Position numbers and translations under genes: made by a program
The notes under the pieces: model-generated
What the model was told of the DNA's origin: nothing
The model's database searches: none
The model's input: only the letters and a program-made list of their open reading frames with translations
Shown: one piece after another, positions 1-64,000 of the stretch
Position numbering within the stretch: the stretch's first letter is position 1
How the letters are laid out: every line of letters begins with the position of its first letter
Source of the DNA: an uncultured Actinomycetes bacterium
GTDB taxonomy: Bacteria; Actinomycetota; Acidimicrobiia; Spongiisociales; DATADW01
Assembly (NCBI GenBank): GCA_963733905.1
Contig: CAVTEU010000003.1
Coordinates: forward strand, 910 to 64,909
Direction: 5' to 3'
DNA: 64,000 bases

Positions 1-600
1 CTGCAACCACGTCCAGCCCAGCCACGCCGCCAACGCCACCAGAGCGGTAACCCCAGAAGCCAGCGCCGCCTGCTTGCCCTCATCCACCGCGGAGAGGGCA
101 CCACCGACCACCAGACCGGCCAACACCCCGTAGAGGTAACCCGGCTCGAACCCCACCACCCGGGACAACAGCACACAAGCCGCCGCCACCACCAACGCCC
201 CGGGGAGCGCCCGCACCGACAACGACACACCGGTGTCACGGCGACGGACGAACCAAGCCGAAACCCCCAAGCCGACCGCCATCACCCCGAGGAGACCCAA
301 CCCCGCCCCCACCAGCAGCGCCCCCGTCGAGCGGTTCCACCCGAACCCCGGATCCAACAGCCCCGCCAGCAGCGTCCCCGCCACCAACACCAACCCCAGC
401 GTCCACCACGAACCCCGCACCCGGGACCGCCGCTCCGAGGAACGCTCCGAACGGCCCCCCGGCACCAGCCGGCGGAACCAGCCGGTCACCTCGTCGTAAT
501 GCTCATCAAGCGTCCGGTTGAACAACTCGCCAGGGAAAGGCATCAACAACACCAACAACAAGGCCAACAGGGCGTTGGTCGCCACCACCGGAATCGCCCA
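1..600 (-). CDS. integral membrane protein segment, 3' partial (runs off the window edge); may be the C-terminal part of the 506..1456 gene after frameshifts
   Basis: Reverse-strand translation from about 600 down to 1 has no stop and reads ...WAIPVVATNALLALLLVLLMPFPGELFNRTLDEHYDEVTGWFRRL...TLGLVLVAGTLLAGLLDPGFGWNRSTGALLVGAGLGLLGVMAVGLGVSAWFVRRRDTG...LVALAAWLGWTWLQ. Several hydrophobic helices are visible. It is missing from the ORF track because no stop lies inside the window. Confidence 0.35.
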
Positions 601-1456
601 CGACACCGCATCCGGACCCCGCAAAGAAGCAGCCAGAGAAGGCACACCAGCCGGGAGCAACCGGACCGCCAGCCCCACCAGACGGCGCCACCGGACCACC
701 ACCACCAGCCGGCAGGAACCGCCACCGCCGCCACAGTCGTGGACGTCGTCGCCGGCGCCACGGTTGACGTGGTCGTGGCTGGCTGCGTAGTCGTAGTCGG
801 CGCCTCCGTGGTCGTGGTCGGTGCCTGCGTGGTTGAGGTCGTATCGTGGTCGTCGGCAGCGCTTCCGGCGGATCGAGACGCTTCGCAACCGCGGTCACCT
901 CGGCGGTCTGGGCGTAGGTGACGTTTCGAGTTGAGCCTTCGTCCATCCACCAGTGCCAGACCCAATCGGCGAAAGTGCCCTCCCCCTCCAGATTCGTCGC
1001 CACCAGACCGTCCGAGGTTTCGATCGCCTTGGTGACTCGGACGCTCATCGAGGTGAAGGACGAGATCGTCCGGTCGTAACCAGCCTGATGACATCCCCCC
1101 AGATCACGCGAGGGGAGCATGCCCGACCAGCGCTTCCCGCTCTGCGTCCAGGTGCAGTCGGGCTCGAGAGTGAGGGTGCATGCGTCACCCTCACAGGACA
1201 TGGAGAAATCGTAGGTGCGGCTTTCCTTGCTGCCGACCGCGTTCAGCGGCGGCGAGTCGGCCCGAGCCTGATCAACGGCCCAGGAAGGGGCGTCGAACCA
1301 CTGCTCGTTCACGGCTTGGCGGGTGAATGTGAACTTCCACCGTCCCTCGATCACCGCTTCAGACTTGGGTGTCGCAGGTTCCTGGGCCACCGCCATGGTT
1401 GGAACCAGGGAACCGATGAGCGCACCGACCACGACCAGTACACGAAGCCAACGCAT
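506..1456 (-). CDS. secreted protein with N-terminal signal peptide; the C-terminal third looks frameshifted (Thr-rich linker in another frame); 3' end uncertain
   Basis: N-terminus MRWLRVLVVVGALIGSLVPTMAVAQEP (signal peptide with AxA site). A Thr-rich linker (TTTTEAPTTTTQPATTTSTVAPATT) appears in the overlapping frame 543..1094. The tail of the listed frame is Pro/Arg-rich, so it is probably not genuine. Confidence 0.5.
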   Translation of the reverse strand: MRWLRVLVVVGALIGSLVPTMAVAQEPATPKSEAVIEGRWKFTFTRQAVNEQWFDAPSWAVDQARADSPPLNAVGSKESRTYDFSMSCEGDACTLTLEPDCTWTQSGKRWSGMLPSRDLGGCHQAGYDRTISSFTSMSVRVTKAIETSDGLVATNLEGEGTFADWVWHWWMDEGSTRNVTYAQTAEVTAVAKRLDPPEALPTTTIRPQPRRHRPRPRRRRLRLRSQPRPRQPWRRRRRPRLWRRWRFLPAGGGGPVAPSGGAGGPVAPGWCAFSGCFFAGSGCGVVGDSGGGDQRPVGLVVGVVDAFPWRVVQPDA

Positions 1457-1468
1457 CTGAACTCCTCA

Positions 1469-1515
1469 GAACAGGCGGAATCGCACCTCGGCCTCATTCC
1501 CGCCGAGGCGCGATC
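1469..1515. other. long imperfect hairpin (about 19-bp stem, 3 mismatches, 9-nt loop) in the 5' leader of the 1456 secreted-protein gene / downstream region of clpC
   Basis: ggcggaatcgcacctcggc ctcattccc gccgaggcgcgatcccgcc. Confidence 0.35.
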
Positions 1516-1779
1516 CCGCCCCCTACCGCCGCACCCCCCCGGGTGCGCCTGAGAGAACTATCGGCCCGAGAACTGGCGTCTACATGAGTCGCTAGACCCA
1601 AACGTCGGCGTGCCGCTGCGGGCGAAGGAAAGAAGCGGGCAGGAGCCGCTGAAGGAAATTGGGGGCGAGGCTCTCGGGAATGGTTCATTCCCAGAGGTGT
1701 GATGGGCGGCGGGTCGAAGAACCGTTGGAAGATCCGGTGTTCCCCCACAACGAGGGGGACGGATAGGAACCCGGGTTTA

Positions 1780-4278
<2,499 letters not shown>

Positions 4279-4568
4279 GTCTGGATCTCCTCCGATCGAG
4301 CCCCTACTGGGGTACCCCGAGTATACCGCTCGACCCTGTCTAGCTCGGGGGGCTCCCGAGCGCCTTACATGGTTATCGGCACCGAGGGCGCTGCGGATGA
4401 GGCGATCTCGCTTCGCTCCCAACCGAATCGACCCGGGATTAGTAGATCCCGGGGTTCGCCAGCCTCACCCCGTAGACCACTCCTCGGGCCGTGATGTAGA
4501 TGGTGCGCCGCGCCCGTCGGCGTCGCCGAAGGCAGCGTTTGCGGGGCCAGTCGGGCACGAGGACGTGA

Positions 4569-7500
4569 TCAGGAAGCCGGCTCTTCGGCGGGGCAGGTCT
4601 CCGGGTCGAGGTAGCGGCGGCACTCATCGGGGGTGAGCTCGCGGGTGACCCGGTCTCTCAGCCAACTCGATGAGCCGTTCAGGGTCGAGATAGAACTTGC
4701 GGAGCAACGGCCCGTCGGCGTAGAGGGCATAGCTCCCATCGGGCGACAGGGTCACTTGAGGCTGGCCGCCGACGGGCCTGAACTCGACGATGAGTTCGTC
4801 GGTGTCGATGTCCCAGAGCCGCACCAGCGAGTCGAAACCGGAGGTGGCCAAGATGCCATCGCTGGTGATCGCGGGGTCGGGAGCAGGTGCCGGTGTGCGC
4901 TAACTGATTGAACACGATGGCGTCGACCGGCGCTGGCCCCGGCGACCACTCGGCGAAGTCGAGCACCCAGACAAAGCCGTCGAGCGTGCCGCCGGCGAGG
5001 AACCTGCCTTGAGGGTCGAACGAAGGACCGAACTGGGCGGTGATGCCCATGTCGCCGGTATTCAGGGTGGCGATTTTCTCCCCTTTCTCCAAGTCATAGA
5101 TGTTCACCGGGCCACAACATCTTCGGTGACAGCCAGGTACCGTCCGGCTGGAAACTCCCCGCCCGGGTTGAACGCCCCGGCAGACGTCTGATCTCGCCCA
5201 GGTCGAGCACTTCACGGCCAGAATCGACCTCGACGACCCGGCTTCTCAACTCGGCTCCGGGCGGAGGATCCTCGTTGCACACTCCGATGCCGTTGAGCAG
5301 GACGAGCGAGCTGTCGGGACTGAATGCCTTGACGCTGGTGCACGGGGGAAGCTCGGTCAGCACTTCGAGCTGCGGTGAAGCCAGATCCCGAATCGTGGCC
5401 CGCGCCGCTGCCTCGCTGCCGCGCAATGACCCGAGATACCGCCAGTCAGGACTGACGACTGGACCGAAGGGAAACACTGGATGTCGGTGAGTGAAGCGAG
5501 GGTCTCGCCAGTGTCTATGTCGAGCAACTCGAAGCCGTCGGGTTCACGTGTGGTCACCGCCACTTGTGACCCGTCGGGTGATATCCGCGGACCATTGGAG
5601 CGCCGGTGCGGGTTGCGAGCGCTTCCCATTCCGGCGGGCCGTCGGCGCTGACGTCCCAGACCCGCAGTCACCCCGTCGTACGACACGTTCGCCAGCCGCT
5701 CTCCGCCGGGCATGAAGGCGAGGTCGAAGGTCGACGCCCCGCTCCCGGGGAGTTCCATCACGATTTCGCCCGTCTCCGAATCGACCAGCGTGACGACTCC
5801 CTGGTTCCCCGAAAAGGCGAGATGCTGCCCGTCGGGGCTCCAGTCCAAGGCGGTCGTTTCGGTCAGGTAGGTCTCATCCAACACCAGGTGGCGGGTTTCC
5901 AGATCCCACACCTGCAGTCGCCTGGGATTCTGGGCACCCAGAGCCAGTCGCTCACCCGAGGGGTCGAGCGCCATGTCGTTCGGCTGGAAACCGAAGCCGT
6001 CAAGCGACCCGACTTCGGCGCCGTCCGCAGTCGAATAGAACCCGACCCGCTCGCGCCGGGCTCGTAAACGGCCATCGTCTCACCGCCGGGCAGGAAAGCG
6101 ATCTCGCCGGCTCCGCCTTCCGGCTCGATCGTGAACAGCTCCTTCCCCGAGCGCACCTCCCACACGGTCACCCCGTGCCGTCGTCGGTCTTGCGGCATTA
6201 GCTCGCCGTCTGGACTGAAGGTCGGATGGCGTATGAGCCCCGGAGGGACCCGGAATCCGGGACACCACGTCGCCGGTCGCCGGATCAAAGAGGATGACGG
6301 CGGGATGGTCCCCGGTCGGCGACGTCGTAGCCGACTTCGTCCAATGATCCGCGGAGGTGCCGTAGCTGACCGCCACCAAACTCCCGTCGGGCTGGCCGCC
6401 AATCCCGGTATCCCGGCTCCCGGTCCGGGCCAGCGTCGCCAGTTTCGACCCCTGAAGCATCCCAAACGACTGCATCGGGGCCGTCAGTCAACGCCGTTGG
6501 TGGCGATCCACACGCCGTCGGGGCTGACCGCCAAGAGTCCAGCCGCCCTCGAGCCGCATCTCGAGCCGGGAGGTCTGAACCGCTCGGTGCAGGGCGCCAT
6601 CGCTTCGGGGAGCACCGGCTCTCCGACTGACCGTGTGACTTCGGCGGCTTCGAGGCCGAGCAGGATGGCCAACTCGGGGTCCTCTTCGAGGGCGAGGATC
6701 GACTCGCCGGCAAGCTCCCGGCCGGTGGCCTCCCTCGCCTCGCGGTCGGCGCGGGCGGTCTCCTCCTCGGCGCGGGCCGCTTCCTCCTCGGCGCGGGCCT
6801 GCTTCCTGCTCGGCGCGGGCTTGTTCTTGGGTGGCCCTGTCCGCTTCGTCGGCGGCCCGCTGCTGGTTGGTGAAGGCGACCCCGGCGGCGGCGAGGGAGA
6901 CCAGGGCGGCGGCCCCGAACCCGGCGAGGATGCCCTGGCGGCGGCGGCGGCGTTTGCTCCGTTGCTCGTCGTCGGCGATGCGGCTGGTCTCGATGAGGTC
7001 GCGTTCGTCGCCGCTGAGGGCGAGGTCGGGAGGCGGCGAGGGTCTCGAACTGTTCGAGACGTCCCCCGCCGAGCAGATAGCTGGGCTCTTTGCCCGACCC
7101 TTCCCACTCGGTGGCGGCTTCGGCGAGGCGGCGGTGCAACAGCAGGTCCTCGCGGCGCTCGTCGATCCAGCCCCGCAGCCGGTCCCAGTGGGTGAGCAGC
7201 GCCTCGTGGGCCACCTCGACGGTGGGGGCGCGGGTGCTGGGATGGCGGTCGAAGGTGAGCAGCCGGTGCTCGCCGTAGCGGTCCAACACCTGGTCGACCG
7301 CGGCGGTTTCGATGGGGAGACCCCGCAGCTCACGGCGGGCCACCCGGCGCCGGGTGTCCTGGGCGGTCTCGTCGACGGTGACCAACCGGAGGAACACCTG
7401 GCGGGCCGCCTCCTGCCCGGCGTGGTCCAGCCGCTGGTAGATGTCGTCGGCCCGCCGCCCCAGCGCCCCCACCACCCCACCGGAGCGCAGGTAGTCGGCT

Positions 7501-10497
7501 TCGGAGAGCCGGTCGCTGCTGCGCCGCTCGAACAGCTCGGTGAGCGAATACTGCAGCAAGGGGAGAGCACCGGGCTGGTCGGCGACGTCCCCGGCGATCC
7601 GCTCCGCCAGCCCCGGCTCCAAGCCGACCGAGACGTTCTCCGCCGGTCGGGTGATCGCCTCGGCCAGCTGCTCGGGCCGGGGGCGGCCACCATCACCGTG
7701 GAGGCGCCCAACAGGTCACCGAACTCGGGGTAGCGCAGAGGCCGGTCCAAGAAGTCGGCCCGCAGGGTGACCACCACCGTCACCGGGGAACGTTCGTCGC
7801 GGGACAAGGTGACCAGGTTGTCGAGGAAGCGGCGGCGGGTGTCCTCGTCGGGGGTGAGGGTGAACAGCTCCTCGAACTGGTCGATCACCAACAGCAACCG
7901 GGACCCCGGGGGGAGGATCTCCCTGACGGAACGGAGCAGCCCCCGCTCGTCGGCGGCGAGGTCGTCGACCAGGCTGGGGGGGCGGCGCACCGCCACCCGC
8001 AACAATGCGGCGGCCAGCTCGTCGAAGGGGAAGCTCCCCGGGTAGAGGTCGGTGACCAGCCAGTCCCCCCCGAGGGCACCGCCCCGCAGCGCCGGGACCA
8101 GCCCGGCCCGGACCACCGACGACTTGCCGATCCCCGAGGGTCCCACCACCGCCACCAGCCGATCCGATGAGACCGCCGCCAACAGCTCGTCGACCACATC
8201 GGCCCGGCCGTAGAAGTCGGCGGCGTCGCTCTCCTGGAAGGCCTGGAGGCCCTTGTACGGGTTGCGGGCCGCGGTGAGCGCCGCCTCCGCCACCTCCTCC
8301 GCTGCGGTGGGCCGGCCCAGCGCCGCCGAGAGCGCCTCCAAGAACCCCTCGGCGGTGTCGAAGCGATCGGCGGGGTCGTCCGCTCCGGCCCGGGCGATCA
8401 CCTCGTCGACCGCGGCCGGGACCCCGGGGCGGAGGCTGCTCACCGCGGGGAGGTCGCCGTCCATCGGCGGCCGGGTCCCCGAGAGCAGCTCGAAGGTGAG
8501 CAAACCCAGGCTGTAGATGTCGGAGCGGGGAGAGAGCGGCTCGCCCCGCAGCTCCTCGGGTGCCAGATAGGCGGGAGACGAGCTCACCGGGGTCCGCTCG
8601 TTGTCCTCGGTGAGACGCGAGGCGATCCCGAAGTCGCCCAGATAGCCGTTGCCGTCCTCGTCCAACAGCACGTTGGCCGGCTTGACGTCACGGTGCACCA
8701 CCCCGCGGCGATGGGCGTAGGACAAGGCCGCACCCACCTGCCCGATCAGCCTGCCGGCGGGCTCGGGGTTCCACGGTCCCCGGTCCAGCGCCTCGCGCAG
8801 CGACCCGCCCCGCAGCCAGCGGGTGACCAGATAGGCCCCGTCGGGGTCGCGCCAGTAGTCGTAGAGGGGGACGATGTGGGGGTGCTCCAACAGGGCGACC
8901 AGGTGGGCTTCCGCTTCGAAACGGCGCACGAACTCGGCCCGGTTGACGAACTCGGGGCGGATCACCTTCACCGCCACCTCCCGACCCACCGAGGGCTGAT
9001 AGGCCCGATAGACGATCCCGAAATCGCCCGCCCCCACCCGCTCCCGCAGCTCATAACCCCGCACCGAGCGGACGCCACCGGGCAGTGAGGCCGGCTGCCG
9101 ATCGATGCGGAGAGGCCCGAAGCTGGCGGGCAGTCCCTCTGACGACCAGCTGGAAGACGTGCTCGGGGCGGCCCAACCCCTTGAAGCGGTGCTCCCCCAA
9201 CGACCGCACCTGAAAACCACCCGACACGTCGCCGGCCAGGGCCAGATTCGCTTCCTCGGAGAGCAACACCTGACCACCGTGACCCGCCGCCATGATCCGG
9301 GAGCAGCGGTTCAACGGGGGACCGAAGAAGTCGCCGCCTCGGCTCTCCACCTCACCGGTGTCGATCGCCATCCGCACCGAGAGACCCGTCTCTCCCCAAT
9401 CCGCCGCCGCCAGAGCCTCCTGGGCGCTCCGGGCCGCGGTCACCGCCTCCCCCACCGTGGCGAAAGCGGCGCACACCCCATCCCCCGCCTGGTTGAACAC
9501 CCGGCCCCCCGCCTGCTCCACCGCCTCGGTGAGCAGCCGGTCGTGGCGGGCGAGCACCTCGGGCATCTCGGCGGGGTGAAGCTCCCAGAGCAACGTCGAG
9601 TCGACGATGTCGGTCATCAGGAACGACATCGTCTGCACCCGGGCGGCGCTCTCCGCCTCCAACCCCGGGTCGTGCTCCAAGATGCGCTGCTCCAACCCCT
9701 GCAGCTCGGGTGAGGGGTCGATCCCCATCTCCTCGGCCAGGAACAGCCGGGTCTTCTGATAGGCCCGCAACGCCTCGGTCTGGCGCCCCGCCCGATACAA
9801 CGCCACCATCTGCTGGCGCCCGGAAACGCTCCGAGAGCGGGAACTCGTCGGTCAACACCTCCAACTCGGGCAACAGCTCGGCATGGCGACCCAGGGCCAG
9901 CTCGGCCTCCACCCGATCCTCCACCGCCCCCAACCGCAGCTGCTCCAAGCGGCGCGCCTCGGCCTCCAACCGCGCCGACCCGGGGACATCCGCATAGGGA
10001 TGACCCCGCCACAGCGCCAGGGCCTCGCCCAGCAGCTCCGCCGCCTCGGCCGGCTGGGACTCGAGGAGAGACCGGGCCTCGGCCACCATGTCCTCGAAGC
10101 GGAAGGCGTCCACCTCGTCGCGGGGCACATCGAGCCGATAACCGCCCGCTTCGGAGATCAGCCGATCCCCCAGCACGGCGCGGAGACTGGACATGTAGGT
10201 CTGCAGGGTGCTGCGCGACCCGGTGGTCGCCTCCTCTCCCCACACCTCCTCCACCAGCGAATCGGTGGAAACCGTGCGACCCGCGTCGGCGAGCAGCAGC
10301 GCCAGCACGGTGCGCTGCTTTGGACCCCCCAGACGGACTGGTTCATCCCCCTCGAGGGCCGAAACCGGCCCCAGGACCAGAAACCCCACACCGGAACCGT
10401 ACGCCGCCAAGCCACCCGTGTGCCGGGATCTTTCCCCGATGACACCGACTCTCCGGAGGTACTCACCATGCCCGCAGCATGCGAGTTCCCGCTCCAA
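4569..10497 (-). CDS. giant multidomain signalling protein, copy 1: SARP wHTH-BTAD, class III adenylyl/guanylyl cyclase, Ser/Thr protein kinase, STAND (NB-ARC-like) NTPase, TM/coiled-coil segment, WD40 propeller. More than 8 apparent frameshifts.
   Basis: A chain of overlapping minus ORFs (9352..10497 SARP/BTAD, 9051..9809 cyclase, 6488..9277 kinase plus P-loop, 6285..7622, 5357..5974, 4679..5215, 4624..4851 WD40) gives a collinear reading. Motifs: LVLGPVSALEGDEPVRLGGPKQRTVLALLL; MSFLMTDIVDST...GDGVCAAF; VAVKVI, HRDVKPANVLL, DFG, APE; NPYKGLQAFQESDAADFYGR plus GPSGIGKSS plus LLLVIDQFEE. The C-terminus ...FYLDPERLIELAESRVTRELTPDECRRYLDPETCPAEEPAS needs a frame change. Confidence 0.7.
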
Positions 10498-10504
10498 GAA
10501 TGAG

Positions 10505-16677
<6,173 letters not shown>

Positions 16678-16851
16678 CCAGCGAACGTATCGGGCGGCGC
16701 TCCAGAAGCGCTCCAGATCCGCTGCGGTGTCGTTGCCCCGGCGGCACCCAGTGATATCAGGTCTCCGGCGACGGACGACGCGATCCGGGGTGGGCCGACC
16801 GCCGTGGTCGCTCCACCCCGGATGCGCGTCAGGGTCTCGGGATTGAAACCC

Positions 16852-18220
16852 CTATTTCACGGGACGCAGAACGTGGGTCACGGTCCAATTGGCGATCTTC
16901 TCGCCATGACGGTTCCCCGTCACCACCGCGTCCCGGAAATGGAAGCCCACGTAGATTCGGGACACCGCGTTCTCGTTCTCCGCTTGCGAGAACCGGGTGA
17001 AATGACGGAGTGTGGGGGTCGGATCGCTGCATCTCTCCCCCTCCGGCAGGGTGAAGCTGCATGCCGAGAACCGCATCTGGTCGGTATGGAAGAACCGCCT
17101 CAGGACCTGTGCCCCGGCTCCTCCTTCGACGGCGTGCCCCGAGTCGTAGTCCGGAATGGCCGGGGTCGGCAACAAGGGCGTCCACGTCGGGTCGGCGATG
17201 GTCGCTGGATTGCCGTCGATGTCGGCGAGACGAATCGCCGTCACCGGTCGCCAGAAGCGGTAGTGGTACTTCGTCTCGAACGTGCCGATGTAGCCGTCGG
17301 TCAAGGCCATGTTCAACAGCCCGAACAGTCGGGCGTTCTCCCAGAGATCGAGGCCTTCGGCGGTCGAGACCGTCCGGGCGATCCGGTTCCACTGCAGAGG
17401 CGAGCTCTCCACCCAGAACAGGGCGATCTCGGTCTGGTCGTCGGTACGAGCGCTCGGAGTCGTGACGTCGTCACCGCCGAGGCGCTGAACTTCGTTGACG
17501 TCGGCGGCGTACCCGCGGCTGGTCAGCCGTAGCGGCGGGCCCGGGCGGAACTGCGATCCGTCACGCAAGGCGAAGGGGATGAGGTCCTCTCCCAGATGCG
17601 GGGCGAAGGCGAATGGGGTGCCCGGTGTGTAGCGGTACTCGCCGGGGGCAGTCCCTTCCTCGATAGTCCGGGTCGATCGTCGGCGTGTCGTAGCCGTCGT
17701 CCGCCCGCAACTCCAGAATCGCCTCGGCAGCGCGCTGTCCCAGTTCGATGCCCCGCCTTTTCGGCATGCCGTTGGGGATGGCGTCGAGCGCCGCGGTGTA
17801 GTCCGCTTCCACGCTGGCCACCCCGGCGTCGATGCACTCCTCGGGGAGGAAGAAGGAGAAGGAGCTGAGGACCGGGACGAGCACATCGTGCGCCGCCGCC
17901 GCCACCGCGGCGTCGGCCGAGGTCCGGCGTGCTGCCCGAAGGTCTGCTGCATACGGGCGGGAGCGACGGTCGATCCCGTTGAGCGCATCGTGGATGGCCA
18001 CGTGCATCATGGCGTACATGCGCGCTTCCTGCGGCCCGTAGCCGCCGATGAAGCACGCCGCAACCGAGGCCTCTCCCGCATTCTCGCTCCAGGCGACGAC
18101 CGCGTCCGGATCATGGGAATCTCGACCGGTCGCCGGGGCGTACCCGGCGGCACCGGCGGCCGAGCCGGTCGCGAGCACCAGGCTCACGACCACGATTGAA
18201 AACAGCAACCGATGTCTCAT
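16852..18220 (-). CDS. secreted vanadium-dependent haloperoxidase / PAP2 (acid phosphatase) family protein; one apparent frameshift near 17600-17700
   Basis: Signal peptide MRHRLLFSIVVVSLVLATGSAAGAAG (ATG 18220, rc of 18218-18220). Motifs KYHYRFWRP, PDYDSGHA and SRIYVGFHFRDA match the KxxxxxxRP / PSGH / SRxxxxxHxxxD signature. The two overlapping ORFs 17561..18352 and 16852..17988 are joined by a frame change. Confidence 0.75.
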
Positions 18221-18469
18221 GAGGACCCCTTTCGGGACACGCCGTGCCCCTCGTTTCTCGGCGCACCAAGAAGGTGCTTCCTCCTCGATGTGGTGGCGGA
18301 GGTCAATCACACCTCCCCGCTGCCCGGGTCCAATGCCCGGCATGTTGGGCAACGTATCGAGGGGCGCTCCAGATCGGCTCCAACCCCGCGGAGGCCGGTG
18401 ATCGGGCGTCGTAGGAGGGCATCGCCGCGCCGGCGGTCGAGCCGCCCCCCATCACTACCATCCCCCGCC

Positions 18470-19482
18470 GTGACGACCACCGAGCCATCGCTCCAGGACC
18501 TGGTCCCCATCGACGGTGTTTGGGATCAACTAGAACGCGTTGAGGAGCGGCTGTTCGAAGCGTCCTTGTCCGACGACGGCTTCCTCACCAAGGTTGCCCA
18601 GCATCTGCTCCAGGCTGGCGGGAAGCGCTTCCGCCCGCTGCTGGCTCTGCTGGCAGCCGAGTTCGGGCCCGGCTGACGACGACCGTCCGGTGGAGGCCGG
18701 GGTCGCCGTAGAGCTGATCCACGTCGGGAGCCTCTACCACGACGATGTGATCGACGAGGCGGACACCCGCCGCGGGGCGGCATCGGTCAACTCCAACTGG
18801 ACGAACACGGTGGCGATCCTGGCGGGCGACTTTCTCATGGCGCGCGCCTCGGAGGTGGCGGCGACACGGCTCGGCCAGGAATCGGTCCGATTGCTCGCCC
18901 GCACATACGCCGAATTGGTGGAGGGCCAGACCAGAGAGCTGCAACTGGTCGGCGATCTGGATCACACCGTCGAGGAGTACTACCGGGTGATCGGGGGCAA
19001 GACCGCCAGCCTGATCCGGACCTCGGCCCGCCTGGGGGCGATGGCCGTCAGATGCCACGGCGTCGGCCGTCGAGGCGGTGAGCACATGGGCCTGGGAGCT
19101 CGGGCTCGTGTTCCAGATGACCGACGACGCCCTCGACCTGGTGGGGACCGAGGAGTCGATCGGGAAGCCGGCGGGGTCCGACATCAGGGAGGGCACCTTT
19201 ACCCTCCCCGTCCTCCTCGCCCGCGAGGCTCCGGACGGCGCCAGGGTGCGCCAGCTTCTCTCGCAACCGCGGCCCTATCCCGACGCGGTGGTCGAGGAGG
19301 TGATCTCCCTGGTGCGAGGCGCCGGCTCGGTCGACCGGGTGCTCGACGAGGCGCTGCGTCGCTCGACGATGGCCACCGAGGCGACGGCGTCTCTCCCCGC
19401 CGGGATGGCTCGCGACGTCCTCACCACCATGGGGACCTACCTGGTGGAGCGGGTCGAGGCGGTCAGGGAGTCGGCGGCCTAG
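18470..19482 (+). CDS. polyprenyl diphosphate synthase (trans-isoprenyl diphosphate synthase family); two apparent frameshifts
   Basis: GTG 18470; LIHVGSLYHDDVIDEADTRRG (first DDxxD), FQMTDDALD (second DDxxD), GKTASLI. Three frames joined: 18212..18676, 18540..19490, 19078..19482. Confidence 0.8.
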
Positions 19483-19527
19483 ACGACTGACCGGTTTGGA
19501 GAGATCCGTCCCTCTGGGCGGGCCAAA

Positions 19528-20799
19528 TCACCGCAACGAGGGCTCGGGTTGCACATCCTCGGTCGATTCGAGATTGCTTCCCCGCTCCGCCCAATAGACC
19601 AAGCCCATGGCCACGACCCCGCACGCCAGGAAGCCGATCGAGATCGGGATGATCGTCCCGTCGAAGGACCGGTCGATCAACCAGCCGATGGCGGCGCCAC
19701 CGGCAGTGGACAGTGTCCCTATCACCGCCGAAGCGGTCCCGGCCACCGCCGCCATCGGGTCCATGGCCAAGGTGTTGAGGTTCGGTATCAGGAGCGAGTG
19801 CCCAGCCAGGAGAAGGGCGAGAACCGGCGCGAATGCCCAGAAGGGGGGATGGCCGCCGCTGGCCACTGCCATCACCACGATCAGGGCGGCCACGGCGACG
19901 TAAACGGGTAAGACCATCCTCACCAGCCGACCCACCCCCACCCGGCCGACCACGTGGGCGTTGACCAGCATCGCCGCCCCCAGCACGACGGCGAAGCCCC
20001 CGAAAACGAGCGGGAACTGCTCCCCCATGCCGAACACGTCGGCGACGATGATCTCGCTGCTCGCCAGGTACGAGGTGAACACACCGAACAGGGCGGTGAT
20101 GGCGAGGGTGGTGGCGAGGGTCTGCCGATTGCCCAACACGGCGCGGGCGCCCTGGAGCAGGGATGAAAGGCGCAGGTCACGCCGGAACTCCGGCCGCAGC
20201 GTCTCGGGGAGGCGGAGAGACCACATGGCGACGGCCAGCGCAGCAACCACGCAGAAACCGAACACCCAGCGCCAATCGGCCACCGACACGATCAGTGCCC
20301 CAAGGCTGGGCGCCACCACAGGGACGACGATGAAAACAGTCATGATCAAGGACATCGCCCTCGCCATCCGGGCGCCGGAGAACGTGTCGCGCACCACCGC
20401 CAAGGTGATGACCCGAGGGCCGGCGGTCCCGATCCCCCAAACGAACCGGGCGGCGTAGAGGGCGCCGAGGCTGGGGGCGAGTGCAGAGGCTGCCGCACCG
20501 AGGATGTAGATGGCGAAGCCGACGTAGAGGACCGGTTTGCGCCCAAAACGGTCCGCCAGCGGCCCGTAGAACAACTGCGCCACCGCCAACCCGAGCAGGT
20601 AGGCGGTGACGATCCCCGCCACCGCGGTGGAGTCGGGCTGCAGCCCGAAGTCGGCCCTGATCGCCCCGAAGGCAGGCAGCATGAGGTCGATGCCGAGTGC
20701 TGCCAGAGCCATGGTCATGGCCAGCAGCGAGGTGAACTCGACCCGCCCCAGGGCTCTCAGAGCGGGCGGTGACTGCTCCGACTGGGTCACCGTTGGCAT
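19528..20799 (-). CDS. MFS transporter, DHA1 (Bcr/CflA-like) multidrug efflux family
   Basis: 423-aa intact ORF with about 12 TM helices; PLADRFGRKPVL motif after TM2. Confidence 0.85.
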   Translation of the reverse strand: MPTVTQSEQSPPALRALGRVEFTSLLAMTMALAALGIDLMLPAFGAIRADFGLQPDSTAVAGIVTAYLLGLAVAQLFYGPLADRFGRKPVLYVGFAIYILGAAASALAPSLGALYAARFVWGIGTAGPRVITLAVVRDTFSGARMARAMSLIMTVFIVVPVVAPSLGALIVSVADWRWVFGFCVVAALAVAMWSLRLPETLRPEFRRDLRLSSLLQGARAVLGNRQTLATTLAITALFGVFTSYLASSEIIVADVFGMGEQFPLVFGGFAVVLGAAMLVNAHVVGRVGVGRLVRMVLPVYVAVAALIVVMAVASGGHPPFWAFAPVLALLLAGHSLLIPNLNTLAMDPMAAVAGTASAVIGTLSTAGGAAIGWLIDRSFDGTIIPISIGFLACGVVAMGLVYWAERGSNLESTEDVQPEPSLR

Positions 20800-22091
20800 C
20801 GTAGGGGCTGGTCGAGTCGGGTCGTCCGGACCCGACGTCGGGTCATCGGCGCGTGGTTGCGCCCCGTCGTCGCCCGGCGGCGGTTGTGGTGGGGGCCTCT
20901 GCCTCGGACGTCACCGACCGTCTCCGGCCGGGTCCTGACCTGGGGCGAGGCGCCAACTCGGAGCCCACCCGATCCCAGCTCGGTGGCTACGGGATGGCGC
21001 AACGGCCCCACCAGTCCCAGTTCCTTCTGGATGCGGCCAACCGCTCGAGCCTGGTCGCCGGAAACCATCGATACGACGACACCCGACGCTCCGGCTCGGG
21101 CGGTGCGGCCCGATCGGTGGAGATATGTCTTGGCGTCGACCGGCGGGTCGAAATGGATCACGCAGGCGACACCCTCGACGTGGATCCCGCGGGCGGCGAC
21201 ATCGGTGGCGACCAGCACCTGGCTCCGCCCCGTGGAGAACGCGTTCAGGGCACGGTTGCGCTGGCTCTGCGATCGCCCGCCGTGGATGGCAACAGCCTCG
21301 ACACCGAGCCGGGCGAGTTGCTTGGCCACCTTGTCCGCACCATGGCGGGTCCTGGTGAAGACGATGGCGGACCCGGTGGCGGCCACCGCCGCTGCGGTGT
21401 GCTCCAAGCGCTCCTCGGGCGCCGCTCGCCAGAAGAAGTGCCTGACGTCGATACCTTCGGGCTCGGCGGTGCCTGCTTCGTGGCGGACCGGTTCCCGCTG
21501 GTAGCGACGGGTCAATTGGGCAACCTCTCCATCGAGCGTCGCCGAGAACAGCATCGTCTGGCGGTCGGACGGCGTCTGGTCGAGCAAACGCCTCACCTCG
21601 GGGAGGAAACCCATGTCCGCCATCCGGTCGGCCTCGTCCACCACCACCGTCTCGACCTGGTCGAGCCGGACCCAACCCCGGTCGATCAGATCTGCCAAAC
21701 GTCCCGGGCAGGCGACGAGAACGTCCACTCCCCTGTTCAACTCCTTGCGCTGCCTCTCGTAGGAGACACCCCCGTAGACGGTGCCCACCCAGCGCTGTCT
21801 TGCCTTCGCAAAAGGCGCCAGATCGTTGCGAATCTGCTCGGCAAGCTCACGGGTGGGAGCTAGCACCAGCGCCCGTGGACGGCCGGGTCTGGCTTTGGCC
21901 ACGGTGGCCATGATTGGGAGCCCAAAGGCGAGGGTCTTGCCCGAACCGGTGGGAGCGCGGCCGCAGACATCCCGGCCGGCGATGGCGTCGGGGATGGTGG
22001 CCGCCTGGATTGGGAACGGGTCGGTGATCCCGGCCCGGTCGAGTATGCCGAGAAGGTCGGCGGGCACGCCGAGTTCGGCGAAAGTTGACAT
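20787..22091 (-). CDS. DEAD-box ATP-dependent RNA helicase
   Basis: MSTFAELGV..., Q motif, APTGSGKT (motif I), DEAD, SAT, HRSGRTARAG. ATG at 22091 with an aggagc SD. The upstream extension in the ORF track is not helicase-like. Confidence 0.9.
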   Translation of the reverse strand: MSTFAELGVPADLLGILDRAGITDPFPIQAATIPDAIAGRDVCGRAPTGSGKTLAFGLPIMATVAKARPGRPRALVLAPTRELAEQIRNDLAPFAKARQRWVGTVYGGVSYERQRKELNRGVDVLVACPGRLADLIDRGWVRLDQVETVVVDEADRMADMGFLPEVRRLLDQTPSDRQTMLFSATLDGEVAQLTRRYQREPVRHEAGTAEPEGIDVRHFFWRAAPEERLEHTAAAVAATGSAIVFTRTRHGADKVAKQLARLGVEAVAIHGGRSQSQRNRALNAFSTGRSQVLVATDVAARGIHVEGVACVIHFDPPVDAKTYLHRSGRTARAGASGVVVSMVSGDQARAVGRIQKELGLVGPLRHPVATELGSGGLRVGASPQVRTRPETVGDVRGRGPHHNRRRATTGRNHAPMTRRRVRTTRLDQPLRCQR

Positions 22092-22262
22092 GGAAATCGT
22101 TGCTCCTGGACAGTGGGTTGCTCGCTCGAGCGTCGCCACAGCAGTGCAACGAAATCGAGAGATCGGTCGAGGCGACCGTTCTGAATCCGCCACGGGAGCG
22201 CGTAAAGGCGCTGCCTCGAACCGCTGGCGGTGTAGGAGAGCTTACCAGATGGGAGATCCTGC

Positions 22263-22844
22263 TCAGGCGCGGTTCGCCGGGCGGCCCTCCTCGCGGAGCC
22301 GGACGGGGCCGGCACCCTCGGGTCGCAAGCCCCGTTTGTCGGCATAGAAGGCGCGAATGAGATCCATGTCGGACGAGAGGTCACCGCTCGGCTGGATGGC
22401 GGGACCGACGCCAGCGCGACGCGACGGATAGTCGGCAAAGCCGAGCACCATCGGGACGTCGGCTGCCTCGGCGATCCGATAGAAGCCCGACTTCCAGTAG
22501 GGAACAGCCGCCCTGGTCCCTTCGGGCGTGATGAGCAGCGTCATCGGACCGGGTGCTTCACGGATCTGAGCGGCAACCTGATCAACCACTCGGAAACTGG
22601 CGTCGCGCCGAACCGGGATGCCCCCCAGCCGCCGCATCAGCCATCCGAGCGGCCAGCGAAAGAGCCCGTGCTTGGCGATGAAGCGGGGCCTGATCCCCAG
22701 GGTATAGGCCGCGCCAAGGAAGACTATGAAATCCCAGTTGGAGGTGTGAGGGGCTGCCGGGATCACCACCTTGGGGTCGGGGGGCATGGTGCCCTCGAAG
22801 GTCCACCCCCGGAAGCGGAGCATGGCGCTGAGAAGCCGTCTCAT
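22263..22844 (-). CDS. 1-acyl-sn-glycerol-3-phosphate acyltransferase (PlsC/LPLAT family)
   Basis: HTSNWD (HxxxxD), FIAKHGLF, ITPEGTR motifs. The start is chosen at MRRLL (22844); the ORF track extends to 22967. Confidence 0.7.
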   Translation of the reverse strand: MRRLLSAMLRFRGWTFEGTMPPDPKVVIPAAPHTSNWDFIVFLGAAYTLGIRPRFIAKHGLFRWPLGWLMRRLGGIPVRRDASFRVVDQVAAQIREAPGPMTLLITPEGTRAAVPYWKSGFYRIAEAADVPMVLGFADYPSRRAGVGPAIQPSGDLSSDMDLIRAFYADKRGLRPEGAGPVRLREEGRPANRA

Positions 22845-22950
22845 CGCCGCCAATGGTGCCAGGTCTTGCTTTGGGGCACACCTCGGCGGCACCGCCCTGA
22901 AGAATGTCACACCCCCGTCGTACCCTCCGATTGCGGAGGTGAGTGACGGG

Positions 22951-24200
22951 ATGGATGCGGCAATCAAATTGGATCACTCTGTATTGGCGGTGGAGTCGGA
23001 GCACACGCTCCACGCCATGGTGGAGCTTCGGGCGCCCGAGGCACCGGCGGGCGAACGCCCACCGCTGCGGCTCGCTCTCGTGATCGACCGCTCGGGGTCG
23101 ATGGCGGGCGAGAAGCTGGACACGGTGAAGCGGAGTGCGACGTTCCTCCACGACCGTATGGGTAGCGACGACTCGCTCGCCGTGGTCGCTTTCGACGACG
23201 AGGTGCGGCTGGTGGCATCGCTCGGGCCCGCCCGCCCAGAGGTGCGCGAGGCGCTGCAGAGCAGATCGACGCCGGTGGGTCGACCAACCTCTCGGGCGGC
23301 TGGTTCAAGGGGCTCGAGGAGCTCCGGCGGGTCTCGGACGGGGTACGAAGAGTGGTGCTGCTCACCGACGGGATGGCCAACGTCGGGATCAGCGATCCCG
23401 AGCGGTTGGCGGCCACGGCGCGCAGCGCCGCCGAGCTCGGGGTCACCACCACGACCATCGGGTACGGCGACGGGTTCCAGGAAGACCTGCTCACCGCCAT
23501 GGCCGATGCCGGCACGGGGGCGCGCCTACTACGCCGGCGGGCCTGACGAGGCGCCCGGGATCTTCGCCGAGGAATTCGAGGGGCTTGCCTCGATCCAGGC
23601 GCAGAACCTGTCGGTCGAGATCCGTCCCGCCCCCGAAGTCGAGGGAGTTTCGGTGATCAGCGACCTGCCGCCGATCGTGGTCGAGGGTGGGATCCAGGTC
23701 GAGTTGGGTGACATCTACGGCGGAGAACTGCGTCGTCTCGTGTTCCGACTCCACGTGCCCGGCATCGCCGAGCTCGGTCCCAAGGTGCTGGGTGAGGTGG
23801 TGATCCGTTGGACCGCCCTCGGCGCCAAGACCGTCGAGATGGTCCAGAAGACCGTCCCCATCGGGGTGAATGTCGTCACCGCTGCAGAGGCCGGGGAGGC
23901 GAACCCGACCTGGAGGTCATCGAGGAGGTGACGGTGCTCTCGGCGGTCCGGGCACGGCGCATGGCGCGTGATCGGGCCGACAGTGGCGACATCCAGGGGG
24001 CGTCGGCCATCCTCCGGGAGAGCGCCGAAGACTTGCGGGCCATGGCCCCGGGCTCGGCGCGCGCCGTCGAGCTTCGAGACGATGCCGCCGATCTCGAGAG
24101 GAGCGCCACTGCCATGGCGGTCTCATATGATTCCGCAGCCAGCAAGCACCTCCATTACCGAGCGCGGGAACGGGAGCGGTCGATGCCAACCTCACAGTAG
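22951..24200 (+). CDS. von Willebrand factor type A (VWA) domain protein; at least 3 apparent frameshifts
   Basis: ATG 22951 with SD ggaggtga. MIDAS LALVIDRSGSMAGEKL, AVVAFDDEV. The continuation VVLLTDGMANVG...TTIGYGDGF lies in frame 23352..23546, and a C-terminal piece lies in 23808..24200. Confidence 0.7.
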
Positions 24201-24229
24201 CCGGCCAGGGCGAAACCCGATGGGGGCGT

Positions 24230-25363
24230 GTGGCGCCAAGCGCCGCCGAGTCGCCCACCAGCCGCTCCTATTGGGTGGTCGAAGACCGGCTGCTGGCCGG
24301 GGCGTACCCCTCCCATGTAGAGAGCAAGAACAATGATTGGGGACCTGCTCAGGGCCGGCGTGATGCAGTCGTAGACCTCACCCACCCCTCTACCGACAGT
24401 CACCTGAAGCCCTATAAAGACGAACTGAGCGCCTGGACGAACTCGGTGATTGTTCGTGGCGACGCCGAGGCCGGCGTCCGGCTGCTTCAGCAGCTCATCG
24501 ATGCCGGTGTCGATGCTGTCGTGGACCTGACCCAGAGGCTCGACCCCGCCTCGACCGACTCCCACCTACGGCCCTACGAGGACGACTTGGAGCGGCTCGC
24601 ACCGAGTTCGGTGCTGGTACGGCACCCGATCCTCGACCTGAACATCCCCACAGAGGACGAAATGGTGGCGGCTCTCGACACGATCGACCGGCTGCTCGAC
24701 GAGGGGCGGACGGTCTACGTCCACTGCTGGGGCGGGATCGGGCGCACCGGGACGGTCGTCGGGAGTTGGCTGGTCCGCCACGGGGTGACGGCACCGGAGC
24801 AGGCGCTCGATCTGCTCACCGAGCTGCGAGCCTCCGACCGCGGCGCCGGCCATCGGCGCTCACCCGAGACGCACCGAACAACGTGCCTTCGTGCGCCGGT
24901 GGCGACCGGGCGAGATAGCACCACGCCGATGCCACCGACCGAAGAAGTCCACGACAGCCCGACCGGATGGGTCAACCAGCACATCAAGAGCTACGTGGAG
25001 AGCGACGGGAAGCAGGGCCACCGGTGGCACGGGGTGGACACCCTTCTGCTGACCACACGAGGCAGGAAGACGGGCAAACTGCGGCGGAGCGCACTGATCT
25101 ATGGGCAGGATGGCGACAGCTACGTGATCGTCGCCTCGAAGGGCGGCTCGGAGGACCACCCCGCCTGGTACCTCAACCTGGTCGCTGATCCGGATGTCGA
25201 GGTCCAGATCGAGGCCGAGACATTTGCCGCCCGGGCGTCCACGGCCGGAGGTCCTCGGCGTGAGCGGCTCTGGAGGATGATGGCCGAGATCTGGCCCGAC
25301 TACGTGAAGTACCAGCGACGCACCGAGCGGCAGATCCCGGTGATAGTCCTGGAAAGGGTCTGA
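24230..25363 (+). CDS. Cys-based protein phosphatase-like domain (CX5R: VHCWGGIGRTG) followed in-frame by an F420-dependent deazaflavin nitroreductase (DDN)-like domain. Possibly two genes (PTP-like about 24230-24900; DDN from ATG 24929) merged by loss of a stop.
   Basis: Single 377-aa ORF. N-terminal half has the DSP/PTP signature HCxxGxxRTG. C-terminal 145 aa (MPPTEEVHDSPTGWVNQHIKSYVESDGKQGHRWHGVDTLLLTTRGRKTGKLRRSALIYGQDGDSYVIVASKGGSEDHPAWYLNLVADPDVEVQI...) is typical of the DDN/F420H2-dependent reductase family. The linker between them is not protein-like. Confidence 0.6.
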   Translation: MAPSAAESPTSRSYWVVEDRLLAGAYPSHVESKNNDWGPAQGRRDAVVDLTHPSTDSHLKPYKDELSAWTNSVIVRGDAEAGVRLLQQLIDAGVDAVVDLTQRLDPASTDSHLRPYEDDLERLAPSSVLVRHPILDLNIPTEDEMVAALDTIDRLLDEGRTVYVHCWGGIGRTGTVVGSWLVRHGVTAPEQALDLLTELRASDRGAGHRRSPETHRTTCLRAPVATGRDSTTPMPPTEEVHDSPTGWVNQHIKSYVESDGKQGHRWHGVDTLLLTTRGRKTGKLRRSALIYGQDGDSYVIVASKGGSEDHPAWYLNLVADPDVEVQIEAETFAARASTAGGPRRERLWRMMAEIWPDYVKYQRRTERQIPVIVLERV

Positions 25364-25387
25364 CGGCCGGGTTGGCACTGCTGCGGG

Positions 25388-26189
25388 TCAGAGGCCGAGC
25401 AGCAAACTCGGCGACCTGCTGCGAGGCATTGGTCTCGATGGGATCGCCGTGACCTACCAACAACACTCCGAACTGGAATCCGGCGAGTTTGCGAACCGAC
25501 TCGTGAGCCTGATCGAGATCTTCGGTGAACGAGGGGTTTGGGCCGGCGACCACTCCCCCCTGGACCGAAAGGGCATCGCCCGCCACCAGCAACCCGACCG
25601 TGCTGTCGAGCACGCAGACATGCCCGGGTGTATGTCCGGGGGTGGCGATGATCTCGAGGTCGAAGACGCGGTCCCCGTCGCCGACCGGTGTGAGCGGCCG
25701 GGGAGCAGTGATCGACCCGATGTCGTCGGCGCCGGCGTACCCGGTGGCGGCGTCGGCCAACTCGAGCACCTCGGTGACGCTCCCCGCGTGGTCGTCGTGC
25801 TTGTGGGTCAGGATGACATGCCCCACGGCGTCCCAGCCAAGCCCGATCTCACCGAGGGCCGCCTCGATGTCGGGGCGCTGCCGGTCGACGCCGGTATCGA
25901 CAACCGCCGCCTCGCCTTGGCGCGCCAGCACATAGGCGGAGACAAAACCGAGCGAGACCCGGTGCCACTCGAGATCGACCGACGCGCCGGCCGGTGGTGT
26001 GGTTTCCGGCGCGCTCGTCCCCGGAGACGGCGGAGTAGTCGGGTCTGCTGTGGTGGGAGAACCGTCACCGGTGGTGATGTCCCCGCCTCCAGTCGCATCG
26101 GAGCAGGCGATCAAACTCAGAACCAGGACCGCCACACCGCCCTTGCCCAGGTCGGCCAGGAAGAGCCTGCGGCTCATGGGACGCTGCAT
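25388..26189 (-). CDS. MBL-fold metallo-hydrolase, Tat-signal lipoprotein
   Basis: MQRPMSRRLFLADLGKGGVAVLVLSLIACSD (RR motif plus lipobox), THKHDDHAG (HxHxDH), GHTPGH, HGDPI. The ORF track runs to 25173 and overlaps the convergent gene. An alternative frame gives ...QQVAELLLGL stop near 25388, so the 3' end is uncertain. Confidence 0.65.
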
Positions 26190-26220
26190 GATCACCTCGC
26201 TGGGTCGACCCGATTCAAGG

Positions 26221-28579
26221 CTAACGGCGGGTGCCAACCCAGGGTTCGAGTACAGTCACCGCAACGCTTCGAGCCCACGGAACGACGCGGACGAGGCGCC
26301 CCGAAGGGCGCCTCGTCCATCCCCAACTGGGTTTCCCCTTACGGGATGCTGCTGATCGATCTCGCAGCCACCGTTGTTGGTGTCGGTTCCGGCACCGCCG
26401 CTGCAGGCGTCGGGTGACCCGATCCGCCGGCGATGCCGTCGTTGCCGTCGCCGCCGCTGACGGTGTCGGCGCCGTTCCCTCCCGCAGGGTGTCGTTTCCG
26501 GTCGCACCGTTGACGGTGTCGCTGCCGTCGACCGCCGTTGGCGGTGTCGTTGCCGTCGCCGCCGTAGAGCGCGTCGCTGCCCTGGGCGCCGTTGAGCGTG
26601 TCCTTTCCACTGTTGCCATTCATGTTGTCGTTCCCGAGGCCCCCGGTGAGGCTGTCACCCGACTCGTTGCCGTAGAGCGTGTCCGCCCCGCCGGCACCGA
26701 AGACGGTGTCGGGACCACCCGAACCACACACGATGTCGTTGCCGGCCAACCCGTAGATGGTGTCGCCACCGGCCAGACCCGTGGATCACGTCAGGACCGC
26801 TCGGTCCCGGTGATCACATCGGATGAAGTCGTGCCGAACTGGGTGACGGTGAAGCCACCGCAGCCCGGAGCCGCGAACCCGTAGTCGATCGTGTTCTGGA
26901 AGTTCGACCCGTTGGCGCCGTTGTTGGCCGTGTTATGGCCCAGTGCGGCGCGGTCGCCCCAGTACTCGAGATACGTGCCTGGACGAACTCCGGTCAAGGC
27001 GTGGTTCTGGAAGTCCCCGTACTGGACCGAGTCACCCTCGGACCAGAAGTCGTAGAAGTCCAGCGTCGCCTTGGCCGAGTCCTGGACGTCGATCATCGCA
27101 CCGGCTACCCGGCCTTCGACGTCGTCACCGTCGGCCCAACCCGGCCGAGTTGGCGTCCACGTTCTCCAGGTCGAGGAACTGCCCGGCTGGCCAGCGGAAG
27201 AACGGGTCGTTGAGCACCGCAGCCGGCACCCACTCGGCGAACCCCTCGGTCCAAGCGCACCCGGTGGAGCTGTCGCCGTTCACGAAGTGAGGGCTGCAGT
27301 TGGGGAACGCCGGGTAGTTGTCGTTGTAGACGTCGTCCATGGCGGCGTGGGTCGCCTCATGGATGACCACGTGCTCGGCGTCCGGATCGGCCGCCGCCAG
27401 GTGGATGTCATTGCCGGCCAGCGAGTAGTAGGTCCCGTCGGTGGACGTCCCGGTCCAGTTGACGATCATCTGCCGGCAGGGCGACTCGCCCCAGTCGAAG
27501 CAGAGACCGCTTGGGTCGTGGCCCCACAGCCAGAACTTGTTGACGGCATCGAAAGCGTGGATCCCACGATGGATGTCGTTGCTCGGCTGGAGATTGCCGA
27601 AGCTGAAGTCGACGCCCTCGTTGACGTTGACCACACCCGTGGTGTTGACGTAGTTGGTGTTCGAGGCGGCGGTATCGCGCACCCGCCATACGGAGTTCTC
27701 CGAGATGAAGCGGACGTAGACCTCCATGGTCCCGGCGCCCTCTTCGTCGTCGGTGGTGAAGCACCCCGAGTAGCTACCGCCAGAGGTCACAACTGTCGCC
27801 ATCAGGTCGTCGGTGCCGCTGTCGTCGTCCCAGATCTGCACCTGGTAGTTGCCTACGCCGGTGTAACCCAATGTCGGGTGCTGGTAGCCCCAGACACCGG
27901 TGATGCACGAACCGCCCGGGATCCCCGGCGTCTGAAGCGAGCCGATGCCCGCCACGTCGGCAGGGAGCGGAGCAGAGACATGGGGCAGGTCAGACGAAGG
28001 CGTCGAAGGCGCCGACGGCGCCTGCGCCGTGCCGCCTGAGGTCTCGGTGGCCACCGACAACTGCGACTTGCCGGACGTGACCGTCAGCGGGACCACCGCC
28101 ATCGCCCCATCGCCGACTCCATCTGCCAGTTGCGCAGTGGCGCGCACCTCGACCGAGGCGCTTCCCTCGTCGACGGCACGCACTTCGAAGCCGACGCGCT
28201 GGGTTCCCGCTCCGGGCGATAGGACCGCCACTCGCGGGACGACCTCACCGGCACCATTGGGGGCGGCGGAAGCCGGACCGTTGCTGCCCGGTCCCGATGC
28301 CACTTCGAGTGCGGTGGGGACGCTGATCTCGACCTCTACCGGGCCGAGGTCGACCTGGCTCTCCACGTCGACGGTGAGCGTTGCCGTCTCACCGACCGAA
28401 GGAGCCCGGTCGAGAGTTGCCGTGACCCGCAGACACGAGGCGAACTCGGTCTTCGAGCCCTGCGGTACCAATGAACAGTCGGGTGCACCCGACTGTGCGC
28501 CGGCGGCAACTCCCCCCGGCAATGCCAACGAGCCGACCAAGCCGGCTGTGGCAACGAAACGAACCCATCGAGCGCGCAT
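26221..28579 (-). CDS. secreted zinc metalloprotease (HExxH) with C-terminal RTX/hemolysin-type Ca-binding beta-roll repeats; at least 3 apparent frameshifts
   Basis: ATG 28579 with SD GGGAGGG. Signal peptide MRARWVRFVATAGLVGSLALPGGVAAGAQ. VVIHEATHAAMDD motif. Downstream frames 26791..27096 and 26339..26749 carry GGxGxDxL nonapeptides (GSGGPDTVFGAGGADTLYGNESGDSLTGGLGNDNMNGNSGKDTLNGAQGSDALYGGDGND). Confidence 0.6.
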
Positions 28580-28799
28580 GTTCCCTCCCTGGGTGACGCA
28601 CACATCCCCGTCCGGTTGGCGGGGTGGACGTTCGACTGAGGAGCGGCGAAGCGGCGGCGATACACGTTTATTTCGACCGTCGTAGCCTTCATCCGTCACC
28701 CCCGTCCCAAGCTGGAACCTGACACACGGATGAGTGCGTAATGAAGCTCGCGGCATCGATCCGACTTGCAAAGGCGAGGTGCTCAATAGGCGGTGAACG

Positions 28800-29840
28800 A
28801 TGCGCGCCGCGCTGATCACGGCGTTCGGAGAGCCACTGGAAGTCACCGAAGTGGCCGACCCGGTGGTCCCCGAGCAACGGGGTGGTTCTCCGTGTCGAGG
28901 CGACCGGAGTGTGCCGCAGCGACTGGCACGCCTGGATGGGCCACGAGCGGCTGCCCGGGCTCCCTCACGTACCCGGGCACGAGATGGCGGGGACGGTGGT
29001 CGAGGTTGGGTCGAGAGTCGAGCGCTGGCGAGTCGGCGACCGGGTTACCGTCCCCTTTTCGATGGGTTGCGGAAGCTGCCCTTCGTGCCTGGCCGGACAT
29101 CTCAACACTTGCGACGAAGGCTTCACGCCCGGGTTCACCACTTGGGGCTCATTCGCCGAGCTGATCGCCCTCGACCACGCCGATACCAACCTCATCGCAT
29201 TGCCCGATGGTTTCGACGCGGTCGATGCCGCCGCCCTCGGGTGCCGCTTCGTGACCGCGTTCCGGGCGGTCGCCGACCGTGGCCGGGTCGAGAGGGGCCA
29301 ATGGCTTGCGGTGCATGGGTGCGGCGGTCTCGGTCTCTCGGCGGTGATGGTTGGCGCGGCGCTTGGGGCAAGGGTGGTGGCGGTGGACATCAACAGGGCC
29401 GCCCTCGACCTCGCCGCCGAGCTCGGGGCGGAGGCGACTGTGGATGCCACCTCCGTCAAGAGTGTCAGCTCTGCGGTCCGTGAGCTCACCGGGGGCGGTG
29501 CCGACGTCTCGGTGGATGCCTTGGGCAACACCACCACCGCGCTCAACTCTGTCCGATCGCTTCGCAAGCAAGGCCGCCATGTCCAGGTGGGGTTACTCCA
29601 CGGTGAGGACGCCCGGCTGGTGCTCCCCTGGGAGCGTGTGGTGATGTGGGAGCTGGAGGTGGTTGGCAGCCGGGGGATGCCGGCGACCGACTATCAGCGC
29701 ATCTTTGCCCTGATAGGCGATGGTGGCGTCGACCCTGCTCGTCTGGTGACCAGGCGCATCGCCATCGGGTGATGCCTCCGACGCCCTCGAGAGGATGAGC
29801 CGATTCGATGGCACGGGCGTGACTGTGATCGATCGCTTCT
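28800..29840 (+). CDS. zinc-dependent alcohol dehydrogenase (MDR family); apparent frameshifts near 28875 and 29770
   Basis: MRAALITAFGEPLEVTEV..., then VVLRVEATGVCRSDWHAWMGH, GHEMAGTVVEVG, CGSCPSCLAGHLNTC (structural Zn), GCGGLGL (NAD Rossmann). C-terminus ...DASDALERM... in the next frame. Confidence 0.8.
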
Positions 29841-29881
29841 GACTTCGGCTCAGAGTCGTGGTGGCAGGGTATCGTCGGGGC

Positions 29882-30258
29882 CATGGCGGACAAGCCCGAT
29901 GTCGTCGCCACCGGTTTCGTCATCGACCGCGACTGTGCCTCTGACTCGACCAAAGAGGAGCTTGTCGAGCGTGCCCGCTCGCACAACGTGGGGCACGCCA
30001 TCGAACAGTCCGAGTCGGGTCTGGTGCCTCGTCGGCGCCGACGGAACGCTCAATGAGTTGGAGCACGACGAGTCCGAAGCCGTGGCCGAGTTGCTCCCTT
30101 CGCACCGCCGGGTCAACGGCCTCTGGGTAAGGGTGCGCCGGGACGACGACGGTGTGAAAGCCGAGCCTGCGCCTCCCCCCAACCGCGTCGACGAAGCGGC
30201 GATCGAATCGTTCCCCGCCTCCGACCCCCCTTCGTGGACGTTGGGGAAAGAGGGCTGA
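29882..30258 (+). CDS. small conserved hypothetical protein (C-terminal motif VDEAAIESFPASDPPSW); one apparent frameshift
   Basis: MADKPDVVATGFVIDRDCASDSTKEELVERARSHNVGH... joins the 29899..30258 frame. This is a weak call. Confidence 0.35.
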
Positions 30259-30264
30259 CGGCGT

Positions 30265-31738
30265 TCAGTCCTCCGGCCGCAGCGCCGGGAAGAGCAGCAC
30301 CTCTCGGATCGACGCTTGGTCGGCCAGCAGCATGACCAGCCGGTCCACCCCGATGCCGAGCCCACCGGTCGGCGGCAGCCCATACTCCAGCGCCAACAGG
30401 TAGTCCTCGTCGAGCGGGTGGGTATCCGCCTCCCCGGCGGCCCTCGCCTCCGCCTGCGCCTCGAACCGGGCACGCTGCTCGATGGGGTCGTTCAACTCCG
30501 AGAAGGCGTTGACCAGTTCGGCGCCGGCGACGATCAGCTCGAATCGCTCCACCACCGACCCGCCTTGGCGGTGGGCCCTCGCCAGCGGCGATGTCTCCTC
30601 GGGGTGATCGAGCACAAAGGTCGGCTCCCAGAGGTAGGGCTCGACGTGCTGCTCGAACAACTCGGCGATAAGCCGCCCCGGCCCCCAAGCCGGGTGCACC
30701 TCGGTCCCTGCGGCCTCTACGAGCGCACTCAGCTCGTGGAGCGGTGTCTCGAAGCCGATGCTCTCGTTGACGGCTTCCTGGACCAGGTCGAGGTAGCGGG
30801 CGCGCCGGTACGGCGGGGTCAAGTCGAGGGGGCGTCCTTGGTAGGTGAGCTCGGTGCCTCCCATGGTGGCTGCGGTGACCTCGGCGATCACGCTCTCGAC
30901 GAGATCGAGCACGTCCTCATAGTCGGCCAACGCCTGGTAGGCCTCGAGCATGGTGAACTCTGGGTTGTGGGTCGAGTCGATGCCCTCATTGCGGAAGACC
31001 CGGCCCAGTTCGAACACCCGCTCCAACCCGCCGACGACCAGCCGTTTCAGCGGCAGTTCGAGGGCGATGCGGAGATACATGTCGACGTCGAGTGCGTTGT
31101 GATGGGTGACGAAGGGACGGGCCAGCCCGCCCCCTGCCTGCAGTTGCAGGGTCGGCGTCTCCACCTCGAGGAATCCCCGGTCTTCGAACGCCTTGCGCAG
31201 AGCGCGTAGCACCGATACTCGGCGCAGGGCAACCTCCCGTGCCTCCTCGTTGACGATCAGATCGAGATACCGCCGTCGGCTCCGCACCTCGACATCGGAC
31301 AGGCCGTGCCACTTCTCGGGTAGCGGCCGAAGCGCCTTGGCCAGCAACTCGAAGCGCTCGATGCGGACTGTGAGCTCGCCCTTCCGAGTGGTCACCATCC
31401 GGCCCTCCGCTCCCACCCAGTCGCCGACGTCGAGCTCGGCGAAAGCGTCCAGCTGCTCGGCCGGTAGCTCGGACCGATCCGCCATCAGCTGGATCCGCCC
31501 CGTGCCGTCCTGGAGCGTGGCAAAGACCAGCCGTCCGAAGCTTCTCTGCAGCATCAACCGACCGGCGACGGCCGCCCGTTCACCGCTGTCGCTGTCGGGC
31601 TCCAAATCCGCGAAGCGTCGCTGGAGGTCGGCAGCGGTCGTCGGTGCGCTCGAACCGGTAGGGGTAGCCACCCGCCTCGAGCTGTGCCTTGTGCTTGGCC
31701 AGGCGGACCTGGCGCTCGTCGGGGGGTATCCGGCTCAT
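30265..31738 (-). CDS. lysS: lysine--tRNA ligase (class II); one apparent frameshift near 31640
   Basis: N-terminus MSRIPPDERQVRLAKHKAQLEAGGYPYRFERTDD in frame 31580..31837 (ATG 31738). 468-aa body with anticodon-binding OB fold, motifs FLEVETP, RNEG, GGLGIGVDRLVMLL. Confidence 0.9.
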
Positions 31739-31914
31739 GGCGTGGCGGAGGGTACCGAGCGGGCATCGCGGTTCACGGCGCACCCTGCAGCCGGTAGATG
31801 ATCCGCAACCCGTCCAGGGTGAGCGAGTCGTCGACAAGGATCTCGGCGCGGCAGAGCGGTGCCACCACCGGCGCCAGCCCTCCTGTGGCCACCACCGCCG
31901 GCTGAGCCTCTATC

Positions 31915-32535
31915 TCAGCTGGTGATCATTTCGATGGCCCGGTCGATCATCCCGGCGTGCCCATAGAGCAGCCCAGACTGGATGGCGGTGACCGTGTTGC
32001 GCCCGATCGCTTGTGGAGGCGCCACCAACTCCACCCGGCGGAGCGCCGCGGTGTGACCGACGAGTCCATCCATCGACACCTCGAGACCCGGTGCGATCAT
32101 CCCCCCGAGATAGTCACCGGCCGGGCCCACGACGTCCACTGTCGTCGCCGTGCCGAAGTCGACCACCACCACGGGGGCGCCGTATCGCTCGACGGCCGCC
32201 ACGGCGTTGACCACCCTGTCGGCACCGACCTCGCGTGGGTTGTCGGTGTGTATGGCGATACCGGTGCGCACCCCCGGGCCGACCACGACCACCGGGCCAT
32301 CGACCAGATCCCGTGCAGCGACCTGGACCGCCGCGGTTGCCGCCGGGACGACGCTCGAAACGGCCGCTCCTTCCAGGGGCAACTCGCTCGACGCGAGAAG
32401 CCCATGGAAGAGGAGGCGGTACTCGTCGGCGGTGCGCTCGGCGATGGTGGACAACCGCCAGCGCTGCGCCACCCGGTCGTCGGTGACCACACCCACCGCG
32501 GTGGTCGAGTTGCCCACGTCAACCACCAGCAGCAC
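31915..32535 (-). CDS. coaX: type III pantothenate kinase
   Basis: GTG 32535 gives MLLVVDVGNSTTAVG..., with GGGGAGG SD 7 nt upstream inside the end of panC. AVVVVDFGTATTVDVV and GGMIAPG motifs. Confidence 0.85.
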   Translation of the reverse strand: MLLVVDVGNSTTAVGVVTDDRVAQRWRLSTIAERTADEYRLLFHGLLASSELPLEGAAVSSVVPAATAAVQVAARDLVDGPVVVVGPGVRTGIAIHTDNPREVGADRVVNAVAAVERYGAPVVVVDFGTATTVDVVGPAGDYLGGMIAPGLEVSMDGLVGHTAALRRVELVAPPQAIGRNTVTAIQSGLLYGHAGMIDRAIEMITS

Positions 32536-32537
32536 CT

Positions 32538-33415
32538 TCAGACCTCCCCGATGCGTTGACCGAGCAGGTGGCCACGGTCGACCTTGGGGCGGCCGTCCAC
32601 CCAATCGACATGGATGTTGTCGATGAGACGGGTGCCACCGACCCGGGCGGCAACTGCCAGGAAGGCGGGGCGATCGAGCACATCGAGCCGAGCGACCTCA
32701 TCCTGGGACCGCAGTTCGGCGTAGTCGAGGTCGAGCCCCGACTCGCCGGCTGCCAAGGCCTCGAGCGCCGGCCCTGAAGCGGTGCCGGCCTCGATGGCAT
32801 CCGCCGCCGCCATCAGACCACGGCTCAAACCGAGGGCCTCCTCACGCTCCCCTTGCCGACAGGTAGCTGTTGCGACTCGACAGAGCGAGCCCATCGGCGT
32901 CGCGCACCGTGGGGCAGCCGATCACATCGAGGGGGAAGGAAAGATCACGCGCCAGTCGCCGGACCACGGCCAACTGTTGGGCGTCCTTGCGACCGAAGAA
33001 CGCCATGTCCGGTCGGAGCCCGGCGAAGAGCTTGGTAACCACGGTGGCCACACCGGTGAAGTGGCCCGGCCGGTGAGCGCCCTCCATGCTCTCGGTCAGG
33101 TCCGCAACATGCACCGCCGCCTTGGGCTCGGACGGGTACATCTCGGCGAGCGAAGGAGCGAAGAGGATGTGTGCCCCGGTGGCGACGATCAGCCCGCGGT
33201 CACGATCGGGGTTCCGCGGGTAGCTCTCCAGGTCCTCAGCGGGGCCGAACTGGAGCGGGTTGACGAACGACGAGACGATCACGGTGTCGGCCGATGCCAA
33301 TGCCGCCTCGATCAACGAGAGGTGACCCTCGTGGAGGAACCCCATGGTCGGGACGAGCCCGACCGACACCGGAAGCCTCCTTGCGGGCCTCGGCGAAGGT
33401 GGCCGCCTCGATCAA
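32538..33415 (-). CDS. panC: pantoate--beta-alanine ligase; two apparent frameshifts (about 33375 and 32860)
   Basis: LIEAATFAEARKEASG (frame +2) then VGLVPTMGFLHEGHLSL...FGRKDAQQL...LSSRNSYL, with the C-terminal part in 32538..32894. TTG start 33415 overlaps the upstream stop (TTGA). Confidence 0.85.
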
Positions 33416-34224
33416 GAGATCACCTCAGCGATCTCCTCGCTCCGTCCGGCTGCTCCGGCGATGAGCCGCAGCGCGGCGAGGAACTCATCGAGCACCTCCG
33501 GGTCGGCGGAGCGAACCGCATCGATCTGCGCGGTCACGGTGGCCATGTCACCCCTCGCCACCGGGCCGGTGAGAGCTGCGGCTGCGCCACCTCCGAAGCT
33601 GTGGGAAACGACCTTCTCCACCAGCGGCCGGGCCAACTCGGGATCGACCCTGGCGGCTTCGAAGAGCCGATCGGCCAGCCAGAGCGCAGCCACCACCGCA
33701 TTCGAAGCCACCGACGCCGCCGCGTGGTAGAGCGCCCGATGATCGTCACCGAGATCGAAGGCGGTCATTCCTAGGTCGGAAGCCAAACCCTCGAGCAGTT
33801 CGTGCAGGCCCGGGTCCGTTGTGGTTATCGCCACAGCCGAACCGGCGAGCGCTTGGGCTCCCCGATCGGGGTCGGGAAGGCTCTGCAGGGGATGGAACGC
33901 ACCCACCCCTATCCCCCGCGCGGCAAATGGGTGCAGCGCCGAGACCGGGACTGCGCCACTGAGATGGACGGCACCGCCCACATCGGTGACCCGCCGAGCG
34001 ACGCTCTCCGCCACCTCGGCGATGGCCTCATCGCCGACCGCCACCACCACCAGGTCCGCCGGCGGTAGCGGGCTGTCCGGTCCGAGGACTTCGGCTCCGA
34101 GCCGCTCGGCAGATCCGGTGGCGTCGCTGCGTCCCACCACCCCCACGATCCGGTGCCCGGCTTCGGTCAACGCAATACCGAGCGACATCCCGGCGCGCCC
34201 CGGGCCGACGAGGATGACCTTCAT
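33412..34224 (-). CDS. Rossmann-like DUF2520-type protein (the mycobacterial-type gene found upstream of panC)
   Basis: MKVILVGPGRAGMSLGIAL...; 270 aa, intact. Its position directly upstream of panC matches the conserved actinobacterial arrangement. Confidence 0.7.
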   Translation of the reverse strand: MKVILVGPGRAGMSLGIALTEAGHRIVGVVGRSDATGSAERLGAEVLGPDSPLPPADLVVVAVGDEAIAEVAESVARRVTDVGGAVHLSGAVPVSALHPFAARGIGVGAFHPLQSLPDPDRGAQALAGSAVAITTTDPGLHELLEGLASDLGMTAFDLGDDHRALYHAAASVASNAVVAALWLADRLFEAARVDPELARPLVEKVVSHSFGGGAAAALTGPVARGDMATVTAQIDAVRSADPEVLDEFLAALRLIAGAAGRSEEIAEVIS

Positions 34225-34293
34225 CGCGCCGGACGCTAACGCAGGGCTTGGCTTCCCTCGGGCGCCGAATGCCCCGTCCTACGCTCCCCGAGG

Positions 34294-34897
34294 ATGCGAG
34301 GCGAAGCCGCTCTCCTGGTCATTGTCCTCGTGGCCGGGTGTTCGGCTGCTCCGGGCGACACCACGCAAGCAGGGACCGTCGGCCACCGGTACCCAACCGA
34401 GCAGCACCACGGCGCCGGCGACGACCTCTCAGAGCTCGACGACCACCACCTCAACCGAGGCAACCTCAACGACGCGGACCGTGCCGACCCGGCCGGATCC
34501 GCCACCTCGGCTGCGGAGAGAGGTCGAGGTGCACCGTGGCCCCCGGACGGCGCTCTACACCCTCCCCGCCGATCTCCTCTTCGACAGCGGTGAAACCGAG
34601 CTCCGCCCAGGTTCGGCCGTGATCATCGGAGAGGTGGCCCGGGACATATCCGAACGATTCCCCGGAAGACCGATCATCGTCCGCGGCCACACCGACTCGG
34701 TGGGAGGGTCCCGGGCAAACCGAGAGCTCTCGAGGCGCCGAGCTGAGACGGTCGCCGACATTCTCGATCAGCAGGGCGGCATCGAGTCGATAACGATCGA
34801 GGCGTTCGGCGAGCTAGACCCACGCGCCTCCAACGACACCGCCGCCGGCCGCGCCCAGAACCGCCGTGTCGAGATCCTCGTCCGCACCAGGCGCTGA
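34294..34897 (+). CDS. OmpA/MotB-family lipoprotein (peptidoglycan-binding); one apparent frameshift about 34400
   Basis: MRGEAALLVIVLVAGCSAAPG (lipobox). Thr/Ser-rich linker, then C-terminal OmpA_C: IIVRGHTDSVGGSRANRELSRRRAETVADIL...GRAQNRRVEILV in frame 33821..34897. Confidence 0.75.
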
Positions 34898-35051
34898 CCA
34901 CGGAGGGCTGCCTCCGAGCGCAGCACCGAGCGGTGCCCTCCGTTGGCAGCTTGGGGCTCACCCCTACCCGCCGCTCCGCAGCGGGGCCCTTCCCCCGCTT
35001 CGGGGGGACGGAGAGAATGGCGCGGCGGGGCGCCCTACCGCGGGGATTGGC

Positions 35052-35079
35052 TGCCGTCCGCCGTCTGCCGTCTGCCGTC
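35052..35079. repeat. four tandem heptamers (T/C)GCCGTC in the convergent intergenic gap between the OmpA lipoprotein and DUF72 genes
   Basis: tgccgtc cgccgtc tgccgtc tgccgtc, read directly. Confidence 0.5.
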
Positions 35080-35084
35080 TCGGT

Positions 35085-35820
35085 TCACCTAGGCGCCATC
35101 CGCTCGGGCACCAGTTCGGTGAGGAGATCGATCATCGTGTCGGCGTCCCTGATGGCGGCTGCACCGGGGTCGTTGTTGAAGTAGACGAAGACGTCCTCGG
35201 CGTCGCTTCCGGCGATGCGTTCCGCCCAAGGGCGGAGCCGGTCGCGCCCGTACTCCCATGAAATGAAGTCGGCGCGGTGGAATCGGAGGTAGAGCCAGCC
35301 ACCGGTGACCCTTTGGCGTGCGATCGGGCCGGGGTCGGCCCACACCAGTGCAGCCTTGGAACGGTCGAGCAGCTCGTGGACCTCGGGCACGTCCCACGAG
35401 ACGTCGCGGAACTCGAGGGCGGGACGCATCGACGGAGGGGAGCGCTTCGAGCAGGCCGGCAAGCCGGTCGATGTCGAGCTTGTAGTTGGGAGGGAGTTGG
35501 AAGAGCACCGGTCCGAGCCTGGGCCCGAGCCCCAAGGCGCGCTCCCAGAGGCGTTGGACCGGCTCCTCGGGGTCGGCGAGCCGTCTCACATGGGTGAGGT
35601 ATCGGCTCGCCTTGACCGTGAAACAGAACCCCTCTGGGGTCTCTTCACGCCACCGCTCGAAGGTGCCCCGCTCGGGGAAGGCGGTAGAAGGTGTTGTTGA
35701 CCTCGATGGTGGGGAACCGCCTCGAGCACACCTCCAGCCACCGCCGTTTGGGCAGGTCCTCGGGATAGAAGGTCCCCCGCCAGTCGTCGTATTGCCAGCC
35801 GCTGGTCCCGACCCGGATCA
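35085..35820 (-). CDS. DUF72 (YecE-like) family protein; at least 2 apparent frameshifts
   Basis: GTG about 35820: VIRVGTSGWQYDDWRGTFYPEDLPKRRWLEVCSRRFPTIEVNNTFYRLP...GFCFTVKASRYLTH, then VLFQLPPNYK and ...YFNNDPGAAAIRDADTMIDLL in frames 35089..35589 and 35085..35462. Confidence 0.7.
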
Positions 35821-35842
35821 CCCGGGTGATTCTGGCGTCAGA

Positions 35843-36578
35843 TCAAGCGGACTTGAAGGCTCTCCCTATCGCCCGGAACGGTGTGCCCATCGTGTAGAGC
35901 ACCGAGCGGATGGCGGCGTTGTGCTTGATGTACCCGGCGTAGCGCCACTGGCGGCGCTTGTCGAGGATCGTCGCCGCAAGCTCCGGCTCGGCAGTCGAAC
36001 CGAAGTGGGCCGCCAGCGAGCGGAGGGTGTGCAGCCAGATCTTGTCCTCCATCCGACCCGCACCCATCATGAAAGCAAGCTCGTAGAGAGGGTCGCTGGG
36101 CCGGATGAGCACCTGCACCTGGGCGATCGTCCCGCCTTCGGCCTCGAACGAGCTGAAGGTCACCCACCCGGCGAACAGATGTCCCTCGGGGGTCATGAAG
36201 GTGAAGGAGACGTCGTCGGCGTAGAGCACCATCACCCCGGTGGAGAGCGTCATCGGGCCCTGGACGGTGTTGATCGTCCCCACCTCGCCCGGTTTGATCC
36301 CGGCGATCGGGGCGTAGAACCGGTTGTACGAGGGCCAGAAGTCCCCGTAGTTCTCCTTCCAGACCGAGATCACTCCGCTCGGAGTGACCTCGCCCACGTT
36401 CACCTTGTAGGTCTTCTGCCAGAGCCGGCCGAATCCCTGCAGGGGACCGGTGAGGCGGCGCCCTGCGACGTTGAGCGAAAGCGCTCCGGGCGAGGCAGGT
36501 CCCACCACGAGGCGATCGACTGGCTGCGCCCAGTTCTGCCGTGTCGCTCCCGTTGGGCGACTGGTCATTGACGGTCAT
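35843..36578 (-). CDS. conserved hypothetical protein (about 240 aa, cytoplasmic)
   Basis: 241-aa ORF 35843..36568. Strong SD GGAGGAA before ATG 36578 in the adjacent frame suggests a start-proximal indel. No family assigned. Confidence 0.5.
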
Positions 36579-36621
36579 CGTTCCTCCAAGTGGATCGACC
36601 TTCGGTGGTTGTACCGCGAGG

Positions 36622-36643
36622 TCGTCCGGACATCGTTACGGAC
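36622..36643. promoter_or_regulatory. related element CGTCCGGACATCGTTACGGACG (inverted repeat CGTCCG/CGGACG flanking a CGTTACG core) 44-65 nt upstream of the gene starting at 36578
   Basis: It shares the 12-mer catcgttacgga (rc tccgtaacgatg) with the 39029 element. Confidence 0.35.
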
Positions 36644-36666
36644 GCGGCACCGCCGGTCGGGAGACC

Positions 36667-37052
36667 GGCGGCGACGTCGTCGGACTGCTCAGCGGGCGGC
36701 GGCTACTGCCGACGCCTCGTCGGGATGGATGCCGATCGCCTCGTCGAGGCGGGTCAGCGAGAGAATCTGGCGGTAGTGCTCGTTGAGGCCGATATGCGAG
36801 CAACTGCTGACCGGCGCGGTTGGCGCGGATGAGCACGGTCACGAGCAGACCGATCCCGCCACTGTTCATGTACTGCAGCCCCTCGAAATTGAGGATCACG
36901 GCACGCACCCCATCGCCGCTGGCCTCGGCGAAGGCGTCCATGAGGACACCCTCGGAAAACGCCGTGACCTCGCCATCGATATCGATGACCCGGACCCCCG
37001 GAGCCGCCTCTCTCACTTCCATTGCAACTTCTGCCTGTGGCATGTTCCCCAC
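36667..37052 (-). CDS. STAS-domain anti-sigma factor antagonist (SpoIIAA/RsbV-like), copy 2; apparent C-terminal frameshift about 36775
   Basis: VIDIDGEVTAFSEGVLMDAFAEA...VILNFEGLQYMNSGGIGLLVTVLIRANRAGQQLLAY. The alternative frame continues GLNEHYRQILSLTRLDEAIGIHPDEASAVAAAR then stop. Confidence 0.75.
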
Positions 37053-37059
37053 TCCCTAC

Positions 37060-37416
37060 CTAGGACGCCGCGTTTGCCGCTAGCGCCGATTCCTCGTTCG
37101 GATAGATGTGCACGAAGTCGGCCAGCCGGGTGATCTGGAAGATCTCCCGGTAGTGGTCACTCAGCCCGAAGGCCGACATGTCGCGCTGCTCGGCACGGGC
37201 CCGGGCGAGCACTCCCACGATCGCCGCGATCCCGGTGCTGTTGATGTACCCGACCCGGGTGAAGTCGAGCACGACGAAACTGGGCTGAAGGACCGCCGCT
37301 TCTTCGTAGGCGGCGGCGAGGCGCTCCCGCGCGTTCCCGTCGAGGTCCCCTTCGAGCCGGATCAGCGCCCGTCTCTCCTCGTCGTGCACGGTCGCCTCAA
37401 AGGCGCTCGCCTGCAT
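37060..37416 (-). CDS. STAS-domain anti-sigma factor antagonist (SpoIIAA/RsbV-like), copy 1
   Basis: IRLEGDLDGNARERLAAAYEE...VVLDFTRVGYINSTGIAAIVGVLARARAEQRDMSAFGLSDHYREIFQITRLADFVHIY. Intact, 118 aa. Confidence 0.85.
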   Translation of the reverse strand: MQASAFEATVHDEERRALIRLEGDLDGNARERLAAAYEEAAVLQPSFVVLDFTRVGYINSTGIAAIVGVLARARAEQRDMSAFGLSDHYREIFQITRLADFVHIYPNEESALAANAAS

Positions 37417-37786
37417 CGCTTTCTCCTTCCAGGCTCATCTCGAGTTCGAGAGTGTGATGGCGATCTGTGGTGTGGACCCGCAGGTCGTCGACCATGCTGC
37501 GGATCAGGAACAGGCCCCAACCACGCGGCGTCTGCAATCCCTCCAGCTTTGCCTCGAGGTCGGGGGTCTCCGGGTCGGGGACCTCACGTCCGCCGCCCTG
37601 GTCGACGATGCGGACCTTCACCGCCCCGACGTTGGCGCACACCTCGATCTCGACCGGCTTGTCCGGCTCGTTGCCGTTGCCGTGCTCGATGGCATTCATG
37701 GTCGCCTCGGCTACGGCCGTCTTCAGTCGCTCCATGCGACCGGGCTCCATACCGAGCGGGCTCACCCACTCGGCGACCCGGTCCAT
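37397..37786 (-). CDS. anti-sigma regulatory factor (RsbW/SpoIIAB-like Ser protein kinase, HATPase_c)
   Basis: MERLKTAVAEATMNAIEHGN...VEIEVCANVGAVKVRIVDQGGG...RGWGLFLIRSMVDDL. Confidence 0.8.
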   Translation of the reverse strand: MDRVAEWVSPLGMEPGRMERLKTAVAEATMNAIEHGNGNEPDKPVEIEVCANVGAVKVRIVDQGGGREVPDPETPDLEAKLEGLQTPRGWGLFLIRSMVDDLRVHTTDRHHTLELEMSLEGESDAGERL

Positions 37787-37796
37787 GGCGACCCTT

Positions 37797-39004
37797 TCAT
37801 TCCCGGCGATGCTCGGGAGCGAGAACTCGCCGAGTGACTGCCAGTCGCCCGCCGTCGATAAAGGCGCGGGCGCTCTGCTCGGCCGACGAGCAGCGGCTGA
37901 CCAGGACGAGCGTCACGTCGTCCTCCTGCTCCCAATCTGGCCCGGTCCAGGTGTCGAGCTCGGAGAGCACGACCCCGATGAGGCTCTCGCCCTCGGGACG
38001 CGACCCGATGGTGTCGATGACTCGCGACACTCCGAGCATCTCGCGATCCGGCGAGTGGGCTTCGGTGAGACCATCGCTGGAGAGCAGCATCACGTCTCCC
38101 GTTCCCAGCGTGGCCTTTTTCTCCTCATAGGTCATCCCGGGCATCAGGCCAAGGGGCATCCCGGTCGCCCTGAGCTCGACCACGCCGGTGTCACTCCGCA
38201 CATAGGGAAGGACGTGGCCCGCATTGGCAAAGTCCAATTCGCCGGTGGCGGGGTCGAGGATGGCGAAGAGACAGGTCACGAACATCCCCTCTGGGATGTC
38301 GGCCACAAGGATCTCGTTGGCGCGGGCGAGGATTTCGCCTGGAGTCGCACCGGACGTGGCGTTGGCGCGGAGCACCGAACGACAGGTTGCCATTACCAGC
38401 GCCGCAGGTACACCCTTGTCGGTGACGTCGCCCACGACGACGCCGAAGCGCCCCCGTCGAGGGGGATGAAGTCGTAGAAGTCGCCTCCGACCTCGCGGGC
38501 CGGGCGGTAGTAGGCCTCGATCTCCCAACCGGGCAACGTGGGGAGCTGGCGGGGCAGCAGCGTCTGCTGGATCAGCGAGGCGACCCGCAGCTCGTGCTCG
38601 ATCCGCTCCCTCTCCTTGGCCTCGGCCTGCTGGCGGCGGACGAGTTGGGCAACCCTGATCGCCGGCGCCACCTGGGAAGCGAGTCCCTCGAGAAGCTTGC
38701 GGTCGTCGGAGGAGTACGGCTGGTCGGAGAGACGGCGGCCCAGGTTGAGCATCCCGATGAGCTCGCCCTGGCTGATGAGCGGGACCACCAATTCGACCCC
38801 GGCTTCGCGCAGCTCCGCCACCGCCGGGGAGTCGAGGTTGAGCCGCTCCAACTCGACAGGTGCACCCGCCGTCTGCAGATAGGGCAGCAGCGGATCGTTG
38901 GGAGCGATATCGACCTGGATCGACGCCGCCGGCGCCGTCTCCATTTCCTGCGGCTCGGACTCGGCCGCGGAACGACCCTTGCGGATTCGTGACAGGACCA
39001 CCAT
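37797..39004 (-). CDS. GAF-domain PP2C-type (SpoIIE/RsbU-like) serine phosphatase; one apparent frameshift about 38430
   Basis: 38393..39004 carries the GAF domain plus the start of the phosphatase (...EVGGDFYDFIPLDGG). 37797..38528 continues VVVGDVTDKGVPAALVMA...AGH...LLSSDGLTEA... Confidence 0.8.
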
Positions 39005-39028
39005 GTTGCCTTTCTTCTACCCCGCCCT

Positions 39029-39047
39029 CGTGACGGCATCGTTACGG
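39029..39047. promoter_or_regulatory. CGTGACGG-N3-CGTTACGG element 25-45 nt upstream of the GAF-PP2C phosphatase gene start
   Basis: cgtgacggcatcgttacgg. A third related copy (cgtccggacatcgttacggacg) is at 36622-36643, upstream of the 36578 gene. Confidence 0.4.
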
Positions 39048-39180
39048 ATGACCCGTCCTATGCCACTGGGGACGCGAAACATCAAACCTGAAAACCGCTT
39101 GGTCTTGTATCGGCAGATGGTGCCGCGGTCCTAAACGGTCGACTGAGAGCGGGATCGCCGAGATTTCGGGGCGACGGTGC

Positions 39181-39212
39181 GGTCGAAACGGGGGTCAAAC
39201 GGTATCGAAACG
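39181..39212. repeat. three tandem direct repeats (G/A)TC(G)AAACGG at 10-12 nt phasing (GTCGAAACGG / GTCAAACGG / ATCGAAACGG), with a fourth CTAAACGG at 39130
   Basis: Read directly from the sequence: gtcgaaacgggg gtcaaacggt atcgaaacggcac. Helical-turn periodicity is typical of OmpR/SARP-type direct-repeat operators. Confidence 0.6.
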
Positions 39213-39275
39213 GCACTTCGGCGACACTCTCGGTGACTCGCACCGAGGGAAGGGCGCCTACAAACAAGGGGAGGC

Positions 39276-39470
39276 ATGAGCATTCGATACCCATTAGTGG
39301 CCTGTCCGCAACCAGGCTGCATACAACTTGCAGAGATCGACCAGACGATGGAGATCGCGTCGACCGCGGGGCCGGTCGGACACGGTTCGCTCCGTCGCGC
39401 TGAGGGACACTGGTTCTTCATGCCATTGGAAGGTCTGGTGGAGGCAAGACGTGGAGGCAGGGTGGCCTGA
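39276..39470 (+). CDS. possible small ORF (64 aa) with a strong SD (AAGGGGAGG); protein of doubtful reality
   Basis: MSIRYPLVACPQPGCIQLAEIDQ.... It is the only plus-strand ORF in this intergenic gap with a good RBS. It lies about 65 nt downstream of the AAACGG direct repeats. Confidence 0.2.
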   Translation: MSIRYPLVACPQPGCIQLAEIDQTMEIASTAGPVGHGSLRRAEGHWFFMPLEGLVEARRGGRVA

Positions 39471-40644
39471 TCAGCCACCCTCCCCGCGCATCCAGAGACG
39501 GACGGTCGCCGGGCGGAGCGTCTGGCCGACGACGCTGGAGAGATCGTCCGTGAGTCCGTCGAGATCGACCTCGCTACGCAGCCGGGAGGCGAACTCGTCG
39601 ACAACTCGACCTGCGTCGTACCGGGACCGATCAAAGCGACGGTCGATGAAGCTTTGGACCTTGCGCCGAACCGGGGTGAACAAGGCTGCCGCCGCCAGCG
39701 TGGCACCGGCCACCGCCAACGGATTGTCTGCGACCGACAACCGCACCCAGGGCCACGGCGAACCCGGCATAGACCGCCACCAGCACCGCGGCCACGATCG
39801 CATATGAGACGGTGCGGCTGATGAGCCGGTCGATGTCATAGAGGCGGTAACGGAGGATCGCGATGGCGACCGCTATCGGGAAGCCGAGCCCGGCAACTAG
39901 CCAAGGGACCAGCCCGACCAGGTCGCCCTCGAAACCCAACAATTCGGAAACGAGCATGAAGACCAAACCGAGCAGCGCCGCCACCAGAGCCAAGGCGACC
40001 CACTTCAGCTGGCCGCGCTCCACGCCGGACGCCTTTCGGTACCGCCCGATCAGCGACAGGGCACCGAGGACGATCACCACGACCGTGGATCACCACGGCG
40101 ACTGGTACGACCGACTCCAACCAAGGCGCTTGGTCTATGCCCATCGGGTTGTCGCCCACACCCGAAGGGGTCACGATCGTGGGTTTGAAGAACGAGTGCC
40201 AGGGCGAAGACAACGAGAGCGGCGTAGCCGACTGACACCACCGGTCTCCATCTCGGCCCGGGCAGATGACCATCCGGGAAGATAGAACGTCGCCGGGAAG
40301 GCGATGAGGCCGAAGGCGGGAGGCACCAGAATCGCACCGACGAGGGCGACCCACCCTGCCCACGATGCGGTCTGCACCGGGAACCACACCGATTCGGCGA
40401 TGCTCTGCAGGTTGACCCCCAGCCCGAGCGCGGTGACACCCGCCAGCCAGCACCATCCCAACGGATGGTCGGGTCGGCGAGCAGCCAGCAGCAACCCGAC
40501 GATCGGGAATCCCATGAAGGCGGACGCCCAAATCACGTCATCGACGCTGAAGCCGGCGCCCGAGCTGACCACGATGCCGAGGAACCACGAGGCGATTGCG
40601 ACGACGAACAACAAACCGGCCGCCCACGGCGCCCACCTTCTCAT
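39471..40644 (-). CDS. array paralog P13 (most downstream): polytopic membrane protein with conserved C-terminal cytoplasmic domain; at least 2 apparent frameshifts
   Basis: N-terminus MRRWAPWAAGLLFVVAIASWFLGIVV (tail of ORF 40171..42723). Middle YRKASGVERGQLKWVALALV...AILRYRLYDIDRLISRTVSYAIVAAVLVAVYAG (39631..40080). C-terminus DNPLAVAGATLAAAALFTPVRRKVQSFIDRRFDRSRYDAGRVVDEF..RLRSEVDLDGLTDDLSSVVGQTLRPATVRLWMRGEGG (39471..39839). Confidence 0.7.
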
Positions 40645-40658
40645 GGGCTTTACATCGG

Positions 40659-41799
40659 TCACAGTGCGGTTCCCTTGAGCCAGAGAGAGACCGCCGCTGG
40701 CCGCAACGTCTTGTTGACGACTGCGGTGAGGTCGGTCGAAAGCCCCTCGAGATCGATGTCGTCCCTGAGCCGGGCGGAGAACGCCGCCGCCACCACGGAT
40801 GCGTCGTATCCGGCGCGGTCGAACCTCCTGTCCACCCACGCCTGCACCCTTCGGCGCACCGGGTTGAACAGGGCGGCTGCCGCCAGCGTCGCACCGGCAA
40901 CGGCGAGCGAGTTGGCCTCCCCGATCAGGGCACCCAGTGCCGCAGCACCGGCGAAATAGACGGCGGTCAGAACCACGGCGACGAAGGCGTAGGTCACGGT
41001 CCGGGAGACGATCCGGTCGATCTCGAAGAGCCGGTACCGGGTGATGGCGACCCCGATCGCCACCGGGATGGCGAGAAGCGAAGCTGACGAAAGCACCGAA
41101 CGCATCGACTCGAGATCGAGGAACAGGTCGAGGACGATGACCACCAAGCTGAGTGCAGCCGCCCACAGCAGCCAGATGATCTGGGCCCGCATCCGCAGCC
41201 GACGACCGACGGAGCCTGAGGAGGAGCGAGGCCGAACACGCCAGGAGCGCCGGGAACACGATGAGCGCCATCCCGTCGAGGAGGTCGTACTCGGGCGCTG
41301 AGTCGAGCCCCGTCACCAGGGCCTGCGAGGAGAGCGGCCACAGCCGGGGGACCCCCACCACGAGGGCCAGCGCGAACCAGGCGACCAGGAACCACGCCAC
41401 CCAGCGCCATCCCCGACCGGCCGGTTCGCCGGTCGGGAAGATCAGCAGCAACAAGAGCAACGCGCAGATGCTGACCACCCACCCCCAAGAGCCATACCAG
41501 GCGATCAGATGCTCCAACGGCCATGCTGTGGCGGAAGCCAGCGATGAGAGGACGTAGACCTGCCCCATCGACGTCAGGGTCTGCGCCACGCCGGCCACGA
41601 TGCAGAGCACACCGATACGGTTACCCGGGCGGTGGGCGAGGATGATCGCCCCCACCACGGCGAACGCCGGCCAGGGAAGAGCATCGCCCAGCGGCCGGAG
41701 ATCGGTGAGGGTGGCCGACCGGTCGACCATGAAAGCGACGATGGCGACCCAAGCCACCGCAAAGCCGGCGGCCACTCCCAACCACACTCGCCGTCTCAT
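40659..41799 (-). CDS. array paralog P12; one apparent frameshift about 41200
   Basis: ATG 41799 overlaps the P11 stop (ATGA). MRRRVWLGVAAGFAVAWVAIVAF...LLLLLIFPTGEPAGRGWRWVAWFLV..., then 40659..41192: ...AIPVAIGVAITRYRLFEIDRIVSRTV...NSLAVAGATLAAAALFNPVRRRVQAWVDRRFDRAGYDAS...DIDLEGLSTDLTAVVNKTLRPAAVSLWLKGTAL. Confidence 0.75.
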
Positions 41800-42949
41800 C
41801 GCGCTTCCTCGCGCAGCCACAGGGCGACGCTTGCCGGCCGCAGGGTGCTGCCGACAACCGCGGTGAGATCGGTGGTGAGACCGTCGAGATCGACCTCGTC
41901 CCGCAGGCGGGTGCCGAAGTTGTCGACGACCCTTCCTGCGTCGTACCGCTGTCGATCGAAGCGGCGGTCGACGAATCCCTGCACTCGGCGCCGCACCGGT
42001 TGGAACAAGGCAGCTGCCGCCAAGGTGGAGGCGGCAACAGCGAGGGGGTCGTTTGAGCCGAGAAGCGCCTGGAGCCCGAGTACGCAGCCGACGTACACGC
42101 CGGCGAGAAACACGGTCACCATTCCGTAGGTGAGGGTGCGTCGAATCACCCGGTCGAAGTCGTAGAGGCGGTAGCGCAGCACGGCAACGGCGATCGAGGC
42201 GACCAACATCAACACAAATAGCGTGAAGACCACGTTGGCGACCACGAAGTAGCCGAGTTCGTAGAGCACGAGGTTGAGGGCCATCACGGTCACCGAAGCA
42301 GCCAGGGCACCGGCGAACACCTTGATCTGCTGGTGCTCGGTCCCCGTAGATCGGCGGTATCGCTGCACCGCCCCGAACAGTGCCGCGCCAACCGCCACCA
42401 ACACCATCACCATGCCCAGCACCGCGGCAGGCTCGAAGAGCGATGACAGTTCGGGAGCGCTGATGGGAAGGTCGATGGTGGTGGGAGGGGTGACGGTGTC
42501 CAGCGTCACCGACGGTACGAAGGCGTTCCCGAAGACGACCAGCCCCAGCCCGGTCAGCGCCACCGGGGCACCCACCGATAGCGGGCGGAAGGCAGTCTGC
42601 CGTCGGGGAAGAAGAGCGGAAGGAATACGAGCAGCAGGACCAGTGAGGCCGCCCACTGCCAGGTCCCGAGCCATGCACCCCATCCCGCCATCGGTCCTCC
42701 GGCTGCAGCAACGCCCTCACCAATCACGCCAAGTGTGAAGGTGAGGCCGAAACCGGCGAGTATCAAGCCCACCGGGTTCTCAGGGAGCCGCCAGACCAGA
42801 TAGGCGCCGGTCACGGTGGGCGAGGCGATGGCCAAAAGCGCCATGACGTCGACGAGCCACCGTCACTCTGGACCGCCTGCGTCTGCCCATAGATGAGGAC
42901 GGTGAGGCTCGCCAGACGCAATGAGGACGCCGAGCCAACGGCGGATCAC
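41796..42949 (-). CDS. array paralog P11; at least 1 apparent frameshift near the N-terminus
   Basis: GTG 42949 overlaps the P10 stop (GTGA): MIRRWLGVLIASGEPH.... 42554..42844 gives ...VLLLVFLPLFFPDGRLPSARYRWVP. 41796..42683 gives ...QRYRRSTGTEHQQIKVF...AVLRYRLYDFDRVIRRTLTY...DPLAVAASTLAAAALFQPVRRRVQGFVDRRFDRQRYDAGRVVDNF...SVALWLREEAR. Confidence 0.7.
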
Positions 42950-44138
42950 GATCGGTTCCCCTCAGCCACAACGACACCGTGACCGGTCGGAGTGTCTGCG
43001 CCGACCACCGCGGTGAGGTCGGTGGTGAGCCCGTCGAGGTCCACCTCTTGGCGCAGCCTCGATGAGAGAGTCGTCCACCACACGCTCGGCGTCGTATCGG
43101 GACCTGTCGAATCGGCGCTCGACGAAGCGCTGCACCCGGCGCCGCACCGGTTGGAACAGGGCGGCTGCCGCCAAGGTGGAAGCGGCAACGGCGAGGGGGT
43201 CGTTTGAGCCGAGAAGCCCCTGCAATCCAAGGACCGAGCCCACGTAGACGCCCGCCAGGACGACCGACACCAGACCGTATGTCACGGTACGGCGGATCAC
43301 AAGACCAAAGTCGTAAAGGCGATAACGGAGAACGGCAACCGCGATCGAAGTGACCAGTGTGACGACCACCACGCGCGAGACACGATGTTGGCAAGGATCT
43401 CGAAACCCGGACTTCGTAGAGGACCAGGTTGAGCAAGACGCCGACGAGGCCAACGACGAGAGCGCCGGCGAAGACCTTGATCTGCTGACGTTCGATCCCG
43501 GATCGACCGACGGAATCGCCCGACTGCCCCGACGAGCGCCGCGATCACGCGATATGAGCATGAGACCCATTCCGACCAATGCGGCCGGGTCGAAGAGCGA
43601 TGTCAGATTGCGGAGCGCTGATCGGAAGAGAGACAACGATCTCAGAAGAGCCGGATGAGCCACCTCGGCCAGTTGGGCTCGCAAGTGAGGCGTTCAGGCC
43701 GAAGACGAACCAATGCCAGCGTCCGGTAAGTGCTATCGGTGGGACCCATCGGAAACGTCCGACGAGGGGATACCGGGCCGGTCGGGGAAGAGCAGCGGAA
43801 GGAAGATCAGAAGGAGCGCCATGGAAAGGGCCCATTCCCAGGTCCCGATGCCAGGCTCCCCAGCCCGCCAAGAGGGCCACCGGTCTGGGCAGGATGTCTT
43901 CCCCGATGACCCCGACGGTGAATGCGAAGTCCGAAACCAGCGAGAATCCACCCCACAGGATTGGCCGGGGAGCCGCCACGACCAGATAAGCACCTGATGC
44001 CGCTTGGAGAGGCGAACGCCAGGAGCCCCAGGATATCCAGGAGCCAGTTCTCGACCTGGGGACTTTGCGTCTGCCCATAGACGATGACGACTGAGGCTGG
44101 CGAGCCCCATAACGACGCCGAGACCAACGGCGGATCAT
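42946..44138 (-). CDS. array paralog P10; several apparent frameshifts
   Basis: ATG 44138 (MIRRW...) overlaps the P9 stop. Fragments 43733..44110 (...LLLIFLPLLFPDRPG), 42962..43684 (...AVLRYRLYDFGLVIRRTVTYGLVSVVLAGVYVG...PLAVAASTLAAAALFQPVRRRVQRFVERRFDRSRYDAERVVDD) and 42946..43230 (...RLRQEVDLDGLTTDLTAVVG...). Confidence 0.6.
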
Positions 44139-45284
44139 AGTTCCCGTTCCCCTCAGCCAAAGCGACACCGTGACGGGTCGGAGCGTCTGGCTGACAACTG
44201 CGGTGAGATCGGTGGTAAGGCCGTCGAGATCCACCTCTTGACGTAGCCTCGAGGAGAAGTCGTCCACCACCCGGCCGGCGTCGTAGCGGGATCGATCGAA
44301 TCGGCGCTCGACGAACGCCTGCACCCGGCGGCGAAGAGGGGTGAACAACGCCGCTGCGGCCAGCGTGGCGCCGGCAACTGCCAGCGGGTTTCCCCGACCG
44401 ACAAGCGCCCCCAGGGCGAGGGCAGATCCGGCATACACAGCCAACCAGGACCGCCGCCACGACCGCGTATGACACGGTGCGGCTGATCAGCTTGTCGATG
44501 TCGTAGAGCCGGTAGCGGAGGATGGCAACACCGATGGCGGCTGGGATGGCGTTGAGTGCGATGAAGACGAGCGACACATCCAGGATGACGCTCTCGGGGA
44601 CCACCTGGGTGGTTACCAGGATCACGATCACGAAGACCGATCGCCGTCATCAGCCATGGGTACTGGAGCCGCTCCACTCCGCTGCTGGCCCGCCACCTCC
44701 GTACCAGGCTGCCCAGGGCGACCAGGAGGAGTAGCGGGATCAGGAAGAACCCCTGGTCGAGCATGAACGCCGAGAAGCCGCGAGAGCCCCGGTCTAGGGC
44801 CAGCGGGCTCACCAGACCGGTGATCTCCTTGGGAGCGGGGCTGATGAGCTCGGCGAAAACCACCGCCCCCCAGACGACCAGAAGCGCTCGGCTCAGGAAC
44901 CGGTCGAACCCGGTGGCGGGCGTACCGTGCGGAAACAGCACCGGGATGAGGGCGAGCGCCAACGAATGCCGAGTAGCCGAGAATCGAGCTGAGCATCTCG
45001 ACCCAGACGCTGACGAGGTCGGTCATTCCCCCATCGAGCAGCGCCTCGAGGAAGAAGGTGAGGCTCCAGGCCAGCCCGATGAAAAGCAGGAGCCGCCCCA
45101 TCCTGTGCCCCGGCCTCTTCCACAGGATGAAGCGCACCCATGGTCGCGAATCCCACCCAGCTGAGAAGCCACCAACTGTCGGGCAACGTGATCGCCCCGA
45201 TGATGAGCCCGGCGAGCGCAAGCCGAAGGCGAGCGCCAGCCCGAGCCCGTGCACGAATCGCCGCGTCGCCTGGAGCAGGCTCAT
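44135..45284 (-). CDS. array paralog P9; several apparent frameshifts
   Basis: ATG 45284 overlaps the P8 stop (ATGA): MSLLQATRRFVHGLGLALAFGL.... 44893..45186 gives ...WWLLSWVGFATMGAL.... 43545..44444 gives ...PLAVAGATLAAAALFTPLRRRVQAFVERRFDRSRYDAGRVVDDFSSRLRQEVDLDGLTTDLTAVVSQTLRPVTVSLWLRGTGT. An alternative-frame stop tga overlaps the next ATG. Confidence 0.6.
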
Positions 45285-46470
45285 TCGTCTTCCCGGAGCC
45301 AGAGCGACAACGTCGTCGGGTGGAGGGTGCTGCCCACTACCCCGGTGAGATCGGTGGTGAGCCCCCGAAGGTCCGACCTCTTCGCGGAGTCTCGAGGCAA
45401 AGCCGTCGACCACGCGGGCAGCGTCATAGCGGGAGCGGTTGAATCGTCGATCGACAAACGACTGAACCCGACGTCGCACCGGGTTGAACAACGCCGCCGC
45501 CGCCAGAGTGGCACCCGCTACCGCCAGCGGATTGCCCCGTCCCACCAGGGATCCGAGAGCCAGGATGGAACCGGCGTACACCGCTACCAGGACGGCAGCG
45601 ATGACCGCGTAGGAAACGGTCCTGCTGATCAGCCGATCAATCTCGTAGAGGCGGTAGCGGAAGATGGCCACGCCGATGGCGATGGGCAACAGGCTGATGG
45701 CCACGGCGAAGGGGACGTCCGTTTCTACCGAGAGATCTGCCACCGACTGGAGGAGGTCCTCGGTTAGCGGTATCAGCGCGGTGACAACGGCGGCAGTCGT
45801 GAACCACTTCAGCTGTTGCCGTTCGTCGCCTCGGGAACGCCGGTAACGCACCACCACCGAGGCCGCCGCAGCGAGGATCAACGCAGCCAGCAGGATGAAG
45901 AGCACGTTGCCGATGGCGCTTGCCTCCACATCGGGCATGCCGGCAACCCCGATGGGATTGGGCAGCGAGAAATCGGGCTCGCCGAGCGTCGGCGAGAGGG
46001 CGGCCATGGCGGTTGTCAAACCCGTGATCAGCGATCCCCAACCAGAGCACCGGTCGCCACCGTGGCGACGCCGGCCTGCCGTTCGGGAAGAGGAATGGAG
46101 TGAAGAAGAGCACAAGTGCAAGCGTCGGGTACCAGTACCACTCGGCCAGCCACGCCGCCGGTATCAATCCAGGTGCATCTCTCGACAGCTCTTCCAATGC
46201 GTAGACGGCGTATTCGAACGCAAAGGCGCCCGTCGTCACCAGCAATGCGACAGACGAGAGGATCCAACCCATGACGTTGCCGGGGCGCCGGAGAACGATT
46301 AGAACCCCGACCGCCATGTAGGCGGTGAACGCCAGGAGCAGGGCGATACTTCCTACCGGGTCGTCTTCGACCTGACCGCTCCGAGCGTGGAGCACCTCGA
46401 TCAGGACGGCGCTGGCCAGATAGACGATGACCATGGCTGCGACGATGAGGCGTGGCCCGAGGCTTCTCAT
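45281..46470 (-). CDS. array paralog P8; several apparent frameshifts
   Basis: ATG 46470 overlaps the P7 stop: MRSLGPRLIVAAMVIVYLASAVLIEV...FLFPNGRPASPRWRPVLWLG (in ORF 45637..47292). 44628..46121 gives ...RYRRSRGDERQQLKWFTTAAV...AIFRYRLYEIDRLISRTVSYAVIAAVLVAVYAG...NPLAVAGATLAAAALFNPVRRRVQSFVDRRFNRSRYDAARVVDGFASRLREEV. 45281..45514 gives ...DLRGLTTDLTGVVGSTLHPTTLSLWLREDE. Confidence 0.65.
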
Positions 46471-47722
46471 CCAGCCCTGCTTTCCTCGGCTCCTACGCCG
46501 TGGCGCACCCAGATCGACAAGGTCGCCGGATGCAGGGTGTTGCTCACCACTCCGGTGAGATCGCTCGTGAGGCCAGCCAGGTCGACCTGGTGGCGGAGAC
46601 GAGTCGAGAAAGCCTCCACCACCCGTGCCGCGTCGTAGCGGGAGCGGTTGAAACGGCGGTCCACGAAGCCCTGCACCCAGCGCCGCACCGGGTTGAAGAG
46701 GGCGGCCACTGCCAATGTGGAGCCCGCCACGACCAGCTCGCTCTCGGACCCGATCAGTGCCGGTAGCCCGAGCACACCGGCCAAATAGACCACCGCAAGG
46801 AGAGCCGTGACCACCGCGTAGGTGACGGTGCGGCGGACGATCACGTCGATGTCCCACAAACGGTATCGCAGGATCGCCAGACCCATCGAGAGAGGGATGA
46901 TGGCCAGCGAGCCCGCGATCAGGGTCTCGCCGACAATGGTTGCGAATATGGACCCGGCTTCGATCACGGGAGTCAGCTCCACGGCGAGAATCAGCAGAAT
47001 GAACAGAGCCAGGCCAGTCGTTACCGAGAGCACCACCCACTTTGTCTGCTGTCGTTGCACCCGGTCCGAGGTGCTGCGATATCGGTATACCTGGGCGACG
47101 ATGCCCGTGACGACCAGGAGGTTGAACAGGTTGTCGTTGATGACCGTTGGAAGGACGTTGACTTCGGGAAGCAGGCTCTCGTCGAACTGGTACAAGACCC
47201 AGATGGGCGCCAGCCACAGCGTCCAGCGCGGTACGAAGCGGCCGGTGGGGAACATCCAGAGCACGAGCAACAGCCCGGCCCCGCCCAGCCACTGAAGAGT
47301 TCGGGTCACCAACTCAAGCCAAATCGGCACGCCGGACGCGATCAGCTGGAACGTCGCCGATCCGAACGCGGTCAGCCCGAATGCGACCAGCACCCAGCGG
47401 TGAAGCTGGCGAACCAGTCGTCCTTGCGACGTGTCAACAGCACCAGTCCCACCACGAGATACGGGAGTGCAACGAGGACGTCGCGTCCCGTTGCAAGGGC
47501 GGCGTAGGCCTCGGGGGAGGCACCCATCGCCGTCCACTCCTCGAACTGAGCCTCGGTGAAGCCCCAGTTCTCGCACTCCTCGGTGCCTTCCACCGTGGTG
47601 AGGTCTGGGTCCACGGTGCACGGCTCGGCGTAGGCCCGGTAGGCGTAAGGGAGCGAGACGACGAAAAGGGCGACACTCGCCACGACCACCGCCAGGGCGA
47701 TGGGGTAGACAAACCGTCTCAC
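46467..47722 (-). CDS. array paralog P7; carries a unique Cys-containing extracytoplasmic insert after TM1; at least 1 apparent frameshift
   Basis: GTG 47722 overlaps the P6 stop (GTGA): VRRFVYPIALAVVVASVALFVVSLPYAYRAYAEPCTVDPDLTTVEGTEECENWGFTEAQFEEWTAMGASPEAY... (tail of 47372..48025). 46467..47621 gives ...LWMFPTGRFVPRWTLWLAPI...YRYRSTSDRVQRQQTKWVVLSV...LAILRYRLWDIDVIVRRTVTYAVV...LVVAGSTLAVAALFNPVRRWVQGFVDRRFNRSRYDAARVVEAFSTRLRHQVDLAGLTSDLTGVVSNTLHPATLSIWVRHGV. Confidence 0.7.
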
Positions 47723-48960
47723 GTCTCCGCCTCCCGGACCCAAAGCGACATCGTGGCCGGGCGGAGAGTCTCCTCGACTACACCGGTCAGGTCGGCTCGC
47801 AAGCCGTCGAGGTCGGCCTCGGCGCGCAGGCGAGAAGAGAACTGCTCCACCACCTGCTGGGCGTCGTAGCGTTCCCGGTCGAAGCGGCGATCTACCCATC
47901 CCTGCACCCGGCGCCGTACCGGGTTGAACAGCGCCGCCGCCGCCAGGGTGGCCCCGGCCACCGCCAAGGGATCTGTCGCGCCCGATGATCGCGCCCAAGG
48001 CGGTGACGCCACCCAGATAGACCAATGCCAGCAGTGCGGCCAGGGCCGCGTAGCTGACCGTGCGGCGGACGATGTCGATCTATCTCATAGAGGCGGTAGC
48101 GGATCACAGCCAACGGCGATGGCCACCGGGATAGCGGCGATCGAGATGACAAAGAGGAGGTCCAGCCACGCCGGCGTTTCCTCTCCACCGGAGAATGCGA
48201 ACATGGAGGAGTAGACGACGGCGAACATGCCGACGGCGTAAGCGAGCCACTTGATCTGCTGGCGCTCCTCCGCCCGGGCGCGGCGATAGCGGACGATGAC
48301 CGCCGACGCGCTCCCCAGAGCCAGGATCACCAACCCCACCCCCCACACAGGCGAGAAGCCCCCCTCCCAGAATTCATCGGTGATGAACCCGATCGGATTG
48401 GGCACCGACCAGATGGTTGTTTCCCCAACTACCAGCTCGAGCTCTGCGGAGAAGACGGTGAGGAGCGTGAAGACCAGGAGCATCCCCGCCTCCAACGCCA
48501 CCAGCCACCGCCAGCGTGGGGTGGGAACCGTGCCGGTTGGGAACACCAGGGGCAGATGGAAGATCGGAAAGATGAACAGAACCCAGGACCAGCCCTGAAA
48601 CCAGATCAGTAGCCAGACGCCGAGGTCAACGGTCGGCGGAGCCGTCATGGACGACAGTGGGATGGCGGTCAGACCCGACAACGAGGCTCCCAGGGCCCAG
48701 ACCAGTAGCAGCCAACCGATCGGGTTGCGGGGCCGGGAGGCGAGGATGAGCATCGCCGCCACCGCGGTGATTAGCGGAATGAGCACCAAGACCGGATCCC
48801 CATCCAATCGGTCCAACTCACCCTGGCGGATCGTGATGAAGATGTAGGACACCGAGATGGCGAGAACGATCACAGCGATGCCCCAGGCCAGCGGTCGCCG
48901 CCAGCCGAAGCCCACCACCTCCTCTTCCGCGGGCAGTGCCCCTCGGTCCGGGCCGGCCAT
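47719..48960 (-). CDS. array paralog P6; about 2 apparent frameshifts near the C-terminus
   Basis: ATG 48960 (TGATG overlap with the P5 stop): MAGPDRGALPAEEEVVGFGWRRPLAWGIAVIVLAISV...FPTGTVPTPRWRWLVAL...VRYRRARAEERQQIKWLAYAV...AAIPVAIAV (48085..48960). 47719..48012 gives ...DPLAVAGATLAAAALFNPVRRRVQGWVDRRFDRERYDAQQVVEQFSSRLRAEADLDGLRADLTGVVEETLRPATMSLWVREAET. Confidence 0.7.
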
Positions 48961-50135
48961 CAGGCGTCACTCCTTGTCGATGCCAGCCACACCCCGGTGA
49001 TGGTGGGACGGAGCGTGCGGTTCACCACTCCTTCCAGGTCGGCGGTGAGTCCATCCAGTTCCACCTGGTCGCGCAGCCGCGCCGAGAACCCGGCCACGAC
49101 CTGCTCACTGTCGTAGCGCGCCCTGTCGAAGCGTCGGTCCACCCAACGCCTGGACCCGCCGTCGCACCGGGCTGAACAGCGCCGCGGCCGCCAGGGTGGC
49201 CCCCGCCACAGCCAAAGGATTGTCGCGACCGACGATGGCGCCGAGCGCAGCTATCCCCCCGAGATACGCCGCGGCGACGACGACGGCCACGATCGTGTAG
49301 GCGAGGGTCGCGACTGACGAGCCGATCGATCTCGTACAGACCAAGGCGCGTCACGGCGACGAACAGCGTGCCGCCAACCAGGATGACGAAGCCGATGTTG
49401 ATGAGAGAGGAGAGCAGCGGGGGTACGTCGCCGGGGATGGTCACGGCGAAGAAGATGACCGCGACGACGCCGACCCATGCAAGCCACTTGATCTGTTGGC
49501 GCTCCACCGTACCTGCGCGTCGAAAGCGAAAAATGAGCGAGATGACGCCGATCAGCGAGGCGACGGGTATGGCGTTGAAGACGATCGGTGCGAGCGCTTC
49601 TGCGATGGGCAGTGAAGCCGGCGATACCCAGCGGGTTGTTCAAACCAGGCAATAGCTCTTCGTCCACCGGTCCCGGGGCAAAGGCGCTGATGAGAAAGGT
49701 GAGTGCTACCAGCGTCCAGAGCAGCCACAACAGCGGCCGCCATCGGGGAGAAGCGGGCTGGCCGTCTGGATAGAGCGCCAGGAGGAAGGGGATCGAGTAG
49801 GGCCCCGGGATCCACACCCAGAGGACGCACCACCCCGCCACTGCGGTCACCCGATGATCGGGCCCCAAATTGGTAAGGGCAAAGTGGGCGATGTCCGAGA
49901 GCAGTGCTTCCAGCGGGAAGACCAGGCCGGGGATGATGGCCAGCCAAGCCACTGCGTTGGTCGGCTGACGGCGGGCGATGAGATAGCCGAACGTCCCGAG
50001 GATGACGAATGCGAACAGCTCGACCGCTTCGAGCACTGGGCTGGCACCAACCGATGGCGCGTACGCGCCGAGCACAGCGGCTACCGACCAGGAGACGATG
50101 CTCGCCAGCCAGACGACCAGGGCTGCCCGTCTCAT
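48960..50135 (-). CDS. array paralog P5; several apparent frameshifts
   Basis: ATG about 50135 overlaps the P4 stop (ATGA): MRRAALVVWLASIVSWSVAAVLGAYAP...LALYPDGQPASPRWRPLLWLLW (second half of ORF 49251..51263). 49022..49507 gives ...ERQQIKWLAWVGVVAV...TRLGLYEIDRLVSR. 48960..49142 gives VDRRFDRARYDSEQVVAGFSARLRDQVELDGLTADLEGVVNRTLRPTITGVWLASTRSDA. Confidence 0.6.
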
Positions 50136-51312
50136 CGAGCTCCCTCCCCGACAAGCACCAGCGACACCGTCGCCGGGCGCAACGTGGCCCCCACGACGGC
50201 GGAGAGGTCGGTGGTGAGCCCTCCAGATCGATCTCGTCGCGCAGCCGTCCCGAGAAGGCGGAGACCACCTGGGTGGTGTCATACCGGGTTCGATCGAATC
50301 GCCGATCGACCCACCCTGGACCCGCCGGCGGACGGGAGTGAACAGCGCCGCCGCTGCCAATGTGGCCCCCGCCACAGCCAAGGGGTTGTCGCTCCCCACG
50401 ACCGCCCCCAATGCTGCCACTCCTCCCAGATAAACCGCGGCGAGCACCGCAGCAACCAATCCGTAGCTCACCGTCCGGCTGATCAATCGGTCGATGTCGT
50501 ACAGCCGGTACCGGAAGATGGCGATCGCCATTGCCGCGGGGAGCAACACACCCGCAATCGCCTCGTTTATCTGGTCGAGCGCGCCAGGAAGGTCGATGGC
50601 CCAGGCTGGGAGACTGAACACAGCCGCCAAGGCGAGCCACTTGATCTGCCGTCGCTCGATCCCGGAGGCTCTTCGGTAACGGAGCAGCACAGACAGGACC
50701 CCGAGCGGCACTCCGGCAAAGAGCACTACCAAGAGCACGCTCCCCGCCGGCTCGACAGCTTGAGCGGATGTCTCGCTCACCACGCCGCTCCACGTGGCCG
50801 GAAGGGTCCCGCTCTCACCTGGGAGCATCCATGTCCCTGCCGCCATCAGCCCCACGGCGATGGAAGTCGTCCAGGCCACGATTCGCCAGAACTTCGAGGA
50901 AAGCCTGCCGTCGGGAAAGAGGAGCAAGACGAGACCTATCAGCCATAGCGAGAAGAGGAAGCCGTAGTCGCCGATCAGGCCGAGCAGCCCGGTCGAGGGC
51001 GGTCCTGTCTGCCCCGAGGCGAGCAGGAGAACCCCGTAGTCACGGCACGCCATTTGCATTATCTGGGCAAAACCCAGACCCAACCAGGCCCATCCGTACC
51101 TTTTGTCTGGGAAACGGGTTACCAGCAGCCAGCCGACCGCAGCAATGGCGAGCCCGCTCGGGTACGAGGAAAGGCGGGTAGCCCAGGGGGCGACGTCGGC
51201 CACTGCCGGGAAGTTCCGACTAGCCAAGGCCGACCAGATACCCAAAACCGCCATGGCCACCAATCGACAGGGTCAGGATCGTGGCGCTCCCTGCGATCAG
51301 CCGGCGTCTCAT
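50132..51312 (-). CDS. array paralog P4; at least 2 apparent frameshifts
   Basis: ATG about 51312 overlaps the P3 stop (ATGA): MRRRLIAGSATIL..., then first half of ORF 49251..51263: ...LLLFPDGRLSSKFWRIVAWT...LRYRRASGIERRQIKWLALAAV...AIFRYRLYDIDRLISRTVSYGLVAAVLAAVYLGG...NPLAVAGATLAAAALFTPVRRRVQ. The C-terminal domain is in another frame. Confidence 0.65.
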
Positions 51313-52468
51313 ACCCGCTCCCCCACCAGGACCAGCGAGACTCCGGCCGGTCGCAGGGTCTCGCCGACAACGCGGTGAGGTCGCCGGTGAGACCATCGAG
51401 GTCGACCTCGTCGCGCAGCCTCGCCGAGAATTGCTCCACGACCGTGTGGGCGTCGTACCTGGTCCGGTCGAACCGACGGTCGACCCATAGCTGGACCCGG
51501 CGCCGCACCGGGTTGAACAGCGCCGCCGCGGCCAGGGTTGCGCCTGCGACCGCCAGCGGGTTGGTGCTTCCCACGACGGCGCCCACCGCGGCGGCAGCGG
51601 CCAGGTAGACCCCGGCGAGCACGACGGCCACCAGCGTGTAACCGGCCGTCCGCCTGATCAACCGGTCGATGTCGTACAGGCGGTAGCGGAAGACGGCCAC
51701 CGCGATCGAGACCGGAAGGAGGACGAGGCCAAGAAAGAGAAACTCGGCGACCACGCTTCCCTGGGCGGTGAACTCGGCAACGATTCCCGCCGCCACCACG
51801 GCGACGGCGAGGAGGAACCACTTGACCTGGGCCCGCTCGATCCCGTGCGAGCGGCGGAACCTCAATACGAGCGAAACGAGCGCCGCAACCGCCCCGAAGA
51901 GCATGAGCGGCACCCCCACCGTGTTCAACACGGCGAGGATCGGGTTGGTCGGCTGTAGCTCGTCGCCGGTGAAGAGTTGGACCGGTGACAGCTTCAGAGC
52001 GGCAGGCAGCCCGGAAACCGCGAGGCATACGAACCCGGTGACACCGATCCATGCGATCCAACGCCAGCGGGGTGTCGGAGGTCGGCCGTCGGGGAACAAG
52101 AGCGGGAGCAGGCAGGTCAGAACGGTGACCCAGCCGAAGAATCCGACGCCGCCAAGCCAGTAGAAGATCTGCGGCCAAGGCGCCGCAACACCGGCGGTGG
52201 CCAAGGCCTCCATCACCTCGTCGGCCAAGACGTTGAGCGAGGCCAGAAACCCGACAAGCGCAACCAGCCACCCAACCGGCTCCTCGGGGCGGCGGGCGAC
52301 GAGAACGGCTCCGGTCAGCGTGAACGAGACCAGCATCCAGCAAAAGACCAGCACCTCGGAGGAGAAACCCTCATCCCCGGTTGCGAAGAGGACAAGAGCC
52401 GAGACACCGCTGACGACCGAGATCGCCGCCATCACCAGGCCCCAACGGCGGAGCACGATGGGGCTCAT
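51309..52468 (-). CDS. array paralog P3; nearly intact, one apparent frameshift about 51360
   Basis: ATG 52468 overlaps the P2 stop (ATGA). ORF 51119..52468: MSPIVLRRWGLVMAAISVVSGVSALVLF...LLFPDGRPPTPRWRWIAWIGV...LRFRRSHGIERAQVKWFLLAV...AVFRYRLYDIDRLIRRTAGYTLVAVVLAGVYLAA...NPLAVAGATLAAAALFNPVRRRVQLWVDRRFDRTRYDAHTVVEQFSARLRDEVDLDGLTGDLTA. The true C-terminus ...VVGETLRPAGVSLVLVGERV is in 51309..52343. Confidence 0.8.
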
Positions 52469-53613
52469 CGTCCCGACTCCCCTATCAGTACAACGGCGGC
52501 GGAAACCGGGCGGAGCGTCACCGTCACCACGCCGGTCAGGTCCGTGGTGAGCCCGTCGAGGTCGACCTCGTCGCGCAGTCGAGCCGAGAAGCCCTCCACG
52601 ACTTGCTCGGTGTCATACCGTGCCCGGTCGAAGCGGTGATCGACCCATGCCTGGACGCGGCGCCTCACCGGGCTGAACAGTGCCGCGGCGGCCAACGTGG
52701 CGCCGGCCACGGCGAGTGGGCTGGTTCGCCCCACCAAAGCCCCGATGGCGGCGACGCCGCCGAGATACATCGCCGCAAGGAGCACGGCAACAAGTGTGTA
52801 GCTCACCGTCCGTCGGACCAACTGGCCAATGTCGTACAAGCGGTAGCGGAGCACTGCTATCCCGATCGCCACCGGGAAGACGGACACTGCGAACACGAAC
52901 GAGGAATTCCCAATCCAATCCGGTACCTCGAGACCCAAGATGGGCGCAACCTCCTGGGCGACGAGCGTGACCGCGATCATTGCCACCGCGTACGTCAGCC
53001 AGGCGACCTGTTTGCGCTCGACGCCTGTAGAGCGCCGGAACCTGACCACGAGACTCGCCGCGGCCAGGACCATGCACGCCAGCAGGACGACGATCACGGC
53101 TGTGCCGATTCCCGAGTCCTCGGCTCCGGGGGCTCCGGCGACTCCGAGCGGGTTGGGGACCCCGCCTGCCACGGTGGGCTGGATCACTACGAGCACCGCG
53201 TTCACCACTACGGCGCCCACGGCCACCCACGCAACCCAGCCCCAGCGGGGAGTCGGGGGGCGCCCATTAGGAAAGAGGAGGGGGAGGAACACGAAGGTCC
53301 CGGCGAGGGTGGCGAAGAACATCGAATCGGAAAACAGCGAACCGAGCACCAACGACCACTCGGGCACATTGCTCCGATCGGCGAGGATTCCAGTCAACGC
53401 GCTCGACACCGCGATCAACCCGATGCCAACCATGACCCATCCCACGCGGTTACCCCCGGTGCGCGAAACGATCACCGCCCCAACGAGCGCCATGGCCAGG
53501 TACGGGAAGGAGAGCGAGTCGAAGGTGTGCTGAGCGATTTGGTTAACTACGGCGCCGGCCAGGATCAAGACGAAGAGCGACCACGCCAGCACTGACTGGG
53601 TGCGCGGGCTCAT
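52465..53613 (-). CDS. array paralog P2; apparently intact (383 aa)
   Basis: Second half of ORF 52465..54780 from MSPRTQSVLAWSLFVLILAGAVV to ...DTEQVVEGFSARLRDEVDLDGLTTDLTGVVTVTLRPVSAAVVLIGESGR. ATG 53613 overlaps the P1 stop (ATGA). It has the full set of family motifs (LLFPNGRPPTPRWGWVAWV; VRFRRSTGVERKQVAWLTYAV; VLRYRLYDIGQLVRRTVSYTLV; PLAVAGATLAAAALFSPVRRRVQAWVDHRFDRARYD). Confidence 0.85.
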   Translation of the reverse strand: MSPRTQSVLAWSLFVLILAGAVVNQIAQHTFDSLSFPYLAMALVGAVIVSRTGGNRVGWVMVGIGLIAVSSALTGILADRSNVPEWSLVLGSLFSDSMFFATLAGTFVFLPLLFPNGRPPTPRWGWVAWVAVGAVVVNAVLVVIQPTVAGGVPNPLGVAGAPGAEDSGIGTAVIVVLLACMVLAAASLVVRFRRSTGVERKQVAWLTYAVAMIAVTLVAQEVAPILGLEVPDWIGNSSFVFAVSVFPVAIGIAVLRYRLYDIGQLVRRTVSYTLVAVLLAAMYLGGVAAIGALVGRTSPLAVAGATLAAAALFSPVRRRVQAWVDHRFDRARYDTEQVVEGFSARLRDEVDLDGLTTDLTGVVTVTLRPVSAAVVLIGESGR

Positions 53614-54780
53614 CGTTCCTCCAGGAGCCACAGCGACGCCGAGTTCGGACGGAGGGTGACGTTGACCACGCGGCGTCAGTTCGGAGTTGAGTCCAATCAG
53701 ATCGACCTCGTTGCGAAGGCTGGCGGTGAACCCCTCCACCACCATCTGGGCGTCGTACCTCGACCGGGAGAAGCGCCGGTCAACCCACCCCTGCACCCGC
53801 CGTCGCACCGGTGTGAACAGCGCGGCAGCGGCGAGCGTGGCCGCGGCAACCGCAAGCGGGTTCTCGCTTCCCACCAGGGCGCCCAAGGCGGCGACGCCAC
53901 CCAGGTACACCGCAGCCAGCGCCACCACCACAACGGCGTAGGTGACGGTGCGGTTGACGATCCGGTCTATCTCGTACAGCCGATAGCGGAAGACGGCGAT
54001 CCCGATCGCGACAGGGAGCGAGAGATAGGCCGCGCCGTAGAGGATGCTTTCGAGGGTCTCGTTGAGCTCGAGCAGGTCGAGGGCGGTGACCACCAGGATG
54101 AACACAGCCGCGGCGTAGAGCAGCCACCCGATCTGTCGGCGCTCCAGCCCGTCAGAGCGGATGAATCGCACGATGAGAGCGATTACCGAGACCACGGCGA
54201 GAACGAGGAATCCGTCCAGGAGAAGGGGACCAATCGCCAGGCCCACCTCGACCAGCGCCGGTATGCCGATCGGGTTGACGAAGCCGGGTTCCACTTGCCC
54301 GAAGGCGCTCAGGACCACGAGCAGCCCGGCGGCGGCTGCGGTTACACGCACCACCCAGCGCCAGCCGGTGCTTGGCGGCCGGCCAGTCGGATACAGCAGG
54401 AACAGCAGTGGGATCATGGCCAGCCCGGCGTTCCAACCCCAGACGGCAAACCACTGGCCGATCGCGGCCCCCGGGCCACCGGTCATCGCCCAAGTCGCCC
54501 CTGCGGCGGTCAGTGATACAACGAGCCCGTCGAGCAACATGAGCCAACCCACCGGGTTCCCCCGCCGCAGCACGATCAGGGCCCCCACGGTGCTGAGCGC
54601 AACGAAGGCGATCCCAATGGTGATCCCCTCGACGTCTGGGGACTCGCCCGACGACTGCAAGACCACAGCGACGACAAAGCTGGCTACGGCCAGGGCGAGG
54701 CAGACCATCGCCAGTAGCCGAAGCGGGCGCGACGGGATAGCCCACTCCCTCTCCGTCATCTCTTCACCGCGCCGTACCAC
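53610..54780 (-). CDS. array paralog P1 (first gene of the operon); one apparent frameshift near the C-terminus
   Basis: GTG 54780 with AGGAGA SD (alternative ATG 54759). First half of ORF 52465..54780: ...LLFLLYPTGRPPSTGWRWVV...VRFIRSDGLERRQIGWLLYAA...AVFRYRLYEIDRIVNRTVTYAVV...NPLAVAAATLAAAALFTPVRRRVQGWVDRRFSRSRYDAQMVVEGFTASLRNEVDLIGLNSELT. The true end ...VVNVTLRPNSASLWLLEER is in the adjacent frame. Confidence 0.8.
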
Positions 54781-54821
54781 TCGATCTCCTGGCTGCGGTC
54801 AGCGTCAGGGTCCCCTACTCC

Positions 54822-54840
54822 CGTGACGGTGCCGTTACGA
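54822..54840. promoter_or_regulatory. CGTGACGG-N3-CGTTACG element 42-60 nt upstream of the array's first gene (half-sites CGTNACG in 11-nt phasing)
   Basis: cgtgacggtgccgttacga, matching cgtgacggcatcgttacgg at 39029-39047 (15/19). A related cgttacg...cgtcacg pair lies at 55056-55100 beside the divergent regulator's start. Confidence 0.4.
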
Positions 54841-55074
54841 CAATCAGGCCCAAGACCGACCGGCCCGGGCCCGTGATCGTTGAAATGTCGTGCAGAGAGC
54901 GCCGGACTCTTGCGTTGGTACTTGAGCCGAGGCGCTCCCAAGGGATCATCGGCATCGGGGACGAAGCAAATGAAGGGCCTAGTTGCCGCCACTGCCGGGA
55001 TCAGCCCAGGTCGACCGACCGCCGCAATGATCACGCCCCGAAATATCGGGCCATCGTTACGATCTCGGCTCGGG

Positions 55075-57918
55075 ATGGGAGATCGTCACGCCGCCGGCCA
55101 AGACTCCGTTGCCCTGCGGGTGCATCTGCTGGGACCGCCCGACATCCTGGTCGACGGCCACCCCATGAAGGTCGACACGCGGAAGGCGGTGGCTCTGCTC
55201 GCTTACCTCGCCGTCACCGGCACCCCGCACAACCGCGATGTCCTTGCGACCCTGCTCTGGCCGGGGGACGATCCTGACCGGGCGAGGGGCAGCCTGCGCC
55301 GCACCCTCTCCACCTTGCGGTCGGCGCTAGCCGACCGATGGGTCCGCGCCGACCGGGAGTGGGTCGCGTTCGAGCCGAACAACGAGGTGTTCGTAGACCT
55401 CGATTCCGTCCGGGATCGCATCGCTGATATCGGGGACCACGGCCACCCCGAGCGCGAGGTTTGCGCCCTATGCGTGCCGATCCTGACCTATGCGGCCAAT
55501 CAACACCGTGGCGACTTCCTCGCCGGGTTCTCCCTGCGCGACAGCCCGGATTGGGATGATTGGCAGTCGGCCCAAGCGGAGATGCGCCGACGGACTCTCG
55601 CCGACATACTGGAGCGGCTCGCCATCGGCCAGGCCGCCGCTGGGATGTACCGGCAGGCGATCGACACTGCGGAGCGCTGGCTCTCGCTCGATCCGCTGGA
55701 CGAGGCGGCACACCGTCAATTGATGCTGCTATATGCCTGGGCGGCGGATCGCGCCTCGGCCTTGGAGCAATATCTCAAGGCGGTCCGCATCCTCGACGAA
55801 GAGCTGGGGGTTGCGCCGCTGCCCGAGACCACCGAGCTCAACGACGCCATCCTCGAAGACGACATCCCCCCGGCTCCATCGGCGGGACGACGGGTGATAG
55901 CCGCTCCCGAGAGACCTCGCTTCCCGCTCGGGCCTCCGGTGATTCCGTTGGTGGGGAGAGAATCGGATCTAGCCGTCCTTACCGCGGCCATGCGGTCTGG
56001 TGCGGTCCTCGCCATCGAGGGAGAGGCCGGCATTGGCAAGACAAGGCTCCTCGAAGAGCTCGTCAACAGAATCGACGAACCCGTCGTCGTCCAGGCATAC
56101 GAGGGCGAATCGGGGCTGGCATACGGCTTGATCCATGAGGCGATCGACAAGTGCCCTCCGCGCCGGGGGTGACGAGCGACTCGCCGCGGTCTCGCCCGAT
56201 GCCCTCGGCCAAGCGGCGCGCCTCTTCCCCGACCTCGCGCCTGGGCCACTGCCCCCGCTCGACACCGACGCCGCCGCCGCCCGCACCCGGTTGTTCGACG
56301 GCGTGTGCCGGACCCTCGCCGCTCTCTGCGAGGCAAGTGTGCTGGTGATCGACGACGTGCATTGGGCGGACGAAGCCTCGATCGAACTTCTCTCCTATCT
56401 CATCAGGCGGCTTGACCGGCTTGGGATGACACTCGTGGTCACCTGGCGAACCGAGGAGTTCCCCCCCGGCCACGGGCTGCGGAGGGTGGTGAGTGCCGCC
56501 CACCGTCAGGGCGATGGTGTGCTGATCAAGCTCGACCGGCTCGATGCGTCGGCGGTGGGGCACCTCGCAAGCAGCGGTGCTCGGTGATGACGCCGACCCA
56601 GAGGTCGTGGATGTCGTTTTCGCCGAGACCGAAGGGCTCCCGTTTTTCGTCGTCGAGTACCTCACCTCGATCAAGGAAGGTCGGCCGGAATCTGCTGACG
56701 TGCCCGACCTCCTCGAGTCGAGGCTGGCCGGGCTGAGCGACATCGCGCGACAGGTTGCCTCGGCCGCGGCGGTGATCGGTCGATCCTTCGATGTCGAGTC
56801 TGTTAGGTCCGTGTGCGGGCGGAGCGACGACGAGGTGGTAGCAGCCCTCGAGGAGTTGGTGCAGCACGGTGTGGTGAGGGAGCCGAGCGGTGGTGTCACC
56901 GGTTACGACTTCTCGCACGAACTGCTCAGGCGACATGTGCTCGAATCGACCTCGCTGGCGAGACGACGCCTGCTCCACCAACGGACCGCGGCCGTGCTGG
57001 CAGGACGACATCGCCGCGACCCAGGGGCGATGGCGGCGCAGATCGGCTTCCATCTCGAAGCGGCAGGCAACGACCAGGAGGCGGCGGATCAATACGCCAT
57101 GGCGGCGGGGCGTGCCGCCGCGCTGTACGCCAACCGCGAAGCCCTCGATCTCTACCAGCGGTCGCTGGCATTGGGGAATCGAGACCCGGCGATGCTCCAC
57201 ATCGCTATCGGCGACCTCGAGGCCTTGGCGGGTGCTTACGGGTCGGCGGTCGGCTCGTACCAGACGGCGCTCGCTTTGGGGGGTCCGTCACCACAGGTCG
57301 AGCGGAGGCTCGCTCAGGTCTACTCCTACCTCGGCGCCTGGGAGGTGGCGGAAGCCCACATCCTGGAGGCACAGCGCCAAATGGCCGCCGGACGACCCCG
57401 AACGGATGACGGTGGCGGTGGATCATGCGCTGATCGCCCATCGGAGCGGCGATGACGAGCGTGCTGCGCAACTAGCCGGCGCCGCTTTGGAGGCGGCTGA
57501 CGCCACTGCGGATCCCGGCGGCCGTGCACGGGTCAACAACCTGCTCGGGATCCTCCGCCGGTCGGAGGACCCGGAGGCCGCACTCGACCACCTCGCCACC
57601 GCCCGGAGACTGGCGGCAGAGACGGATGACCCCAGGCTGCTGGCGGGCGTCCTCAACAACCTGGCGCTCGCCTATCTCGCCGAGGGTGAATTCGAGAAGG
57701 GCATCTCTGCGGCGGAGGAGGCGCTCGATGTCTACCAACGGACCGGTGACCGCCACCGGGCGGCGGCGGTCCACAACAATCTCGCCGACCTACTCCACAG
57801 GGCAGGGAGAGGTGAAGAGGCGATGGCCCACCTCAAGGAGGCGGTCGCAATCTTCGCCGAGGTGGGGACCGAGCCGGGAGCCTTCGAGCCGGCGGTGTGG
57901 AAACTCGCCGAGCTCTAA
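55075..57918 (+). CDS. AfsR-like regulator: SARP wHTH plus BTAD, NB-ARC/AAA P-loop ATPase, TPR repeats; at least 3 apparent frameshifts (about 56150, 56570, 56900)
   Basis: 54880..56172 gives RVHLLGPPDILVDGHPMKVDTRKAVALLAYLAV...LRRTLSTLRSAL (OmpR-type wHTH), BTAD (LMLLYAWAADRASALEQYLKAVRILDEELGVAPLPETTELNDAIL) and Walker A GEAGIGKTRLLEEL. The frames 56135..56587, 56544..57455 and 56890..57918 carry TPR-like repeats. The start is uncertain (ATG 55075 or GTG 55120). Confidence 0.7.
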
Positions 57919-57975
57919 ACCCCGTTTTGGCGTCACCAAACGCGGTCCTGGCCCCAGAAGTGACGCCAAAACCGA

Positions 57976-58257
57976 TCATTTGCCGCTTCTGAGGGCGCTC
58001 ATCAGTTCCTTCTTGTTCATCGAGGAACGACCCGGGACCCCGACCTTCTTGGCGCGGGCGTAAAGCTCGTCCTTGGTCATGTCGTCGTAGTTCTTGGCCT
58101 TGCCGCCGCGCTTGCCGGCCACTGATGCAGGCGTGTTGGCGATCCGGGCGGCCTTCTTCTTGCTCATTCCCTGCTCGCGCAGAGCCTCGTACCGCCGGTC
58201 ATCCTGGATCGTCGGCCCGTGGTTCTTGGCCTTGCGCTTGCCTTTGCCCTTGGGCAT
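57976..58257 (-). CDS. small basic protein with C-terminal Rho_N/SAP-like helix-hairpin domain
   Basis: ATG 58257 with AGGAGG SD. MPKGKGKRKAKNHGPTIQDDRRYEALREQGMSKKKAARIANTPASVAGKRGGKAKNYDDMTKDELYARAKKVGVPGRSSMNKKELMSALRSGK. Confidence 0.65.
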   Translation of the reverse strand: MPKGKGKRKAKNHGPTIQDDRRYEALREQGMSKKKAARIANTPASVAGKRGGKAKNYDDMTKDELYARAKKVGVPGRSSMNKKELMSALRSGK

Positions 58258-58306
58258 TCGGTCACCTCCTTGTGGTGCCCTGGCCAGATACCCCCCACCG
58301 GTCCGG

Positions 58307-58796
58307 GTCAATCCTCGGATGGACTCAGCAGATCCAGGGCTCGGGATGCGGCTAGCCCGGGCGCCACCTCGGCGTCGGGCCATACCTCGACCAGCGGCAC
58401 AAGCACGAAGCGACGCTCGGCATGCTCGGGGGTGGGGAAGGGTCAGCTCGGCGGTGTCGCGCCGCATCCCCTCCATGACGATCAGGTCGAGATCGAGGGT
58501 GCGAGGACCCCACCTCTCCGACCCTCACCCTGCCGTGGTCGTCCTCGATGCGGTGCAGCCCGGCAAGAAGCTCCTCGGGTCCCAGCGCGGTGTCGATCAA
58601 GACCACAGCGTTGAGGAAGTCGCCCTGCTCGGGGCCGCCCACGGGAGCCGTCTCGTGGAATCCGGAAACGGCCACCACATCACCCAGTTGCGCTATCGCG
58701 GCAATTGCCGAATGGAGCGTCGCGGTCCGGTCACCGAGATTCGACCCGAGAGCCACGGCAGCGCGTGTCAGCGCCACCGCCTGACCGTCACCGAGA
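58307..58796 (-). CDS. folK: 2-amino-4-hydroxy-6-hydroxymethyldihydropteridine diphosphokinase (HPPK); 2 apparent frameshifts
   Basis: AVALGSNLGDRTATLHSAIAAIAQLGDVVAVSGFHETAPVGGPEQGDFLNAVVLIDTAL...LHRIEDDHGRVR, then (frame change) ERWGPRTLDLDLIVMEGMRRDTAELTLPHPRA, then (frame change) HAERRFVLVPLVEVWPDAEV... The start and end are approximate. Confidence 0.75.
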
Positions 58797-59140
58797 CGTC
58801 GTCGAACGGCACCGCAATCGGCGCCTGCGGCTTGTGGACCGTCACTTCCACGGCGCGCACTCGCTCGTCGTCCAACACCAGCCTCGCCACGCGCTCTGCG
58901 ACCCGTTCCAGCAGGTTCCACCGTTCGGTGGCGACCAGGTCGTGGACCCTCTGAGCCAAGTGCCCCGTAGTCGACGGTGTCCTCCAATCGGTCGCTCTCC
59001 CCCGCTGCCGACAGGTCTATCTGAGCGACGACATCGACCACGAACTCCTGACCCTTCTCCTGCTCTTCCGGGTAAACCCCGTGGTGGGCACGCACGCTGA
59101 TCCCGGTGAGGCGGATCTCGTCCTTGGAACTCGTCGCCAT
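58768..59140 (-). CDS. folB: dihydroneopterin aldolase; one apparent frameshift
   Basis: MATSSKDEIRLTGISVRAHHGVYPEEQEKGQEFVVDVVAQIDLSAAGESDRLEDTVDYGAL..., with the C-terminus LLERVAERVARLVLDDERVRAVEVTVHKPQAPIAVPFDDVSVTVRR in 58768..58959. Confidence 0.8.
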
Positions 59141-59149
59141 CGCGGCGAC

Positions 59150-59640
59150 GGTTGCCGCGCCGGCACGCTGCGTGCGGGTGGCTGTCTCCGGTGGAGGCTC
59201 TCCGACCAACGTCGACGACCTTCTCCCGCACCGTCGCCAGATCGGCCCCCGACGCCACCAGGATCTGCGCCCCGACACCCTCGCCCCTCGCGGAGCATCC
59301 CGAGGAGGATGTGCTCGGGCCCGATGTGCTTGTGCTTCAGCTGCATCGCCTCCCGCAGCGAAAGCTCCAGCACCTTCTTGGTTCGGGGGGTCATCTTGAC
59401 CAGCACATGGCCCTCGGTCCCGCCGGGCTCGCCTCTGCCGATGATCTCGACCACCTGCTGGCGAGCGGTCTCCTGCTCGATCCCCAGATCACGGAGCACG
59501 CTCCCGGCAACGCCCTCCTGGTCGGCGATCAACCCGAGCATCAGGTGCTCGGTCCCGATGTAGCCGTGGTCGAGCAGACGCGCTTCCTCTTGGGCGAGGA
59601 CAACAACTCGTCTGGCTTGCTGGGTGAAGCGTTCGAACAT
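59150..59640 (-). CDS. Clp_N (ClpC N-terminal repeat) domain protein; C-terminal frameshift
   Basis: [71 protein letters not shown]...[32 protein letters not shown], then ASGADLATVREKVVDV in frame 58842..59258. The 3' end is approximate. Confidence 0.7.
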
Positions 59641-60122
59641 CAGGTGGGCTCGGGAGTCGGGATCAGAGCCCGACCCTCCGGCCCGAGCGGCCGGCCGATG
59701 ATCTCCTGGATCACCGCAGCCGCCATCACCTGATTGTCGAGCAGGTCCGAGTGCACCAGATACCCGCCGAGGATCCCGGCCACCGTGTCGTCGATGCCGT
59801 CACGATGGACCAACACGACCTCGCTCGACTCGGAAAGCACACCGTCGAGGACCTCGAAGACATCCTCCGTGTCCTTGGGCAGGGCGATCCCGATCACCGG
59901 GACCTCGTGGACCTGAAACCCCGCTTGTTGGTAGGCGGCGACGTTCTGGCCACCAGAAAGAAGCGAGACGATCGTCGTGACGCCGGCCTCCTTGGCCAGC
60001 CACACCAGTTCCTCTTCGCGCCGCACCCGACGGTGCTGCACACCGGTGCCGCCGATCCTCTCGCAGGTAGCGAGACGGCCTGAGATGACCCAGACGAAAC
60101 CCCTAGGTTTGAGCCCAGTCAC
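59640..60122 (-). CDS. hypothetical protein, possibly phosphatase-fold (degenerate HCxxGxxR-like VHRDGIDDT); function unknown
   Basis: 160-aa intact ORF: GVTTIVSLLSGGQNVAAYQQAGFQVHEVPVID...EVVLVHRDGIDDTVAGILGGYLV. Its stop abuts the start of the Clp_N gene. Confidence 0.4.
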   Translation of the reverse strand: MTGLKPRGFVWVISGRLATCERIGGTGVQHRRVRREEELVWLAKEAGVTTIVSLLSGGQNVAAYQQAGFQVHEVPVIGIALPKDTEDVFEVLDGVLSESSEVVLVHRDGIDDTVAGILGGYLVHSDLLDNQVMAAAVIQEIIGRPLGPEGRALIPTPEPT

Positions 60123-60125
60123 CGT

Positions 60126-60947
60126 TCACCCGCCGTCCTCGCCGTGCGGCACCATAGCGAACACCAGCGCCGCGGCTTGGCGTGCGGACGGGACATCGTG
60201 GACCCTCACGAGTGCCGCACCCCGCTCCGCCGCCAGCGCAACCGTGACCGCGGTGGCCACATCCCGTCCTTCTGGATCGGGTAGGTCGAGCAGTCGACCT
60301 AGGAACGACTTTCGTGATGTCCCCACCATCACCGGGAAGCCGCACGATGCGAGTTCACCGAGACGCGCCAAGAGCTCGAGGTTGTGGTCGCCAGTCTTCC
60401 CAAAGCCGATGCCCGGGTCGATACAGATCCTCTCGGCGTCGACACCGGCTGCCATGGCGGCGTTTGCCCGCGTCAGGAGATGGCGACGCACCTCTCCGAC
60501 CACATCTGTGTAGTTGGCAGCGAGATGCATGGTCCGGGGATCACCCGGCATGTGCATGACCACCAGCGACGAACCGCTCTCCGCAACGGTTGCGGCCATG
60601 TCGGGGTCGGACAACCCGGTGACGTCGTTCACCGCCAGCGCACCGGCATCGAGCGCCGCTCCGGCCACCGATGCTTTCCCGGTGTCGATCGAGACGGCGA
60701 CACCTGCCTCGGCAAGCCGCGCCACCACCGGCTCGACCCGCCTCAGCTCCTCGGCCGGATCGACCGGATCGGCGCCGGGGCGGGTCGATTCGCCCCCCAC
60801 GTCGACCAGGTCGGCGCCCTGGCGCCACAGCTCGAGACCGCGACGCACCGCCGAGTCGGGATCGGCATAGCGGCCGCCGTCGGAGAACGAGTCGGGGGTG
60901 ACGTTGAGTATCCCCATGACGGCCACCCGCCCGGCATCGCCGAGCAT
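60126..60947 (-). CDS. folP: dihydropteroate synthase
   Basis: VAVMGILNVTPDSFSDGG...DVGGESTRPGA...VSIDTGKA...NDVTG...IDPGIGFGKT. The start is chosen at MLGDAG (60947); the ORF could extend to 61037 and abut folE. Confidence 0.85.
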   Translation of the reverse strand: MLGDAGRVAVMGILNVTPDSFSDGGRYADPDSAVRRGLELWRQGADLVDVGGESTRPGADPVDPAEELRRVEPVVARLAEAGVAVSIDTGKASVAGAALDAGALAVNDVTGLSDPDMAATVAESGSSLVVMHMPGDPRTMHLAANYTDVVGEVRRHLLTRANAAMAAGVDAERICIDPGIGFGKTGDHNLELLARLGELASCGFPVMVGTSRKSFLGRLLDLPDPEGRDVATAVTVALAAERGAALVRVHDVPSARQAAALVFAMVPHGEDGG

Positions 60948-61037
60948 CCGTTCCCCGACCCGCCATGGCTCGTGAGTCGTACCAATTCGGGCTACGGCTG
61001 GACTCCGGTCATCACCGGACGAGCCGCCCGCGGACAC

Positions 61038-61625
61038 TCACCGCCCGCCGTTGAGCAGCGCGAAGGCCTCGGCGCGGGTGGAGGAGCTGTCGGCGAAGAT
61101 GCCCCGCACCGCCGAGGTGACAGTCATGGCCCCAGGCTTGCGCACCCCGCGCATGCTCATGCACAGATGCTCGGCCTCGACCACGACCAACACCCCATGA
61201 GGCTCGAGAACGTCCATCAATGTGTCCGCTACCTGGGCGGTGAGCCGCTCCTGCATCTGCGGACGACGGGCGTAGACGTCGACGAGACGGGCGAGCTTTG
61301 ACAGCCCGGTGACCCGGCCCTTGGGCAGATAGGCGACGTGCGCCCGACCGTGAAACGGCACCAGGTGGTGCTCGCAGCACGAATAGAAGGGGATGTCGCG
61401 GACCATCACGATCTCCTCGTGATGCTCCTCGCCAAAGAAGGCGTCGACCACCTCGTCCGGGTCCTCCTGGAGACCGGAGAAGATCTCGGCATAGAGCCGA
61501 GCCACCCGCTCGGGCGTTTCCACTAGACCCTCGCGCCCAGGGTCCTCACCGATCGCCTTGAGTATCTGCCGAACTGCGTCGGCAATGGCGGTCTGGTCGA
61601 TCTGCCCCGGCTCGCCCGGGTCCAT
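61038..61625 (-). CDS. folE: GTP cyclohydrolase I
   Basis: [20 protein letters not shown]...[22 protein letters not shown]...RPQMQERLT...; intact, 195 aa. Confidence 0.9.
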
Positions 61626-61626
61626 G

Positions 61627-63550
61627 TCAGGTGCTGGGTAGGGCCTCGTGGGTGGCGGAGGTGGCGGCTGCCACCCCGTTTACCGCGGCCCTCCCGTTGG
61701 GGTGCTGGATGCGGATGGCGCCGTTGGGGGCGTGCTCCCACTTGGGGACGTCGGCGAAGATCTTCCCAACCTCCTTGGCGTCCACGGTCTCCTTCTCCAA
61801 GCAGCACCTTGACCATCCGCTCCATGGCGTCCTGATGGGTCTCGATGATCTCGCGCGCCTCCTCGTGGGCCTGCCCGATGAGCCGGCGCACCTCCTCGTC
61901 GATATGGGCGGCAACCTCGTCGGAGTAATCCGGCTGGCGGCCGTAGTCACGCCCCAGGAACACCTCACCCGAGGGGCGTCCGTACTGCATCGGTCCGAGC
62001 CGGTCGCTCATCCCGTACTCCATCACCATCCGCCGGGCGATCTCGGTCGCCTTCTCGATGTCGTTGGCCGCGCCCGTGGTCGGGTCGGTGAAGATCCGCT
62101 CCTCGGCGGTGCGGCCGCCGAGCAGCATGGCGAGCTGATCCACCAACTCGCTCCGCCGCATCAGGTACTTGTCCTGGGTGGGGAGCGCCAAGGTGTGCCC
62201 AAGCGAACGACCACGGGAGACGATGGTGATCTTGTGTAGCGGGTCGGCGTTGGGCAGTGCCCAACCCACGAGGGCGTGACCGGTCTCGTGGTAGGCGATG
62301 ACCAGCTTCTCCTCGTCCGAGATGATCCTGCTCTTGCGCTCGGGCCCGGCGATTACCCGGTCGATCGCCTCTTCCATCTCGGGCATCCCGATCTGCTGCT
62401 TGTTGCGCCTGGCGGCGAGCAGGGCGGACTCGTTGATGAGGTTGGCCAGGTCGGCTCCGGTGAAGCCCGGGGTCTGGCGGGCCAGCACCTCGAGCTCGAT
62501 GCCCTCCTCGAGCGGCTTGCCCCGGGAGTGGACCCCGAGGATGGCGACCCTTCCGACCAGATCGGGGCGATCGACGACGATCTGGCGGTCGAACCGTCCC
62601 GGACGGAGAAGTGCCGGGTCGAGGATGTCGGGCCGGTTGGTGCCGGCGATGACGATCACACCGGTCTGCGCCTCGAACCCGTCCAACTCGACCAGCAACT
62701 GGTTGAGGGTCTGCTCCCGCTCGTCGTGGCCGCCACCGAGACCGGCACCGCGATGACGGCCGACGGCGTCGATCTCATCGATGAACACGATCGCCGGGGC
62801 GTTGTTCTTGGCCTGCTCGAAGAGGTCGCGTACCCGGGCAGCGCCAACACCGACGAACATCTCGACGAAGTCGGACCCGGAGATGGAGAAGAAGGGGACG
62901 CCGGCTTCGCCGGCCACCGCCCTGGCGAGCAGCGTCTTTCCCGTCCCCGGTGGGCCGAAGAGGAGGACTCCCTTGGGGATCTTGGCGCCCATGGCGCGGA
63001 ACTTGTCCGGGTGCTGGAGGAACTCCTTGATCTCCTCGAGCTCCTCGATCGCCTCATCCAGACCGGCGACGTCCTTGAAGGTGACCTTTGGGGTGTCCTT
63101 GGTGATCTGGCGGGCCTTCGCCTTGCCAAATTGCATCACCCGGTTCCCCGAGCCCTGCATCTGCATGAAGATGAAGATCATGAACCCGATGAGGAACAGC
63201 CAGGGGAGGAAGTTGATCAGGATGTCGAGCAGTCCCGGGGGTTCGGCGTCGGTCTCAAACTCCACGCCGCCGGCTAGAAGCTGGTCGACCAACGGTTCCT
63301 GGTATCCGTCCGGGTAACGGACCATGAAGTCGTAGTCGTCTCCGGCGGTGTCTTCGTACTGTCCCTTCACCACCTGGGACCGCTCGAAGATGGTCGCCGA
63401 GACGACATCGCCCTCCTCGACCGCGGTGAAGAACTCATCGAGCCCGATCTCGTCCGGCTCGACGGCATTGCTGAACCATTGCTGGCCGACCACGGCGATC
63501 ATGAGGATGGCCAGCCCGTAAATGAGGATGGTGCGAAGCGTCCGGTTCAC
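61627..63550 (-). CDS. ftsH: ATP-dependent zinc metalloprotease FtsH; apparent C-terminal frameshift about 61810
   Basis: GTG 63550 with AAGGGAG SD. Two TM helices, [29 protein letters not shown] (Walker B), second region of homology, HETGHAL (HExxH). The C-terminal tail ...[30 protein letters not shown] is in 61627..61968. Confidence 0.9.
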
Positions 63551-63652
63551 CGTTCTCCCTTTGGGACCAGGACACGAGCGTGCGTCGAAAAGCTATCACG
63601 CCACGTCCGGCAGGTTTCGTTGCCGATCATCGTATGGCAAGTACGGAGCTAT

Positions 63653-63829
63653 GCAGCGGCAGCAGCCGCTGCTGCAGTACTTGGCAGACGGCAGACTACT
63701 CCGCGTGTCTAGTCCCCGGAGGGAGGGGCGCGATCTCGGGAGTCGAAGCCACCTCGATTGGGGGTGCCCGAGGGGGTGGCTCCTGCCAGCCCCCTCGGCC
63801 CTGGTCGGGCTGGCGTGTACAGCCCGACC
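63653..63829. other. cluster of GC-rich perfect hairpins in the hpt-ftsH intergenic region (GCAGCGGC-agca-GCCGCTGC at 63653-63672; GGTCGGGCTG-gcgtgta-CAGCCCGACC at 63803-63829; imperfect 12-bp stem at about 63760-63792)
   Basis: Palindromes read directly from the sequence. Position fits an hpt terminator and/or ftsH leader structure on the minus strand. No U-tract follows. Confidence 0.4.
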
Positions 63830-63896
63830 AGCATCGGTGAGCGCGGCCGAAGGCCGCACGCCTCGAACTACCCGGCGGCCTGCCGCCGGGTAAGCG

Positions 63897-64000
63897 TTAC
63901 TCGTCCATAACAGCGACATACGGCAGATTCCGATAGCGGCCGGCGTAGTCGAGGCCGTAGCCGATGACGAACTGTGGGCCGATGCTGAAGCCCACGTAGC
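63897..64000 (-). CDS. hpt: hypoxanthine phosphoribosyltransferase, C-terminal end (5' partial, start beyond the window)
   Basis: rc translation ...[33 protein letters not shown] then stop (taa at 63897-63899); the HPRT C-terminal signature. Confidence 0.7.

Follow-up and report, generated by a model that had tools for sequence, protein, structure and literature searches.

Paralogous sensors with variable sensing parts and conserved docking parts converge on one partner-switching cascade in the Bacillus subtilis stressosome (RsbRA-RD, YtvA, RsbS, RsbT). In Mycobacterium tuberculosis Rv1364c, which fuses phosphatase and kinase, and in RsbU/RsbW/RsbV and Pseudomonas SiaABC, partner switching relies on a phosphatase of the PP2C family, a Ser kinase of the RsbW type and STAS substrates with a phospho-serine. 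Membrane-embedded input modules are found in GAF-HisKA_3 histidine kinases (with a NarL-type partner), and bacterial 7TM receptors (7TMR-DISM and others) carry a large extracytoplasmic domain. The locus described here lies in a window of 64,000 nucleotides (the whole stretch of DNA analysed) from an uncultured Actinomycetes bacterium. It follows the logic of the stressosome, but the candidate sensors are polytopic membrane proteins without STAS domains, in arrays of up to 13 genes, whereas stressosome sensors are soluble and STAS-docked. We did not find the combination of a partner switch, a 7TM-type array, a START-fold protein and an AfsR-like regulator in the literature searched, and family searches returned no description either; the view of the earlier note that such an array is undescribed therefore held up, and it extends to the array-plus-switch cluster.

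Organisation of the array and its neighbours

A family HMM search recovered 13 consecutive minus-strand paralogs from 54729 to 39480, each of 1.14-1.26 kb, which fill the region 39471-54780 on the same strand (Table 1) and bear out the array proposed from the sequence. Their pairwise amino acid identity in full-length comparisons is 33-54%, slightly below the 40-60% estimated by eye and far from the >95% that would have pointed to an assembly artefact, so the array is no assembly stutter and the description of an old, diverged paralog family stands. The recurring motifs that had been quoted are real and represent the family consensus (LLFPxGRPPSPRWR, VRFRRSxGxERxQxKW, LRYRLYDIDRLINRT and the C-terminal ~70 aa), and so is the Cys-containing insert of P7.

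Table 1. Features of the locus, in window coordinates
Feature	Position	Strand	Evidence and remarks
AfsR-like regulator (wHTH/BTAD, AAA_16 STAND NTPase, TPR), divergent	55108..57918	+	Pfam BTAD, AAA_16, TPR_12; start approximate
P1, putative sensor-module paralog	53610..54780	-	HMM positions 4-371 and 370-391, two frames; one frameshift near 53675, just 5' of stop
P2, sole uninterrupted copy, 382 aa	52465..53613	-	Translation; HMM positions 2-391, 458 bits
P3	51309..52468	-	HMM; frameshift near 51368; ATGA overlap at each end
P4	50132..51312	-	HMM; ~3 frameshifts
P5	48960..50135	-	HMM; three frameshifts, ~49600, 49309, 49148
P6	47719..48960	-	HMM; three frameshifts; TGATG at P5 junction
P7	46467..47722	-	GTG start overlaps P6 stop; ~55-aa insert with two Cys between TM1 and TM2; one frameshift near 47400
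P8	45281..46470	-	HMM; two frameshifts
P9	44135..45284	-	HMM; at least 3 frameshifts; stop out of frame as assembled
P10	42946..44138	-	N-terminal part poorly recovered (frameshifts or divergence); C-terminal module clear
P11	41796..42949	-	HMM; one frameshift
P12	40659..41799	-	HMM; one frameshift
P13, final copy	39471..40662	-	HMM; one frameshift near 39730
Spacer, 467 nt, between array and phosphatase gene	39005..39470	-	Stops in all three frames
Fused GAF-like + PP2C (SpoIIE) + HATPase_c_2 (RsbW-like Ser kinase), one gene	37400..39004	-	Pfam GAF, SpoIIE, HATPase_c_2; tblastn with L045 ortholog
STAS1, anti-sigma-antagonist type	37063..37434	-	Pfam STAS; canonical phospho-serine kept (INSTG)
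STAS2 (MNSGG)	36700..37028	-	tblastn with L045 STAS2; frameshift near 36794; end approximate
Conserved orphan, ~240 aa, START/SRPBCC (helix-grip) fold; final conserved cluster gene	35846..36574	-	

Stop and start codons overlap at 11 of the 12 array junctions, as ATGA at P1/P2, P2/P3, P3/P4, P4/P5, P7/P8, P8/P9 and P11/P12, as GTGA at P6/P7, P10/P11 and P12/P13 and as TGATG at P5/P6 (those at P1/P2 and P3/P4 being counted after frameshift correction in the upstream gene). P9/P10 carries an ATGA whose TGA, as assembled, does not lie in the P9 frame. A 4-nt overlap recurs in 112/142 adjacent pairs of related loci and is therefore a family-wide trait, in support of the translationally coupled junction type suggested before. 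Terminator-like sites show no excess, and the array is probably made as a single translationally coupled operon.

The AfsR-like assignment of the neighbouring regulator is supported by its BTAD, AAA_16/STAND and TPR domains (the NCBIfam AfsR model gives a weak partial match). The earlier description of the locus was incomplete, however, having missed the same-strand genes directly downstream of the array that encode the GAF-PP2C-HATPase_c_2 protein, two STAS proteins and the START-fold protein, all strictly syntenic with arrays of other genomes. The PP2C motifs are invariant, as are the N and G boxes of the kinase domain, and the phospho-serine is kept in both STAS proteins. Rv1364c (PDB 3KE6) is the best PDB sequence match of the GAF-PP2C-kinase; unlike Rv1364c-type partner-switching modules, the enzyme has a GAF-like rather than a PAS input, there are two separate STAS proteins, and neither a sigma factor nor any other obvious target is encoded in the cluster. 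Resemblance to the plant PYR/PYL/RCAR abscisic-acid receptors and clade A PP2C is one of fold and context only, and generic bacterial SRPBCC proteins outscore these receptors as matches of the START-fold protein. The spacer gave no blastn, HMM or Rfam match and has no recognisable coding sequence or conservation.

The cluster, phosphatase/kinase switch included, recurs with 1-13 copies in MAGs of Actinomycetota and Chloroflexota and at two loci labelled Acidobacteriota, and it is conserved across many soil bacteria. Where the flanks reach at least 5 kb on each side, GAF-PP2C-kinase and STAS genes accompany 18/18 multi-copy arrays, the regulator 17/18 and the START-fold gene 16/18. The coupling of receptors and cluster is not obligatory, since 9/11 single copies with sufficient flanks are found apart from the cluster; the core cluster is also present at one locus (L083) that has no array nearby.

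Many coupled paralogs could suggest stoichiometric co-assembly, and copy number differs between close relatives, as it does in immunity arrays. We nevertheless consider it very unlikely that the locus has no part in signalling and encodes a heteromeric membrane complex, a transporter or an array of immunity type. A range of 1-13 copies fits a fixed complex poorly, annotated neighbours include no toxin or secretion genes, and between orthologs TM1-7 evolves under purifying selection and is not hypervariable. Of the functions proposed in the earlier note, the heteromeric complex has no specific support, and PADLOC, run on the proteins of the cluster as the one direct test of the immunity-type array, matched no known defence family.

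Relation to GAF-HisKA_3 histidine kinases

The family had not been assigned to any characterised class. Profile comparison identifies it as the 10-TM sensor module found in GAF-HisKA_3 histidine kinases, with the kinase missing. Against a Deinococcus GAF-HisKA_3 kinase, the family profile gave an hhalign probability of 100% (E 1e-42), family residues 34-356 aligning with kinase residues 65-395 with every loop motif in common. Kinases of this class, such as Deinococcus peraridilitoris WP_015231682.1, have a 10-TM module homologous along its entire length, the same cytoplasmic loop motifs and, after TM10, the linker and opening GAF elements seen in the array proteins. The match to Pfam HisKA_7TM (PF16927) is weak (24.9 bits against a gathering threshold of 28.6). 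Unlike these kinases, the array proteins lack a complete GAF, DHp (HisKA_3) and HATPase_c, and they are stand-alone proteins of ~390 aa in coupled tandem arrays with no adjoining response regulator. Of the earlier reading of the C-terminal ~70 aa, the motif stands but the separate domain does not: we rejected a stand-alone domain, as the segment consists of the linker followed by the first helix and first strand of the kinase GAF domain. The module ends right after these elements and so lacks a catalytic output, in agreement with the reported absence of an output domain.

This relationship raises the question of whether the array proteins act as kinase-less decoys, using TM8-10 and the GAF stub to heterodimerise with full-length kinases of the GAF-HisKA_3 class encoded elsewhere, and so to modulate or inhibit them. 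In GAF proteins the region in which the array proteins are truncated forms the dimer interface, and a close full-length relative exists: P0127 (450 bits) has two such modules, then GAF, HisKA_3 and HATPase_c, in an ordinary two-component genomic context. We give this idea little credence, as the conserved cluster contains no histidine kinase or response regulator, the arrays are tied to partner-switching genes instead, and thirteen maintained decoys are hard to explain.

A candidate receptor battery feeding a partner switch

The AF2 model of P2 has 10 TM helices and a pLDDT of 82, exceeding 90 over TM1-8, with the cytoplasmic stub at low confidence (44-72); in it the 7TM core (TM1-7) is predicted to adopt a GPCR-like fold. 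Lys and Arg cluster on alternate loops, a pattern consistent with cytoplasmic N and C termini. Fold matches are receptors, not carriers, at a sequence identity to 7TM receptors and GPCR-like bundles of 6-13%, so the similarity may be generic; compared with these bundles and with bacterial 7TM receptors the array proteins have three further TM helices, and they lack the large extracytoplasmic domain of the latter. Across 30 arrays, within-array identity is 0.27 for TM1-7 versus 0.59 from TM8 to the C-terminus. Positional orthologs are 73-95% identical, with TM1-7 as conserved as the C-terminal module, and paralog dN/dS is 0.07-0.38. Every paralog is under purifying selection and individually maintained.

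A diversified sensor/receptor battery is the best fit of the three readings offered earlier. The model we propose, to which we give an even chance, is a battery of distinct receptors with one common docking module that feeds a partner-switching phosphatase/kinase. Each of the 13 receptors would be a 10-TM protein with both termini inside, derived from the input portion of a histidine kinase of the GAF-HisKA_3 class. The GPCR-like bundle TM1-7, strongly different between paralogs, is the presumed sensing part for putative ligands, and the cytoplasmic half of TM8, TM9-10 and the short stub, common to all paralogs, are the presumed transmitter or docking part. Output would come in trans from the gene cluster, with every receptor using its conserved C-terminal module to bind or control the single soluble GAF-PP2C-RsbW-like enzyme. 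This enzyme would set the phosphorylation of the two STAS proteins by partner switching, the signal presumably running from receptors to enzyme. The START-fold protein may be a further, ligand-dependent modulator, and the final target is probably either a sigma factor from elsewhere in the genome or the divergent AfsR-like STAND regulator. Several observations weigh against this model: by hhalign, the receptor stub has no similarity to the N-terminal domain of the phosphatase/kinase, the stub is modelled at low confidence, the coupling of receptors and cluster is not obligatory, and the cluster encodes no obvious target.

Transporters of the SLC26/SulP type are regulated by STAS domains, and stand-alone STAS proteins can act on targets other than sigma factors. 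The membrane proteins might in the same way be outputs, with the STAS proteins or the phosphatase/kinase binding their conserved cytoplasmic face and switching them on or off. This arrangement fits the same synteny as the receptor model, conserved residues do sit on the cytoplasmic face, and the cluster lacks a sigma factor; a STAS protein that regulates a glycosyltransferase has been reported and offers a precedent (PMC13555669). We regard it as rather unlikely, given that the module is homologous to a histidine-kinase input half, that its fold is like that of receptors, and that the family consensus contains none of the conserved charged or polar intramembrane residues expected of a transporter or enzyme.

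Frame interruptions in the assembled array

HMM matches by frame place ~21 frame changes within the 15.3 kb of the array, interrupting P1 and P3-P13, and the neighbours are affected too: STAS2 is frameshifted, the regulator lies in four frame pieces (tblastn covers residues 3-940 of the L045 ortholog in frames 1, 2, 3 and 1) and the phosphatase/kinase gene in three, its orthologs being single ~540-aa ORFs. The frameshifts are locally concentrated, since ftsH, folE, folP, lysS, coaX and clpC are intact, and with most copies interrupted the array need not be functional in this genome. It is nonetheless highly improbable, in our view, that the array consists of decaying pseudogenes here or that the whole feature is an assembly artefact; the array frameshifts are probably assembly indels. 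The divergence of the copies rules out stutter, panC is split too, and dN/dS of the frameshifted pieces is not above that of intact P2. In-frame stops are absent from the HMM-matched frame pieces of 12/13 copies; three appear in stitched P13 because one long HMM match read through an extra frame change. L001 and L003, both Illumina contigs, are intact at the same sites (in L001 the extra base at 53675 in P1 is missing and the P5 frameshift sites are uninterrupted), and many other genomes carry intact arrays.

Array architecture and kinship with histidine-kinase sensors

Searching by tblastn with the intact P2 protein, and with an HMM made from 111 homologs taken from databases, we recovered thirteen consecutive minus-strand copies of a single family (P1 to P13), each 1.14-1.26 kb long. 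This agrees with the earlier note, and all the motifs quoted there recur in the consensus that we derived from an alignment of 54 members of the family. Full-length comparisons gave 33-54% protein identity among the window copies, somewhat below the 40-60% estimated there by eye, and this divergence indicates that they are old paralogs and not an assembly stutter, as the note had argued. The overlapping stops and starts it described at the gene junctions were also found, with ATGA at seven, GTGA at three and TGATG at one. The ATGA junctions of P1/P2 and P3/P4 require frameshift correction of the upstream gene, and the exception is P9/P10, where ATGA is present but its TGA does not lie in the assembled reading frame of P9. 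An identical 4-nt overlap occurs in 112 of 142 adjacent pairs in related loci, which makes this type of junction a property of the family. A terminator scan showed no enrichment of terminator-like sites inside the array and the promoter scan returned no promoter-like sites, such scans being uninformative for a high-GC actinobacterium. An Rfam search over the whole window found nothing. The Cys-containing insert previously noticed in P7 is about 55 aa long, carries two Cys and lies between TM1 and TM2.

The proposed HMM, Pfam and HHpred-type comparisons yielded a sub-threshold match to a known sensor domain and homology to a kinase module. P2 scores 24.9 bits against Pfam HisKA_7TM (PF16927; E 2.1e-5, residues 41-262), below the gathering threshold of 28.6 bits, and a few homologs have precomputed PF16927 matches; the family is either only distantly related to HisKA_7TM or a subfamily that this model does not capture. 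NCBIfam and PDB sequence searches with the family gave no matches, and neither Pfam nor NCBIfam has a model over its conserved half. The family is very large: its close homologs, about 390 aa in length, number more than 3,900, and a profile search over representatives of 50%-identity clusters collected 38,801 of them at E <= 0.001 (11,271 at E <= 1e-30). Where named at all in the databases searched, these proteins are called 'hypothetical protein' or bear generic automatic labels, for instance 'MFS family permease'.

A tblastn search against plasmids led to a Deinococcus peraridilitoris 'GAF domain-containing sensor histidine kinase', which hhalign aligned with the family profile at a probability of 100% (E 1e-42; family 34-356 with kinase 65-395), the alignment taking in FFPNGRLPSRNWRP, RFMRAQGVERLQFKWF and LRYRLYDIDIIIHRT. 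In addition, P0127, a very close relative (450 bits) from a two-component-type context, has two sensor modules followed by GAF, HisKA_3 and HATPase_c domains. Side-by-side comparison showed that what had been read as a separate C-terminal domain of about 70 aa is instead collinear with the kinase linker after TM10 and the first helix and first strand of GAF, where the family ends (hereafter the stub). P2 has no Pfam match to DHp (HisKA_3) or HATPase_c, in keeping with the note's remark that the membrane proteins lack an output domain, and among the best 150 library representatives 148 end at P2's end point, at about 400 aa; the two others carry extra sequence downstream of the match, one of them being the GAF-HisKA_3 kinase P0127. 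Taken together, the hhalign homology, the P0127 architecture and the collinear C-terminus place a family that the earlier note could not assign: on sequence grounds, it is the membrane input half of GAF-HisKA_3-type histidine kinases with the output domain absent. That such proteins serve as kinase-less decoys for full-length kinases seems to us very unlikely. The two modules of P0127 (locus L085, 1135-4350) stand in tandem inside one polypeptide, showing that tandem duplication of the module also takes place within a single gene.

The AF2 model of P2 has ten TM helices and a pLDDT of 82 overall, exceeding 90 for residues 1-250, and ends in two short helices of low confidence. Every other loop is rich in Lys and Arg, and the long loop between TM5 and TM6 is acidic, a pattern consistent with both termini being cytoplasmic; in this orientation all strongly conserved motifs would face the cytoplasm. 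No invariant charged residue lies inside the membrane in the alignment of family members.

The adjoining phosphatase/kinase cluster and its distribution

Directly downstream of the array, on the same strand, are genes that were missing from the earlier note: a GAF-PP2C-HATPase_c_2 phosphatase/kinase gene, two STAS genes and a gene for a conserved orphan protein. Relatives with clean sequence encode the phosphatase/kinase as one protein of ~540 aa. Its PP2C domain (Pfam SpoIIE, E 4e-49) has the metal-binding motifs GGDFYD, DVTDKG, NAGH, SDG and DDxT, all invariant in 70 orthologs, and its HATPase_c_2 domain, of the Ser kinase/anti-sigma type (Pfam E 2.5e-22), has invariant N and G boxes. The canonical phospho-serine is retained in each STAS protein, and their orthologs at L045, a related locus with intact genes, score above the TIGR00377 cut-off. 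The best PDB relative of the phosphatase/kinase is Mycobacterium tuberculosis Rv1364c. The cluster thus shares a PP2C phosphatase, a Ser kinase and STAS proteins with a phosphorylatable Ser with partner-switching systems of the RsbU/RsbW/RsbV type. However, these systems also have a sigma factor or other defined target that the kinase sequesters, and no sigma factor gene is present among the annotated cluster genes of the window or of the related loci L002, L045 and L083; a target may be encoded elsewhere. The membrane proteins might conversely be the targets of STAS regulation, a reading that we find doubtful.

Features of the window by position
Feature	Position	Strand	Basis or remark
clpC	1783-4464		
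Second BTAD-cyclase ORF	9054-9851	-	near the 1189-aa STAND protein gene
1189-aa protein	12818-16384	-	BTAD + adenylate/guanylate cyclase + Ser/Thr protein kinase + nSTAND1 NTPase; a further unusual signalling protein of STAND type
Two-domain ORF	24131-25360	+	DSP-PTPase dual-specificity phosphatase domain + F420H2-dependent quinone reductase domain, one ORF
ftsH-folE-folP-(folB/folK) ... panC-coaX-lysS block	27000-64000		holds the inserted cluster
Conserved 240-aa orphan protein (START-fold)	35846-36574	-	
Two STAS genes	directly after phosphatase/kinase gene, downstream of array	-	Pfam STAS, tblastn
GAF-like + PP2C (SpoIIE) + HATPase_c_2, single gene	37400-39004	-	Pfam, tblastn
Gap between P13 and phosphatase gene	39005-39470		467 nt; stops in all frames, no conservation
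Array P1-P13	54729 to 39480	-	tblastn, family HMM
P2	52465-53613	-	382 aa
AfsR-like BTAD-AAA_16-TPR regulator	upstream of array	divergent	Pfam

The neighbouring SARP/NB-ARC regulator had been recognised correctly: it combines BTAD, an NB-ARC/AAA_16 STAND NTPase and TPR, the AfsR-like set of domains. As to an N-terminal winged-helix DNA-binding domain of the OmpR type, Pfam gives no Trans_reg_C match, and the alignment to the NCBIfam AfsR model, which begins at residue 3, reaches 43.8 bits, far short of the cut-off of 1430 bits. The 240-aa cluster protein has a helix-grip fold of the SRPBCC/START superfamily. None of the proteins compared with PADLOC (receptor, regulator, phosphatase/kinase and STAS) matched a model, which lends no support to a known anti-phage defence system and stands against an immunity array; we regard an immunity array or a non-signalling complex as highly improbable.

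No coding sequence was found in the spacer between P13 and the phosphatase gene. The corresponding gap in many other loci is only tens of bases to about 150, and fusion of the last array gene with the phosphatase/kinase was rejected, the two always being separate ORFs. The cluster is flanked by folate-biosynthesis genes on one side and panC-coaX-lysS on the other, in a block that resembles the conserved Mycobacterium tuberculosis Rv3596c-Rv3610c region; clpC lies further on.

A scan of species-representative genomes gave 79 loci, 78 of them in records labelled MAG. Their hosts are Actinomycetota (Acidimicrobiia, Rubrobacteraceae, Thermoleophilia and others) and Chloroflexota, with two labelled Acidobacteriota and one Gammaproteobacteria. 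The cluster is a conserved feature of MAGs of soil Actinomycetota and Chloroflexota, almost all uncultured. Adding the related contigs L001 and L002 (81 loci), same-strand tandem arrays of at least two copies occur in 54/81 and of at least four in 40/81, the maximum being 13. Where at least 5 kb of flank was available on both sides, multi-copy arrays are accompanied by the phosphatase/kinase and STAS genes in 18/18 cases, by the regulator in 17/18 and by the START-fold gene in 16/18. Among single copies flanked to the same extent, 9/11 are orphans elsewhere in the genome, and the neighbours of single orphan copies look heterogeneous. Gene order is not fixed: some arrays stand between the regulator and the phosphatase operon, others follow the START-fold gene. 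The core alone, with genes for the GAF-PP2C-kinase, both STAS proteins, the START-fold protein, an FAD amine oxidase and the AfsR-like regulator, occurs on a metagenome contig of 3 Mb (L083, 7439-16372), where no sensor array lies within 20 kb. Given the variable copy number and order and this core devoid of an array, the array behaves as a module that is added in variable form to a signalling core which is itself conserved. In loci L050 and L054, too, the START-fold gene is followed by one for an FAD-dependent amine oxidase, which is not found in the window.

Neither the array nor the cluster was found described in full-text literature searches, which, together with the missing Pfam and NCBIfam coverage of the conserved half, bears out the note's view that the array is undescribed; in the literature found, the only mentions of HisKA_7TM are in archaeal censuses, as a sensor domain of kinases. 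The components are all of known kind: the sensor module is that of 7TM kinases, and partner switching, SARP/STAND regulators and the START fold are likewise familiar. Three features seem to be new, namely that the truncated sensor module stands alone, that it has expanded into translationally coupled arrays, and that it is tied in a fixed way to the cluster.

Frame changes in the assembled array

P2 is the only array copy in the window with a single ORF, the others being broken by about 21 frame changes; outside the array, three frame changes affect the regulator, two the phosphatase/kinase and one STAS2, which brings the cluster to roughly 27. The ftsH, folE, folP, lysS, coaX and clpC genes and the gene for the 1189-aa STAND kinase are intact. 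Housekeeping genes being intact and array and cluster genes broken, the frame changes are concentrated between about 32.8 and 58 kb, which is what one would expect if the array consisted of pseudogenes or an artefact in this genome. We nevertheless give this explanation little credence. The metagenome contig L001 (JGI, ~90% identical) has intact ORFs exactly at the window's single-base insertions, and the copies are too diverged for a stutter. dN/dS of the window frame pieces against their L002 and L012 orthologs is 0.07-0.38, with frameshifted copies not above intact P2, and the frame pieces matched by the HMM have no in-frame stops in 12/13 copies; the three stops of the stitched P13 come from one long HMM match taken through an extra frame change detected there. 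Furthermore, arrays are intact in short-read assemblies, whereas several long-read soil MAGs show fragmentation like the window's. These observations argue for assembly indels or very recent events. Most frame changes are likely consensus errors in a repetitive, strain-variable region, an assembly problem being likely and not proven, and such errors do not fully explain the local concentration; recent decay confined to this genome is a less likely alternative. The split panC and DUF72 are also frame-broken.

A candidate receptor battery and its evolution

The best-supported reading of our data is that the array encodes a battery of distinct receptors with one common docking/transmitter module, signalling to the co-encoded GAF-PP2C-kinase. 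The receptors would act on this enzyme through the common module, the enzyme would set the phosphorylation state of both STAS proteins, and the output would probably pass through the AfsR-like regulator or a sigma factor encoded elsewhere; how receptors and enzyme are coupled, which way the signal flows and what the signals are is all inferred. A more specific version is a split design, in which up to 13 interchangeable 7TM-type subunits would dock, through their stub and TM8-10, onto one soluble PP2C/kinase with a GAF-like domain, either by pseudo-dimerisation or by strand complementation, so that many membrane signals converge on one partner-switching output, and in which the START-fold protein acts on the PP2C like plant PYR/PYL. 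We put this forward tentatively, as possible though on balance unlikely. hhalign found no similarity between the receptor stub and the N-terminus of the phosphatase/kinase, whose N-terminal domain seemingly has its own strands and helices ahead of a canonical GAF C-terminal half; complementation in trans of a truncated GAF by the stub is speculative and without sequence support.

Little is understood of how PP2C and partner-switching pathways take in signals, or of what is sensed by bacterial modules of the 7TM type. The receptor-battery model makes this locus a testable case, with many distinct receptors, each under purifying selection, a common docking module and one adjoining phosphatase/kinase, and it illustrates how the input modules of histidine kinases may turn into free-standing receptors that serve another signalling chemistry. 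Should the model prove wrong, the family would remain a widespread, undescribed expansion of membrane proteins in search of a function.

Within 30 arrays, paralog identity is 0.27 over TM1-7 and 0.59 from TM8 to the C-terminal helices, with peaks on the cytoplasmic motifs. Positional orthologs from related genomes are 73-95% identical, with TM1-7 and the C-terminal module equally conserved (the boundary being offset by 2-7 residues in this comparison). This high ortholog identity, which includes TM1-7, shows that the paralogs are stable, individually maintained genes and not hypervariable cassettes. In L001 and the related L003 (89-92% nucleotide identity), P2 joins P5 directly, corresponding to window 47700-52440, and L003 skips additional copies; nucleotide identity to L002 varies from 80% to 98% segment by segment. 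These whole-copy deletions and the uneven identity of the segments point to recombination within the array, which would reshuffle both copy number and sequence.

Follow-up and report, generated by a model that had tools for sequence, protein, structure and literature searches.

The regulator gene and the array beside it

A large SARP-type regulator gene is located on the plus strand of the window (the whole stretch of 64,000 nucleotides that was analysed) at 55075-57918, with its ATG at 55075, as seen from three-frame translations and Pfam matches. It is divergent from an array of tandem paralogs on the minus strand, and 294 bp of intergenic DNA separate the start of the regulator from that of the first array gene. 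This agrees with the preliminary description, in which a divergent SARP-like regulator was placed about 300 bp from a 13-gene array. All 13 copies of the array were recovered as family-HMM matches at 39477-54780, and by copy-by-copy orthology to a related locus, L001. They encode a multi-pass membrane protein of ~390 aa, and many of them are frame-broken in the window assembly. The first array gene has a GTG start (54780) and a Shine-Dalgarno sequence, AGGAG (54790-54786), together spanning 54778-54790 on the minus strand, and the same start was called in L001.

The regulator ORF is not continuous in the window. Compared with the intact 946-aa ortholog from L001 (P0001), it runs from frame 1 to frame 2, to frame 3 and back to frame 1 via three 1-nt insertions, which were located on the plus strand by pairwise DNA alignments. 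The first, at 56149-56151, is an insertion relative to L001, L002 and L003 and is also evident from the translations; the second is at 56569 (GCAAGC vs GC-AGC); the third, at 57385-57388, restores the original frame. Once the three breaks are corrected the protein is ~947 aa long, and it is ~80-82% identical to P0001 in every frame segment.

An OmpR-type winged-helix DNA-binding domain makes up aa 1-105 (55075-55389), as judged from phmmer alignments to AfsR (8K60, 8JKE) and EmbR (2FEZ); the aligned stretches are aa 11-391 for AfsR 8K60 and aa 14-86 for the DNA-binding domain of EmbR. Pfam Trans_reg_C gave no match to this N-terminal domain at E<0.01. The domain includes a putative recognition helix, ARGSLRRTLSTLR (55282-55320), and in a set of 111 homologs conservation reaches 90% or more at most residues of this helix. 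A BTAD (PF03704) follows at aa 136-260 (55480-55854; E=3.4e-18, and 2.2e-19 in P0001), and directly 5' of this match is a conserved HGHPxxxxCxxC motif (55438-55473). Next comes a STAND-type P-loop ATPase of the AAA_16 family (PF13191; 55945-56600), which is split by the first frame break, was matched by Pfam on both frame pieces and scores E=1.7e-15 in the intact ortholog. It carries a Walker A, GEAGIGKT (56020-56043), and a Walker B, VLVIDDVHW (56339-56365). The C-terminal TPR region (57391-57915) matches TPR_12 (E=6.5e-19), as well as TPR_1, TPR_2, TPR_10 and the MalT-like TPR.

The N-terminal OmpR-type domain followed by a BTAD (phmmer; Pfam) is a feature of the SARP family, and the C-terminal TPR (TPR_12) is one of the AfsR-type large SARPs. 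The AfsR-like order of winged helix, BTAD, P-loop and TPR given in the preliminary description was borne out, albeit in a frame-broken ORF. Its NB-ARC assignment found no support in Pfam, where the P-loop ATPase matches AAA_16 instead, with no NB-ARC match in the regulator and only weak, sub-threshold matches to nSTAND6 and NACHT. AfsR orthology is not sustained either, as the NCBIfam equivalog model NF053617 scores the regulator at 77 bits against a cut-off of 1430. Judged by its sequence, the regulator is a large SARP with an AfsR-like domain order, yet not an AfsR ortholog.

The array proteins are less easily placed. One fused ORF gave a marginal Pfam match to HisKA_7TM (PF16927; 29.8 bits, cut-off 28.6); the other copies had none, and no kinase domain was found. 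Membership in HisKA_7TM was rejected on account of this single marginal match and the lack of an attached histidine kinase, and a literature search for HisKA_7TM together with partner-switching found nothing relevant. An AF2 model of the array protein (pLDDT 83) has ~9 TM-like helices and a long C-terminal helix, with no output domain. Foldseek comparison of the model with the PDB returned only weak, generic matches to GPCR- or rhodopsin-like helical bundles (E of at least 0.03, TM of at most 0.49), and therefore no function can be assigned to the protein. NCBIfam likewise gave no match, neither for this protein nor for the DUF1990-like protein described below.

A tandem box upstream of the array and of other genes

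In front of the array the plus strand carries the heptamers CGTGACG (54822-54828) and CGTTACG (54833-54839). Read on the minus strand, these constitute the predicted SARP box CGTAACG-gcac-CGTCACG (54839-54822), two direct heptamers with an 11-bp period, which is invariant in L001-L005 and matches the family-wide PWM described below. The CGTNACG heptamers had thus been placed correctly near both gene starts, but the pair at the array consists of direct repeats and not of palindromic half-sites. Nine bp 3' of the downstream heptamer is a -10-like hexamer, GACCCT (54807-54812, minus strand), which has the A at position 2 and the T at position 6 of the TAnnnT in the PWM. As a -10 hexamer it is weak. 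The array transcription start is predicted near 54800. No canonical sigma-70 promoter (-35/-10) and no terminator was found in the regulator-array intergenic region.

In SARP targets direct repeats recur every 11 bp (or 22 bp), the 3' repeat lying ~8 bp from the -10, and the AfsR box overlaps the -35 (PMC10936776). The direct repeats of the array box have the same relation to the -10, with a spacer of 9 bp that is within 1 bp of the canonical 8; to obtain 8, the register of the repeats has to be moved by one base. A literature search for the heptamer returned primer sequences only.

Conservation of the intergenic motifs, which the preliminary description had made a test of the link, was evident in the five orthologous loci L001-L005, whose regulators are ~78-92% identical to that of the window (tblastn). 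The block with the array-proximal heptamer pair is nearly invariant among them, whereas flanking intergenic and even coding DNA varies, and the box recurs in distant lineages. This block extends over ~100 nt 5' of the array. A structured leader RNA or riboswitch was considered and rejected, since Rfam at E<=10 gave meaningless miRNA and snoRNA matches. The box, the -10 and the Shine-Dalgarno sequence account for the core of the block, but not for its upstream ~45 nt.

The heptamers beside the regulator start are of a different kind. An isolated CGTTACG (55055-55061, plus strand), 14-20 nt 5' of the ATG, is conserved in six out of six clade loci and overlaps the -10-like hexamers CATCGT (55052-55057) and TACGAT (55058-55063). 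It could possibly be the regulator's own promoter, an autoregulatory site, or both; an overlap with the -10 region of the regulator itself is more probable. About ten other loci have a second heptamer close to the start of the regulator. The CGTCACG at 55093-55099, which had been listed as a further site at 55094, was discarded: it falls in codons 7-9 of the regulator coding sequence, is not conserved outside the clade, and CGTSACG is common (15 copies in the window).

On its own, CGTWACG is not enriched in the window (4 copies against 3.4 expected). In contrast, the composite box CGTAACG-N4-CNNNACG has three exact matches against 0.03 expected, a 100-fold enrichment, and all three are on the minus strand before genes. 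In 1.3 Mb of related loci there are 84 matches where about 2 are expected (40-fold), and an ORF starts just 3' of 83 of them. The PWM built from 82 non-identical sites shows a TAnnnT at +27 to +32 of the box (A 0.84, T 0.72); this element, a Y at -1 and a T at +8 are conserved even though the search pattern did not fix them. Of the ORFs behind the 83 boxes, 34 belong to the membrane family, ~19 are GAF-PP2C and ~7 are DUF1990-like, the latter two counts being derived from motif grouping. An independent metagenome scan placed 68 out of 123 box matches upstream of the membrane family and six upstream of the PP2C gene. The box also precedes membrane-family genes in Rubrobacteraceae, Gaiellaceae, Thermoleophilaceae, Kribbella, Chloroflexia and Anaerolineales.

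The second box of the window, CGTAACG-atgc-CGTCACG (39029-39046, minus strand), is followed after 9 nt by TAGAAG. It is located upstream of a frame-broken gene with GAF, SpoIIE (PP2C) and HATPase_c_2 domains (Pfam), which extends on the minus strand from its ATG at 39004 to about 37397, and homologs of which carry the same box in other loci. A STAS gene (Pfam; 37434-37060, minus strand) comes next. By their domain content the two genes (37060-39004) are a partner-switching-type set. They resemble the Rv1364c-type RsbU-RsbW-RsbV fusion, which combines a sensor, a PP2C phosphatase, a HATPase_c_2 anti-sigma kinase and a STAS domain, but here the sensor is a GAF domain and the STAS domain is encoded by a separate gene. 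In the loci with gene tables, no called gene encodes a sigma factor.

The third box, CGTAACG-atgt-CCGGACG (36623-36640, minus strand), again followed by 9 nt and then TACAAC, is upstream of a DUF1990-like gene (35843-36578, minus strand) that has its ATG at 36578 after GGAGGA and is frame-broken near the 5' end. Its product is 48% identical to a Rubrobacter tropicus protein with a PF09348 match, and in seven other loci the box is likewise found with homologs. With three box promoters predicted in the window, the regulator would control not just the array but a small regulon. There is no such box inside the array, which for this reason is probably one operon.

Co-occurrence of regulator and array

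The divergent regulator is kept in all six clade loci (the window and L001-L005). Outside the clade, a full-length homolog is divergent within 1 kb in 15 of the 37 multi-copy arrays that could be assessed and within 6.5 kb in eight more, giving 23/37, whereas the same holds for only 3/38 single-copy genes. The other 14 multi-copy arrays and most of the single genes have no regulator within view. In six of the arrays that lack a regulator in view the box is nonetheless present, which fits control in trans rather than lost control. Retention of the regulator in genomes that keep the array, on which the link had been made to depend, is therefore complete in the clade and frequent beyond it.

The full-length homologs found divergent from arrays, at distances of 66-700 nt, are 36-48% identical to the regulator and come from Kribbella, Gaiellaceae, Thermoleophilaceae, Chloroflexia, Acidimicrobiia and others. 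In many loci from two phyla the orientation is divergent and the box is 20-130 nt from the regulator start. Rubrobacteraceae have a convergent and not a divergent regulator. The reverse test started from four distant regulator homologs. Two of these (L083 and L084) are divergent from runs of unannotated genes for ~370-480 aa, with one HisKA_7TM match among them and with GAF-SpoIIE-HATPase_c_2 and STAS genes alongside. The homolog in Rubrobacter tropicus (L082) is near three genes for ~420-aa proteins lacking a Pfam match and a DUF1990 gene; in these three loci the neighbours were characterised by size and Pfam. The homolog in L085 has no array nearby. Cultured carriers of the module are Kribbella antiqua and Rubrobacter tropicus. 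In some loci, cupredoxin and amine-oxidase genes were seen nearby.

The proposal that the SARP is a pathway regulator of the array is supported by the conservation of the box and by the co-occurrence of regulator and array. As to the proposal that the array is a regulated accessory module, regulation is indicated, but the module is widespread and not a local accessory oddity. In loci with gene tables, none of the genes called beside the regulator is biosynthetic. A literature search for SARPs in Chloroflexi, Rubrobacter and Acidimicrobiia found nothing relevant.

A predicted activator regulon and its alternatives

We consider it likely, with a probability of roughly 0.7, that the large SARP is an activator that drives the 13-gene array via the tandem box. 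Two SARP domains would bind side by side on CGTAACG-N4-CGTCACG, in the place of a -35 and 9 bp upstream of GACCCT, and would recruit RNA polymerase with the primary sigma factor, in the manner of AfsR at the promoter of afsS. From the predicted start, transcription would then proceed through all 13 genes. The same box may drive the two other window promoters, those of the GAF-PP2C-anti-sigma-kinase gene (with STAS next) and the DUF1990-like gene. The conserved recognition helix matches the conserved box. Binding is predicted from the comparative evidence as a whole, and so is an activating instead of a repressing effect. Presumably, the activity is gated on some signal by the ATPase and TPR part.

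The closest precedent is AfsR of Streptomyces coelicolor, whose cryo-EM structures (8K60, 8JKE) have the same order of OmpR-type DNA-binding domain, BTAD, P-loop oligomerisation ATPase and TPR. It is the best PDB sequence match, although the similarity is remote (E about 1e-6). In its target promoter two 11-bp direct repeats replace the -35, and their distance to the -10 equals that seen here. When the repeat unit is counted from the Y at -1, 6 bp lie between the downstream repeat and the -10; the same is estimated for the afs box (coordinates from PMC10936776) on the assumption that its -10 occupies the usual -12 to -7. The differences are that the ATPase here matches AAA_16 and gives no NB-ARC match, that CGTAACG is not the afs box, that the candidate targets are membrane-receptor-like and partner-switching genes instead of afsS or antibiotic clusters, and that the hosts include Chloroflexota. 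The SARP-LAL hybrids PimR, SanG and PolR likewise have an N-terminal SARP domain with a MalT/LAL-type P-loop ATPase and TPR, and PimR reportedly binds heptameric direct repeats with 4-nt spacers. They are, however, cluster-situated antibiotic regulators of Streptomyces, whereas the regulon predicted here is conserved across phyla. EmbR of M. tuberculosis shares the SARP-type DNA-binding domain (E=7.6e-5) and the BTAD, but has a C-terminal FHA in place of the ATPase and TPR and is controlled by PknH phosphorylation.

It is unlikely, though the likeliest of the alternatives, that the box is read by a different factor and that the SARP gene is a mere frequent neighbour. Such a factor could be an OmpR/PhoB-family response regulator similar to GlnR, PhoP or MtrA, which also use direct repeats of 11-bp period, so that the geometry is not unique to SARPs; indeed, GTAAC-N6-GGGAC resembles the published GlnR-type pattern, gTnAc-n6-GaAAc. 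It could also be an alternative sigma factor under the PP2C, STAS and anti-sigma-kinase genes of the same regulon, as partner-switching sets usually control sigma factors and GTAACG is the reported -35 of M. tuberculosis SigD. Many box-bearing genes moreover have no SARP gene in view. Yet the genes called in five module loci with gene tables do not consistently include a response regulator or a sigma factor, and the box lies close to divergent regulator starts in two phyla. An activator that works with the primary sigma factor also agrees with the arrangement of the box, in which two or three repeats are spaced by 11-12 bp and a TAnnnT follows at constant distance. A SigF/SigB (GTTT-N15-GGGTAT) or ECF (GGAAC-N16-CGT) promoter was rejected, as the PWM does not fit and the TAnnnT is fixed.

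We give even less weight to the reading that the regulator is a genuine pseudogene with three real frameshifts, which would leave the array silent or under the control of a paralog and the local link a relic. None of the three 1-nt insertions is inside a long homopolymer, and the frame-broken array copies could be viewed in the same way. A frame-broken regulator, if real, could not act in the window organism. However, similar breaks are spread all over the window, with ~42 same-strand frame switches evenly distributed over the 64 kb, including the fol-gene region right of the regulator, and we therefore regard those in the regulator as most likely assembly errors. The relatives L002, L003 and L004, with contigs named 'contig_N', carry different indels (ftsH is split in L002), whereas the short-read contigs L001 and L005 have no break. 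All four frame segments retain their identity to the ortholog without in-frame stops, and the insertions add up to +3, so that the frame is restored. The frequent single-base indels make ORF-based annotation of the window unreliable.

That the heptamers arose by chance in GC-rich DNA, with an adjacency devoid of regulatory meaning, is hardly credible, for although CGTWACG occurs at chance frequency and CGTSACG is common, the composite box is strongly enriched in the window and in related loci, is strand- and position-specific relative to gene starts, and in an independent collection again leads to the same gene family.

SARPs of Streptomyces have been studied almost only as switches of antibiotic clusters. 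In the present case, a conserved box and a conserved neighbourhood link a large SARP to a predicted regulon that is not biosynthetic and comprises partner-switching proteins and membrane receptors yet to be characterised. Uncultured Actinomycetota and Chloroflexota of soils commonly have this regulon. The box Y-CGTAACG-nT-N2-CSGG-ACG-N9-TAnnnT is a testable cis-element that permits prediction of the regulon in thousands of metagenomic contigs. More tentatively, and with somewhat more doubt than confidence, we speculate that regulator, box and targets represent an undescribed signalling regulon across Actinomycetota and Chloroflexota, in which a SARP-STAND activator drives arrays of up to 13 output-less receptor paralogs, a GAF-PP2C-anti-sigma-kinase/STAS set and a DUF1990 protein. 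If this is true, the receptor paralogs possibly feed a single phosphatase, and SARPs, besides regulating antibiotic pathways in actinomycetes, would serve as the master switch of a sensory system that is widespread among Terrabacteria of soils.

The tandem box in front of the array

The array of membrane-protein genes (39477-54780, - strand) and the large SARP-like regulator gene (55075-57918, + strand) are divergent, with 294 bp between the GTG start of the first array gene at 54780, which is preceded by AGGAG, and the regulator start. The preliminary description had put this distance at about 300 bp and had named four heptamers in and beside the region, all of which are present at the positions given. 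The intergenic conservation whose absence would have weakened its proposal was also found: in an alignment of the window's clade, about 100 nt before the array start are nearly invariant, and the adjacent intergenic and coding DNA is variable.

The predicted array promoter (54839-54807, - strand) reads CGTAACG gcac CGTCACG ggagtaggg GACCCT; the regulator-array intergenic region contains no canonical -35/-10 promoter. Intergenic regions of distant loci carry CGTAACG and, 4 nt further on, another heptamer with ACG at its end. This pattern (CGTAACG-N8-ACG) occurs 84 times in 1.3 Mb of fetched loci, compared with about 2 in Markov-1 simulations, and the box with C fixed at base 1 of the second heptamer (CGTAACG-N4-CNNNACG) is present three times in the window, where 0.03 copies are expected, always on the - strand. 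Informative positions outside the fixed ones are Y at -1, T at +8 and CSGG at +11 to +14; a TAnnnT hexamer occupies precisely +27 to +32 (A 0.84, T 0.72), and a third CGTAACG precedes many sites by 12 nt. An ORF starts directly downstream of 83 of the 84 sites, encoding the membrane family in 34 cases, a GAF-PP2C protein in about 19 and a DUF1990-like protein in about 7, the latter two counts being derived from motif grouping.

Both of these latter families, box-bearing in many other loci, are represented in the window. The second exact box (39046-39029, - strand), followed after 9 nt by TAGAAG, precedes a frame-broken GAF-SpoIIE-HATPase_c_2 gene (ATG 39004, - strand) and then a STAS gene (37434-37060, - strand); the GAF match of the predicted co-regulated PP2C protein covers profile positions 50-133 only. 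The third (36640-36623, - strand), with TACAAC after 9 nt, precedes a DUF1990-like gene (ATG 36578, - strand) whose product is 48% identical to a PF09348 protein of Rubrobacter tropicus.

Since no box lies inside the array, its genes are probably one operon. A family HMM recognizes 13 tandem copies, orthologous one-to-one to the intact array of clade locus L001. The family, found in Acidimicrobiia, other Actinomycetota and related groups, comprises more than 3900 clusters of proteins of about 380-410 aa that Pfam leaves unannotated. An AF2 model (pLDDT 83) consists of about nine membrane helices followed by a long helix at the C-terminus; it shows no output domain, and Foldseek returned only weak GPCR- and rhodopsin-like matches. 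Every copy (e.g. 52465-52740, - strand) closes with a highly conserved C-terminal segment of about 90 aa, NPLAVAGATLAAAALF-PVRRRVQ-WVDRRF-RSRYDA...DLDGLT, for which the model gives a single long helix.

Also conserved in the clade are an intergenic block at 54946-54979 (+ strand; GGATCATCGGCATCGGGGACGAAGCAAATGAAGG) and, upstream of the box, a stretch of 45 nt (54841-54883) that contains GGGCCCGGGCC. The box does not account for these blocks, and neither gave an Rfam or promoter match.

The regulator and its predicted mode of action

The regulator had been described as an AfsR-like SARP/NB-ARC/TPR protein. Its SARP-like domain order holds, with Pfam matches to BTAD (E=3e-18) and, at the C-terminus, TPR_12 (E=6.5e-19), and with the first 100 residues alignable with DNA-binding domains from AfsR (8K60, 8JKE) and EmbR (2FEZ). 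The ATPase part is AAA_16, and the Pfam search gave no NB-ARC match. The protein is not an AfsR ortholog but would function in the manner of AfsR and the SARP-LAL hybrids. An HGHPxxxxCxxC motif (55438-55473, + strand; aa 122-133) directly before the BTAD match is kept among 111 regulator homologs and could be a metal- or redox-sensing site.

SARP targets are described as direct repeats 11 or 22 bp apart, the 3' repeat lying 8 bp from the -10, and the AfsR box overlaps the -35 (PMC10936776). Counted in 11-bp units from the conserved Y at -1, the downstream repeat lies 6 bp from the -10 (9 bp when counted from the ACG); for the afs box we estimate the same 6-bp spacing, with its -10 placed, as is usual, at -12 to -7. 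We consider it fairly probable (about 70%) that the regulator binds the box and, in the fashion of AfsR, would recruit RNA polymerase with the primary sigma factor, activating the array, PP2C and DUF1990 promoters. Most positions of the putative recognition helix are conserved in at least 90% of the 111 homologs, in keeping with the conserved box. The box might instead be read by another OmpR-family regulator, or by a sigma factor under the partner-switching genes, which we regard as unlikely. That the heptamers arose by chance, with no regulatory meaning to the regulator's place beside the array, is highly improbable.

Less likely still, the regulator is a true pseudogene in the window, which would be compatible with the family-level conclusion. 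It is not a single open frame: coding passes from frame 1 to frame 2 at about 56150, to frame 3 at about 56570 and back to frame 1 at about 57388, ending with the stop at 57918, and there are three single-base insertions (about 56149, 56569 and 57388) relative to L001, L002 and L003. The joined pieces give 947 aa, AAA_16 is matched before as well as after the first break, and every segment is 80-82% identical to the intact 946-aa ortholog from L001 (81% overall, identical domain set). A codon-position HMM moreover found about 42 same-strand frame switches distributed evenly over the 64 kb (e.g. 6829, 7028, 7674, 9139, 23258-24177, 31632-32855, 37427-38448, 41211-49314 and 58782-59659); some are ordinary gene junctions and many break single genes, and the coding signal runs on across each. 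Regulator loci L002, L003 and L004 have indels of their own, different from the window's, and L002 a split ftsH; L001 and L005, which are short-read contigs, are free of them. The related contigs have names of the form 'MFD...contig_N', which we take to denote long-read MAGs. We interpret the regulator breaks as indels of the assembly; the window as a whole has the look of an unpolished long-read assembly, and ORF lists therefore under-call its genes.

The regulator may also control itself. Two -10-like hexamers, CATCGT and TACGAT, overlap CGTTACG at 55055, which is conserved in all six clade loci and stands 14-20 nt upstream of the regulator ATG. A TAYCGT 6-7 nt before the regulator start codon in Chloroflexia and others suggests that the mRNA is leaderless there; a heptamer-like sequence often comes after this TAYCGT. 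Given this overlap and position, the site is probably the regulator's own promoter, possibly with autoregulation. CGTCACG at 55093 lies within the coding sequence and is a common heptamer; a regulatory role for it found no support.

Linkage of regulator, box and array across genomes

The three closest regulator homologs are all divergent from the same array and have DUF7218, folK and, in two of three, folB on their other side. In the window this housekeeping block (57976-64000, - strand) comprises DUF7218/Rho_N, folK, folB, folP, folE and ftsH, names past DUF7218 being transferred from the aligned L002, where the order beyond folB is folP-folE-ftsH; L001 and L003 show only its first genes. The shared flank places the module at a fixed chromosomal position within the clade.

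With the array family as seed, a genome scan yielded 78 loci, in many of which a full-length regulator homolog (36-48% identity, residues 14-945) is divergent from the first array gene at 66-700 nt, start codons in distant loci being approximate; taxa include Kribbella antiqua, Gaiellaceae, Thermoleophilaceae, Chloroflexia, Acidimicrobiia and Thermomicrobiales. Outside the window's clade, 37 multi-copy runs were assessable: the regulator is divergent within 1 kb in 15, at 1-6.5 kb in 8 and not in view in 14, many contigs being too short for judging absence. For 38 single-copy genes the figures are 2, 1 and 35. These loci were partly chosen through the array family, a bias offset by a box-only metagenome scan, which gave 123 matches, 68 in front of the membrane family and 6 in front of the PP2C gene. 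Among the short metagenome contigs that also hold a regulator, three have it in divergent orientation with its start at most about 130 nt from the box, and in one more it is about 4 kb away.

The test was also run the other way, from four distant regulator homologs. In L083 and L084 the genes divergent from the regulator comprise a cupredoxin gene, three genes for proteins of about 370-480 aa (almost no Pfam annotation, one HisKA_7TM match; presumed array-family members), a GAF-SpoIIE-HATPase_c_2 gene and STAS genes. R. tropicus (L082) has three genes for proteins of about 420 aa without Pfam matches and a downstream DUF1990 gene, and one homolog lies in IS-rich surroundings with no array. The cupredoxin-like gene is the first gene divergent from the regulator in L083 and L084, and an amine oxidase gene follows the DUF1990 gene in L082 and an unannotated 256-aa gene in L084. 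Both may belong to the regulon; the examined section of the window (about 32.8-64 kb) showed neither.

Among the papers searched, none describes the regulator-box-array module. Its regulatory logic is ordinary; the cis-element is newly defined and conserved across phyla. The regulon predicted here would be non-biosynthetic, which is unexpected for a regulator of this type.
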